From Antedon mediterranea (taxonomy: Eukaryota; Animalia; Echinodermata), in assembly GCF_964355755.1 (NCBI RefSeq), contig NC_092675.1, forward strand, positions 9,109,812-9,173,811: a stretch of 64,000 nt of DNA. The letters run 5' to 3'. This document shows positions 1 to 64,000 of this stretch, piece by piece. Every line of letters starts with the position of its first letter. Positions within the stretch are counted from its first letter, which is position 1. Below the pieces are notes generated by a model. That model worked only from the letters and a program-made list of their open reading frames with translations. It searched no databases and was not told where the DNA came from. The position numbers and the translations under genes are program-made.

Positions 1-2
1 CC

Positions 3-722
3 TATTCAGTAGATGAACGTCCGAAGAAAACAACACTGTTGACAAAATCAGACCTGTTGCAAAAAATAAAGGTTTCAGAAGATCAAATAAGAAGTAAGAG
101 TGCAATTAGTGAAACCTCGTCAGTAGTAGAATGTCACCAAACATGCAGGCGATCGTTTTCAGCCGATTGGTGTAACAGAGTGGAGACAGAATTACAAAAT
201 GGTAAATGTATTTCAGATAGAAGTCAAACCATGAAATACCAAGAAGGCACTCACCAACGATGGCTTAACAGATCAACTGATTTTAATTGTTCTTATAAAA
301 GTGCTCTTAATAATAAGAGTGGAGTAGGTCTACAGCCTTTTAAGAATGTTACTCGCGTTCCACATGCAGAAACCCATTTGGAAAGTACAGACAAAGGAAA
401 GAAAATATATGTTCAAGAACGTTTAAAAAAATACAGTAATTCAAACATTTTGGAAAAAATATGCCAACAATCAAAATATTGTCAACAAGACCAACTTAAA
501 AGTAAGCAAGAAACATCTGCGAGGAACTCGATGTCATCGCGATATCGACATGCCAGTTGTTCGAGATCAAAGTCAATGCCGACAAGTTTAAGTAAATGTA
601 TCTTAAAAAAGAAAAACGATGACGTTGAAGGTGCCGATTTTTGTGCCGATTATGACCGTGAAATAAATACCTGGACGACATTTGCAATGGTACATATAGA
701 CAGAGAAGACCAGAAGTTTTAA
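3..722 (+). CDS. 3' end (terminal exon) of an unidentified gene; Ser/Lys-rich, probably disordered C-terminus
   Basis: The frame of ORF 39..722 is open back to the window edge (TAT TCA GTA GAT GAA...), giving 240 codons without a stop in AT-rich DNA. No recognisable domain. Confidence 0.55.
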   Translation, partial: YSVDERPKKTTLLTKSDLLQKIKVSEDQIRSKSAISETSSVVECHQTCRRSFSADWCNRVETELQNGKCISDRSQTMKYQEGTHQRWLNRSTDFNCSYKSALNNKSGVGLQPFKNVTRVPHAETHLESTDKGKKIYVQERLKKYSNSNILEKICQQSKYCQQDQLKSKQETSARNSMSSRYRHASCSRSKSMPTSLSKCILKKKNDDVEGADFCADYDREINTWTTFAMVHIDREDQKF

Positions 723-867
723 TGGCCAAGCACTTTGGAAAAAACTATGGAATTTAATTATAGGTGCTCAAAAAAAATCGAAATGGAAGGAGAAGTAGTC
801 GTAAACATAATGTAATTAACAATATAGATACAGTAGATAATACAACAGCACAATAGATATAGATATC

Positions 868-934
868 CTAGATCAGGATTCAACTCTGGACCTTAGCATT
901 GGAAGGCAAGCACTTATAACCACCAACAAGCTAC
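868..934 (-). mobile_element. Possible tRNA-derived SINE head (degenerate)
   Basis: The reverse complement GTAGCTTGTTGGTGGTTATAAGTGCTTGCCTTCCAATGCTAAGGTCCAGAGTTGAATCCTG has A-box-like and B-box-like motifs at tRNA spacing, but no intact cloverleaf. Confidence 0.4.
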
Positions 935-3900
935 AGATCCACTGTGTTTTCTTGAGTGGTTTGTCTCAGATAGTAATTAAAATGGTGGTTTGAAAAATTA
1001 CACATTTATAATGTTTGAATAGTGTTAACATTACGTAGCATGTACGGTGCTGATAGTCCCAGATTCCTAACTTACCATTATAATGTGAATCACTTGACAG
1101 TCTCTCTTTAAAATTAATATTTATGTCTACTTCCATTTAAATGATGTGCATTTCTAAATTCTTCATTAATTTATCGTCATTAATTTCTTTTATATGCTGT
1201 AAAATAACAAATCAATTTCTATAAAACCTTTAGCATATTGCCATTTCCACTACATCAACAGACATGAATATCGTTTGTTTTATAATCTAAACATTCTATG
1301 AATCTGCCGATTTTCAGAAAAAGCATACTAATACAGTGTATTATATTTCCTCTATTCTAAACCTAACTGGCGCTCCGGCGATTTGGATTTCATGCCATCT
1401 AATTAGGCTTTATGTAACTTGTTAGTGATATTAATTAATTTGTGGGGATAGCAATTCAGACCAACAAATATCAATAGACTGCAAAAAGAGTTAAATAACT
1501 GGACTAGAAGATGACAAATAAAAAAGCATATACGCACATTAACTTCTTTGAACCCAGAATAAATGTGACAGCGTTTTGTTTAATTCCGAAATGAATAAAA
1601 TTTAAAAAAATTAATTAATTAATTAATTTGCAATATATAAATTAACAAAACTAAACCAGGTTGTTTTGAAAATCAACCAGTGATTGCTTCTTTTAAATTT
1701 CTTTGTTCCGGGCCCGGGAATCATTTTTTGGCTATGGCTATATTATTATATTTATATTAGTTTCATTAAATATCAAAAGAATAATAAAAACGTTATTTTA
1801 TCCAAGCCGATTTCTACATTTTATCAAACTACTAATGATTGATTTTAATATTGCCATAGAAACGACCTCTCTCGGTCGTGCTTTAATTACTTTTGGCGTT
1901 TACATAATAGTGATAAAATCTCAAAAGAAAGTGATTTTGTTCAACTCTAAATCCTTGAGTATCCAATGAATTAGTTACAGTTCGCTAAATTTGTGTCATT
2001 TAAATTTATTTTCTTTTTTTGCAATGATTAAGATTCAACTATTGAGAGGATCAGGCAGCCTATACGAGTAATAGGCTACTCGTTTCCTCCTTATTTCACT
2101 TAAGGTCAGGTAAGAATCATACTTTAACTCAGATCAAGTAGTCTTAATTAGTACTTGTGAGAGGCTCTAACGATGTCTAATTTACAGTTCATTATGTTTT
2201 GGTAATTTCACATTAAATATAATAATAATAATTAATACTGCGTTCGCGTCGAGGGCATCTTCTCTTCTCTCATTATTGTGTGCCACTCGGGGAGAGAGAT
2301 GCGAATCTACCATTCTTTAAAACACTTTTGATTTTAATAACCTAAACATTCTTAACCCCCGCCTTCTTCTAAGCATGGAGGTATAACAGGAAACATACAA
2401 GGCCTAAGAACTTACAAGCTCACTGCTTCTTTCTCAAATCGCCGACATTATATGCTTCCATAATTACACTAGTCCTATGAGAATAGCACATGAAAAAGGT
2501 TATTTGATTAATAGTATTAAAATACACGAAGAATCATTGTTTTTTAAATAATTCATATTCATCGATTTTTGTAATTGGTTAATCGTTATTTGCTTTACCG
2601 CTATATCGGCTTAAATAACTACAGTTGACAGTAATACAGAATGGTAACAATGCTGGTCGTTTAATTTGGTTAGATCATTACAAATAGGCCACGCGAATAT
2701 AAATATTGGTTTCATAAGCCAATAAGTGACCAGATGTCACTTGTTGGATCACGATTGGATCACTGGTAAATTTTTAGATTAGATTACTATAAAATCTGTA
2801 CAAGTAGGCCTAGTATGATCCAGTTTTGAGTCCAGGCAATTCAATTATGAGTTTGACCTACCAAATTGTAATAGGCCTAATCATAATAAAGTTGATAATG
2901 GTCAATTAATGACTTTGAAGGTGGCGCCCCAATAAAAAAAAAAGAATAAAAAAAATAGAAGAGCATCTTATAATAATTCTCAGGTTTGGGTATAAACACA
3001 GTCAGCATTACTTTCATTTTCTATCTGAATGTAGGCTATACATTGTGTTCTCAGCTACTGACAATGAATACAATATAGGCCTAAGGTTCTCCGTATAACA
3101 AAACGCCTGTTAAACCCTTTAAACAGATTGTAGCTTTCTAAAATGTTGCAAGAAAACGAAAAAAAGAAAGAGACAACTGAAAATGTCAATAGTCAGACAC
3201 TTCTTGGTCAAGCAGTGTCACGTGCTGAAAGACGTAACTACAATAGGACACTCCAAGTGTCTAAAGTGACTATAGATGGATATTTCATGTAACATCTTTG
3301 TGAATTCTTTGTCAGGGCCACCAGAGGTCACATCCAGAGGTTCAGAATACCAAAAACAATATGTACAAGGGTATGTACTTTCCAAACACCATCCGTCTTT
3401 GGAACAATTTTTATCAGTAATGTTGAAATAAATTGGAAATCTGAAATTATTTTAAACATAACATAACATATGTTTAAACACATACAATTTAAGGAAAGCC
3501 GGATGTGACCAACCCATATGCACAATGAAGAAACAACATCGTAATGATACAACAATTGTATTGTTGTAATTGATCATGAGGTTACATTTTTTATATACAT
3601 TTTTTCGTTTGTTTTCTTGTCCGTCAGCAGGATAACGCCAAAACTATCTGTACCAAATCCGATTGATCTTGTTTACTATTCATTCTGTACCTCTATTAAA
3701 AAAAATCATCGATATAAATGACTGTCCCGTGACTTTTAAGATTTAAATCCAACAATGTAATGTGCATGTCATGCAGAAAAACAAAAACACAATAGAACAA
3801 TAACACATTCATTTTAAAGATATTGAATTTTATCAAAATTATATAAAGTACAAACTAATTAAGTATAATAGATATTCAGTAAATGCATACAAAACGTCAT

Positions 3901-4289
3901 TTTACCTTTCAACTTACTTTTCAGAAATTTTGATAAATCGAGGTAAAATTAAGTTATAAAAGCATTAATGATATAACTATAATAAAATTCGACTATCACT
4001 CAAATTATATAGAAATGTTGCTTTTTAAAGATTCTATTTCATAAGTACTGTAATATCAGTTTAAAATGTTTTAAATACAAATTGATTTCAGCAATCAAGC
4101 AGAATTAGGAATTAAGACAGCTTCAAACTCAACTATACATAATTTATTTCATTTAGCCCACTAGTGAATCTAATCACAGTTCTATTAGGTGGAGTAAAAT
4201 CTACTGCTAGTACTATTAGTGGGGAACCTAATGTAATTCCGTGAGATTCACATTGATTAGAAATCCCAGAGAGGTCCTATTTACATTAT

Positions 4290-4700
4290 TCCTGCACCAA
4301 CAGAGTTTGTTGGTACTCTTTTTGATATTCGTCGCTGCAGAACTGAATCTTCTTTTCAATATATCCCACGTGTTACCATAATTTGGAATAACTTACCCGG
4401 TGAAATTTGCAACTTAAATATTTCTGTTAGTTCTTTTAAAACCAAATTACTAAATTATCTCAATATTTATTTTTAAAATAATTTTGATATTGAAAATGTG
4501 TGTAGTTGGACGCTTTCTTGTAGATGCTTTAATTGTAGAACGTAATTTATTTATTTTTTTTTTATTTTTTTTTTTCTGTGCTCTGTTCTGGGTTGACCAA
4601 CTAGAATAGGTGTTTAGCAACTGTTTGGTCTTTCCGTGCCTCCTTTTATAATTGTTTTGTCTTTGTATGTATATGGCAGAAATTGAATAAATAAATAAAT
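4290..4700 (+). mobile_element. Degraded 3' end of a CR1/L2-group LINE
   Basis: Remnant reading ...PRVTIIWNNLP... (typical C-terminal WNxLP motif), followed by a 3'UTR-like segment ending in (AATA)n at ~4686-4699. Confidence 0.4.
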
Positions 4701-4910
4701 GTTCGGCCGAATGTGACCTTTTCACTCCATGGACAAATGAATAAATGTGTTATTTTATCTATGCTCACTCTAGTCAACACTTGTGATGAAACCCTGATGT
4801 GTGCCAACCCTGCAGTTTTGTGTCTTGAGAGTGGAGTTATTTATATGAGGAAAAAACACCCCCACCCCCCTATCCCTCAAATAAATTCTCCCTTCACCAA
4901 TAGAACATCA

Positions 4911-5055
4911 TTTGGAATAAACACCCCCACCCCCTCAAATAAACACCCCCACCCCTCAAATAAACACCCCCACCCCCTCAAATAAACACCCCCACCCCCT
5001 CAAATAACACCCCCACCCCCTCAAATAAACACCCCCACCCCTCAAATAAACATCA
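4911..5055. repeat. 21-bp minisatellite (AAATAAACACCCCCACCCCCTC-like)
   Basis: About 6 tandem copies just downstream of the MYDGF stop codon. Confidence 0.9.
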
Positions 5056-5143
5056 CACCACATGCAAATACAATATTGTATTATACCACATTCTATTTAT
5101 ATACAATTGACAATGCATTTTTGGTGAATAGACTATGACATCT

Positions 5144-8100
5144 TCAGAGTTCTGATTTGGGATTGTGTGCCAGAATTGTTACGCGTGTTAACTGTGACCG
5201 AAACATGTCTGCAGCATGGTAAACTGAAAGATAACAAAAATAATAATAGCAATAATTGAGAATGTCATGTCTTTAGTAAACGTATTATCCAAATATGAAA
5301 TAAAAATAAATCAAGGCCATATATTTAGTAATTTGAATTTATTAAGTACACATTGAGAACATAACAAAAAGCTGAAACAGGTATCACCAATGGGGTACCA
5401 AAAAGCTAGAAAAAATGATTTACTTAATAGATTATGGTAAAGATCATTCAAGTCTTTTAGTTTAATATACTTTATACTGTAGTAAATTCATGCTAGGCTA
5501 GCATTTTTCATTGGATTTTCTTGTCACATTTTGCACTCACCCACAGAACAAATATTTCTTTTAAATAAGCAAAAAATAATGGAGATGACAATGATATACT
5601 GTACTGTCAACATACATGATTTAAAGCTCCTTTATAGTTTCCAAAAATAATTTAAGATACTAAGATATTAATTCTTATAAATACCCACTGTTGTAAACAT
5701 AGTATATAAAAAATATTCAAGAAATTAATGACCAGATGCTTAATAACTAAAAAAACACATTTTTTAAATTTTGTTATTATTGGTCATAATAGAAAATCTT
5801 GGTGTTCATTGAGATCTTGCCTAGCTTATCATTAATCATTTTATTTTTGCAAATATTAAATTACTTTTTAAAAACTTCTTTCAAGTAACACTATTTTTAA
5901 CAAAATGAAAATAATGAGTAGTGTTACTGTAATATATTCATTTCAATGTTGATCCCTATCATGATTTACCAACATAATAAATTGAATACCTTCTTGCAAA
6001 TACAGTACTACTTTTTTATTCAAATTTCAGTGCACTATATTCCTGAAATAAAATCAGTCTCTGCAATGCACTCTATTCGTGAAATAAAATCAGTCTCTGC
6101 AATGCACTCTATTCGTGAAATAAAATCAGTCTCTGCAATTCACTCTATTCCTGAAATCAAATTAGTCTCTGCAATGCACTCTACTACTGAAATCAAATTA
6201 GTCTCTGCAATGCACTCTACTACTGAAATCAAATCAGTCTCTGCAATGCACTCTACTACTGAAATCAAATTAGTCTCTGCAATGCACTCTACTACAGAAA
6301 TCAAATTAGTCTCTGCAATGCACTCTATTCCTGAAATAAAATTAGTCTCTGCAATGCACTCTACTACTGAAATCAAACCAGTCTCTGCATTGCACTCTAC
6401 TACTGAAATCAAATTAGTCTTTGCAATGCACTCTACTACTGAAATCAAATCAGTCTCTGCAATGCACTCTACTACTGAAATCAAATTAGTCTCTGCAATG
6501 CACTCTACTACTGAAATCAAATCAGTCTCTGCAATGCACTCTACTACTTAATTCAAATTAGTCTCTGCAATGTACTCTACTACTGAAATCAAATTAGCCT
6601 CTGCAATGCACTCTATTCCTTATATCAAATTAGTCTCTGAAATGCACTCTACTACTGAAATCAAATTAGTCTCTGCAATGCACTCTACTACTGGAATCAA
6701 ATTAGTCTCTGCAACGCACTCTACTACTGAAATCAAATTAGTCTTTGCAATGCACTCTATTACTGAAATCAAATTAGTCTTTGCAATGCACTCTACTACT
6801 GAAATCAAATTAGTCTCTGCAACGCACTCTACTACTGAAATCAAATTAGTCTCTGCAATGCACTCTACTACTTAAATCAAATTAGTCTTTGCAATGCACT
6901 CTATTACTGAAATCAAATCAGTCTCTGCAATGCACTCTACTACTGAAATCAAATTAGTCTCTGCAATGCACTCTACTACTAAAATCAAATTAGTCTCTGC
7001 AATGCACTCTACTACTAAAATCAAATTAGTCTCTGCAATGCACTCTACTCATTAAATCAAATCAGTCTGCAATGCACTCTACTCCTGAAATCAAATCAGT
7101 CTCTGCAATGCACTCTACTACTGAAATCAAATCAGTCTCTGCAATGCACTCTACTACTGAAATCAAATTAGTCTCTGCAATGCACTCTACCCCTGAAATC
7201 AAATTAGTCTCTGCAATGCACTCTACTACCGAAATCAAATTGGTCTCTGCAATGCACTCTATTACTAAAATAAAATTAGTCTCTGCAATGCACTCTACTA
7301 CTTAATTCAAATTAGTCTCTGCAATGTACTCTACTACTGAAATCAAATTAGCCTCTGCAATGCACTCTATTCCTTATATCAAATTAGTCTCTGAAATGCA
7401 CTCTACTACTGAAATCAAATTAGTCTCTGCAATGCACTCTACTACTGGAATCAAATTAGTCTCTGCAACGCACTCTACTACTGAAATCAAATTAGTCTTT
7501 GCAATGCACTCTATTACTGAAATCAAATTAGTCTTTGCAATGCACTCTATTACTGAAATCAAATCAGTCTCTGCAATGCACTCTACTACTGAAATCAAAT
7601 TAGTCTCTGCAATGCACTCTACTACTAAAATCAAATTAGTCTCTGCAATGCACTCTACTACTAAAATCAAAATAGTCTCTGCAATGCACTCTACTCATTA
7701 AATCAAATCAGTCTGCAATGCACTCTACTCCTGAAATCAAATCAGTCTCTGCAATGCACTCTACTACTGAAATCAAATCAGTCTCTGCAATGCACTCTAC
7801 TACAGAAATCAAATTAGTCTCTGCAATGCACTCTATTCCTGAAATAAAATTAGTCTCTGCAATGCACTCTACTACTGAAATCAAACCAGTCTCTGCATTG
7901 CACTCTACTACTGAAATCAAATTAGTCTTTGCAATGCACTCTACTACTGAAATCAAATCAGTCTCTGCAATGCACTCTACTACTGAAATCAAATTAGTCT
8001 CTGCAATGCACTCTATTCCTGAAATCAAATCAGTCTCTGCAATGCACTCTACCCCTGAAATCAAATTAGTCTCTGCAATGCACTCTACTACTGAAATCAA

Positions 8101-11100
8101 ATCAGTCTGCAATGCACTCTACTACTAAAATCAAATTAGTCTGCAATGCACTCTACTACTAAAATCAAATTAGTCTCTGCAATGCACTCTACCCCTGAAA
8201 TCAAATTAGTCTCTGCAATGCACTCTACTACTGAAATCAAATCAGTCTCTGCAATGCACTCTACTACTGAAATCAAATTAGTCTGCAATGCACTCTACTC
8301 TTGGAATTATTAGTACCATTGTACTTCATTGCATTATTTGTATAACATCCAAAAACGATTAAAAGAAATGTATGTTATGTTTTTGTAGCACAAATATATT
8401 ATGTCAACCTAGTTTGTTATATTCTCTTAAAACTGAATTAATAAGAAAATAATATGTAGTAGAAGAATGGTGTTTCAGACAGGACAAAAATGACATTGTG
8501 AATTATGATATTATTTAGGCATGTTATCTACCTTGATTTTTCGTTTCATCCACTACATATTCTTCACTTCGTAATTGTGCTCCTGAATCTCCCTGAAAAC
8601 ATAACAACATTATATGTCACAATTAGACAATAGGAGGAATTAATCCTGAGATAACATCCCATCTGCTCTACATTTAGTTCTACTAGCACTCTTTTATGTT
8701 TCCCGATATCTCACTCACAGTGCTACGGGCAATCAGTGGTGGACAATTTTTGTTGGTAGCCACATTCAAGAGGAGCACCTGAAGCAGCTTTTATCTGTGT
8801 TCCGTCAAGGAAATTTATCAGGGGGAAAAAATCTACCATTTCAAAGGATGCGCGATGTTTCTAAAAGTTACCTGTGTCAGCAATGAAGCTTTAAATTGTT
8901 CTTAAAGTGTAATTTTTCTAATTTGTCCGAGTACTTTTTATCACTATCAGGGAAGAGTGTGCTTTTATTATACTTCCTCATCCCATGCGAATTAGTATAA
9001 CCACACATTTAGGCAGAAAAAGAAAAGGGGTTACTGCTAGTTTATGGTAAATTCCTTTAATTAACAAAAAAAAAAAACCAGAGTGCATTCTAAGTGGGAT
9101 GGATTCAATATAGGTTAGTGGGGATATATTCTAAGCAGATGCCATCTTAGTAGTGTAGTAGTAGTAGCCTAGCTAGGAGGAGGTAAATGGACTCGAATTT
9201 AGGGATTTTGAAAAACCTTATTTTTGTGACATTAACCATAACATACCATAACTTCTACTTCTGCTATAGATGCTCCTACAACAGCTAATTTGAATTGTTG
9301 AAAAAATAAGTAAGAGCGACCATCAGGTCTCTCAACACTACATACATAACCTTCTTGCTCTTTAGAAATTTGGAAAAGCCATTTCTGGAAAGCAATAATA
9401 CAGTGAATACATTATCAGTATTTTATACGAGGACAAAATATTATATCAAAGAATAACTTCGCCAGTGTATCATAGCAACAAAACTATTCAAATTCTATCT
9501 TACTGTTACACATTTACATTTGTATAGAAAAATATACAATACAGAACTGTTCTGTTCAGTTTGAGTTTTCACTGTAAAAGGTACTAGATAAATGTCAAAT
9601 TTATATTAATTTTGTGAATCTTCCTCTCAATGCACAAAATGGTACTCAATATACAGTACTGTACTTTACTTATATTAGGTATCACAATGAAAAAATTTAA
9701 ATTATTATTATAAAACCAATTCTAAGCCGGGCTTAACTGAATATGCTTTAATTAAAGGCCTATAAGGCCAACAATAAATGGGTCAAAATAAACTCATTTA
9801 AAATTAATGTTAATTAAAAAATTAATTGTTTAAATATAATAACATTATAAAATTGTTTCACATTTTCAACTGCACGCACAATATTAGATTGAAATATGGG
9901 TTGAGGTTTAGGCCAAATTAGTAACCGCATAATTGATCACCAGTGACTTCTGTCAAAGCATTTCGGTCACAGTGAATGACTTTCAACCGCCGTATTACAG
10001 AGTCAAATTATGTTGGTAAACTTGCATGATAAATCAAGTGGTTAAATTGACGTCTAAAACAGATATTCTACAACGGGAAATGGCGTTCAAATCTCCGACT
10101 GCTGTTGTCACACATATCTCGAGATGAACTCGAGCGTGAAAACACTACAACCAACGTGAGCGTATTTTACAATAACATTTTATTCAGTACAATATTTACC
10201 GGACTATAATGGTTGAATCTATAAAATAACTAATAAAAACTTTGTGCACCATTTTATACACAAGATGTTTGTGGGTTATGTTTTATTTATCAAATTTTTT
10301 TCCACAATAAATCAACAAAAGACAATTTTAATTAAATCAAATTGAAGCTCATTTAAAACCCAATAATTAACATACAAAAGAAATTACTCCGCTAGCTCTG
10401 ATGGCCATAGAGCAGTCATGTTTTGAAAACAGCCTATGGTGTTTTCCTAAAATTCGCCGGTTTGTGATCTGGAAAAATTTTAAGGTAATGTTTTTCGCTG
10501 GAAATACTTCGTCAATTTTAATAAATAACACATCTAATAAGTGAACAATAAAAAACATTCTTCTAATATATTTAATTTTTATTACATATACAATCAAAAT
10601 TAGTGTAGTAATTTTAACATCATAGTCATATCACTTTTTAGAATTTCACAATGCGCATTCATTGGGATACCTACTTATATGTTGGGTTCAAAATACCAAG
10701 TGCTAATCTATTTCACTCATTAAAAAGTGCAGAAAACTAATTGGAAATAGCTTACCTCATTTGTACCTCCCTGTGCAGCATATGTAAAAATGCATCCAAA
10801 TGTACCCTAAAATGCAAAAGAAATAGAGGCATGAATTTTTTATATTCCCAACAATAAGCATCATGATTATTAGGAAATGTTCTAAAACAAATTCTCCCTC
10901 ACAGTTGCACTAGGCCTAAGAAAACAAAAAGGAAGGTCGAATGAGAAAAATCAATTACTGTAAAATGTTCTTAAAAGATTGGCCTACATTACTAAATGAT
11001 AACAAAAAATTAGAAAAACGTTTTTGAATGGCTAAAATCCAACGGAAAAAATGATAGTGTTGAAGCAGTGCCTATGCTTTTATTTGATTTATTAGGGACA

Positions 11101-14100
11101 CTCGCAAATATACATTATAACAAGACACACAATAATTAAAGAATCAAAAGGGAAATCAATTAAAACAATAAAATTAATTAAATTGGGCATCTCAGAGAGA
11201 AAAGACAGGAGATAGGAAGCAATTAAACAAGATTAGAAAAGGAAGAGAATTTAAACACGTTTGAGCATTGAAGCTAGAAGACTGAAAAGTTTTAAAGTAA
11301 GTCTGGGTATAAGGAGATCACTGTTTAGTGATCTGCCGTGTGGCCATGCGGCCATTAGATGTGATCTCAGCAAGTAATTGAGAGATAGATTGAGGAGCAA
11401 GATTATGGAGAGCTTTAAAAGTAAGACAGCCAAGTTGATATCGATATCTGTTATGAAGAGGAAGGGTATTAGCAATGGTGAAGTGAAAAGAAGTTAAATG
11501 AGTAGTAGGAGGAAGATGGAGAAGGATATGAATAGATTGTTGGATTCTTTTTTTTGGTAGAAGTAGGGTTTACAGACTCAGACAGAGCAACAGACAAGTT
11601 TGAAGACAAAATAAATATAAAAGGTGTGTTATTTTGTAGTAGTTATTCCTTCACTGAAAGTATTTTAGCCATTTCGTAGCTTAATATTCATAACATCAGA
11701 CAGATATTTATATTTAAAAAATATATGCATTATAATAGGCCTAAATGTATGTATAGTAACATGCTTACAGTATGTTATGTTGTATGTCAGGGGCGCAGCC
11801 AGCAAAATGATAAAAGGGGGGTCAACCAATATGTGAGTATTTTGCGAGCGAAGCGAGCAACCATAAGCTGGGGCCAGGGGCCCCTTCGGTCCCCCGGTCG
11901 GGGTCCGGTCGAAGCCCACTGGAAGCATTGGCGGTCTAGGGCAATCTAGATCATTTGAATTGGTTTACGCACACACAAATATAACAATGTTAACACTAAT
12001 AAACTGCAACAAAGAAAACAAAACACAACTCTTATTTTCATTACAGAACATTTTTATATTCCTTCAAGGCTGCCAGAGATAGCCTACAAACACTTTTTTT
12101 CTTTCTTCTTTGTTGATTTAGGTAGAGAGGCTCTAAACTCAATAGGAGGAATTATTTGGATTCCTCCCTTTTCACCAATACAAAAGTTGCATGAAATGAA
12201 CGTAGAGATGCAAAAGTTTGAAAAAAGAAATTAGAATGAAAGCATGGAGTGATATCAGGACCCCCGTGACCCCCCCCCCCCCCACTACCACTACTGGCTC
12301 CTGCGCCCCTGTATGTTATGCATTAGGTTTACTTTAAAGAGAGGCAAGTATAAGTACTGTAGGTTATTGAGTTTAAACTTAATTAACTTTGTTCATTTGT
12401 CAAATTGTTCCAATTTCTTAATCATAAAGGAATTACAAATTTTTAAGTAACTTGTCCTCTGAAAATAAGGTTGTCGCTCAATGTTATTTTTGTTTTGTCA
12501 TGGCATTTGTTGTCATCGATCAATCGTTATTATAAAAAATATATACAGTATTATGTTACAAAATCATTATCATTAATAAATTAACTACCAAAATAACCTA
12601 AACGTTATTCATAGACAACAAAATCTAAAAGTAAAAATAATGCATGAACTACAGAAATACGCTATACAAAATAAACGCGTGCGCCCTCAGCGTGCGAATT
12701 CTTTGACACAAAAATGTCTTCTAATCTTCAAAGCTGTAACTTTTTATATATGGCTCTGATAAATGCGAAGTTGGCAGTCAATGAGATGTTATAAGCTGAA
12801 TGCTAAAGGGCGTACTCTAGAGTGCAAAGTAATTCCAACAGGAGGGGGAAACAACAAGATGGTGGTCGTAAATGTTTTCAAAACAGAGAGATGTTATAAG
12901 CCGAAAGCTATAGGGCGTACGCCAGACTGAAAAGTGATTCCAACAGGAGGGGGAACCAACAAATGTTCAAAAACATTAAGAAATATACAAAATAATAATC
13001 TAATATACTGTAATACATTAAGACCACATAAATTACACATTCTTGTTAAAGCACAGTTTTTTTTTTGAAGTTTTTATAAAAATAAATATATTGTTAATCG
13101 CAATGGAATAAATAATTTCTTGGTAATCTAGTTTTTTTGTTTTTTTGTATACGAGGATCATATAGAATGCGTTCATGTTTATAGCTTAACACATTGACTG
13201 CCAAGGCATTTTCCGTAATTTCTGTCCCAGTGCCAAGTCCCGTTTACATATTAAATTACAGTTTGAAAGTGTAACATCTGGTCACAGACTATCATGATGT
13301 CATTCAAAATATTTTTAGATTATCGTTTACGTACATCATTCATAAACTGCCATGCGATAATTCCTGTTCCAATCACCACTGCCAGCGATTCTACATACAA
13401 TACAAAAGTGCTACGATTTTGACGTAGTATTACGTCTTGGCAAGTAGCGACACGCAATTTTTGACGTATAAATACGCCGTGGCAGTGAACGTGTTATCAC
13501 GCTGCATTACGTATCGTTCTCACGCAGATAGGCTCAACACACAGGCGCAGTAGTAGTGGGTACTGCATACTGCGTAGGCCATATCTGATTGGTTGATTGC
13601 AGCCGCTATCTTGTTGGTTCCCTCTCCATGAAAAATCACTTTTTGAACTGCGAAAACAGCACTGGAGTTTGCAATCTATAGCCTTCGTCTATAAAATCTT
13701 TGGTTAATGTACATATTAATTAATTTATACGCAGTTGCTACGTCTACGTCTATATTCAGACCCTTTATTTTATTTTTAACCTGAAAAAAAAACATTCATT
13801 TAGGGAAATTGTGAGAAAAGGCGATGGAGAATATCGGCTATATATATTCAGCCCAACCAATGTTAAGACTATCAGGCCCAATGATTAAGGACTAGGCCTA
13901 TATCGGGACGAACACCTAAAGGCTGGTTTCCTGTCGACGTAAGAAGTCGAATTTTGCAACGATTCTTGCGTTTCATACTTTTCTTACGTCTCTTACGAAA
14001 GTTGAGAAAAAATTGACGTCGTTGACGTTAGTCAAGATCGTATCGGGCCGCAAAGAAACATCTGTAGTTATGCTGCTCCCGAAAGTTGAAATTTTGGCTG

Positions 14101-15901
14101 TGAAACACACGTCGTATGCTTACGTCGATTTTAGTGTTGTTACGAAAGTTGAAATTTTTTTCTTACGTCGGTCAGATTTATGACGTATTTGAAAAACATC
14201 TCTGATTGGTGTTTCTTTTTAGAGCGGATTTTATAATTTTTCGCGAGAAATGTTGAATGATGTTATTGTACCTGTAGCTACTCAACAGCAGTGTCAGTGC
14301 AGCACACCAACATATTATTTTTAGTAGATAGGCTAGGCCCTAGTATTAGTAATAATACTTAATTAATACTGTACTAATAGGAATTGATTTGACCAAAATC
14401 TAATCAAACTAGCCTAGGAGCCTATGCTAGTAGGCCTTTGTACTATTGTATGAATCAAAATATGAATGAATTATCCTGGCCCTCTAGGCCTAGCCTTAAA
14501 CTGTTTTCAAAATTTAAAAAAAGCAAATCATTTCGGGATTCCTATTATTATTAGACCTACCTAGGCCCTAGGCTAGGCCTTGGCCTATGGGCCCAGGCAT
14601 ACTCTAATCGATCGAGCATGAGATAGTAGGCCTACTACCGCAGTAAGATACCCATTATTTACAGGCCTATAATAAGAATAAATTTAACAAAACAATATAA
14701 ATTATACAAAATCAAGCAAACATTTTTTTTTAAAGTTACATAATAATATTATTATTGCTTACAAAGAGGCTTTCTATATCTTATCTTGTTGCAAATATTC
14801 ACTTTTCGCGACGTTTCTACCGACAAATAGAACAGAAGAATGTCGGTTTCTTTGAAATGCTGATTGTTTATTGCACGTCCATAAATAGGAGTATTACATT
14901 TTGATGAGTTGTAAACTCCCTGATTAGAACATTATTATATTGAAACTACTGTGCATTTGTAAAGTATGTACAACATCGTAAAGTGGGCTAAAATACAGTA
15001 GTAAATACATACAAATGTTATTGTCCGGCTTTATTTCACTATAAGGTCATACACATTACGTCATAACTCTTGTCGGTCATTGGTTGCTTGTTACGATTGC
15101 GCTTACGTCTCTTGCGAAAGTTGACTTCAAGTCAACTTTCGTAAGAGACGTAAGAAACGTGACGCAAGGGCGTTCATTCAAGCATAAGATAAAAAATCCC
15201 GGTTTCCTGTAAAATCGGAAGAAATCGTCGTAACGCAACAATTGTTAGGTCATCGGTTTCCTGTAAAATCGTTTGTCGTTACCATTTTTCTTACGTTGCG
15301 TCGATTTTATAAATTTTCGATCGTAATCGGTTTCCTGTAAAATCCGCATTTCTTACGACAAATCGACGTAGTCGCAACAAAAGTGATGTTCTTACGTCGA
15401 CAGGAAACCAGGCTTAAAGACGATAGGGCCAGACGTACAAGACGATCCATTTCTTATGGGCCCGATCATTTCTATGATGGACCCGATCGTCTGTTTAACA
15501 GTCATACATAATAACCAGGGAAAAATTTCATTTGAAAATTTTGTTTAGCAAAATTGCTAATCAAACTGATTTTTTAGTCAAGAAACATAGTTTTGTATTG
15601 TATTTTTTCCTACACAATTTTAGAAATGTGTAGCAAAAAGGTTGTTTTGTATAGCTTTTTGCTATGCTACACTGGCGAAATTATTCCCTGATAATATTGG
15701 CCTAGGCCTATCTAGCCTAGGCTAGGCCTTGTTGTACCTAGTCCAAGCTAGGCTTACCAATTTCTTTTCAGTCACATGGACTTCCCCACCAGGTTTAACG
15801 TCAAACTCGTCTTCTATCATTCCACGGGTAGCATGAGCTGTGAAGTACAGGGTACACAAAAGTATACATAACTGATGGAATTCAAAAATCATTATTATCA
15901 T
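5144..15901 (-). CDS. MYDGF: Myeloid-derived growth factor (MYDGF/C19orf10) homolog, 5 coding exons, 157 aa
   Basis: Exons 15901-15758, 10806-10756, 9384-9247, 8592-8532, 5223-5144, all GT-AG and phase-consistent (474 nt). Protein: signal peptide, then ...EFDVKPGGEVH...GCIFTYAAQGGTNEKW...CSVERPDGRSYLFFQQFK...AHNPKSEL*. This matches human MYDGF motifs as recalled (FDVRPGGVVH, CMFTYASQGGTNE, RPQGKSYLYFTQFK, C-terminal RTEL). The start could be 15892. Confidence 0.93.
6030..8300. repeat. 36-bp minisatellite (TGCAATGCACTCTACTACTGAAATCAAATTAGTCTC), ~63 copies, in MYDGF intron 4
   Basis: Directly visible tandem array that generates the spurious SAMHSTTEIKLV ORFs. It contains a ~754-bp higher-order duplication (ORFs 6570 vs 7324). 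Confidence 0.97.
11788..12311. mobile_element. Non-autonomous hAT5-like MITE (CAGG termini, 5-bp TSD)
   Basis: Termini CAGGGGCGCAG...CTGCGCCCCTG, flanked by TATGT on both sides. Confidence 0.8.
13190..13493. mobile_element. piggyBac-like MITE
   Basis: TIRs CACATTGACTGCCA / TGGCAGTGAACGTG; flanks TTAA and TTAT (degenerate TTAA). Confidence 0.55.
13920..15414. mobile_element. Non-autonomous PIF/Harbinger-like DNA transposon in MYDGF intron 1
   Basis: ~26-bp TIRs AG(G/C)CTGGTTTCCTGTCGACGTAAGAA, TAA on both flanks, and subterminal GGTTTCCTGTAAAATC and CTTACG motifs. Confidence 0.8.
15516..15690. mobile_element. 175-bp MITE (CAGGGAA(A/T)AATTTC TIRs); second copy at 47676-47852
   Basis: 14-bp TIRs, flanks ATAAC/ATAAT, and a near-identical reverse-complement copy at 47676-47852. 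Confidence 0.85.
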
Positions 15902-16307
15902 AAATTGTTGCGTAGCATTACACCATGGATTAATGACACTATAATAACAAAATAAAATACACGCCGCCGCGATATAAAACTTGTAAAAAAAAATTTCCAC
16001 CCGGTCCATTCCAAGTTACAAATGGGGTGGTCTAAAATAATATAAAAACTTCACCATACTTGTAACTTTAAATAGATACAAAATAACTTATTATAATGGA
16101 ATAAGAATAAATAGAAAAATAAATAAAAAATACATTTATAGACATCTTCGTTTTTATGTTATTTAGGCCTACTTGTTTTAGATATAATAAAAAGCTGTCT
16201 CTACCCGTACTAGTAATGATTGAAACTGCACTGAACTCCAAATACGATGATGCCACGTCAATTAGTGGGATTCCCCAAAAGCATGATTCAACTAGTATTA
16301 GAGATAT

Positions 16308-17047
16308 TCTTACCTTTAGTGATTCTTACCTTTAGTGATTAAAAGAGGCTGTGAGCTTAGTGCTCGTAAGTTGCCTCCTCTCCTTTTGTTTATGTGAAAT
16401 GTCGAGGTTGTTTTTGAATGAATTTGTGTTTGTGCTGTTAATGACATGTTCTGGTAGTGTCGAGTTCCATTTGTTGATTGCTCTGACGTCAAAATAGGTA
16501 TCTCTCCTGATGGTTTTGTATCTAGGTTTAGATAATGTAAGTGAGTGTCCTCTGGTTATAACCTCTGGGGTTCTGCCTTAGAGTGAAAAATGAATTTGCC
16601 TCAATGTTTACTATACCACGGATAATTTTGAACATTTCAATGAGATCACCTCTATCTCGTCTTTCTTCGAGTGTTAGTAGGTGAAGCATGGCATGCAAGA
16701 CGCTCATCAGCGGGAAGATTCCTAAGTTCAGGTACAAGTTTGGTTGCTCGGTTTTGTGCTCTTTCTAAAATCTTCTTGCGTCCAACTTGGTTAGGTGACC
16801 ACACTTGTACACAGTACTCTAAGAGTGGACGAATTAGCGTTTTATACAATGGGATGAACATCTCTTTATCTAAGTAAGTGAAGGTGCGCCTAATCATTGC
16901 AATTCTGCCATTAGCTTTTGCGACAATCTTGTTTACGTGGGTTTTGAATTTGAAATCTGTAGTAACAGTTATTCCCAGATCACTTTGCTCAGTCACAGAT
17001 GCAAGATCAGTGTCACCAAGACGATATGTATGATTAGATATGTTCAA
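16308..17047 (-). mobile_element. 5'-truncated CR1-clade LINE (RT C-terminus, frameshifted)
   Basis: ORFs 16652-17047 (DLGIT...LYKTLIRPLLEYCVQVWSP...QNRATKLVPEL) and 16528-16737 (LEERRDRGDLIEMFKII); tandem tail repeat at 16306-16339. Confidence 0.88.
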
Positions 17048-18556
17048 AGTTATAGAACATAAATCCAGAGTTTTTCGGAACTAGAGTTTTATGCCATGTC
17101 TTGCGTCTGGCCAAATCAAAGGGGCTACCTGTACATAGATGTTGTGCCGCACAATAATTAATATTGCACATTGTGGCTTATGCTCCTGTGCTTGAAGGAT
17201 GACTGTTGTTGATGAAGCATTCTGGTGGTGAGAGGATGCCTTACCCATATTTTAAATAGTTGGTAATATTAATAAAATATGCAATTTTTATATTTGAATT
17301 ATCATATTGGTCCTGCCATCTTCGGTCATTAAAAATACGGGGAATGCATCTTCTCACTTACTGATTTGATGTTTGAAGTGAATGTTGAATGGGATAGTGT
17401 CAGCTCTACTCATATTGGTCATCATGTATGTGGCATCGTTGTTATTTGGTCCAAAAAAATGGCACCTAACTTTTTTTAATTCAGCAACTCAAGAATAACA
17501 AAGTTAGCCAATAAAATCTATTTTGGCACTAATATCGAGCTGGAGCTAGTTTTCCTTACATATGTGACTATCGTCGATTCAATCAGGTTTTACTTTACAT
17601 ATACATAAGCATTTTAACCGACCAATCAGAACAGGGTTATTTATTATTATTGTCTCCTGGCAAAAAAAATTATTTACCTGAAAAAAATAGTAAAATTGTC
17701 TGGTTTTGTGTTAAATTCAACGTTTTATTTTGTTTATAAGCTAAATCATCATAACCTCATTAAAACTGCAAAATAGCATATTCAAAGTCTGATTTTATAA
17801 ATCTTTACTTTTCATGATTTTGGGGGACAATACATCATTAAACTTTTGATTCTGTGTGGCTGGCTTACAAATCCTAACTTTGTTAGATTGTAATGCAATT
17901 AAATCAGAATGCTAATTGTTATTTTGCCCGAATGTATGCAACCTCCAAGGTGATCCACATAATAATTACCCTCAATTACTTGAAAGTTGATAATAACCAC
18001 GTATATATAATTATACAGGTATATATATTTACCGTAATAACGATTAGCTCACCAGAACATGCTGGCCTAGCCTTGCATGATACAGACCACTAATTGGGCG
18101 TTATACAGGCCAAATGTTGAGAACTCCTGTTAAAGGCATTAACAGTAAAATGAACAAAAGGGCTGCAGTAATAATAAACTATTAATGAATGTGATGATTG
18201 AAAAAAAAGCAAGATGATTCAATAGTATATATTGATTTATTTTTACATTTAATATACAACTTTGCATACACCTAAAATAATTCTTGACACAATCTGGACT
18301 ATTACACATAATATTTCAAAAGTTATTGGAAAGCTATGGGTCTAATTTGAAAATTGGTTAAATATAGTTACAGCAAAATAACATTGGCAGGATTACAGGC
18401 TTATAAAGGTTCTATTTCATACATATCCAACAGCAAGTAACTGTCAATTTCAGGATGAGTAAACCAAGTCTCTTTTGAGGCATGGAGGAGTAAAAACAGA
18501 GTTACATTACAATCAATTGAACCATGGAATTTTAAGGCAAGCATGGTAACCACAAG

Positions 18557-18827
18557 CTTTTCACATCTGCAAAATGTAACAAGCTGTAACCAGGTTTGCA
18601 TACTGTGAAGACAATTTTGTGGAAAATCTCCCGAGATTTCACAGGGGTTCCTTGTAAAATCTCGAAGAAAAACATACCAACAAGAGGCCTGTGTTTTTGT
18701 TCCGAGTTCTTACTGCGTGCATGTGTATTGCCCTGGGATTAAATGTCCAATCATAGTAATCAAATTGTGCGCAACATGGTTACAATTTGTTACAAGTTGT
18801 ACAAATTTATGCAGATGTGAAAAGGGT
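18557..18827. mobile_element. Small MITE-like inverted-repeat element
   Basis: CTTTTCACATCTGCA ... TGCAGATGTGAAAAG inverted termini with internal TGTAAC/GTTACA motifs; TSD not clear. Confidence 0.5.
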
Positions 18828-20174
18828 ATTGACTATTATTGTAAATTCGTATGAATCAAATTCTAGGCAAAAAGAATAAGCTATATAAAAAGATACAATA
18901 TATGTACTAATGGTATAACATAAACTGTACAAACTTACTACAATAATATAAAGATTATACAGAACGGTATAAAATAGGCTATATTTAAATAGAATAAAGG
19001 ACCTAACAACAATTAAATTTAAATAATATCAAATATATGAATATAAAAAATATATATTGCAACAAAATAATAGATATATATTTCTCTACAATAACATTGT
19101 GTCAAGTTTATAACAGAACAATATGTAATTACAATGTATAGTTGGTAAATAGTTGGTTTGTGTGCAATTTTGCTGGATTCTAATGTATGTATCGGTTGTT
19201 TTTTTTCTAGTGTTTCCGCTGTATTTTTATTTTCTTATTACGTTATTGGAGGCAATTCAGTTTTATACTGCAATTTCTTTTTTAAATATAAAATAAATAA
19301 ATAAATAAATATTAGTTTTAAATTAAAATATTGTATAACACCAAGTAAAAACAGCATTGTATTTTTAATTTATTGTCATGGTTTATCAATAAATACTGTA
19401 TTAAATCATTACAATATACAAATTCTAAAGTACATTAAAAGGCCTACAACAAATGACCTTGTTAAAATAATGTAGTTACACCTCATTAAGACCATCAAAT
19501 GTACCAACATAAATCAAAATTATTTGAACATTTATTGACCATATACTCATAATTTGCATGAATTAAAATAGACCTGTTATAAATTGTATACAAAATAACC
19601 TGAATCTGATAAAATATGATATATTTCTAGACATTTAAATACCAATAATTACTACTATTAAACTCCTAAATAATTTACATTACTGTATATTGTTTACAAA
19701 AATATTACACTTTCTGAATTCAAGTTCGATTTATAATTTTTTATGTGCAACATATATATATATATATATTTACAATACTGTAGCACTCTGCCATGATTTG
19801 GAACCAGCAATTCATGGCAAAATTGTACTGCACCACATAGTGGCAATGAATGACATGGTAACATGATAAACTGACAATAAATGGCAGGTTTTACATAAAG
19901 TCTGGCTTTTAAAATGTGTTTTCCATAGTAGGAAAGACTTGACCTTTATGACCGTAAGTACATTTTGATTTTCAAAGACATTCTATTAATCAAGGAGTTG
20001 GAAAGTGTATCACTTATTTTCAAATGTATATTGCACTTATTACGTAAGGCATTTAAAGAAAACTATTTCATTAGTAAATTTTAATCTGTTAGATTGGTAC
20101 ATTGCTTTGTAGGAACATACACACAGGAGGAGGAGGAGGTTTTATGAAAGACAATATCTGGCAATATGAAATGT

Positions 20175-20376
20175 TTGTTGGGTGGGTGAAAGGGGTGGAT
20201 TGTCACTATAACTATATTAATCCTATGGTTGTCATGATGCTTGTTGGGTGGGTGAAAGGGGTGGATTATCACTATAACTATATTAATCCTATGGTTGTCA
20301 TGATGCTTGTTGGGTGGGTGAAAGGGGTGGATTATCACTATAACTATATTAATCCTATGGTTGTCATGATGCTTGT
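20175..20376. repeat. 66-bp tandem repeat x3
   Basis: Unit TGTTGGGTGGGTGAAAGGGGTGGATTATCACTATAACTATATTAATCCTATGGTTGTCATGATGCT, probably in or near the FRMD 3'UTR. Confidence 0.9.
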
Positions 20377-21123
20377 TCCGTTTGTGATGGCATTCTACAA
20401 TATACCATTTATAATTGAAAAATTCTTGTATGTTATTGATGCATAATTACAGGTCACAAAGAAGTTAATTAATTCTTGTGCCTCTGTGTGTATCTAGAAA
20501 GTTGTACAGATGTTTGAAACACAAAAAATGAAAAAAAAAATATTCTAAATTTTAATTGGCTATATCAAAGTAATATTAAAGTTATTCACTTTAAGTCGAA
20601 AATTCGAGCCAAAAACAACAGTTTACGTAATTAACAGGTAAATTAATTAGATTACATTTCGTCTGAGAAATCGTCGCAAGCGAAAGTAAACAAAGATTTC
20701 AAACCATGAGTATGCATTATGCATGATGCTAATTAGGATTGTTTACAACTCATCACGGTTGAGCAGGTGTTTTCACACAGATCGCGAGGAAGTTTTATGA
20801 TTATGCATACAGAGTAGCCAAACAAGCGCATTGCATTATGGGATATGTTTTGATTGAAAACTTTGACTGGAAGTCAAAGTTATTTTTTGAACAAAAAACA
20901 TCTGTATTTCGGTTAAATTATTTTTTTTTTTACTAATTTTTGGTGAAAGTTAATAACTATTATAATACTTCAAAATGATCCACTTTTTTTCCAAATTAAA
21001 AAAAAAAAATTTTTTTGGAATTAGTCAAAGGGACAATACATCTTTAATAAAAAGTGGCTATTTGTTAGAATGAAAACAAAATTTAAATAGGTAAATATTC
21101 AAAACCTTAATATTAATTGTAAA

Positions 21124-24100
21124 CTATTTATTATTTTTGCGCAAATCTTGACTAGATTCTGTTAAAGTTGAAAATAAAACAGACCGTAATTTATGCAAGA
21201 CTGATAATGAATAGTCATAGATGGTTATTACAAAATTCTCATGAATTATTGAATAAAATTCGGTAATGCTCTGTTTCAGAGGTGTGTAGTAGTCTGAATA
21301 AAAATCGCGTACACATTGTAAACTCCTGAAATCGCGTACTGCACTCAAATTTGTGCAATCAATTTCAAACAAAATGATTAGGACTAGTGTCAAACTGAAA
21401 ATAGCAACACTGCAACAAGGAAGAAGTTTAACAAATATGGAAGGTTTGTTCTGCATGATCTCCATGTTGGAGTCTGACATTGAATTAGGTTTGAAAGATT
21501 TGTGCTCAACAAAGGAATGGTTGTTTGCTACAATATTATCCTCTTGAGAGTTGCAAGGCGGTACATCAGACAAGTTGCAAGGAGGTACATCAGACAAGTT
21601 GCAAGGAGGTACATCAGAGAGCTTGCAAACTTCAGTACATGGTGCAGTTGTAGTATCCTCAATGTTTTCATGATCAACAGGTTGATAGGATGGCAGTTGG
21701 TTATCATACCTCCGTGGGGTTGAATGATTGGAATCCGAGATGTTCGAAAAACCTACAAAAGATTAACATAATTAGCAATTACTTAAATTTATCTTTTTTT
21801 TAAAAGCAAACCTATTCAAAAGGATGAGTTATAAAAAGAAATTAAAATTGAAAGGAATTAGCTTGACAATTATCTTGATGATCGAAAATGGTGCTTTGAT
21901 TTTAGCAATCAGTATTTAAAAAGTTGAAACAGTAATTTATAACTGTATCTATAACTGTTCACAATTGTCTTCAATTCAACCAATAATGAACTTACCATCA
22001 TAAGCATGTACATCTGAACTGTAAAGATGATCCATAAATGACTTTGTTCTTCTTGGCTTTACTAGAGGTGGACTCCTGCATTATGCATACAAAAATAAAA
22101 CACTATGATTGAAGACATTTCATTTATGTTACAGGTCACACTCAACATTGCAAACAACCAAAAATATCTCAGGGAAACAATCAGAATTGACGAACAGGAC
22201 ATGTTACATTTGATGGAGAGAATGATAGTTTGGGTCATTATTGAAAAGGACGCTTATTTGAAGGAGTATGGTATACATGTTTTGCGCTCATATGGTTGGT
22301 ATTTGATAGGAGCATACATGTCATATTTGAAGCAGGCAGTATATAATTCAGTTCATTCTTTCTGTGTTTAAATTTACCTTGCAAAAATAGGTTCTTCTCT
22401 TGTAATGTTTGCACTCTGTTCTAACAATTCGTGTTGTGTTCTCCCACTATATTAATTTAAAACAGTAATTGTGTAAGAGAAGCAAGACATTTTCCATATA
22501 CAATGGTATCTCTGAATACCAACCATCTGAAAACTTATATTAACATCCTAAACTTACTCACTATTCTTCTTTTAATCAAATACATTAGGATTTTCCTTTT
22601 ACAATTCTGTATGATTTATTCAGTTCGTTGGTTGGTGTAAAATACATTTTTAAAAGTAAAAGTGTAGAAAATACCTTAATGCCTTGAGAAAAATAAGTTA
22701 CTCACGAGAACCTAAACCGTGTTCCACGAAATAAACTACCAGATGTCTTTGTTGTCACATCTTTTGATCTTTGAAACCTGACAAGCAAAAGTTCAAATTC
22801 AATATAACGTATACAGTGACATTTCATATTTTCATTATCCATCCATATTAGTAGATTGATGTATCATTTACATTTGTTTCAGACAGGCTTTATTATGAAA
22901 GACCCCACTCATCCGTTACATTACTGTTATAACTTAAATAGATCAGGCATTAGGCTACGACCTCCAAGAGCAAATCTTTGTAGAACTAGAAAATCCTTCG
23001 TTTTAAATAGCATTCATATTTTTAATTCTAATGTAAGACGTTAATGCAATTTTTAATAGTTTTACATTTTTAACAGTATTTTTTAACTTTTTATCTTGTA
23101 TTTTTAATCTGTTATTATACTGCACGTTTTTAAATTGTTGCAATATTGTTGTTTTAATCTACCAAGCAAAGTGAATTTCCATTTTTATGGACAAATAAAA
23201 TTTCTTGAATCTTCTTGAATCTTGAATCTTTATTCATCCATTATAGTTTAGTGTGCTGCTGTGTTCATATCATTATATTTAAACTACATTCAACTATATT
23301 ACAAAATTATTTATTAGAGTATTGTTTCCCAAGTTGTGCTGCTTATAATATAGCCACTATACTATGACAAAAGAATACCAGTTTGTATCCTGAAAAAGAT
23401 GCAGCAAATCAAAATAAATGGGGCTATGTTCGCTGGAATGTTTCAACTAACGTCAGTATAGCTATGTTTTGCCTAGTTTACAACAGCCTAACTTGAATCA
23501 TAACTCTTACAATTATTATTTCATACATTATTATATAATACAAAATATAAAATGGTAAATGCCAGGCAGGGACAGCTTAAGCAAAGTACATTTTTTAAAA
23601 CTAAAATCAACCAGCTACCCCAATTTAAAAATGATTTAATAATAAATTACAATAATAACTACAGTAATTTCAATATGTCTATATATCCTCCTTTAAAATG
23701 CATAAAACAAAAGAATATAGTTAGAATAGGTAGAATCAAGCAGGTTAGACCATATAGAGAAAAGATTAGTGGAATCTCATCCTTTAAATATCACATCAAG
23801 ATTATAAAAAAAAACTTACTTGAAGAAAGACTGATGATCTACTGCACACTTCCAGAGATGTTTACTAGCTGCAGATGTTTCTGAGCGAAACCGATGAATT
23901 ACCTTACGCTGGACAAAATAAAACAAAGTTTCACATACATATACAGGTAGTAGAATTCATAACCACTATTAATAATAGAAACAATAATGGGAATATTCTG
24001 AAGAATCATATCAAAGCAATGTTTGATGTCTGTTTTCTCTGTTTAGTAGTATTAGCAGTACTTGACTGTGTAGGACAGGTAAAATACTGTAAAATGATAC

Positions 24101-27100
24101 ATCCTACTTAAAACTCACAGGTCTACAAGCTTCATATCTTTTTATATCAGCTGAATTTTAGCCTCTCGTATTTATTGGTACTATTTACTGATCTCTTCAA
24201 ATGCACTGTCTAAGCTAGCCCTAATGACCACTAACACGAAGGATACTCCTGCCACGCAAGCACAACAACAAGACAATCAAAACAAACCTGTCCTGCCACG
24301 AGGGATGAATAAAGATATACTTATATAGAATGTTCCTACCTCATTCACCAAAGCACTTATATAGAATGTTCTTCCATCAAACGACAGTCTAGAAACCTCT
24401 TTCCATGTGAAATGCTGTAGCTCTTCCCGGCCTTTAAGTAAACTAATGCCTTTGTATGTCAAACCTATATACACTAATGTTCCATAGATATCCTGTGCAA
24501 AAAATATAGGGATATCTTTAATTGTATAATCATTAACAAATAAACTTTTGGGTTTCAATAGGTTTACATACAATAATGTATTTTTACTATTGTATTTTTA
24601 TTTCTATGTCGGTCAGTTGAGCACTAACTTGAGCACGTATATGGCCTTGTTATCTAGAAGAACAGTGTTGATGTCAAATCGAGTGGTTATGGAGAAAAAG
24701 TCACTGATGTCATAAAGTGAACAATTGGCATTCAGTAAGAATATTCATAAAATACATCAATTTAAAACACATTCTAGTCTGATTTCCATATCATATTCTC
24801 CCTCTCTTTTTAAATACATCCTGCGAATAGTATAGGCTAAATCTTACTTACCCTGACTGGATGAGGGTCCACTCCGTAAGTGAGTAGAGTGTGGGCCTTT
24901 TTTATGAAATTCTTTTCTGCATTAGCTACACTCATGCCCCTGTAGATAACATGAAAACAAAACTGACATAAAAATAAATGAATGACATACCATATTTATT
25001 CGAATCATTTGAAATAAATGACTTTCTAAAACGCTATTGATTTTGGTTTTTAACCAGGTTTTTGAAAATAGTATTTGTTTGAAATATATTGGGGATAATT
25101 CATTCACAGACTTTAGTTATTAATAATTTTAACAATTAGACAGCAATAGGAAAGTAGGAGAAGCAATTGTTACTGTACCCTAAACACTTGTGCTTGTTTT
25201 CCACTGCCTTTTCAAATCTATTAGACTGTTTTGGAACCAACTTGAATCTGTTCACATAATCACCAATAGCAGACACATCATAATCACCAACATTTGCTGG
25301 ATAAAAAAAGTAACGCAGTATAAATTGCCATACATGTCACATGTATGGCAATTTATACTGCGATGTCGACAGAAGTGTGCAAACCATTGCCACAACATTT
25401 ACACAGGTTCAAGGCTCTCCTTGACCATAGGTCTGGTGGTAGTCTTTACAGATAAGGACTTAGACATTGGCCTTTGTACATCAGTTGATCTGTACTGATC
25501 CACCTTCTCAGCCCCTATCGGTATGTATACATAAGGACACCCTAATTAAAATTTCCTCAATGGAGGATGAATAATGTCACACCAAAAAATAAAATAAATT
25601 AGACAATCGAGTTTGAAATTGAGAAATTCTGTAATTTTAATAACTAATATTATCATCATCAAAATGATCTTACTACCTTGAATAATATAAGCTGCTAATA
25701 TGACTAAGTCTTCCTTGTTGCATAGCAGACGACCATGCTGCAAATCTCTACAAAGCTGTAGGAATAGGTGGTATTGAGTTATTCCTTCTTTGATGGCCTG
25801 AGGGTTAGCTGGGTAAGTCTTCACTCTGAACACAAGGTTGTAAGGTGGCCCTCCTATAAATAAATTAAATAAACATACACTTAAAGCCCGATTTGAAAAT
25901 TTTTCATATCAAGTTAACCATGTGGTTCAGTCTTTTCCAACCTTCCAGAAATTGGACTTTATTTTTGTTCTAATTTCAACTACAGTATGTTGATTTAGAT
26001 GATGATATTGACCTTTAATCAATTTAATTGAACTCTCTATTTCTATTTTCAGTCGCATTCAACAGCGGGAAACCCGCCACTAATAGAATGGATTAAAAAT
26101 ATCGAAAACATTATGAAAACTTAAAACTATATATATATATATATATATCTATCTATCTATCTTTCTCTAAGTACCTTCACTTGCACTGATGCAAAGGCTA
26201 GTGTTGCCCGAAAGCTCTGCTAACTTTTCTGGCTGTTTTACTTTATCGTTTTGATTTAGCTTTTCGCTTTTTTTTTGCATCTCCATTGAGATCCAGCCAC
26301 TGATACCCACAGTATTGTCATTTTTTTTTAAATTTATATTTTTATATTAGCCTAATTCGATCCGTATACAAATTAAATTATTTTCTTGGCACAAGTCCGA
26401 CTTAAACAACGTCACGTCATAGCGACAACGAGAGATGCGGAAATTCACCACGCGATGGAATGTTTAGGAGGCCTAGCGCTTTCTGGGTACGCTATGAAGT
26501 ATGTGGTTCGTCGTGATCATACTTTGTTGGAGGCCTAGAAAATATGAAAGTTACCGTACCGCCATGGTTCTTACACACATTTTTATGTTTTTGTTTGTTT
26601 TTAATCAAAAGCCCTTTACTTTTAAATTAATACACAATTATTTTTCATAAATAGTCCTGATACGTAAAAAGCTTTGTTGTAACAAAATGGAAAGTGATAT
26701 TAATGGGCAAATACTTTCTTATCATTGGCCAATTAATAGCCTTTGTTACCCAGAAGTGTGAAACTCGACTAAAAGCTCAACTTCATTAAAGTCGAACTGC
26801 AAACTTCGACTACTTCTTTTATGAATCGAATTTGAAGTAATAGCAGGAACTACTTATTGAAGTTGAAGTTCAAACTACGACTAAATATGATGTTTACAGA
26901 ATCAATCTGGAGTATGGAGTGCCAAACATAATATTGTCTGTTACTACAGCCTATATCTCACAAAATTGGCAACAGAACATTTTTACAAGAATTTAAACAT
27001 TTATTTGAAAATGTTCCAATAAGGTTTTTGATAAGATTTGCACAGCGTAATTTATGCACGATTTTATGAAATTCATCATAATTCCAAAACCAATAGTCAT

Positions 27101-30100
27101 ATTTTATTGAAACTGAATACAATTAATATCAAGTGTCAACTCAAGGAGTAAAAATGGCGTGTTGCACAAGAAATTATATCGGTGACGCCTAGATAGATCA
27201 GGCGTTTCTCGTCTGTCAACCTTGTTAAGTGTTGGTTTAGTTATTTATACCAATAAATATTTAATTTATTTCTTCTGTCATGGCTTACTGTCATGCAGTC
27301 AACGTAATAAATAATTCAGACTCATGAAAACACATTAAACATGATGGGTGGTGTTACTTTTTATTTCAATTCTGTATTTTCCAACATATTAATATTAATA
27401 CAATATCATAACAAAACTGAAAAAAAAATTGTTTGGGAGGAGCTGAAAAATAGTAAAGAACTAATTGTGATGATAGCCCTCTTTTACACACAATTAAATT
27501 TTAAATAAAAACCGGTAAATTTCCTTCCGTTTGGAAACGTTCCAATATTGTTCATATTCATAAGGGGGGACCAAGAAATTGATTTCTAACTATAGACCTA
27601 TCTCTCTGTTGTCTACCATTTCTAAATTGTTTGAAAAAATTGTTTTTAACCATATTTCGACTCATGTTTCTCCTGCCATTGCTTCCTGTCAGCATGGCTT
27701 TGTAACTGGTAGGTCATGTGAAACAAACCTTGCCACCCTGTTGACCACAGTTTACGAAGCCATTGATGACAGGAAGCAATGTGATATTATTTACACTGAC
27801 TTTTCTAAGGCGTTTGATCTTGTTCCTCATAATTTACTCTTATCAAAATTACAACGTTTTGGTTTTCATAATGATTTTATCTCCTGGTTTCGTAGTTATC
27901 TTAATGGTAGGTTCCAGAGAGTGGTCATTGAGGGTATATCCTCTGAATGGCTTCCTATTCAGTCCGGTGTCCCTCAGGGATCGATTCTTGGTCCTCTCCT
28001 TTTCAATCTTTTTGTCAATGATATCCCAAAACTCTTCACCCACTCCAGATGTCTTATGTTTGCTGATGATGTTAAGCTATACAGAATTATTGGTAGTGTT
28101 GAGGATGCTGACAGGCTTCAGGTGGATTTGGACAAGCTATGTTATTGGGCTGCTTTATGGGGTATGTCCCTCAATCCAGTAAAGTGCAATATTTTAACTA
28201 TTACTTCGGAAAAGAACATTTTATTTTATAATTATTTAATTAATGACAATCCCATTAATAGGGTGCAATCGCAAAAAGATCTTGGTGTTTTTATTGATAG
28301 TTCCCTTTGTTTTTCTTTTCATATTGATTATCTTGTTGGCAAGTGCAATAGACTGCTTGGGCTGATGTGGCGTAATTGTAAACATTTTGACAGGCAAACC
28401 AAAATCCACCTTTATTATTCAATTATCCATCCCATTCTCAACTTCAGTTCTGTTATTTTTAATTCTATTTCGAAAACTCAGTCTACGCTCATTCAGCGTC
28501 TGCATAACCGTTTTTTACGCTACATCAGCCACAACCAGAATCCTGACTTTCATTTCCATGTCCGATCTCCTGAGTCTCGTAGAACCTTTTTTGATCTTGT
28601 TTTTTTGTATAAATGTATTAATTCTTTATTTGACTGTAACTTAGTTAGTAATTTTTATCTTAGAGTCCCTAGTCGTCGTCTTAGAAGAAATACTACTTTT
28701 CATATTCCTTTTAGTAGAGCAAATGTTTTTAAAAATGGTTTTATTAGTAGATTAAGTCAAACTTACAATTCTTTTACTTTAAGAAACCCTGAGTTAGATA
28801 TTTTTAGTAATAATTTCCGTAAGTTGAACCATGAGCTCACTGTTGGTTGGGAAATAAAAAAATAAAATAAATAAATAAAATAAATTATTTAGTTATTATT
28901 ATAAATTAATTATTAAATTTATTATGATTTAAATTAATATTTAATATAAATTAATCACCTAAAAACTAACTAATATATATATTTTTTTAATAACATATTA
29001 TACCCTGAACAGAAATTGACCAATATTATTGTTAAACTTGGGAATAATTATTCTTGTTGCGTGGTGGTGTTGAACTTATTATTAAAACTTGAAATATTAT
29101 TGGCGGAAGACAACAATTGTTGGCATAAATTTGTAAAATACCATCATCATAACTGAAATTTATATTGCTCTTTAAATAATGGTAATGTATGTCCTAGCCT
29201 CTGAGTACAAGTCATCATGTGTTGCCCCATACCTCCAATGCATGAAATATGTGGCAGAATTAAATTAAAAGTAATTAAAATCACTCCACTAAGGTCATAA
29301 TGACACGCATACCCCACCAGCTATATGTGGGGATTAATCTAATCATGTGATAATTAAATACTGTCCCCTATAATTGTTACTGCCCCCTATAATTGTTATC
29401 AGTTCAAATTAATTGCTTTCTTTTGTATTCATGAACCGGTCAAAGAAGCAACAGATAGTTTTTGTCTTTTATTTAATTAAAGATCTTCACCATTGCAGTT
29501 GCAAGATTAAAGAACCATACTGATCTCTTTTTTCATGCTAAAAACAATTAAAGCCAAAAACACCACTGGACCGTGAACAAAGTGAGAAAAGGCTTGTCTT
29601 TCCTTTTGTGTTGTCGTTCACATCCTTACATATATATTACAATTAAAATAACTATGCATCTTGGGTAGGGACGTCACTCCACTAAGGTCATAATGACCCG
29701 CATACCCCATCATCTATATATTACAATTCAAATAACTATGCATCTTGGGGTAGGGACGTCACTCCACTAAGGTCATAATGACCCGCATACCCCATCATCT
29801 ATATATTACAATTAAAATAACTATGCATCTTGGGGTAGGGACGTCACTCCACTAAGGTCATAATGACCCGCACCCCTCCACCTATATTACAATTAAAATA
29901 ACTATGCATCTTGGGGTAGGGACGTCACTCCACTAAGGTCATTATGACCCGCATACCCCATCATCTATATATTACAATTAAAATAACTATGCATCTTGGG
30001 GTAGGGACGTCACTCCACTAAGGTCATAATGACCCGCACCCCTCCACCTATATTACAATTAAAATAACTATGCATCTTGGGGTAGGGACGTCACTCCACT

Positions 30101-33100
30101 AAGGTCATATTGACCCGCACCCCTCCACCTATATTACAATTAAAATAACTATGCATCTTGGGGTAGGGACGTCACTCCACTAAGGTCATAATGACTGGCA
30201 CCTCTCCACCTATATTACAATTAAAATAACTACAGTATACATCTTGGGGTAGGGACGTCACTCCACTAAGGCCATAATGACCGGCACCTCTCCACCTATA
30301 TTACAATTAAAATAACTACAGTATGCATCTTGGGGTAGGGACGTCACTCCACTAAGGTCAAAATGACCGGCACCTCTCCACCTATATTACAATTAAAATA
30401 ACTACAGTATGCATCTTGGGGTAGGGACGTCACTCCACTAAGGTCAAAATGACCGGCATACCCAAACCACCTATATATTACAATTAAAATACCGTAACTG
30501 TTTCGACCAAACTATATTTGTTATGATTACATTATGGGCGCGCTCCTTAAAGCGTCGTAGATCCACATAGCGAGTAGTTAGCTTGCACACTGATGTTTTT
30601 GCTGCTGTTATTTCAGTAAAATACCTGTTTTTTTAAACACTGTCATTATATACCATTTACTGTGATGTATAGGGTAATGGATATGAATACTATTATTGGT
30701 TTTAAGATTATTATTTATACTTTTTATGGAATTAATGATGATTTGAGAACGCATTGGAAGAGCTATGAATATGTTATGTAGTGGCTAGTAAAGCCTTTGT
30801 TTGAGCCTAGCTATTATTTCTAGAAAATGTAACTGTATTTTGTTTTTATTTGAGAAATAAATTTATTGATTGATTATTATTATTATTATTATTAGCTTGG
30901 TAAAGCTCTGTTGGATTCGCTCAAGTCTTAAGCTTATAATATGTATGGTATAATTAAGTTCATGAGAATTTATGTTATATATATTTGGTTTCCTTCAGTT
31001 AAGTCATAATGGTTTTATAAGATGATATTATGTTGATTTATGAGTTTTTGCCAGTATAGACTAGTTGCTAAAGCATGTTACCTAGCCGTTTGTTCTGAAT
31101 GCTAATAAATATTCATGAATTCTATTGTTTCAGTGACTATACAGGAAGTTGCCTGATTAGAACTGTTTATGTGACTTGCCTTTGTTTTCTGTTAAGCTTT
31201 TAATCATAATATCTAGAAATGTACTGTATGCTTTACTAGGTATAATTCTAAGTTTATTATTGTACATGCATTTAGACTTAATTATTAATATTTTAGGATC
31301 TACCATCCCCTGCTTACCTGTATGGTATTGATGCTTACCAGACACTGTTGTGTTGAATGTTTTATTACATCAGGTCAAAGCATTAAGTTTATTTACATGC
31401 CCTGTGAACTGTTTTAAACTGATTTATTAGTTTTTTAACTAATTATTCAATTTTGGGTGTGTTATAACAATTACTGTACGAGATTAATGATTACATGATT
31501 CATTATTGGAATATATCGCCATCACACTCACGTCTTTGTGTATTATAGTTGTTACAGTGCGCCACCTTGTGCCCTTTCGGGAAACATTGTTTTCACTTAT
31601 TGTTAGTTGGTTCGTGATATACTATATAGGCCTAGAAGCCTAGTGTCGGTTGATATTATTCTTTATTTATTAAAAGTGTTCATATCTACGTAAAGTTGAT
31701 GAGTCTTTATTGCCGTGGTGGCAGCGCATTCACCCACTACTGCGAAACCACTTCAATAAACAGAAAACATGTAGACACTTCATACATTTACAAATCAATG
31801 AACATTTTTTTGCCCCCTAGGCTACCGGACTCGATCCCGAAGTCTAGCTCGCATAGATAAATCAAACGCCCTCTCAGCCGACATGTGAGTAAAGCCTAGC
31901 CTTGTTACGTTACTGTCAGCGTCTACCGCTCACATCATAGCTATTGCGAGAGCCCAAAACAATGGCAGCTTACCAAAAATGAAACAGTTAACTCTTTTTA
32001 AAACTGGCGACAGAATTTATTATATATTTTTTAAACCTTAAATAGCACTGATCCTGTCATCTTCATTATACAATCATAACAGAATTTTTCTTCTGTTAAC
32101 AACTAGTGCTCTTAGTCTGTCACGTACCTTATCACAGACATCCATGGCCTTGTACAGGGTTTGCTGACTAATTGTAAGTTGTAGCAGCTCATTTTCGGAT
32201 CTGTCAATTCAACCTTGAACAAATGTTACTAAATTCAACCATTTGAGGTGAGGCAACTATAAGTTCACCAAAATCACTTTTTGACGTATCGTAAGCTTTG
32301 AAATGTGTGAACAAAAATGATTGATCATTTAAAGTGGCATCGGGAACTAACAGAGCCAATCGACACTGATTACAAGGACCAAGTGCTTCGTGGTAAGAGA
32401 GAACTACAAAGATACCCAGTAATATAGGCCATTGTATTTGCCTCTGGAAGATCAGGCACTATAGAATAGGTAAAAACTGCCTTTGGAAGTCTGCGACTGT
32501 GAGCTGTTGGAACAATATGGTCTATTTCTTTGAAAATCAGATAAGGTGAGCATAAACTTATCCATTTCAAGGCACAATTTTCTGACATGGCAGAAACAAT
32601 CAACTGGGTGAGTCGTTCTTGATGTCCTTCCTAACACGCCATAATCTTCAAATCCTTCAATTCTATCATTACTCTCATCATAAAATAGCTGTGTTCTTAA
32701 ACTCATCTCATCAAATGCAATTACACACAATTTATTCCTATCCTTGAAGTGTGCAACCTTTCGTTGCATTACGTTTAGGATGGTGTTGTTAAACCCTGGT
32801 TGAATTTCGCTGATTTTTAACCATTTATGTAATGATGATGGTGGAGGCTACTTGTCTGCTAACACCTTGTCACTGTATGACCCTCTTCTACCCCTGGCTT
32901 TAGTCACAAACATAGAATTCTTAACCTGTGAGGAGAAAAATGACAATGCTGGTTCTTTCATGTATTGTTTCACCCCATCTATAATACTAGCAATGTCATT
33001 CATTGCAACATTTGTCCCTATTTTTTTTTTTACTGTTTGTTTTAGTTTACGTATGCCATGTGTTAGTCTAGATGTTTATAACAATTAGTTTTCGTTGACG

Positions 33101-36100
33101 TTCTGCATCAGGTTGTCGGTCTTCATCACAATTATTTTCAGCAAATTGCACATAGATGTGATCATGAATAGCATCAGTAACTGAAATGTAGGAACATGAC
33201 CACACTGTAATGTTATTGTATACTGTATGCTTTTTGTAGTTAACCATTATGTGTAGTATTTTTAATATACTGAGTCTAAAGCAAAATTGTTAATATGGAA
33301 AATTAACCTACCGAGCCATAAATATTTGTTACTGAGTTATATTGTAACATGACCAATGCATTTAAAATATTAATTTTTTAGAAAATGGTCATGTACTGTA
33401 ATGCTTCATCAATGTCATCTAATGAATTGTAGTGTTATTTTAATAGTTTCCTAGAATACTTTTGTTACATTAAAATGTATTGTTTTTTTAAACACATTTT
33501 AATACTCTTCTCTTATTGTTAATGTTAGGTTACATTTCTGTATTTGTTCTGTAATTAACATTATGTAAAGGCAGTCTGAAACAAATTTAGTTAAAATGCT
33601 TTTTTATTCATTATGTATTAAAGTAATGGTGAGTATAGTATTCATTGTGTATTAAAGTAATGAGTATAGTATTCATTGTGTATTAAAGTAATGAGTATAG
33701 TATTCATTGTGTATTAAAGTAATGAATATAGTATTCATTGTGTATTAAAGTAATGAGTATAGTATTCACTGTGTATTAAAGTAATGAATATAGTATTCAT
33801 TGTGTATTAAAGTAATGAGTATAGTATTCACTGTGTATTAAAGTAATGAATATATTATTCATTGTGTATTAAAGTAATGAGTATAGATTCATTGTGTATT
33901 AAAGAAATGAGTATAGATTCATTGTGTATTAAAGAAATGAGTATAGTATTCATTGTGTATTAAAGTAATGAATATAGTATTCATTGTGTATTAAAGTAAT
34001 GAGATAGTATTCACTGTGTATTAAAGTAATGAATATAGTATTCATTGTGTATTAAAGTAATGAGTATAGTATTCATTGTGTATTAAAGTAATGAGTATAG
34101 TATTCATTGTGTATTAAAGTAACGAGTATAGTATTCATTGTGTATTAAAGTAACGAGTATAGTATTCATTGTGTATTAAAGTAATGAGTATAGTATTCAT
34201 TATGTATTAAAGTAATGAGTATAGTATTCATTGTGTATTATGTGTATAGTATTCATTGTGTATTAAAGTAGTGAGTATAGTATTCATTGTGTATTAAAGT
34301 AATGAGTATAGTATTCATTGTGTATCAAAGTAACGAGTATAGTATTCATTGTGTATTAAAGTAACGAGTATAGTATTCATTGTGTATTAAAGTAATGAGT
34401 ATAGTATTCATTGTGTATTAAAGTAATGAGTATAGTATTCATTTTTTTTTCCGAAATAAAAGATGAATGAATAAAGTAATGAGTATAATATTCATTGTGT
34501 ATTAAACGAGTATAGTATTTTGTAATCAAACAACTAGAATGTAAAATGACTGTTCATGGTATGTGTGCTTACCAAATTGTGATGTAAAGATGAAATTACG
34601 ACAATATAAAGTATTAGTTCAGTTACATTATAATCTTATTTAGTAGTCAAAAGTTTGTACACTTTTTAACACATTGTTTCAACTATTTATAGTATAATAC
34701 CTATTTTCAATTCATGTTCCTTCTTTTCCTTCTTTATTTATAGACAATGCAGGATTTGGGAAATCAAAAATTGTTGGAATTGCATTGAAGTTTAATTTTT
34801 TCTTCTTGCTGCATGTGAATTCACTTGGTTGAAAATGATTGGATTCTTCACCTATCTTCGTGATCTACAGTATAATAATAATTAACAATGATATTAATAA
34901 TATATATTTGGGAAATATGCCCAACTTTTTAAGTAGTTTATATCAGCATAACAAAATTAAAATAAATAATACATAATATAGTTTATTTTAATTTTTTTAT
35001 GCTGTCGGAAGTACGGCAACATTATTCACAACATCACCTTAAACATTTCAGTGTCAATCAAGGATTTACGAAAGTCGGAAAAGGTCTCGAAAAAATCTGA
35101 AAAAGCCGCAGATGATATAAACTACTTAAACAAAATATATACTTTATTAATAATTTAAAAAAACAAAATTGAACTATACATTGTAATATTAAAGTAGAAA
35201 TAATAGTACAGAAGAAATCTTATTGGTATATTATCCTATACTATATATTTCAACAATAAACTCCCTTTTTAAACTTTTAAATATAGGCTTTACAACCCTA
35301 TACCTACCGTATATTATGGGCATATAGGCCAAGCTAGTGTTAACAAAAACCTAGAATTAGGTACTTTTCAGTAATCACTCTAGCTTATTTTAAACATTTA
35401 ACAATATAAATTTACAATACAGTGTAGCCTAGCTAGGCATATTATTGAATACAGTATAGTTAGTTATATAGGGCCTGTCGCATACAAACTGTTTATAGGC
35501 CTATTATTTGTTTAGAATAGGCCAAAAGTATGCAATCCCTTTAAAACTTATAATGACTTATTATTATGAGAGCCTCTTAAAAAAATACACATTTGAGTTA
35601 ATACTCACCAAATTTTACCTTTTGTGAATTGAAAAATGACATTTCTGGACATTTTAATTGGCGATTATATGACAGTTAATCGCTGAACAATGGCTATGCG
35701 ACATGACTGCACCATATAGTGGTTACGAAGACTTTACGCGCGCCACATATGCCTTATCGCCTGCATACAAATGTAGCATACAATCAGTCAGTGCTAACTT
35801 CGTACCTATTTTTACAATTATATACGCCTATAGAAGTGTAATAACAAACATTTATATAAATATTCTTCCATTTTGACGCAAAAAATGAAATAAAATCCTA
35901 CTCTTTAATCTTATATTTTTTTGCTAAATTCATTATCTTCCAAAATTGTCATCTTCAAGTTTATTTTGATAACGTCATCTTACCCAAAAATTAGAACATG
36001 ATGTGGGTCCAATAATTTCACCTAAGCTACACTGTATACAGTATACTCAGGGAGGTCTTACACCTGCCTGGTATACTGTACATATTCTAAATGAAACATA

Positions 36101-39100
36101 ATAGGCACATATAGTAATATAAAAAAACACATGATCATTTTGGTGATTGCTATACAATAAGAGTGTCATTTCTGACCAACTAAAGGTGCCATTTAATCAT
36201 GAATTTTATGTGGGAGTACCATTTCCGACCATCTATGGGGTCTCATTTACCAAAATTCGCTCAAATATTTGGCGCCTAAAAAAATGTTAGACTCATTAAA
36301 AATGCAGTACAACAATCAGACATGTACTGTAAGAAGAGTAACCTACAGTGTGGTGTGGATAGTCTATCAGTTATTAAAATAAAATACAAAACAAAACTTT
36401 TTCAAATTGAGTTAAAATGTATTATTACCTTTCATCTGCTTTACAATATTCTTTGTAGGGTCAATCCAATGCTGTAAAACAACATAATTCAAATATCAAA
36501 ATCATACTTATCCTATGTAAAATTCTGTGCATATTTTGAGTCTATAAATATAAGATTGTTTTTTTAAAGCTACACTTTTAATTGTTCCGTTTTATAGAAG
36601 ACTTTATCGTTCAATCAATTATATACAGTATATAATTATATAACTAACTATGAAACTGAACAATTGTTATTATTAATGTTTTGTTCTGTTCCGATAAAAG
36701 TGGTACATAATTTATTGTCGAAACATGTTGCAAATATAATAGTTAACATAAATCTCCATTTGATTTCCTGCAGCAATTTTAATGTGAATTATGAACTGTT
36801 TTCTCAAAAACCAATCAACGAATCTTCATCTTCAATCTTCTTTATAATAAATAATAAATAACATTTATAAAGCGCAAGAGACAAAGGTTTCAAAGCGCTG
36901 TGTTTTCCAAGATCTGTGCAAGTAGTAGCGTGTGATAATGCTTCTCTGAAGAGATGAGTTTTGAGTTTAGTTTTAAATGTGATTACAGATTTTGATGAGC
37001 GTATTTCGAGGGGTAGAGTGTTCCAGAGTTTTGGGGCTGCGACAGCGAAAGCACGATCACCGTAAAACCGAGTTCTGGAAAGGGGTCCAGGTTTAAGAAG
37101 AAGTCTGCTGGATGAACGAAGCGTAGAGTTTGTTGACGGAGTAATGATGTCACATATGTAGGCTGGAGCACATCCGTTGATGGCCTTATATGTCAGCAAC
37201 AGGATTTTAAAACGAATGCGCTGATCTACAGGCAACCAGTGTAAGTCACGTAAAACGGGAGAAATATGTTCATGTCGTTTAGTGCCAGTGATAAGTCTTG
37301 CGGCGGAACTTTGGATTCGTTGAAGAGGAGACAGGTAAGAAGTTGGTAGGCCGTACAGAAGCGAGTTATTACAGTCCAGACGAGATGAAACGAAAGCATG
37401 AACAAGACGTTCAGTTGATGTTTTGTCAAGGTACAGTACTTACGAATCTGGCCGATCTGGTAAATTCCAAAGGAAGCACCACGGCAAACATTACGAATGT
37501 GTTCTTTTAAACCGAGGCTGTTGTCTAGTTGGACGCCAAGATTTCTGGCTGAGCTGGAGGTAGAGACACTAGTATCTCCGATATGGACCAAAGGAAATGA
37601 TGATGCCTCACGGAACTTTGAATGAAAATGGATCATTACAGTCTTGGAGTCTTTGAACATGAGTTTATTTTTAATGGCCCATGAGCGAACATCAGCGATG
37701 CATGATTCAAGGCTGTTAACAGATTCAGAATGATGTATAGGTTTCATGATTAAATATAGTTGAGTGTCATCTGCATAGATCATATGACGAACTTCCGGGT
37801 GGGAATCAATGATGTTGCTGAGTGGTCCAGTGTATAAGATGAAATCGAGTGGACCTTTTACGGATCCCTGCGGTACACCCCAGGGTAGAGCGAACTCATC
37901 AGACATCGAATCACCCACAATGATTGCTTGTCTACGATTCTCAAAATATGAAATAAACCATTTCAATGCGGTTCCGCTTATGCCGTATCTTTTCTGAAGA
38001 CGTTGAAATAATAAATCATGATTGATAGTGTCAAATGCGGCGGAGTAGTCGAGTAGAATAAGTACCACTTCATTACCTTTGTCTAAAGCAAGTAGTAGAT
38101 CGTTTGTAACACGCAATAAAGCGGTTTCAGTTAAGTGGAAGCGGCGGTAGGCTGATTGGACTTTTGAAAACAGGAAATGTTCATCCATATATGCTTTTAT
38201 CTGAGCAGTTGCAATTCTTTCCAAGACTTTGAAAAGGAAGGGAAGATTTGCTATTGGTCTATAATTTTGTAGGACGTTGGGAGTCGAGATTTTGCTTTTT
38301 CAACAGTGGCATAACGAGGGACAATTTAAATGCAGATGGTACAGTACCTGATGACAGCGACATGTTGACGATTTTAGTGATATGCGGTAGTAGAGAGTCA
38401 ATGCAGTTTTTTAGTAACCGTGTTGGAATTGGGTCAAGTCTACTGGACTTAGATGCGCTTTCAGCGATGACTTTGCGTACCGTATCTTCTGATGTTTGCT
38501 CAAATTCAGCGAAACTACTATTACATGAATCGTCGACGTTGACAGTTATTAGTATTCGTATTCATTCGTATTCATTCTGCTTTTATTCAATATTTCTCTT
38601 TGCAGTATATATAAAATAAAACTGAATTGCGAGAGATTTACATATAAAATTGGTACAAGCTTTCAAACATCAAAATTTACAACATTAAAAAGTTAAAAAA
38701 AATATTTTTAAAAAGGAGATATTACACATGGAAGAAACTGATGAAAGTACTTATTACTTATTATATTATTATTGTTGTGTTTATTTTGGATTATTAATTA
38801 GTCTACACAGTGCTGGGAAACATGAGTTGTTGAATCTTTTAGTATTGCCATATATTTCACTTTGCTTCTTCATTCCTAAGTATCCTGCCACACGTTTCGC
38901 CTCTCAATTTAGGAAGTGCGTTAGGAACGATTTTGTTAAGATTTTTAGCAAAATCAAGAAGAATATCTTCTCTTCTTTGATCTAAAAATTTAAGATTAAG
39001 TAGTTTAATTGCTTGATCATAGGATGCATATTTTTGTCCGAGAATTATTCTACATGCGCGTTTCTGTATAGATTCAAGCTCCGTGGATTGTGCTATGGTT

Positions 39101-42100
39101 AAGGCAGAGTGCCATACCGGACACGCATATTCAGTTACAGGTCTTATGTGGCTAATATACATTTGACGCAGATGGTTACAAGGCATTCCAAATCTTTTTA
39201 AACATGTCAACATATGTAATCTCTTACTGGCTCTATTAACAACATTGTGGATATGCATATTCCATTTCAGATCATTAGTGATCTGAACCCCAAGTAACTT
39301 TAAGCATTCAACATTGGTTATTTTTATATTATTTATCGTAAATGATTTAACAATGGGTTGAGATTTGGCAAAAGAAATGTTCATAAAGTTAGTTTTTTCA
39401 ATATTAATTATCATATTATTGTCTTTGGTCCATTGTGATAGTTCGTTTAATTGATCTTGAACATTAGGCGGGGTTTTCTTGTTGTGAACTTCACATATTG
39501 ACAAATCATCTACATACTTCCACCGATTTGGGAAGTCTCTAAGCGAATTGTTAACCATTACTTGGAAAATTAAGGGACCCAGTTTCGTCCCCTGAGGAAC
39601 TCCGCAAGTTATTCCTTGCCAGTTTGAAAAACCGCCATTGAGTTTCACTCTCTGTTTACGTTCGCTCAGAAAATCACAAATCCACGGCATCAATTCAGGT
39701 TGAACTCCAATATCAATTAACTTCTTGACAGCGATTGTATGATCAATTAGGTCAAACGCTTTACGAAAATCAACTGCAATAACCGTTGCTTCGTGTCCAG
39801 GTTTATCAAGACCTTGAAGTAAATAGTGTAACATTAGTGGAGTGTTTATGGAGTTAAGTTTCTTGCAAATCTTCAGAGTCTTTTCATTAAAGAAACAGCC
39901 AAACTGGTTTGCAAGATCCATTGAAGATGTGTGTTTTGGCAGAATAGGAGAAGAATCGACCGAGTACAGTTTACTTATGATGCGGAAAAGGTTCTTGTCA
40001 TCCGCATTAGCGATTTCATTGCGATGAAAATTGCATTTTGCTAGATCTAGCATATCTTTATATGCTTTGCATTCCAACTTGTACCACTGTTTGTCGATAT
40101 CCAAACCAGATTTCAACATTCTGCGTTCTGATCTCCGTTTGACGCACTTCGCTTCACGGAGTTCATTCGTGTACCATGGTGCCCGTGGTCTAATGGTGAC
40201 CAGTTTAGTTGTTAACGGAGCATGTTGGTCAAGGATGTACTGCAATACATTATTGTATTGGTCAGCGAGATCGGAGACATTATCTTCCGGTGCGCAGACG
40301 AGCGGGGAATTCATTATATCTTCCACAAAACAATTTAGATCAATGTTACGAAGTTTGCGGTAAGAGGTTGTCCGCGTTGGTTGTTTAGGATGTGATAAAT
40401 CCACCAAGCTGATGACAGCCATATGGTCGGATGGTAGTCCTTGTTTGACAGTGGTTTGTTTTATTAATTGTCGTTTTTCCGAGAGATTAGAAGGTCCAGT
40501 GTGTGCCCGCTAACGTGAGTGGGGCCTTGGACATGTTGATGAAGACAACTCGTGTCAAGCAGTTCATCAAATCGCTTGGTGTTGTTGTCCAAGAGGTCAT
40601 CTGTGTGAATATTGAAATCACCAACTATCAGAAGGTTTTTGGTGCAAGAGACTGATTCAAGAAGTGATGAGAATTCAGTGATGAACAAGTCAAAGGTAAG
40701 TTTGTTTTTGGTCGATGGTGGTGGTCTGTAAATTGCTATCAAGTTAATTGAAACATTTGGTGTTATTTGGAGTCCACGGTGCGAAATGATGCATATTCCA
40801 CCTCCGCGTCCACCTGTAGGGCGTGGCGCATGTGACACGTCCGCGATAAAGTGGTTGACAAATCCGGCAAAGAATGTTGAATGAACCGTGGATACGGCTG
40901 ACCGCGAAGGCTGACTGCACAGGAATGTGAGTAGAAAGGCAAACGAAACTGGCCTAGGAAAAACTGAACATTAGTTTCGCTAGTAGACCAACGATGTTAT
41001 CTTCACAAATACATACAACGGTCAGTAATAACCAGGAAAAGTTCGATGTGGCATTAAACACACACATTTCAGTATACAGAAACTGTAATTTTACAGAAAC
41101 TTGGAGAACAGATCAGACTGGCCGCTTGTATTGTAAGGCGCACACGTCAATCAATTATTGATTAAATTGAATCAAAATGTATTAAACTAAACACTTTTAT
41201 AGCTCACAACATGGATAGCAAATCCACCAGATCCTGCAATTCCATTTCAAACATGGGTATTAATAAATGGGGAATAATAGGTGACTTGCAGCCTACTGTA
41301 CTCGCACATGTGTGGACGACACATACCACTGAGCTTTCTTCTAAGGGTCCCTTCATGTCGAGTGCTGCAACCAAATCTTTTATTTCTATTATTAAAGTAT
41401 TTAAATAATTTCTGTGTATATTTTATGCGAATGACAATAAATAGAAGTAATTTTCTGATGAATGAAAGTGCACACAAGCCACATGTGTACACTGGACCTA
41501 CTGTACAGCCTTAATTCCTTATACGAGAACCATGGTGTCTTGAACTTGTGCCGATTGTATAGCTATGGTTTGCGGCAACCCTGCCTTAAACACTTGGCCA
41601 CACAACTGATGTTTAGGTCCATGTCAAGAATATATGTCCGTGGGCGTGCTATTTAATATCTTGCATGAAAGATATGGGTAAGTTAAAAGAATACACATTG
41701 TTCTTTTTTATGTGTGAAGTTATTAATTATTGATTTTTGTTTGGGATTTTATTGAAATACATTAGGAATGTTCTGTAAATATATTTAACTATTTACACCG
41801 AATAAATCAGAATGAATTCAAAATAGTAGGTGGTATCACGCTAACATAAAAACACGGCATGAAGTACTATACTTGGCTAAATTTAGTCAAATAATAAATA
41901 ATATAATACTAATAGGCACAAAAGAAACTCACGGTACCAATTATAAAAAAGTACCAATTCGATTTATAATTGATTTAAAATATAAATTATAAAAAAAAAA
42001 TAAGGTGAAACTGAAAAGCATAAATAAATGTTTCCAATAAATGTAAAAAGGTCAATTTCATTAGCATTTCATGATTTGACATTTAGCGAGTAGTGTTAAA

Positions 42101-45100
42101 TTTTATTAAAGGGAAAACTGGATGAACAAGCACATTAATCAAGGCCTGCAGTCGGTCACATGATAATATTAAGATAAGATATAAATGAAGAATCCTAAAA
42201 GCTATATTAAACAAGATACAAAAAACTTATTTAAAATATTGTTGTTTTATTTACATTTACATTTTTCTGAATTATTATTAATTAAAATCTATCCCAACAA
42301 TTTTGTTTAGGGTTATTTTAAATGTCCAAGCAAGGTGTAAATTATAAAAAATCGGATATTTTAGGTTTTTTAACTGCATTTTTATAATGAAACCGTACTA
42401 ATAGGAATGAAAATTATTTATTATACACAAGATAAATGCAGTTTTGGGAATAGAGTGTAACCACTGCAGTAGTAAATTATTTATCCAGTAAAATAGTACA
42501 CCTCTAGGTTGATGCTATTTTTGGTATTCTACGACAATATATTGAGTGTGTTGGTCTCTGCATTGTAATGTGTATTGTGTTACAAAGTAGTAAAAGAAAA
42601 TTAAAAAAAAAAACAAGTACCCTTTGTTTTTCTCCATCCATGAATCTAAGACTAAAGTAATCCTTCTCCATGATATTTAGCTTGCTAAAAACATAGTCCA
42701 ACAGTACCTGACCTTTTGCATCTTTCTACAAAAAGGAGGGAAAAAAACATTTTCACAACCTATTATTAGTATTTATCAAACATCCATTGAGCATGCCCTA
42801 TTGATCGTCATTGATCATCAAAGATAGTCACTATTTTTTATAAATGAATGTTTAATTCAGGCCTACAGTAAAAGTAATACATCAATTTTTGTTGAAATCA
42901 TTTTATTTTACCTAACAGGTTTCAAAGAAGTACCTAGGTGTAATGTCAGGCCCGTAGCCAGGGGGGGTTTTTATGGTTCGGGCGAACCCCCCTTTACAGC
43001 GAACCCCCCTTAACCGACTGCGAACCCCCATCCCCGACATGCCCAATACCTCACCCTCATCTCCGAAAATCGTCCAAATACGTGCCCCACAGTACAAAAA
43101 GTTGTTCGTAAATTAAAAAATTCGTAAACTCGTTCGGAATAACTCATACAGTACCTTCTTCCCTGTATGAGCGTACTTCGAGCGATATAGTCTGTAAATT
43201 TCTAAGAGTTGCAAATGAATTGCCGATTTTATCAACATGATATTGACGCGTCTCACAGCGAGCTGGGGGACGAACGATTTGTACAAAGGACACCACCAGA
43301 CAACTGCGTACCAATTGTTTAGATCACTGGCAGTCAGGCAGCATGCATAAAGTATATAGCCTTCCGACATACATCAGTATTTATGTGTGGCTATGAAGTA
43401 TAATGTATCATAGAGGATTATAGTGAATATTAATATTTTACACTATAATATCTATGGTATCATGTACTGTAGTTCACATTATGGCATCCGATTATTTTTT
43501 TCTAGACCACCAGCCGATATGTACTCAAATGTATCAATATCACCTATTTACATTGGCATATTTAATTTCCTCAACAAATTGCTTTAAATAAATATTATAG
43601 ATAGAGCTATAATAAGAATTGCATTTTCCTTCACCCAGTGTGCTTTTTTCGGGGCTTCTCCTAGACGTACGTTCGCATTGAACTTGAACGCAAAACCAAA
43701 TATCGAGTAAAATGATCTAACAATCGGCGGTTCCGCACAGAGCACGCGCATCTAACATACGGCAACAAATGTTATCGTTTAAATAGTCCACGAGTCCAAG
43801 TACGATCGTTTTGCTCATTGGTAGCATGCTGCATGAGAGTGTCTTTTCCGGCCATCTAGGGGTGTCATTTAACAAAATTTGCTTCGCCGATACGTACTCA
43901 AATGTATCAATATCACCTATTTACATTGGCATATTTAATTTCCTCAACAAATTGCTGTAAATAAATATTATAGATAGAGCTATAATAAGAATTGCATTTG
44001 CCTTCACCCAGTGTGCTTTTTTCGGGGCTTCTCCTAGACGTACGTTCGCATTGAACTTGAACGCAAAACCAAATATTGAGTAAATGATCTAACAATCGGC
44101 GGTTCCGCACAGAGCACGCGCATCTAACATACGGCAACAAATGTTATCGTTTAAATAGTCCACGAGTCCAAGTACGATCGTTTTGCTCATTGGTAGCATG
44201 CTGCATGAGAGTGTCTTTTCCGGCCATCTAGGGGTGTCATTTAACAAAATTTGCTTCGCCGATACGTACTCAAATGTATCAATATCACCTATTTACATTG
44301 GCATATTTAATTTCCTCAACAAATTGCTGTAAATAAATATTATAGATAGAGCTATAATAAGAATTGCATTTTCCTTCACCCAGTGTGCTTTTTTCGGGGC
44401 TTCTCCTAGACGTACGTTCGCATTGAACTTGAACGCAAAACAAAATATTGAGTAAATGATCTAACAATCGGCGGTTCCGCACAGAGCACGCGCATCTAAC
44501 ATACGGCAACAACTGTTATCGTTTAAATAGTCCACGAGTCCAAGTACGATCGTTTTGCTCATTGGTAGCATGCTGCATGAGAGTGTCTTTTCCGGCCATC
44601 TAGGGGTGTCATTTAACAAAATTTGCTTCGCCGATACGTACTCAAATGTATCAATATTTATTGATTTATTTATTTTTTCGGGGCTTCTCCTAGACGTACG
44701 TTCGCATTGAACTTGAACGCAAAACAAAATATCGAGTAAATGATCAAACAATCGGCGGTTCCGCACAGAGCACGCGCATCTAACATACGGCAACAAATGT
44801 TATCGTTTAAATAGTCCACGAGTCCAAGTACGATCGTTTTGCTCATTGGTAGAATGCTGCATGAAAGTGTCTTTTCCGGCCATCTAGGGGTGTCATTTAA
44901 CAAAATTTGCTTCGCCTCAGGCCCACCCCAGGGGGGGGGGAGGTATGGGGGTGGGGTGACCCAAATACTTAGTGTGCGAACCCCCCCTTGACAGATCCTG
45001 GCTACAACCCTGAATGTGCTCTTACAGAATTTGTGATTGTTAAATTAGGGATGTGTAACAAATTACTGTGGTTGAGACCTGTTGCATTTTGACTAAAACA

Positions 45101-46952
45101 TGGTAGAGGCACGTGTATAATATGTTCTTAAAAAGTGAACACATAATTATGAATTGTATTATACCATATGGACAATTGTCTGATATAAAAGTTGAATTAA
45201 ATTGAATATACCCTACCAATGTATTTTCGCGCGGCTTTAGCCAGCTAAAACCCCAGGGGACATAATCAATAAAACCTGTATCAACGCGAAAGCGAGTAAA
45301 CTCGACGAATTGATAGGTCCAAGCTGCTGGACGCAAAAAAACAGCTGGGAGGGCTGAGTCTATAGTATGAGGGCTCACGGTTTAACGATTTTTTATTCTC
45401 GCCCTTTGATTGGTTGATGCGAATCAACAGACTACCGTTGTCTCTGAGGACTGCTGAATGTCCTGGCATGTCCAACACACATCAGGAAAATAATATATTA
45501 AAATTCTTTGAATGAGGCTAAATAAACACTCTTTTTATTTAATAAATGCAGCTTCCACTAAAACTAACAAATTCGGCATTCCCATTTTATGTAAATGGTA
45601 ATGTTTTTTCTATATAAAATAAAAGCTATACATTTTAAAGTAAAACTGGTGTAGGGCTACGTATCAGTCGGCAAATGAGATTGTTTTTAATGTATCGAAA
45701 AGCGGGCAATCCTGCCGGGAAAGCAGTTGGTATGTATTGTATAATGCTTAATTTAGGCTAGTGTCTTACCGTAGTAATCATTCACAACAAGTAGCTGATA
45801 AATACCAAGTATTTATAAGAGACATTAGTTTTAATGTTTTGATTTGTCCACTATATTCTATTATGCGTATTATACTTTTTTTATTTCTGCATATTATTAT
45901 TTAATAACCCAAACAAGGCTCATTAAAGCATAATATTTCCCTTTTTTTTCAATTGTATTTGTTTCATTTTAACCACTTGAGTTTATAACAAACAAGTTAC
46001 CGGTATCTGTTTGACAGTGAGGGTATGGATTGATAGGCGCGGCACAGCAAAAATGTCCTAAGTTGTTATCGATATAAATAACAAAGTATTAATACTGGTA
46101 AATAATTTCTAAAATATCTAAAGTAATTTCGAACATTTAAATAATACAATTTGCAAAATAAAACGAAAACCCCAAAACCACTTTATTTTCAAAAAGCACA
46201 CATACTTCTTCGCACTTGTAAAATAAATTGAGGGAAAAAATGTATTAGGTTAATAAAAATTCAAAGTGCAACGTTTGCTGAAAATATTAATATATTATTA
46301 TTCACTGTAGTGATGGCGATGTGCACACCAGAAATATCACTGCTGTTTCTGGAATTGAAGACCGCCAATTCGGCTTCATAATACAGACGTATTACTATTT
46401 AGTAAAATATTAACATTTTAACACACATGGCGTGTCATACATATTCAAGAATAATTACAATTCTGGCGGCCAAAATGAACAATTCAATACATGTTTTGTC
46501 CTTTTTGGCGTTTAATGAATTTGGCAATTCCATAACCGGCGGCCGAAATGATCAGACACCCTACTAGGTCGTCTATCTATAATATAAGACTAGCCGGCGA
46601 GGCCTATTAAGTATAGGCCTACTACCTATAGGCCTAGCCTACTAGCCCTACACGCTACTAGCCTAGCCTACCTACTAGCTAGGGCATACTAGCTAGTACT
46701 ATACTACTCATAGGCTAACCAGTCCAGGATAGGTGGTAGAGGACTCTAGGCTAATAATAAGGAGTAGGGAGACCGGCCGGGAGACCTGGGCTCGTTGGGG
46801 GAGGGGTTGCTTTGCACTCTACCTAGCTAGGCTACTCTGACCATACTGACACTCTGACAGGCTCTGTTTGAGTACGTACGTACCTCAAAAACGCATACGA
46901 GAGGCTCGATTTGCTCTTCAAGGCGTCGAATTTTACACTGATATCGATTCAT
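21124..46952 (-). CDS. FRMD5: FERM domain-containing protein, FRMD3/FRMD5-like (FERM + FERM-adjacent + C-terminal TM helix), 12 exons, 563 aa
   Basis: Exons 46952-46884, 42725-42621, 36471-36429, 25853-25677, 25296-25179, 24939-24852, 24492-24340, 23908-23820, 22777-22706, 22446-22378, 22075-21996, 21752-21124, all GT-AG, summing to 1692 nt. Motifs: KDAKGQVLLDYVF, EKDYFSLRF, HWIDP, FRVKTYP, LQLCRDLQHGRL, TYGVDPHPV, KHLWKCAVDHQSFF, RFRFSGRT, and a hydrophobic helix followed by VRDF...YYTPLK as in FRMD3/5. Probably a single pro-ortholog of FRMD3 and FRMD5. Confidence 0.88.
22880..23230 (+). mobile_element. 3' end of a Rex1/L2-group LINE
   Basis: DPTHPLH...SGIRLRPPRANLCRTRKSFV C-terminal motif, a 3'UTR, AATAAA and a (CTTGAAT)n tail. 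Confidence 0.6.
27512..28885 (+). mobile_element. 5'-truncated CR1/Jockey-group LINE with uninterrupted 428-aa RT ORF (27579-28865)
   Basis: NYRPISLL, QHGF, DFSKAFD, GVPQGSILGP, FADD motifs and an (AAATA)n tail; antisense within FRMD intron 3. Confidence 0.93.
29632..30490. repeat. ~81-87-bp minisatellite, ~10 copies
   Basis: Unit ...TATGCATCTTGGGGTAGGGACGTCACTCCACTAAGGTCATAATGACCCGCA...; a related single copy lies at 29281-29320. Confidence 0.95.
32050..35704 (-). pseudogene. Decayed THAP-domain P-element/THAP9-type transposase
   Basis: THAP start MSHSHCSAINC (ATG 35704, frameshifted); THAP C-terminal exon SNHF...LNFNAIPTIFDFPN (~34740-34860); core LCVIAFDEMSL...FYDESNDRIEGFEDYG (32452-32769); YITGYL (32370-32603). 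Stops, frameshifts and internal deletion are present, and termini were not located. Confidence 0.8.
33606..34520. repeat. 31-bp minisatellite (GAGTATAGTATTCATTGTGTATTAAAGTAAT)
   Basis: About 28 tandem copies inside the THAP transposon remnant. Confidence 0.95.
36842..41150 (-). mobile_element. L2-clade LINE (endonuclease + RT, disrupted), interrupted by a nested LINE
   Basis: APE motifs (IAIYRPP, VGDFNIH, GHTLDL, SDH) at 40420-40838; RT at 37226-38224 (LLDYSAAFD, GVPQGS, YADD); C-terminus RAFAVAAPKLWNTLP; L2-type 3' end (AGCGCTTTGA...GCGCTTATAAAT) with (TATT)n tail. The 5' boundary is approximate. Confidence 0.88.
38554..39832 (-). mobile_element. 5'-truncated LINE (CR1-group, YVDD RT) nested in the L2 element
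   Basis: VDFRKAFD, GVPQGTKLGP, RWKYVDD, IRPVTEYACPVW; tail (GAATACGAAT)n; ATTAGT duplicated at 38548-38553 and 39833-39838. Confidence 0.85.
42947..45012. mobile_element. Non-autonomous hAT5-like element with internal 372-bp tandem repeats
   Basis: Termini CAGGCCCGTAGCCAGG / CCTGGCTACAACCCTG with AATGT on both flanks; subterminal CGAACCCCC motifs. Confidence 0.78.
43514..44916. repeat. 372-bp tandem repeat, ~4 copies (last one internally deleted)
   Basis: ORFs 43913 and 44285 are near-identical at a 372-bp offset. Confidence 0.95.
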
Positions 46953-47675
46953 TTTTTTAAATAAACCATCATCAGGTTAGAGAAATAGAATTGACGTTGT
47001 GTAGACCTAGGCCTACCGACAAGCAAAAATGATAAAAAGCCATAAAAAAAAACAATCTCAATATGTCTTAAACAGATGATATCCAAAACACAAATCGTCT
47101 TTTCTCGGGAGACACATCTTGTGTCACACCGCACGCGACCGTCAAAATAATATCGCACGATATTCTCTCGTCGTATGCAAATTAGATTAAGTTATTTGCA
47201 CGTTTAACCCTATATCTTTATTATTTTGTGGAAATGTGCATAGTTTATTTGGCCTACGTTGAAGTTCCGGTGGTCGTTGAAATAACCACTTGCTTTCGGT
47301 ATAGGAGAAGAAGGGATTTGGGAAAACATAAGGTAAGCGTTATATGGGCACCAGTCGTGCAGGTTATGAATATTAATGAGGAGGTACTATTTGAATATTC
47401 ATTTGTCAAAACCCAGCAGACCAAGACGATTCTCAGCCTGCAGCTTCTCGATTCCGTAGGCTTACACAGTACAGTTACTAATAAATTCTAGACTATGGGA
47501 TAGTTAACTATTATGTAACTATAATTAGCATAATGATGGTTTAGGGTTTAGTAATTTTTATTGATGACATTACGAAATATTGAATCCATAATTTACAATG
47601 GCGTGTATTTATGTAAAACAAATATAAATGACCCACCAATTGTTTTCACATTCAGAACTGCAGATATAGGACACA

Positions 47676-47852
47676 CAGGGAATAATTTCGCCAGTGTAGC
47701 ATAGCAAAAAGCTATACAAAACAACCTTTTTGCTACACGTATTTCTACAATTGTGTAGCAAAAAATACAATACAAAACTATGTTTCTTGACTAAAAAATC
47801 AGTTTGATTAGCAATTTTGCTAAACAAAATTTTCAAATGAAATTTTTCCCTG
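47676..47852. mobile_element. 177-bp MITE inserted in the left TIR, 5-bp TSD ACACA
   Basis: Absent from the matching position of the right TIR (~60212-60225). TIRs CAGGGAATAATTTC/GAAATTTTTCCCTG; same family as 15516-15690. Confidence 0.92.
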
Positions 47853-47919
47853 ACACATAATTACTTCGTACAAGAATGGTGCCCAAAACTATATTATGAG
47901 ATATATGTACACATTATTA

Positions 47920-48602
47920 AATGCACGGCTGGTGCCCATCTGCAGCACTGGTATAATATTAACTATTTAACATCAGAATCAGATAGATATAAAAATGCAC
48001 GGCTGGTGCCCATTGCAGCACTGGTGCCCATATAAACTCTTTAACATTAGATAGATATAAACATGCACGGCCGGTGCCCATCTGCAGCAATGGTGCCCAT
48101 TTTAACTCTTTAACATTGGATAGATATAAAAATGCACGACTGGTGCCCACCTGCAGCACTGGTGCCCGTATTAACTCTTTAACATTAGATAGATATAAAC
48201 ATGCACGGCTGGTGCCCATCTGCAGCAATGGTGCCCATTTTAACTCTTTAACATTGGATAGATATAAAAATGCACGACTGGTGCCCACCTGCAGCACTGG
48301 TGCCCGTATTAACTCTTTAACATTAGATAGATATAAACATGCACGGCTGGTGCCCATCTGCAGCACTGGTGCCCGTATTAACTCTTTAGCATTAGATAGA
48401 TATAAACATGCACGGATGGTGCCCATCTGCAGCACTGGTGCCCGTATATAACTCTTTAACATTATAGATATGAACATGCACGGATGGTGCCCATCTGCAG
48501 CACTGGTGCCCGTATTAACTCTTTAACATTAGATAGATATAAACATGCACAGCTGGTGCCCATCTGCAGCAATGGTGCCCATTTTAACTCTTTAACATTA
48601 GA
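47920..48602. repeat. 69-bp subterminal tandem array of the left TIR
   Basis: Unit AACATTAGATAGATATAAACATGCACGGCTGGTGCCCATCTGCAGCACTGGTGCCCGTATTAACTCTTT, ~9 copies, with alternating variants. Confidence 0.95.
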
Positions 48603-49081
48603 CTCTTTTTTTTTTAACTTTTAAACAATTGATAGATATACAAATGCATGTACACAGTATACTAGACTCATTCAATTTAATTAATTAAATTCTTTTAATT
48701 GAGACGTAATGTAAGTCCATATTTATAGAAAACAAAACAAGAAAGTACAAAATAAATGAAAGTTATAATAAAGCCTGTAAAACAAAAGGACTAGTAACAT
48801 ATTTCTTTCTCAAATTACATTTTAGAAATCGGAGAAACAACATTTGCAAATACACATATATATGCATATATTTATTAATATGTAGTTATGCAGGGTGGAG
48901 ATGGGTAAGGTGCCCGGCCTAAAATTCATTCACCCAGTTTGATTTCATTTGAAGGCCTTCCACCCAGCTGAATTTCAGCCTAGCACAGTTTAAGTACTTT
49001 TAGGCATATGTAAAATTGAGGTTCCACTGTACTGTATTTGTATATCATTAGTATTAATTTGATCAATAAGTAACTTGATAC

Positions 49082-52000
49082 TTATTCATATTGGGCTGTA
49101 CATATTGGACAAACGTAGCCACCTCGTGGTCTTGATTTTACATTAACACATTTAAAGTGACACCATCGGCCACATACATCGCACGCAACCCAATCTGCTG
49201 GCAACTTTGGCTTCATACAACCAACAATATCACACAGTCTCCGCTGTGATTTAGGCTTCAGGGAGGATTGCAAAAATTTTGCTAGAACATATTTCCTCAT
49301 GGCAAGTGCATGAGCCTGGCCCAGACTGGTTGGTAATATGTTCCGACTTAAAGCAAGAGCATTCTGAAAATAAATAAAAAATTCAGTACATTTCAAAATA
49401 TTTTATAATATTTATATTACATTTAATATATACATTAGAGCACATGAGTAGTGACTATTATTTCTTACCAACATGACAAATGCTCCGCAGGAACTTCCAT
49501 CACTTTGCTTTCCTGATAGTAATTGTGTGTCATGTATCCATTGATCTTTTAACTCACCAGTTGCATCACTACGACATCTCATGTATTCTCTGTAGTGAAC
49601 AAACCAAAAAGGTATGTACAGTGTTAAACTCAAACATTGAACTCTATGTGAATTTCTGTTTTTCTAAACAAATTAAAACACCAACCTGAACTTATTAATA
49701 TAGATTGAGTTGTCTCTTCCAGGCAAGGAGTCTAACAATGAAACCCTCATAGTGGGAACATAAGCAGCCAGGAGTATCCAATGATTTTGGTTAATGTTAA
49801 TTGGAAGAAAAATCCAAGAAAACTTGACCAACTTAACCTAATGTTTAAAAAATAACAATTTTAAATAATGATAAAAACCAAAATTGATTCAAGTGTGAAG
49901 GTTAGCTAACACTAGAGCATATTGAAGCTTATGTGGGTACTAAAAACAGTTAATAATTATTTACTAGGGACAATACTGTTTATGAAAATGCACTAATAAT
50001 AAACTAACCTTCTTGAACAACCAGGGGGCTAAACTATCCACACTCCATTGAACAGCTACATAAGATGGCATTATGAAAATGTGACCATGGTCTTCTGTGT
50101 TTGTTTCTCTTTTTAGCAAATGCAAGTAAGCATTTATTACCTAATTTTGGATAAACAAAATGATAAAAATATTGAATGGCTGATATTATTTTTCAAAAAT
50201 TTTCTTTTTAAAGCACTTATTTATGTGTATTTATTTGAGGCTATGAAATTAAATATCATAACAGAGAATCAGTACTATTGTTGCATAGTAACTGATAAAA
50301 TGAGTTTATAGTTAACAGTATAGTAATCAATTCTTATTAAAGTAAATTTTTCTTAGAAATGATCCTTTTTGTCATATGTGTAGAAAAATTAAAACAAGTT
50401 TTGTTTAGGTGTGTTAAAGGACTTACTTTGTCATTTAACCAATTTGGATGAACTAAACACTTGAAGTCATCATGCTCTATTACATCTCCTCCAACATGAT
50501 ACCTCACTTTCTTGCTTTTAGGTACATCAACATTTTTTTCGGATGTTAGCTCAACTAAAAGTGTGTCTGTATTAAATGAAACAATGTTTCTATAACAGTC
50601 ATAATAAGAACATTCAGTAACCGTTAACAGTAAAAATTAAAAATTATTAATTATTATAACATTATATTAATAACATTATATCATCAACACTTTTTTTAAT
50701 CTTACTCAACTGGGAGTATGTCTGTAATACTGTGAAATAAACATAACATTTTAACAACAACAACAAACAAATCAATATCATAAAAACTTGCCTTTCTTGT
50801 TATTGGAAAGAAATGTTTGGCTAGCAAAAGAAATCGCTTTCTCTTTCTTCTGTGGTGATATTTTAGGCTTGTATGAATCAACTTCAGGTGCTGTAAATTG
50901 TAAATGTTATATATGTAAAATATCTCTTCGTGAATTAATATACTAAAAAGATTAAAAAAGGATGAAGGTAATTTCTCACTACATACAGATCTTTTTTAAT
51001 GTACTTTAAAATTAACAAAATAAAAACATGCCTCTCTTATTATCAATCTATGCCTGAAAGTTTGATCACAATTAAAATATTAATATATAAATAAATCACT
51101 ACTATTTCTTTTTCCAAAACTCTCCTACTTTTGTAGGAAAGGCCTCTATACCATTATGATTTACACAAAAAATATAGCAGAATTAATATTTAATTTAACT
51201 TGTGTATACTTTATATTTTTTTTCCGTATTTATTATTATACAATGTGAAAAGTCATAGTCATAGTCATATAGTCATATATACTTTATTGTCCATTTAAAA
51301 AAACAGAAATGTGATTTGAAAACTGGCAAAATACAAAGAAAGGTATTTGACAATAATATTATTATTTATTGGGTGCAAGGCTTTACCTGAATGCACAGGT
51401 GATTGCATTTCCGTATCTTGTTCAGAAGGTGAACAGGGAGCTGGAAATCATAAAAATAAAATGTGACATACACATAATAAGAGTATCATCTTGATTTTGA
51501 ATACATTTCCATACAATTTGAGTACTATATAATCAAATATTACAAAGTAATACAGATGGCAGATGAAAATACTGTATAACAGGGCTCAAATTTTACTTTT
51601 GTATCAACTACCAAACATTTGCTAGTTGTAAAAATCTAACTAGCAAATTGAGCAACCCAACTAGCAAGTAAGATAAGGAAAATTAATCTATCTCTGGTCC
51701 CTCTACACATTCATAAAATGGTTTGCTTCAAATATACATACATACATACATTCAACATAAAATAGCTGACTAAATATAGAAATCTTTTTTTGTAATAAAT
51801 ACTTAATAGTAAGTTATATAATGTGATTTATGATAAGTACCTTTAAAATATCCATCAATCTTTGTGTTTACTAAATTCACTTTTCTGAAACCTCTTCTGG
51901 TCATTTTCTTTTTTTTCTTAATGACAGGTAATTCTCGATGTTGAGGACTCTTTCTCTTTCGCTCAAACAGTTTTGGCTCTGCATCAGGAATTAAGCCTTC

Positions 52001-55000
52001 TTCATTGCTTAAATGCTGCCTGATATACTCTACGGTGTTTAGTATTTTCTTTTCCATTTTCCTTAAGATTTCTTCTTCTTTGCACAGATAAGTCATGTCT
52101 CGTAGGAGAAGTAGTTTCTCTCTACAAGAAGCAGCTACTTGTTTTGCAAAAGAAGGTCTTAGAGGCAAGCTGCTATCATCAGGGGGTAAATGACACTCTT
52201 CTATTTCATGTTCTAGAATTACCTTTTCAGGTTCTCCTAGAAAGGTTCCAACTAACTTATCAAGCGTGTGAAGTGGAGATTCACGAAGACTTTCGGGAAG
52301 ACTTTCCCAAGTCACATCTTCTATGTAAGTGAGAATTGAAAAAATATGTTTACATGGCATTCTCAACTTCAACCAATCTATACACTCACACACTGACATT
52401 GCACTCGGCGACATGTCTACTAAGTAACTTGATTGTCCTTGCAGACTTTGACTTTTCACCTGTAAATAAAAGAATATTAAACACAATTTAAAATTGTTTC
52501 TTTTTCTATATTTTCCCATAAATATTAATATTTTTACAATTTTAAATACTTATGTAGTTTTTGAAAGCAAGTTCTATCCAAACTTTTTAGCAACTGACAT
52601 CTATTCCATTTTTTTATAAAATAATCATATATAGAATATCATAAATTATTTTTATTTAATAAATCAATAAATTAAATACAAAATAGATAGTTGTGGGTTT
52701 ATTAATCATTTAAATGCAAAGTTGCAATCAAATAGAAGTAATCTGCAGATCATATAAAAACCACTCTTTTACCTTAAATTTATCCTTATCTATTCTTGTG
52801 ATGTCCTTTGATAATATTTCTTGAGATGACTCGAAACGTGATAAGCAATGGCTAAGAAAAGCAGGAGGCCTGTTTTGAAGATAGTGCGGAACCTCTTGTT
52901 TGTATGTCCGACCATAAGTATCATCAGCCTTTACATTCGCTGTGATGTATCTGATAACAAAAAATTATGTATGAACTGTACCATTAACTTTTAAATAATA
53001 TTTATGCTAACCAATAAAAAATGTAATTAACCTTACGGTAGATGAACATTTCTGTACAATAAACTATTCTTAGAGCCGCAAGAAATGAACCCAAATCCCT
53101 TTACTTTAATTGAGGGGTTTTAGTACTGTAAAAAACAAAACACAATTAACACAACGGTACCAAAATTTATTAAAATATTTTAAAATATGACTTTATACCG
53201 TACTTCATTTTTCTGCTAGGCAGGTATTCATTGTGAAGAGCTGATATCATGCCAGAAATTGAAAATGAGGCTCGGTCTACTAAAAACTTGTGTTTAAATA
53301 CTCGATTTTGCCGCTCAAGACCATTGTTGGTATGTGCCTGTAGACCTTGGTCTTTTCGGTAGGACCATGCCCAGAGCTAAAAGTAAAAATTTAAGTAAAT
53401 TATCATCTATAGAGTTTATGCAATATATTTTCTTTAATAAATTAGAAAATTACTCACCTCGCAATGTGGCAGCCATTTTTTGGATAACCATTGCTGAAGT
53501 CGGCAGTTTTTTTTCCAAACCTCCGACATTTTTAATGTGTTTACAGCTTTTTTGTACGCAAGAACCGTTGTAGCATGAGCACAGCGTCGTAAGTGAGCAA
53601 GAATCTGGTCCTTGGACTTTGTAACGCCATTATCAGTCTTGCTCACCCAACGGATCCAGGCTTGCTCCCGATGAAAGTCGCATATGTAAGTTTTTGTTTC
53701 TAGTGATAAAGGAAAGTGTAAATAAATCTCTGAAAACAATGAAAGTTCTAGCATACAATTGTAGAAAAATAATTAAAAAAAAATCAATATAACAAACAAT
53801 AAATTACCAGGAAACAGTTCCTTGATAGCTGAGAGCTCCCTTTCACAGAAGTCTGTTAAGAAATTGGTGGGGTTCCAGCTAAGATTTGCCTGTTGCATAA
53901 ATTGTTTGATTGTAGACAGACCCTCAAGAATGGCTGCTTTGGTTTCCATCTGAACAACAAATTCACCAACCACACTGTAACCAACATTTGTTTTTACTGC
54001 CAAAAAGAACAATGGCAAGGCATATCGTGTGGTCTTATAGGTAGCATCAAGAAAACACAAGTTTGTTCCATATCTAAAGTAACATAAATATAATAAATAA
54101 TAAAAGAACAGTGAAACCATAAAAAATATGAGGGTGATGTAAAACATAATAATTGCCTTTATTGTCATCTTGGTTGTCAAAATATATCTGTCCCAAAGCT
54201 TCAATCACAAGAAAACAAATAACCTACCGGTTTAAAAGATGCCTCTGAAATTCTGTTTGATGAGCGAAAAAGAAAGCAGATGAACTTTGCGATGATTCAG
54301 CAGGAATCAATTCATCATCATCTTCATTAACATAAAACTCCTTTGTGGGCTCAGCAGAAGCAAGCCTTAAAAAGTAGTTATCTAATGGATGTTGCTTCTG
54401 CCACTCCTCCATTTGTTGTTTCAGGTTCTCCTGATCTAGCTTTGAATACCTAAAAAAGGTTAGAACATTGGTACATAACTTAAAAGTAACAACATTTTTC
54501 GGTTTTATAAATGAATAAGTTTATAGGAAACAAAAAGGTACTGTACAGTAATAGGTAGCAAACCAAAATGTGCACCCTGGTAGACACAGCAGAGATTTTC
54601 AATAATTCCCCATAAATGTTTTCTACTGTATATATATATTTTGTAAGAGTAGAGCAACAATATAATTATGGTTTTATAAGCTGTACATATAAAAAACAAA
54701 CCTTAATGCCATTAAAGAAGTGTAAATATGGTTTCTCAATGTCTGGTCCTGCGGGTAGTAGGCTGTATTTGTCACAGCAGGACGAGTTTCTGCATCCGGA
54801 AACAATACTGTTTCCACATATATTTTTAAATGCCTCCTCATCTCCTCTGTACCGTTTACACCATGGCTGACCAATTCATGAATTTTGTCCTTTATTCCTT
54901 TATTTATTGGATTTAAAAATCCAGCAAGCTAAAAGAGTTTTAATAGTTTAGGAATCTCATATAAAAACCATTATAGTTTAAGTAAACATATTATAAACTT

Positions 55001-58000
55001 TAATTGTTTTAAAATAATTTACTTTTCACAATTTCACAATAAATGATCCATTCATCAAAATTAAGGACTTCAGAACATCACTGCTAATCCTGGTGTTGTA
55101 GTACGCCAAATGAGAACATAATGTTTTGTACATCTGCTGTGCCTTATATGAACTTACAAAAATTGAAAGTTTAAGTACTTAAACAAAATTATTTTGTTGT
55201 TGTTTTTTGTTAAACTGAGAATCAGCTTTTAAAAATAAATGCATTGCTATTAACAAATCTATTTACCGTGCCAATTTTGTGAAAACTGTTATGTTCCTGA
55301 TCTGATGGTAGAGATACATAGATTCTTCTCTCTGCCTTTAGGTCTGCACCACTTTTAACAGCCTTCCTAAGCGCTTGACTTTTCTCGTCACAAACACACC
55401 TGTTCTGTGAAACTGACTATAAGAAGTAACAACAAAGAAATCAATCACTTATAAATAATCATAACATTATGATTTTTATTTATGTTTACCTAACACAGTG
55501 ATTAAAAAACTTAAAAATAACAATAATAATAATAAAAATATTAATAATACAAATAATAATAACAACATAGACATAAAATAATTATTATTTTTGTTTTAAA
55601 GAAATTAATAATTACTAGATGGTACGCTCGCTTCGCTCGCGTACCATCTAGGTCGTGCCCACAGATGGTTCTCGAATACATAGTAATTTCAGCATAAAAA
55701 AACGGTGATTTATGTAGCCAACTAAAATTAGTACCCTGGCAATTACTTGAGTAAACAAAACCAATTTGTGTTTTGTAATGTAACATTAGGGTTGAAGGAT
55801 GGTAAGAGGGTGGGTGCAAAGAGGAACCATTTTTTAAATATATTCTTTATCCGTAACGACATATTTGTTTTTATGTTTTATAAATAATAAACCACTAAAC
55901 ATTTGCGATACTTTATTGAAACTGTCACTGTCATAGTCGATTGAAATAGTTAAGTACATGTAATTGTAACAATACACCACTATGACTTTTATATTCTTTG
56001 TAATTATTAATAATACTATTAAGAAGCAACTGTCAGTATTAAAGTTTAATTATGTGTTTAAACAGTACCACCACACTCGTAAAAAGAAATTGTGCTTTAA
56101 ATGGGACACAAATGGTTTATGTATTTAATGTAAAAGGTTTTTAATTTATCCCCGAAGGGCACGTAAATTTACCGTAAATTTGCCTACTTGTGTTATACCA
56201 AATGTGGGGAGAGATTGGAATGTTCCATTCATCGCCAAGCAATCCTTTTGTATAAACGCATATTTTAAATCTATCAAAATAGTATTTTTTAAAGAAAATC
56301 GGCCTGTCTTCAACATTATGATGCTGTACTCGAGCTGTTCAACCGGTTTTCAGCTATTAAAAACAATTATCCTAGGAGGAGATAGGAAAATGCAAAGCAT
56401 CCTCGTATTATTGTGTGCGGGTATTTTTTAAGACGGATATCCATTAGACAGTGTATTCCACGATCGGAAAACACCCCTATTTGGGGCAAATCGTTGAACC
56501 TAAATTCGTTTTAATTGTCAATAACTAATTATCTAACTCAATTTAATTAGTAAACAGGGTTACATCAGGTGGTTAAAATCAGTAACGAAAGTACGAACCA
56601 ACTTTATATACCATCGACTAAAAATTCTAGAAATAACGCACAATTTACCGAATTTTGCCCTTACATAAATTTATATATAGATTTTAAAATAGAAAATTTG
56701 AAGTTTAATTTAATTAATGCAAATAAAAAAATACAAAGTAATTGCTTTTTAAAATGCATTTATGTTTACCGTAAATAAATAGAAAATAAAATAAATAGAC
56801 AATGCAGCTATTACAAACATTAAAATCTCAATGTCAGATTTAAAGTAAGGTACTGTAAACAAAATTGTAAAACTGTGAATTGTTAATAGTATTTTAATTT
56901 AAATTTACCTTAAATTCTGGAAATCTAATAATTTCCTTTAATTTTAGTTTTGCTGGGCAGCCTTTCTTTTTGGAACATTGCATCCTCCTTCTTCTCTTCT
57001 TTCCTGTTGGATGGTCACTCTATTATCAAGATTAACAAAATACAGATTGATAATTATATATCGATATTATAAAAATGAAATACTTCATTAGGGGTCAGAA
57101 TTAATTACTTACAGCATATGTATACACTATATTTAAAAATCATAAAATGTACTGTATGGATACCTTGAGTTCATTTTCACGGTTATCTGCTTCTTTTTCT
57201 TGAGCACATCTGTGCTTATTTCGTCCATACATACACCCTAACGTATATGATGCTGTTATCATGAAAGGAACTCCATCAAAATCTATACCATCTTTCCTGC
57301 CTGAAAATCTTACCAAGTGTGATGCAATACCTTTGGAATGTAATATAGAAAAGGCATGTTAAGTATTAGTATTTTGTATTCCTAAATTACAAAGGGTTGT
57401 CAATTCAGTGAAATGTTTGTCTAAATATTCGTACTGTACCTTCCTAAGTTTGCCTGACAAGATAGCCAACCCTAGGCCTATCTATAGATAATTTTTTTTA
57501 AACCATATAAACATAAAAAAAAGTTGTACATCTATCCGATTTTGCACACAATAAGAAAGTTAGTTAATTATTAGGTTTTGGTATCTTAGGGAGGATGGGG
57601 TGGGGTGTGACAGCAAACAAAACACACTGATTTTAATATAACAGTAGGCCTCTAGGCCTAGGCCTATATTATATACTTTTTTTCCCCAATCATTAGGGTG
57701 CTAGGGAGAGAACAATACAACTTTTCTTGATATGTGACATTTTTTGAATTGAAAGTTTCATATAAAATTGAAAATTCACTAGGCCTAGATCTAGTAGTAC
57801 TAGGTAGTAGGTCTATCCTAGTCTGGTCCCCTTTTTACAGTAGGCCTAGGATAGTAGATCATGCAAGGTATTGTCGAAATAAATCAAAATGCTCATTCAA
57901 GGTATTGTCGTAATAAATCAAAATGCTCATTCATATTGTGTCGAAATATATCCCAACATGATGCCATAAATGTATATTTATGGTTTACTTTCTTAAACAA

Positions 58001-58356
58001 CGAATAAAGGGGCTAGGCTAACCTGGTGCAGATGAGGTATTGATAAGACCAATTTCGCCAATTTCAACGTTGTCCTCCTGCTCTTCTACGCCGTTGGTAG
58101 TACAATAGGCATTGGCCTGAGGCGGAAGCGGAGAAAACTTTATTTTTCCGAAGTCTCCCTTCTTGTTTCCAACGAAATGTAATGACTTCGCATTTTCGAA
58201 TACGTTTCGTAGCTCTTCACAATCTGATAAACCACAAACCCATCCTTTTAAATAGTTTTCAGACGGAGAATTTAGAAATTTTGCCCACAATGGCAAACAA
58301 TTTGTGTCAACTGACATGTTTTCAGACTCACACAATACACACGCCACACATTTCAT
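49082..58356 (-). CDS. MULE transposase fusion protein: CARF-like N-terminus + MULE DDE + SWIM + Ulp1/C48 protease + PHD finger; 19 exons, ~1220 aa
   Basis: Exons 58356-58023, 57300-57164, 57019-56909, 55416-55267, 54928-54702, 54449-54228, 54073-53808, 53699-53458, 53376-53204, 52950-52773, 52459-51841, 51440-51387, 50890-50792 (GC donor), 50729-50706, 50566-50427, 50140-50009, 49837-49686, 49589-49469, 49363-49082. Phases are consistent (3663 nt) and no internal stop was seen. Motifs: FLDATYKT, LTDFCERE, CDFH, TNNGLERQN (DDE + CxxH); CECIDWLKLRMPCKH (SWIM); WLNDKVIN, NHWILL, LLDSL, QSDGSSCG (Ulp1); CDIVGC...WVACDVCGRWCHFKC...CPIC (PHD). Confidence 0.9.
55615..56681 (-). mobile_element. Non-autonomous Helitron-like element in transposase intron 3
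   Basis: The minus strand begins A|TCTATATATAA and ends CTAG|T; a 3' hairpin CTAGATGGTACGC-(11 nt)-GCGTACCATCTAG lies at 55615-55651. Confidence 0.65.
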
Positions 58357-58416
58357 AACTTCCCGCGAATCGCTGTATCAGGTTCCAATAATGAATATTC
58401 AACACGTCTGCTGTAA

Positions 58417-58693
58417 AGCCTAGGTTCCATAAAATCGCTACACGCGACAGAGCGTAGCGATTCTATTGAAACGCTAGAATTTATCGGGGATCTAGTACGC
58501 GAGAGCGCTAAATATTCTTTGGTACGCGTATTATTATACGATTCATCGCCGACAAAATCGGCAAAGTAAAGTTGAACATGTTGAACTTTGCTGATTTAAC
58601 TGCGATTGCGTCGGGGACATCTGCGCGTGTAGCGATTTTAATGGAAACGCGGTAGCGATGGTGTGACGTGTAGCGATTTTATGGAAACCGGCT
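58417..58693. mobile_element. Harbinger-like MITE just upstream of the transposase ATG
   Basis: TIRs AGCCTAGGTTCCATAAAATCGCTACACG / CGTGTAGCGATTTTATGGAAACCGGCT, with TAA on both flanks. Confidence 0.7.
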
Positions 58694-58980
58694 TAAATGC
58701 GCGCCAGTGCTGCGCAGTGTTGGCAACCGTCACGTCACGCGCATTTCATGCGCAGTGGAATTTTTTAGTGAGCTATCTGCTCACGTTCGGCGCACACTTG
58801 AGAGGAAAATGGCACGAGTGCCAATAAATATTAAACACGATAGATATTTTCCTCAGCGGCACGCATGGCTGATTCCTCATGAATTCCCCAGCGCACACTG
58901 TGAGGCTAGCCAAGTGTTACTCGTGCCTGTTGGCTCAGCCGGAAGCTTTAGTGTGCGCCGGGCTCAATATAATAAGGGCA

Positions 58981-60142
58981 GTTAATACGGGCACCAGTAC
59001 AGCCATGCATGTTTATATCTATCTAATGTTAAAGAGTTAATACGGGCACCAGTGCTGCAGATGGGCACCAGCCGTGCATGTTTATATCTGTTATATCTGT
59101 TATGCGCGATTTGAACGATTTGCGCAATTTGAAATTGCGCAAAAAATTTCTTGCGCACTTTGAATTGAAACATGTGTTTCAAATTGCGCAAGCAACGTAT
59201 TAAATTGCGCAAGTAATCTGCAAATTGCGCAAGGTTTTTCGACAGATTGTGAAATCATGCACACCCATATTTTTTTAGTAATTTCTAAGAGTGATTCAAA
59301 ATTAAAGATAATATCGCATTTCCTTACCCTCCCGGGAGCCTCCCTCCCGAATTTTTTTTTCCGAATAAAAAAAATCTCGAATTCCCAATGGTTCTATAAA
59401 ATACCATATTCACACATAATATGAGGAGAAGGCATAAATAAATACCAATAGTAATATAATAATTTCAATTGAAATATCAGTACTAATGACGATTAATAAG
59501 ACTAATAACGATTGCATGTTTATATCTATCTAATGTTAAAGAGTTAATACGGGCACCAGTGCTGCAGGTGGGCACCAGTCGTGCATTTTTATATCTATCC
59601 AATGTTAAAGAGTTAAAATGGGCACCATTGCTGCAGATGGGCACCAGCCGTGCATGTTTATATCTATCTAATGTTAAAGAGTTAATACGGGCACCAGTGC
59701 TGCAGGTGGGCACCAGTCGTGCATTTTTATATCTATCCAATGTTAAAGAGTTAAAACGGGCACCATTGCTGCAGATGGGCACCAGCCGTGCATGTTTATA
59801 TCTATCTAATGTTAAAGAGTTAATACGGGCACCAGTGCTGCAGATGGGCACCAGCCGTGCATGGTTATATCTATCCAATGTTAAAGAGTTAAAATGGGCA
59901 CCATTGCTGCAGATGGGCACCAGCCGTGCATGTTTATATCTATCTAATGTTAAAGAGTTAATACGGGCACCAGTGCTGCAGATGGGCACCAGCCGTGCAT
60001 GGTTATATCTATCTAATGTTAAAAAGTTAATACGGGCACCAGTGCTGCAGGTGGGCACCAGCCGTGCATTTTTATATCTATCTGATTCTGATGTTAAATA
60101 GTTAATATTATACCAGTGCTGCAGATGGGCACCAGCCGTGCA
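58981..60142. repeat. 69-bp subterminal tandem array of the right TIR, interrupted at ~59091-59512
   Basis: Reverse-complement copies of the 47920-48602 unit at 58981-59090 and 59513-60142. Confidence 0.93.
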
Positions 60143-60859
60143 TTTAATAATGTGTACATATATCTCATAATATAGTTTATATGGGCACCATTCTTGTACG
60201 AAGTAACATATTTATGTGTCCTATATCTGCAGTTCTGAATGTGAAAACAATTGGTGGGTCATTTATATTTGTTTTACATAAATACACGCCATCGTAAATT
60301 ATGGATTCAATGTTTCGTAATGTCATCAATAAAAATTACTAGTTAAAACCCTAAACCATCATTATGCTAATTATAGTTACGTAATAGTTAATAACTATCC
60401 CATAGTCTAGAATTTATTAGTAACTGTAAGCCTACGGAATCGAAGCTGCAGGCTGAATCGTCTTGGTCTGCTGGGTTTTGATAAATGAATATTCAAATAG
60501 TACCTCCTCATTAATATTCATAACCTGCACGACTGGTGCCCATATAACGCTTACCGAAAACATAAACGGTAATCTCTTCTTCCTCGGTCACATTTGCCTC
60601 ATTTTAATATATGTCACGCGCTAGGCTGAACAACACTCTCAAGAATAATAAACAGTTGATTAGGTCATACTATAAAACTGGGATTTAAGTTATAAGCAAA
60701 AATATCCTCCAGGGTGGATTTAAAATGCAGTTTTAAAACGCAGCCTGTGTTAAAAATTTGGGATTTTTCAGATTCCATTTTGGCCCCCATTATTGGTTCA
60801 AAGAAGGCGAATAATTTTTCAATTCCCACTTCTAGTGAAAATTTTAGTATGGTTTTTTT

Positions 60860-63163
60860 GGTTCTAGGACACCTACCCCCTAGACAGTTACCCCCCGGAT
60901 GTTTACCACCCGGACAACTACCCCCTTAGGACAACTACCCCCCGGACAACTACCCCCCGGACAACTACCCTCTTAGGACAACTACCCCCTTAGGATAACA
61001 ACCCCCCGGACAACTACCCCCCGGACAACCACCCCCTTAGGACAACCACCCCCTTAGGATAACTACCCCCCGGGTAACTACCCCCCGGGTAACTACCCCC
61101 CGGGTAACTACCCCCGGTCAACTAACCCCCGGTCATCATCTGTTTTTTACGGGTGTTTCGAAACTAGAGACCCGAGACCAGAGACCTGACACGAGACCCA
61201 ATACGAAAAGGGTCTCCCTTTTCGTATATTAGGGTCTCCCTTTTCGTATAGTGTGGTCTCTCTTTTCGTATAGTGGGGTCTCCCTTTTCTTAACTTATAG
61301 TGGGTCTCCCTTTTCGTATATTTGGGTCTCCCATTTTGTATATTTGGGTCTCCCTTTTCGTATATTTGGGTCTCCCTTTTCGTATATTTAGGTCTCCCCT
61401 TTCGTATATTAGGGTCTCCATTTTCGTATAGTGGGGTCTCCCTTTTCGTATAGTGGGGTCTCCCTTTTCGTACGTGAGTCTCCCTTTTCGTATATATAGG
61501 CAAAGAATATATATCACAAGAATGAGTATTCCGCGATTTTTGCATGAGAAATTTGTAACAGAGAGCTCCAGAGAGTGATGCCCGCCCTCATAAGGGCGGA
61601 TGTATACATACTAAATAAGACTTGATTTAATAGATATTATACATGTCACATTAAATAGAATTATGATAATATATTTTGCAATTGTAAACTATTTTATAAT
61701 ACATATTTATTAACAAACTAGTGTACATTCACTTTTACAGACAATTATTTACTAACATGCTAAGTTAGTTCACAAAAAAAGCCTAACACAGCAACACCAA
61801 AATCAACGAATCGTTACTCAGCACGGCCTATTCTATACCATTGCCGTGTACTACTCTACGCCCGGTAAATTAAGTATTGTTTTTATGATATAAATTAGTA
61901 TAAAATACATGTTATTAATAGGACAAAATGTTAAATATCATTAACATTTATTTGTTTTACCAGAAACAAGTTAAATATAGGAATATTATTAAACTATCGT
62001 TCGTGAAAACGCGTAAACACCAACACGCCCGGTCACGCTATCGTAGCGCCCGGTTGATAAAGCAAACTGTTTATACGGCAGATTTTACTAAATAAATTGC
62101 ATAAAACGAACAATTAAATATCCAAATAGTATTTAATATGATGTTGGCATGTAGTTGATAACATTTTTTATCATGAAAATACTACCGGTGGTCTAGCCTT
62201 TGATTATTGAAACCGTCACAAAAAGTTGTATACATCCCAGATACATCCACACTTATGGTGGCGCCCTACCACATGGACAATATTACTGTTACAGGGAAAA
62301 TCGCGGATTACTCATTCTTGTGATATATATTCTTTGATATAGGTCTCCCTTTTCGTATTGGGTCTCGGGTCTCTGGTCTCTGGTCTCGGGTCTCTAGTTT
62401 CGAAACACCCGTTTTTAACCGATTATTCTGTTTAACAGCACGCTAGACCCTAGATGTGCTAGATTTAAAGTACCGTATTTATTGAAAAAACGGCCTGGGC
62501 TGTTTATTGTTTAGGTGGTTTTTAGGTGGACATTTATTGGAAGAAAGTTGTTTATTCAATGGGAGGGGGTATAATCTAATGGAAATAGACGCCGATTATT
62601 CCATATGATGTTTCATGGGAGTGACATGGTCACCGTTTATTTGAGGGGAATTTATTTAAAGATTGCCGTTTATTCGGTGAGTGAACATTGAGGTCAAATA
62701 TCAAAAGTGATATTATTCTTCAAGTGTACAAAAATACATATATGACAAATTTTAGACAAAAATTAATTCTTTTAAGACCAGTGGTTATCGAAGCATTGTC
62801 CTGACCCAAAAATTATTATTATTATTAGCGAACCCAGTCTTTACAGTAAATACAGGGAGTATAATACGTTCGACTATCCTATGATCATGTGTGACAATCT
62901 TCAGTTTATATACCAGGCTATATTTATGTTCAATCTTTTACTTTTGTTTACAATAATGAATAGTAATTCGTCAAAGTAACGAATTAAAATATAGTTAAAT
63001 ATATAGGTATATTAGTTATTCCTATTATACACTGTTGCAGAGTCAGGTTGTTGAATGGTCTGGGTGGTAGTTGTCCGTCCGGGGGGTAGTTGTTCTAAAG
63101 GGATAGTTGTCTGGGTGGTAGTTGTCCAGGGGTTAGTTGTCCTACGGAGGTAGTTGTCCTAAA
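60860..63163. mobile_element. Non-autonomous DNA transposon with inverted GGACAACTACCCCC subterminal microrepeats
   Basis: (GGACAACTACCCCC)n at 60866-61133 and inverted (GGGTAGTTGTCC)n at 63062-63160. The right terminus is degenerate and no TSD was resolved. Confidence 0.6.
61151..62410. mobile_element. Non-autonomous MULE/Foldback-like element nested in the preceding element
   Basis: TIRs GGGTGTTTCGAAACTAGAGACCCGAGACCAGAGACC; second inverted block 61501-61540 vs 62297-62337; 9-bp flanks GTTTTTTAC/GTTTTTAAC; internal 21-22-bp array (GGGTCTCCCTTTTCGTATA..) at 61209-61497. Confidence 0.8.
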
Positions 63164-64000
63164 AGATTATTTGCCCTCTAGTTAGGGTTAAAAACGTCAT
63201 TTTTGAACCAAACCTGGAAAAAATTATTTACAAAGGATTTTTATCATCAAACTTAACATATAAGTCCCAGGGGTCACCAAAAAAAAGTTCTAGTGATTTT
63301 CTCTATGGGGGAAGGAGTTATGACCTTTTATATAAAGGTCAATCTATTTTTAGTAACGAGTTAGTACTTCGTTAACCACACAGTGTAGATGCTTAATTTT
63401 AGTCTCAAATTGTTCGCAATGTACAATTTCCTATTTGCAATAATGGAATATTTTTCTAAAAAATTACCAGCAATGCTATTTCTGACCTTTGACCTTTCTT
63501 GACCGGAAGTTTCATAGCTACATAAGTATTTGACCTAGAGAGTTGGTTTTGGTCTTAATTTGTTTATAATGTACAACTTTATATTTGCAGTAATGACACA
63601 TTTTTCTATAAAGCAAGTAGAAATACCATTTATTGACCGTTGAACCCAATTAACCAATATTATTCAATTATTATTAATAATATAATTCAAGTATTAACAC
63701 CGCCACCACATGGCTGTACATAGGCTAAACTTTTTGACCAATCAGGAAGCGCCATCTAGCAGGCTACATTTCAAATGTTTGTTAGAAAGAGTGCAGCAAG
63801 AGCATATCAAATGCAATTTTGGTAAGCATAAATAGTATATATAGCAGAAACTGGTTCTTATACAACTGAAGACCTATGTGAAATAATGAGAGAGTTATCA
63901 GATGATGGGAGTATTAGTGATTTCTTTTACAGTTCAAAGTATTTGAAAAAACTACTTCTTGAAGAGTTTGGTAATGAGATTTACTTTTCTAGTGAAAAGG

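Follow-up and report, generated by a model that had tools for sequence, protein, structure and literature searches.

A Foldback Mutator-like Element of the Feather Star Antedon mediterranea, Predicted to Encode a Transposase with an Ulp1-type Protease Tail

Ulp1-type proteases are carried as cargo by Zisupton/KDZ and by plant Kaonashi elements, and SWIM is found in Zisupton. Papers noting SUMO-type proteases on transposons date back to 2006-2010 and suggest that these act in transposition; the literature searched yielded no functional test of such transposase-borne protease tails. Across Mutator-like elements (MULEs), target-site duplications (TSDs) span 8-11 bp in the available part of a published survey (PMC6446971, Table 1), and MULE transposases combine an N-terminal WRKY-GCM1-type zinc DNA-binding domain with a C-terminal SWIM (PMC1702500). 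In animals, Bao et al. (2010, PMC2836005) cite Repbase MuDR/Mutator families of Hydra and lancelet with C-terminal Ulp1 (and PHD) tails, and the legend of their Fig. 1e describes an alignment in which these two domains are compared between Ginger1 and Mutator transposases. Rehavkus, as far as its accessible description goes, joins a PHD finger to minisatellite foldback ends, is used as an outgroup to MULEs and inhabits arthropods and an annelid (PMC6446971; 10.1101/2024.12.02.626372).

Here, we analyzed a stretch of 64,000 nucleotides from Antedon mediterranea (the window). It contains what is, with high probability, a foldback Mutator-like DNA transposon that is complete and present in few copies (table 1). 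The one protein predicted from it would recognize a motif repeated in the element ends and move the element by cut-and-paste, duplicating 10 bp of target; its Ulp1-type tail would likely remove SUMO from proteins involved in silencing. When TSD lengths 1-19 were compared across the element, only 10 matched, a value inside the MULE range. The outermost 40 bases of the two ends are exact inverse complements, and the left and right TIRs, near-identical, align over about 1.04-1.24 kb; the exact inverted termini, the perfect 10-bp TSD and the >1-kb TIRs with 69-bp arrays proposed in a sequence-only reading of this DNA were thus all recovered. Long TIRs are a MULE trait, and their combination with tandem subterminal repeats is that of foldback elements. 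Allowing <=3 mismatches, the terminal 18-mer recurs 38 more times in the arrays and TIRs and once at the opposite terminus, giving 40 occurrences in the element ends against 0 elsewhere in the window; two repeats lie inside each 69-bp unit, and these are likely candidate transposase-binding sites. Rfam gave 0 matches.

Table 1. Coordinates of the element, its parts and its neighborhood (positions in the window)
Feature	Position	Strand	Remarks
Foldback Mutator-like element, whole	47332..60555		13,224 bp
Left TSD GAAAACATAA	47322..47331	+	10 bp
Right TSD GAAAACATAA	60556..60565	+	Same letters as left copy
Left TIR	47332..48570		About 1.24 kb, nested MITE counted in; 3' end of gene
Right TIR	59513..60555		About 1.04 kb
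69-bp subterminal tandem array, left	47921..48602		9.8 copies
69-bp subterminal tandem array, right	59513..60143		9.1 copies
Additional 69-bp array units, right side	58980-59094
Terminal 18-mer	47344..47361	+	Candidate transposase-binding site
Nested high-copy 177-bp MITE	47676..47852		CAGGG..CCCTG; in left TIR
Nested high-copy element, intron 3	55614..56682	-	TC start, hairpin-CTAG end; missing from X5 contig
Inferred insertion breaking right-hand array	59095..59512		About 418 bp
High-copy short repeat with inverted arms	58412..58742		Upstream of ATG
Exons 1-5	58317-58023, 57330-57164, 57019-56909, 55416-55267, 54928-54702 (54702..58317)	-	N-terminus and ALS2CR8/CaRF-type domain
Exons 6-10	52773..54449	-	MULE catalytic core
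Exon 11	51841..52459	-	SWIM finger and helical region
Exons 12-14	50706..51440	-	Disordered linker; GC donor at exon 13
Exons 15-18	49469..50589	-	Ulp1/C48 protease domain
Exon 19	49082..49363	-	Protease domain end, PHD finger, stop
Candidate first coding exon, host FERM-domain gene	46884..46952	-	ATG 380 bp from element's left end; element upstream

Spliced on the minus strand (58317..49082), the open reading frame comprises 19 exons, 3669 nt and 1222 amino acids with a single terminal stop, and its introns are GT-AG in 17/18 cases and GC-AG in 1/18. The predicted protein matches RefSeq XP_071952734 (A. mediterranea) at 100%; the RefSeq model is without exons 1-4, beginning within exon 5, and it omits exon 14 by splicing exon 13 to a later acceptor. 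Exon 14 (50721-50706, 16 bp) is itself doubtful. Thus, of the 19 exons and ~1220 residues claimed earlier, the length held, exact translation meeting no internal stop, while the exon total is either 18 or 19. Because Lytechinus P0004 matches the Antedon protein full-length (42% across residues 19-1222), the protease tail and the transposase belong to one protein; together with the ends, the ORF and the Pfam domains, this supports the foldback MULE encoding one five-domain protein of the sequence-only reading. The X8 contigs (guessed RNA) fall in or across introns, with no splice joint among the matches listed.

Searched exon by exon, the protein gave Pfam matches above cut-off to ALS2CR8 (exons 2, 3, and 5), MULE (PF10551, E 1.7e-11), C48, and PHD; SWIM scored below cut-off (15.2 vs 19.6), its CxC..CxH ligands (C701, C703, C713, H715) being present nonetheless in exon 11. 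All catalytic residues of the domains read earlier from the letters are in place. The MULE core shows D400, D465, C486xxH489, W562, and E581, its D/D/C/H/E being kept in 62/61/58/60/59 of 62 aligned relatives and W562 in 60/62, and the protease domain shows the full His-Asp-Cys triad and oxyanion Gln (H1057, D1074, Q1117, C1123) within a C48 fold. In the ALS2CR8/CaRF-type domain, C131, C175, H233, and H237 are conserved. In the fold model (pLDDT 82), the best Foldseek match of the transposase core is the ISCth4 transposase (3e-6). For the ALS2CR8 domain, modelled from a relative, Foldseek returned no match at E 0.001 and VIA-align a top Z of 5.9, none reaching 8; the weak matches include AFT2 (Z 4.8, rmsd 2.9, 74 aligned) and, for the helical part, helices of transposases and homeodomains at Z about 4-6.

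If the protein works as Muta1 does (PMC5499845), its N-terminal zinc/helical domain would bind the terminus and the arrays cooperatively, the DDE core with its CxxH and W562 would make double-strand breaks with flank hairpins, and the core would then join the element ends to target DNA with a 10-bp duplication. The Ulp1-type tail would then act on the chromatin to which the protein is bound, probably by taking SUMO off silencing factors there. It is likely that the SUMO-protease-like domain and the zinc finger help the transposase to dodge silencing, and we moderately favor SUMO, over NEDD8/ubiquitin or self-processing, as what the C48 domain acts on. The PHD may, with somewhat less than even chances, tether the protein to histone tails or guide the element into open gene starts, of which the FERM-gene 5' region that holds this copy would be an example.

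Alternatively, the protease might serve the element's own protein, cutting a long polyprotein or removing SUMO/ubiquitin-like marks from the transposase rather than acting on host silencing. A disordered linker of ~100 residues (pLDDT <50; P0001 560-656) parts the transposase from the tail, polyprotein processing has been proposed for OTU-fused MULEs (PMC1702500), and UCH replaces C48 in the relatives P0167 and P0192. Yet the best matches of the protease domain, in sequence as in fold, are SUMO isopeptidases (by Foldseek, Ulp1/SENP best at E 1e-11, the NEDD8 protease behind at 4e-8), its WLND, HW, DS, and Q..CG motifs correspond to those of yeast Ulp1, and no cleavage site was identified, which makes this explanation improbable beside the removal of SUMO from silencing proteins.

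How widely is this architecture shared? In Lytechinus variegatus XP_041460625 and Ciona intestinalis XP_078489944 the five domains follow one another as they do in Antedon (ALS2CR8-MULE-SWIM-C48-PHD), and each scores above its Pfam cut-off; both entries are labelled uncharacterized proteins and are compared as proteins alone, whereas the Antedon element is known with its TIRs. Since these two proteins match and both Ulp1(+PHD) tails of animal Mutator transposases and the PHD foldback element Rehavkus are published, the five-domain architecture, earlier suggested to be novel, is not new. The Antedon element represents well a kind that is already known and, taken singly, is ordinary. CaRF/ALS2CR8 is present in 53/64 relatives, raising a question at family level, and is joined to both MULE and C48 in 12/64. 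The complete HW..D/NS..Q..CG protease motif occurs in 13/62 only, many relatives being partial models, so that the protease tail may be dispensable. Hosts include cnidarians, molluscs, echinoderms, an aphid, a spider, and a stick insect. A quick DDE tree covered 61/62 rows, P0182 being left out. Module swap between MULE lineages was considered and set aside: trees differ, yet a grouping of P0143, P0146, and P0334 is not rejected by the AU test (p 0.075), which was run on a quick tree with long branches. An Ulp1-PHD tail also occurs on a KDZ/Zisupton-like protein of A. mediterranea; no paper on Zisupton together with Ulp1 was found in the literature searched, nor any linking the ALS2CR8/CaRF domain to transposases or to this MULE lineage. 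Tentatively, and with the odds against it, one may picture a widespread undescribed animal MULE lineage in which CaRF/ALS2CR8 would be the end-binding module, one from which the CaRF transcription factor of vertebrates likely arose, and the Ulp1-PHD an anti-silencing cassette traded with other transposons, including the KDZ/Zisupton-like element of the same genome; the Antedon copy would then be a complete specimen of a transposase lifting SUMO-dependent silencing from its own chromatin.

Membership in the Rehavkus group proper is less probable still. Foldback ends with subterminal (TIR-side minisatellite) tandem repeats, one ORF, a PHD finger and a large size (9-18 kb) agree with the accessible parts of the Rehavkus description, but these give a 9-bp TSD and TIRs of 26-412 bp, against 10 bp and >1 kb here, and do not list SWIM, Ulp1, or ALS2CR8, all present in the Antedon protein (SWIM below cut-off). 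Moreover, no Tribolium, Nasonia, Drosophila, or Helobdella match is among the named matches listed, most of the listed matches being unnamed, and the host spread of the relatives is closer to that of Ghost/MuDR-1_NV.

The copy described as intact is so in its ORF and ends; its DNA as a whole holds nested insertions, all outside exons. The intron 3 element is one that, from its end rules, we take to be Helitron-like, and the 177-bp MITE, with a second copy at 15516-15690 (97.7%), is skipped in X1, X7, and X8 contigs. Given these insertions and private TIR changes, the copy is not freshly inserted. An internal copy is 97% alike in organism B, and TIR contigs are 4-6 times deeper than neighboring unique-looking contigs, a depth that is no copy number and fits several element ends. 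At the left end (47332), contigs of four runs gave no loose end and no second flank among the matches listed; the flank 46950-47301 lacks cover in X5 and X7, which is uninformative by itself. Neither a further insertion site nor an empty one was observed directly. That the copy is a relic, immobile or domesticated, whose ORF is kept for a host role beside the start of the FERM gene, is the least probable reading. In its favor, the ORF is open despite insertions and TIR indels, RefSeq annotates it as a gene, and in X1 a contig passes unbroken from the flank into the TIR. Against it, the TSD and termini are perfect, the TIRs are near-identical, and the depth of the TIR contigs exceeds that of the flank contig severalfold; five nested insertions sparing exons are unremarkable at a coding share of 0.28, and the six exonic differences listed (3 silent, 3 not) are too few to demonstrate selection on the ORF.

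With its defined ends, clear candidate binding motif, and intact triads, the complete transposon gives direct access to the function of the SUMO-protease-like domain. Zisupton/KDZ belong to another transposase family and the Kaonashi Ulp1 is a separate plant gene, whereas the Antedon element has a Pfam MULE core. Ghost and the MuDR-1_NV clade are, in the accessible part of their description, SWIM-bearing animal MULEs of cnidarians, aphids, and spiders, overlapping in hosts with the relatives found here; that original description comes without complete element, TIR or TSD, and none of its Ghost accessions is among the named matches listed for the Antedon protein (PMC6446971). In the Hydra and lancelet MuDR families the Mutator transposase is fused to Ulp1 as in Antedon, a likeness drawn by description only, from the part of the paper available (PMC2836005). 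Muta1 of Aedes aegypti differs in its FLYWCH DNA-binding domain, its 3.2 kb, its 8-9-bp TSD, and its lack of protease and PHD, yet it too is a foldback MULE with subterminal repeats, and its D214-D283-H307-W401-E419 share with the Antedon D400-D465-H489-W562-E581 the DDE, the H, and the W (PMC5499845, PMC5225508).

Our analysis identifies the element as a real, well-built, coding-intact foldback MULE of a type already known. The sequence-only reading had reported a perfect 10-bp TSD, exact inverted termini, and TIRs above 1 kb with 69-bp arrays, all of which were recovered. GAAAACATAA flanks the element on both sides, 10 bp being the sole matching length among 1–19 tested, and the outermost 40 bases at one end are the exact inverse complement of those at the other; the TIR alignment covers about 1.04 kb of the right end and about 1.24 kb of the left, a 177-bp insertion making the difference, with 9–10 array copies in each. 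The terminal 18-mer (47344–47361), allowing ≤3 mismatches, occurs 20 times per strand, always within TIR/array regions (about two per 69-bp unit), with array copies in reverse orientation relative to the terminal copy at their own end; no match was found in the element interior (48611–58970) or the remaining window. Subterminal repeats of Muta1 are reported to enhance transposase binding, cleavage, and excision (PMC5499845), and by analogy the arrays would be multimers of a candidate transposase-binding site. Arthropod MULE TIRs are described as reaching 1193 bp (PMC13359780).

The gene (− strand, 58317 to 49082) splices from 19 exons into 3669 nt encoding 1222 aa, translation yielding no stop except the final one; GT-AG borders mark 17 of the 18 introns, GC-AG the remaining one. 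RefSeq XP_071952734.1 (P0001), from the host crinoid Antedon mediterranea, matches exon 7 at 100%, and this independent model agrees from residue 271 onward (98.6% over 952 columns), with the identical GC donor. It lacks exons 1–4 and also omits the 16-bp exon 14. Since the region around exon 14 is a disordered linker in the predicted structure, the exon count is 18 or 19; of the earlier claim of 19 phase-consistent exons and ~1220 aa, the open reading frame holds, and the exon number may be one lower. Exons 1–4 are supported as part of the same predicted protein because P0004 of Lytechinus variegatus aligns in one piece to residues 19–1222 (42% identity).

Exon-wise Pfam scans recovered ALS2CR8, the CaRF-type domain, above cut-off in exons 2, 3, and 5, as well as MULE (exon 7), Peptidase_C48 (exon 17), and PHD (exon 19), but SWIM (exon 11) scored below cut-off; 8/16 scanned exons match one of the five. 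The predicted five-domain protein is supported as one open ORF, aligned to P0004 from residue 19 onward, with SWIM as the weaker part. The MULE core comprises D400, D465, C486xxH489, W562, and E581, kept in 62, 61, 58 (C), 60 (H), 60 (W), and 59 of 62 aligned relatives. Its spacing follows Muta1, whose transposition reportedly requires D214, D283, H307, W401, and E419 (PMC5499845; PMC5225508); the predicted transposase would cut and paste the element as Muta1 does. The N-terminal domain keeps C131, C175, H233, and H237, which would be compatible with the WRKY-GCM1 finger described as typical of MULEs (PMC1702500). The predicted fold of a fish relative, P0357, gave weak matches to AFT2 (Z 4.8, rmsd 2.9, 74 aligned) and to helical DNA-binding domains (Z 4–6), with no structural match at Z 8. 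The Ulp1 triad is complete (H1057, D1074, C1123, plus Q1117). By sequence, the closest solved structures to the protease are yeast Ulp1 (E 6e-12) and human SENP5, SENP1, and SENP2; in a fold search (pLDDT 82), ranks 1–25 are all Ulp1/SENP, followed by a NEDD8 protease (E 4e-8). The same predicted fold matches the ISCth4 transposase (E 3e-6), which we take to be of the IS256 family, a MULE relative.

The copy is not pristine, although its coding sequence is intact; "apparently intact" therefore applies to ORF and ends but not to a TIR and an intron that carry nested insertions. The left-TIR MITE has a second copy at 15516–15690 (97.7% alike) and a partial one at 9437–9548, and is skipped by contigs of three sequencing runs (X1, X7, X8). 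The intron 3 insertion is presumably Helitron-like, judging by its ends. None of the five nested repeats lies in exons, which is unsurprising given a coding share of 0.28. A contig of run X5 (organism B), 97% alike over 51762–55084, lacks the intron 3 insertion, with 190 letters in place of 1,597 in the window. Left-TIR differences (e.g. 47405, 47597) belong to the window copy alone among the contigs compared, and 3/6 of the exonic differences listed are silent. TIR contigs are about 4 times deeper than a flank contig in X1 (814 vs 217) and about 6 times deeper than an internal contig in X5 (295 vs 47), which fits a low-copy family, depth itself being no copy number. Neither a second insertion site nor an empty site was seen among the matches listed for these contigs.

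The host FERM gene, whose last exon includes a hydrophobic stretch, has its candidate ATG in a candidate first coding exon 380 bp downstream of the element, which may alter the promoter or 5′ UTR. The insertion region is CpG-rich (o/e 1.22 vs 0.70 window-wide), and MULEs are reported typically to insert close to genes (PMC5225508). One insertion site carries no information on PHD-steered insertion.

Features of the window (window coordinates)
Feature	Position	Strand	Remarks
Foldback MULE	47332-60555	-	gene strand; left TIR at gene's 3′ end
MITE, 177 bp, high-copy	47676-47852		CAGGG..CCCTG ends; left TIR
Non-autonomous element, 1.07 kb, very high-copy	55614-56682		intron 3
Host FERM-domain gene	21127-46952	-	FERM_N, _M, _C at 42.7, 25.9, 24.5 kb
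Candidate first coding exon, FERM gene	46952-46884	-	
LINE-type reverse transcriptase remnant	27564-28862	+	RVT_1 confirmed
LINE-type reverse transcriptase remnant	36807-40970	-	RVT_1 confirmed at 38860-40509
LINE-type reverse transcriptase remnant	16335-17080		
THAP/P-like transposase fragment	32455-33075	-	TNP-like_RNaseH_N
Tandem arrays	6031-8299, 33605-34443, 43513-44916		36, 31, 372/284 bp
Inverted, repeat-rich element right of MULE	60867-63176		arms near 60862-61132 and 63058-63176

The suspected novelty of the architecture did not survive comparison. A search with P0004 gave 64 proteins, of which, by precomputed Pfam, 53 carry ALS2CR8, 16 C48, and 12 ALS2CR8, MULE, and C48 jointly, three of these with PHD too (the query, P0137, and P0149). 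On rescanning 19 chosen proteins, all five domains were above cut-off, in the element's order, in P0004 and in P0149 of Ciona intestinalis (XP_078489944). In a 50%-clustered library, 304 proteins reach E 1e-30 or better. Relatives bearing C48 occur in sea urchins, sea cucumbers, bivalves, Ciona, Hydra, and a loach; they are scattered across a quick DDE tree (61/62 rows); two MULE relatives (P0167, P0192) have UCH in place of C48. Pieces of this transposase family bear the annotation "calcium-responsive transcription factor(-like)" in gene sets of oyster, fish, and clam (P0124, P0357, P0182), so transposon fragments probably account for some of the CaRF annotations in invertebrates.

Compared with P0001, identities in DDE core and protease are 39% and 52% for P0143 (Apostichopus), 60% and 46% for P0004, and 47% and 27% for P0149. 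The two trees disagree; an AU test did not reject the alternative to differing trees (p 0.075). A second Antedon protein, P0285 (XP_071950565.1, outside the window), has a protease 44% identical and a weak PHD without a MULE core, with an N-terminus whose features (0.95; KDZ in 27% of members) and predicted structure are like those of KDZ/HMG-domain-protein-3 clusters. Because P0285 joins a related protease to a KDZ-like N-terminus, we suggest that the Ulp1-PHD tail moves between transposon families, possibly as cassette exchange between superfamilies (MULE vs KDZ/Zisupton-like); this combination could also be a gene-model fusion. One gene model of the P0296 cluster (Argopecten irradians) fuses the same protease type with an amine oxidase.

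For the tail, the most likely role would be anti-silencing through putative deSUMOylation. The exact five-domain order, or a CaRF-transposase link, was not found in the literature searched, Repbase and most subscription journals lying outside it. Mutator elements carrying Ulp1 have been reported from hydra, lancelet, and plants, in a study that aligns the Ulp1 and PHD of Ginger1 and Mutator transposases and proposes a role in transposition (PMC2836005); PHD is described as a C-terminal add-on in MULEs (PMC1702500). Among named groups, Ghost is reported with SWIM, and Rehavkus, classed among foldback elements (10.1101/2024.12.02.626372), with PHD, a minisatellite, and a 9-bp TSD (PMC6446971); the TSD of the Antedon element is 10 bp.

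Follow-up and report, generated by a model that had tools for sequence, protein, structure and literature searches.

A predicted Mutator transposase of Antedon mediterranea shares its N-terminal domain with CARF and suggests a probable transposon origin of this transcription factor

Results

The stretch that we analysed, hereafter the window, comprises 64,000 nucleotides of Antedon mediterranea DNA and contains a 13.2 kb Mutator (MULE) element at positions 47,332-60,555. The Mutator/MULE superfamily is marked by long TIRs, a TSD of 8-11 bp and a MULE core with DDE, CxxH and W. All of these marks are present here: the TIRs are about 1.2 kb long and 93% identical with perfect tips, the TSD is a perfect 10 bp match, and the core carries DDE, CxxH and W. 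An earlier note on this DNA had described a TIR/TSD-bounded MULE, and this description is borne out. In the left TIR, which is broken by a 177-bp insertion at 47676-47852, a 69-bp unit is repeated 9.8 times (47921-48602). The right TIR holds 9.1 copies at 59513-60143, with one copy of the unit set apart near 59000. Both intron 3 and the left TIR contain nested repeats. The predicted transposase is encoded on the minus strand by 18 exons in a frame without stops. The protein of 1,222 aa has the domain order PF15299 domain, MULE DDE core, SWIM, Ulp1 protease and PHD. The features are as follows.

47322..47331, no strand: left copy of the TSD, 10 bp, identical to 60556-60565
47332..48602, no strand: left (3') TIR, 93% identity over 352 and 695 nt
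49082..49363, minus strand: exon 18, aa 1130-1222 plus stop, PHD finger (domain profile scan)
49469..50566, minus strand: exons 14-17, Ulp1/C48 protease with H1057, D1074 and C1123 (Pfam Peptidase_C48, E 5.4e-12)
50792..51440, minus strand: exons 12-13, linker, with a GC donor ending exon 13 (gene model)
51841..52459, minus strand: exon 11, SWIM zinc finger, then a helical segment (SWIM E 0.021, below cut-off)
52773..54073, minus strand: exons 7-10, MULE catalytic core (Pfam MULE, PF10551, E 1.7e-11)
54228..54449, minus strand: exon 6, transposase linker, absent from CARF (no PF15299 match)
54702..54928, minus strand: exon 5, aa 255-329, helix-turn-helix-like segment of three helices in the CARF-type domain (PF15299 match, predicted structure)
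55267..55416, minus strand: exon 4, aa 205-254, last strand with His246/His250 (PF15299 profile match)
56909..57019, minus strand: exon 3, aa 168-204, basic insert and Cys188 (PF15299 profile match)
57164..57330, minus strand: exon 2, aa 112-167, FDGVPF hairpin and Cys144 (PF15299 profile match)
58023..58356, minus strand: exon 1, aa 1-111, weakly aligned (three relatives matched, 1.3 bits to the family profile)
59000..60555, no strand: right (5') TIR (repeat comparison of the window)
60556..60565, no strand: right copy of the TSD, 10 bp, a perfect match to the left copy

The catalytic residues of the core are D413 (54048), D478 (53853), C499 and H502 of the CxxH motif, W507 and E594 (53316); this D,D,C,H,W,E set is complete in 13 of the 20 full MULE cores compared. 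Exons 14-17 also match yeast Ulp1 (E 6e-12), and no exon scanned matched FLYWCH. The NCBI model of the gene begins only at aa 284. Splice joints of the gene were found in none of three contig sets, a result that has no bearing on expression either way.

Homology of the N-terminus to CARF

The earlier note had aligned six peptides of this protein with motifs which we take to be those of human CARF (for example YDGIPFV...ECQYGPRRK, WYVQLP and KIQELVSQGI). All six are indeed present in the minus-strand frame and in the order given, at aa 129 (57280-57215), 185 (56968-56912), 235 (55326-55306), 269 (54886-54857), 284 (54841-54800) and 311 (54760-54725), and near-identical motifs occur in three hemichordate CARF orthologues (P0179-P0181). 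These orthologues served as our CARF reference in place of vertebrate CARF, which was not among the best 150 of 740 HMMER-matched clusters. P0179 is a true CARF orthologue by its Pfam score of 213 bits, and its predicted fold compares with two chordate clusters named 'calcium-responsive transcription factor' at TM 0.90 and 0.68.

Exons 2, 3, 4 and 5 each matched the CARF family profile (Pfam PF15299, ALS2CR8) separately, with E values of 1.2e-7, 1.7e-8, 8.4e-4 and 1e-11, and at the successive profile positions 6-58, 54-91, 101-147 and 168-230, so that they jointly cover 6-230 of 235. Three of the four passed the curated cut-off of 28.9 bits alone. The likeness had been proposed for exons 2-6, of which exon 6, scanned alone, gave no PF15299 match, so that the shared region comprises exons 2-5. 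Against P0179, the spliced protein aligned over aa 107-326 by BLASTP (E 1.9e-13, 22% identity) and scored 40.2 bits in phmmer, where the best among 500 shuffles reached 3.5. A profile of the element lineage aligned by hhalign with the invertebrate CARF orthologues over 194 columns (99.4%, E 3.9e-21); this alignment is confined to aa 111-330, with nothing beyond. Sequence comparison thus shows that aa 111-330 of the predicted transposase are homologous to CARF orthologues.

The predicted fold of the shared domain

An AlphaFold model of the CARF orthologue reached a pLDDT of 88; a first model from a 6-row alignment had given 58 and no Foldseek matches. In the better model, helix H30-44 precedes the first core strand E48-52, and C89 and C113 lie around a basic insert, which in the element is flanked by C144 and C188. 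Babu 2006 (PMC1702500) describes the same two traits for MULE-borne WRKY-GCM1 domains, a helix ahead of the first core strand and a basic insert between the cysteines. The GCM/WRKY-like zinc fold proposed earlier is recovered in these helix-then-strand and Cys-insert-Cys features. Of its two C-terminal His ligands (HxH), two near-invariant His have counterparts here, spaced HxxH or HxxxH, and the Trp usual in strand 4 is replaced by Phe or Ile. The Cys, Cys, His and His are near-invariant (47-48 of 49 rows), and exon 1 probably supplies the N-terminal helix and first strand.

Foldseek on the pLDDT 88 model returned nothing at E<=0.001. Solved WRKY, GCM and FLYWCH structures were not in the VIA top 50, which come nearly all from the helical part (Z <=6.1), and no sequence match to a solved structure was found for the CARF-type domain or the MULE core. 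The seven nearest structure rows outside PF15299 are four MULE/FAR1/ZSWIM3_N clusters, two unnamed fungal clusters and one C2H2; the MULE/FAR1/ZSWIM3_N neighbours are weak at TM 0.44-0.52, with FAR1 links below the Atlas's own thresholds. Pfam FAR1 was matched by a single row of 80 (E 0.017). The C-terminal part resembles homeodomain and helix-turn-helix folds, including those of the TnsB, IstA, Tc3, Mu and Mos1 transposases (Z 5-6). From these models we predict that aa 111-330 form a DNA-binding module in two parts: first a Cys2His2 zinc finger of the insert-containing WRKY-GCM1/FAR1 type, then a bundle that resembles a helix-turn-helix.

Relatives and direction of descent

The PF15299-type domain was matched in 740 clusters at 50% identity, and all 148 relatives scanned match PF15299. 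Among the best 150, a sample biased towards the query element and not towards CARF, 76 have at least 100 aa downstream, and 38 of these 76 reach a MULE core, so that the domain is commonly the N-terminus of a transposase. The named hosts of the transposase-linked domain include sea urchin, scallops, amphioxus, brachiopod, limpets, sea cucumber and fish. The CARF-type domain and transposase domains already stand together in the names of database clusters. Distances of the CARF-type domain and of the MULE core correlate (Mantel rho 0.50-0.54, p ~0.002, near-copies dropped), which indicates that the pairing is old. We also considered that the coreless relatives are deletion products that keep the DNA-binding domain plus the post-SWIM helix, and rejected this: the helix is found in just 5 of 38 at E<1e-3, and in no CARF.

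Our tree holds 49 of 107 full-domain rows, namely CARF, transposase-linked proteins and 12 chosen others, with six near-copies dropped. It has no outgroup, since no relatives were found in viral contigs, metagenome contigs, phages or plasmids. The CARF orthologues form one clade, which the ctenophore protein P0134 joins with support 100/96. CARF, which had been taken for a vertebrate factor, is by these sequences not restricted to vertebrates; it has orthologues in hemichordates, and the ctenophore protein groups with them. The element, with its full MULE core, falls outside the CARF clade, and a starred branch (99/98) lies between the two. Its proposed standing as a mobile relative of the CARF progenitor is retained, but by its place in the tree it is only a distant one and not the lineage closest to CARF; among the lineages sampled, a group borne by fish comes nearest (89/73, weak). 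Midpoint and MAD roots both nest CARF among transposases, the CARF stem ranking 13 of 95. A non-reversible root test on 20 rows without outgroup gave the CARF-stem root a p-AU of 0.13, which does not reject it, and at most 4 log units separated the 37 roots. The earlier claim that CARF derives from this MULE class is upheld as to homology. As to direction, we think that transposon to host is likely on the basis of fold and domain context.

The reverse course would start from CARF as an old host gene, whose DNA-binding exons an early animal MULE took up in place of its own domain, so that all PF15299-MULEs descend from this capture. CARF is indeed old, as the ctenophore P0134 shows, its orthologues are one clade, the root test allows the CARF stem, and MULEs do take up host pieces, the Ulp1 and PHD parts here likely being captured. 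Against this, the PF15299 domain occupies the exact place of the native WRKY-GCM1 domain in other MULEs (PMC1702500), the named folds closest to it, apart from CARF, belong to MULE/FAR1 N-termini, neither the MAD nor the midpoint root falls on the CARF stem, and a capture must swap the zinc finger together with the helical domain after it. We regard such a capture as unlikely. Because the domain's place and nearest folds are MULE-type, CARF would trace to a MULE even then.

The gene could also be a tamed, CARF-like host paralogue amid incidental repeats. Its 18 exons, DNA runs in which the coding depth is close to background, a hint of low copy number (depth is not a copy number), and the age implied by the nested repeats would suit this. 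The perfect TSD, the 93% identical TIRs with perfect tips, the complete DDE/CxxH/W set, the position outside the CARF clade and a close relative with five near-copies in the sea urchin Diadema speak against it and leave it very improbable. Least credible of all is that the likeness is convergent or reflects drift of the Pfam profile from invertebrate transposases. Identity is just 22-29% and the Pfam model may hold transposase members, yet CARF orthologues were matched directly, both pairwise and profile to profile, without Pfam and collinearly over 220 aa, which we count as refuting it, and four metal ligands are in common.

A model for the origin of CARF

We consider it quite likely that CARF descends from the front end of a Mutator-type transposase that was tamed early in animal evolution. 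In the element, the two-part module would bind the TIRs at their 69-bp repeats, the DDE core would cut and paste with a 10-bp stagger, the Ulp1 domain may remove SUMO and the PHD finger may read chromatin. The copy ancestral to CARF would have shed everything from the linker onward and would have gained low-complexity flanks serving as activation regions. It would have become fixed as one host gene before the hemichordates diverged from other animals, and probably before the ctenophores did. We lean, with less assurance, towards a fuller version: CARF is the zinc-finger and helix-turn-helix front of a Mutator transposase that was domesticated a single time, at the animal base and before the ctenophore split. 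The parent would be a MULE clade, as yet unnamed and spread across animals, whose members are still intact in echinoderms, molluscs, amphioxus and bony fish. This clade would have given rise independently to further host genes and would be widely mis-annotated as 'CARF-like'.

CARF is a neuronal regulator of BDNF, and among the matches listed our literature searches gave no paper linking it to a transposase. If our reading is true, CaRF gains an origin and a structural class. One would then expect its four named Cys/His to hold zinc and to be required for DNA binding, and its second conserved region to be a helix-turn-helix that makes DNA contacts as well. CARF would then join the short list of human Mutator-transposase-derived factors, with a very old date. 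The data also carry a warning that many 'CARF-like' gene calls are transposases. Some fish proteins labelled 'calcium-responsive transcription factor' (P0147, P0185 and P0122) belong with the transposases in domain content or in tree position. MULE transposases are also indicated in teleost fish, whereas a 2019 survey reported no convincing vertebrate MULE.

Comparison with known systems

The element resembles Rehavkus and Foldback-type MULEs (PMC6446971; Tm1, PMC3169594; Muta1, PMC5225508) in its long TIRs with internal tandem repeats, and Rehavkus (Dupeyron 2019, PMC6446971) also in its PHD finger and a minisatellite near the TIR. It differs by a 10-bp instead of a 9-bp TSD, TIRs of this length, the 69-bp unit, its echinoderm host and an N-terminus of PF15299 and not FLYWCH type. 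Phantom MULEs likewise carry an N-terminal FLYWCH finger, for which the scanned exons of the element gave no match. The human transposase-derived DNA-binding domains of the Codebook work (10.1101/2024.11.11.622097) are, like CARF, host factors made from a transposase's DNA-binding domain; FLYWCH1 is the Mutator case among them, and CARF is absent from the main text.

Pfenning et al. 2010 (PMC2877716) describe CaRF as unlike any known transcription-factor family. They report a conserved DNA-binding domain and, at mouse aa 292-472, a second conserved region to which they assign no function. CARF (CaRF, ALS2CR8) and the element share the domain over aa 111-330 with four identical Cys/His, but CARF, a single-copy gene of the host, lacks the linker, DDE core, SWIM, Ulp1 and PHD. 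In the suggested comparison of the TIRs with CaRF-binding sites, neither CaRE consensus had a match in the TIRs. Similar too are the insert-containing WRKY-GCM1 MULE transposases, with the derived factors FAR1/FHY3, Aft1/Aft2, Rbf1 and GCM (Babu et al. 2006, PMC1702500, in which a search for CaRF gave no matches). The element has extra inserts (strands 1-2 and 3-4), wider His spacing and no strand-4 Trp. It shares with them the N-terminal helix, the basic insert between cysteines and the order of zinc finger, transposase, SWIM and optional protease or PHD. That transposases become transcription factors is already well known, and such transitions recur in the WRKY-GCM1 group.

Results and Discussion

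The transposase gene of the element was reconstructed from the sequence as an 18-exon model (58356 to 49082, minus strand) with an open frame of 1,222 codons and zero stops; all 17 introns have AG acceptors, and the donors are GT in 16 of the 17 and GC in one. The six peptides in which the earlier note saw a likeness to CARF are indeed present in the order it gave, on the minus strand from 57280 to 54725. P0002, an NCBI protein of the crinoid Antedon mediterranea, served as the guide for the six 3' exon borders and is identical to the model over aa 284-1222. Its annotation begins at aa 284 and is hence without most of the CARF-like region. The 5' exons are backed by P0001 from another crinoid (61.5% identity over aa 135-334) and by the sea-urchin protein P0154, the element's sister in our 49-row tree, which carries the domain, the MULE core and SWIM in a single chain.

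When taken singly, exons 2-5 match the ALS2CR8 family PF15299 at successive profile positions. Protein database searches did not return vertebrate CARF among the matches listed, while the ctenophore protein P0134 (cluster-mates Bolinopsis microptera), used as query, led to P0179 (Ptychodera flava), P0180 (Glandiceps talaboti) and P0181. Their motifs are almost the same as those that the earlier note gives for human CARF; a Pfam search for a transposase domain gave none in the three, and the predicted fold of P0179 matches chordate CARF clusters with TM 0.90 and 0.68. For these reasons we treat P0179-P0181 as CARF orthologues. Against them the element gives pairwise BLASTP E values of 1e-13 to 7e-18, a pairwise score of 40.2 bits versus a best of 3.5 among 500 shuffles, and with hhalign (99.4%, E 3.9e-21) aa 111-330 align to P0179 182-398. 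Downstream of aa 335, the pairwise comparison showed no match to the orthologues. The resemblance is significant over exons 2-5, and the homology of element and CARF is real and well-supported.

The description of the element as a TIR- and TSD-bounded MULE also held. Its TIRs share ~93% identity along stretches of 352 and 695 nt, each with 9-10 copies of a 69-bp unit inside (for TIR structure, compare the available portions of PMC3169594 and PMC5225508). In P0002, Pfam finds MULE (E 1.7e-11), a ZSWIM1/3 RNaseH-like domain, Peptidase_C48 (E 5.4e-12) and PHD, and exon 11 gives a weak SWIM match. The catalytic, CxxH and W residues D413, D478, C499, H502, W507 and E594 are all there, 13 of the 20 full cores compared retaining all six, and so is the protease triad H1057/D1074/C1123. 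From these sequence features, the element is a MULE with Foldback-like ends. Assignment to Rehavkus was dropped because its TSD is 9 bp whereas that of the element is 10 bp, and assignment to Phantom because Phantom bears FLYWCH, for which the scanned exons of the element gave no hit.

Features of the element and its surroundings
47332-60555: the element (13,224 bp), flanked on both sides by the same 10 bp
55,620-56,680: repeat of very high copy number inside intron 3 (depth >1,000-fold background)
near 55,615-55,650: hairpin with CTAG end in the intron-3 repeat, presumably resembling a Helitron-type end
47,676-47,852 and 15,516-15,690: 177-bp repeat pair, 97.7% identical; breaks the left TIR only
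~58,400-58,950: additional high-copy repeat, from depth
27,564-28,862 (+) and 36,807-40,970 (-): long frames resembling non-LTR reverse-transcriptase/endonuclease genes
3-719 (+): frame at the window start, no Pfam hit
6,028-8,307; 29,631-30,491; 33,605-34,530; 60,900-61,500: tandem arrays, units ~36, 85, 31-32, 15 and 22 bp; the 15- and 22-bp-unit arrays sit just beyond the element's 5' end

The domain recurs as a transposase front end. With HMMER, 740 clusters at 50% identity match it, and all 148 newly listed proteins (from the best 150 of the 740) match PF15299. Of the best 150, 76 have a tail of 100 aa or more behind the domain. In 40 of these the sequence runs on into transposase linker or core, in 38 as far as the catalytic region; the 36 that do not continue into linker or core may be partly host genes and partly broken gene models. 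Organism names were given to 30 proteins, and the transposase type occurs in the echinoderms Diadema (5 near-copies) and Apostichopus, in Pecten, Mizuhopecten, Pinctada, Lottia, Patella, Lingula, Branchiostoma and Procambarus, and in the fishes Channa and Merluccius. In the ESM Atlas, cnidarian- and mollusc-led clusters join PF15299 with MULE; databases therefore contain the pairing implicitly already. The distances that domain and core show in their trees are correlated (rho 0.50 with 18 rows and 0.54 with 15; p ~0.002), which fits a long shared history.

For the fold, the earlier note had suggested a structure prediction to check for a GCM/WRKY-like zinc fold. Four near-invariant Cys/His ligands stand out in an 80-row alignment (C144, C188, H246 and H250 of the element, kept in 47-48 of 49 rows), and an AlphaFold2 model of a CARF orthologue (pLDDT 88) places a helix, a beta-sheet region with the ligands and three helices in this order. 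In the MULE-borne WRKY-GCM1 domains that Babu et al. 2006 (PMC1702500) describe, a helix precedes the first strand and the cysteines are separated by a basic insert, and SWIM, protease or PHD may be added; these authors regard the transposase link as ancestral. Helix and insert fit our domain, whereas His spacing and the strand-4 Trp fit inexactly. Four of the seven nearest non-PF15299 Atlas rows are MULE, FAR1 or ZSWIM3_N clusters (TM 0.44-0.52); the nearest named cluster by features is FAR1 at 0.75, under the lead threshold. Structure searches matched no solved WRKY or GCM structures. For the three helices they gave homeodomain and helix-turn-helix folds, those of five transposases included, with Z 5-6, "middling" in the tool's own grading. 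A WRKY-GCM1-type zinc plus helix-turn-helix fold is therefore only likely from the models.

In the maximum-likelihood tree (49 rows) the three CARF orthologues form a clade (100/99), joined by the ctenophore P0134 (100/96). Closest to this clade comes a group borne by fish (89/73), whereas a branch with 99/98 support lies between the clade and the element. The element, proposed as a mobile relative of CARF's progenitor, stands further off than the fish-borne group. Neither TIR contains the CaRF binding consensus of Pfenning et al. 2010 (PMC2877716), as expected of a distant lineage. Midpoint and MAD roots nest CARF among transposases, with the CARF stem ranking 13th of 95. The converse, that CARF is the original and a MULE captured its domain, we regard as unlikely though still to be reckoned with, since the root test cannot choose: under a non-reversible model (20 rows) the 37 roots differ by no more than 4 log units, and one on the CARF stem survives the test (p-AU 0.13). 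The derivation of CARF's DNA-binding region from this MULE class is the likely direction. Counting in the ctenophore protein, a putative orthologue by its place in the tree alone, would put the event at the base of animals. Pfenning et al. 2010 list 35 vertebrates, amphioxus and Nematostella as having CaRF, and state that it is unlike any factor family known.

Several relatives deserve mention in their own right. P0147 (Channa argus), which retains D, D, C, H, W and E, and P0185 (Merluccius polli) are annotated 'Calcium-responsive transcription factor', yet are MULE transposases; Dupeyron 2019 (PMC6446971) came across no vertebrate MULE that was convincing. Coregonus (several copies), Amia and Lampris carry related genes that lack the core. 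The coreless P0008/P0193 (Asterias rubens, A. amurensis) belong to the element's own lineage (100/98), are conserved in two sea stars, have the DNA-binding domain fused straight to the post-SWIM helix and are a candidate second domestication. Fusions of the PF15299 domain to unrelated host domains, namely NTF2 (P0064/P0187, P0104; seen in two species of Asterias and again in another protein), Nudix (P0003), Myb/SANT (P0089/P0117) and GNAT (P0101), could be genuine captures or the product of faulty gene models. Finally, P0051/P0069 (Lytechinus), P0044 (Procambarus) and P0063 (Lottia) are full-length with changed catalytic or CxxH residues; as the P0051 cluster covers two Lytechinus species, this suggests domesticated whole transposases.

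Conclusion

Among the papers listed by full-text searches of the open literature, none links CARF to a transposase, and CARF has 0 occurrences in the portions available of Babu 2006 (PMC1702500), Dupeyron 2019 (PMC6446971), the Codebook preprint and Cosby 2020. A transposon origin is likely for this orphan human factor, and CARF would then add a new example to the known process of transposase domestication.
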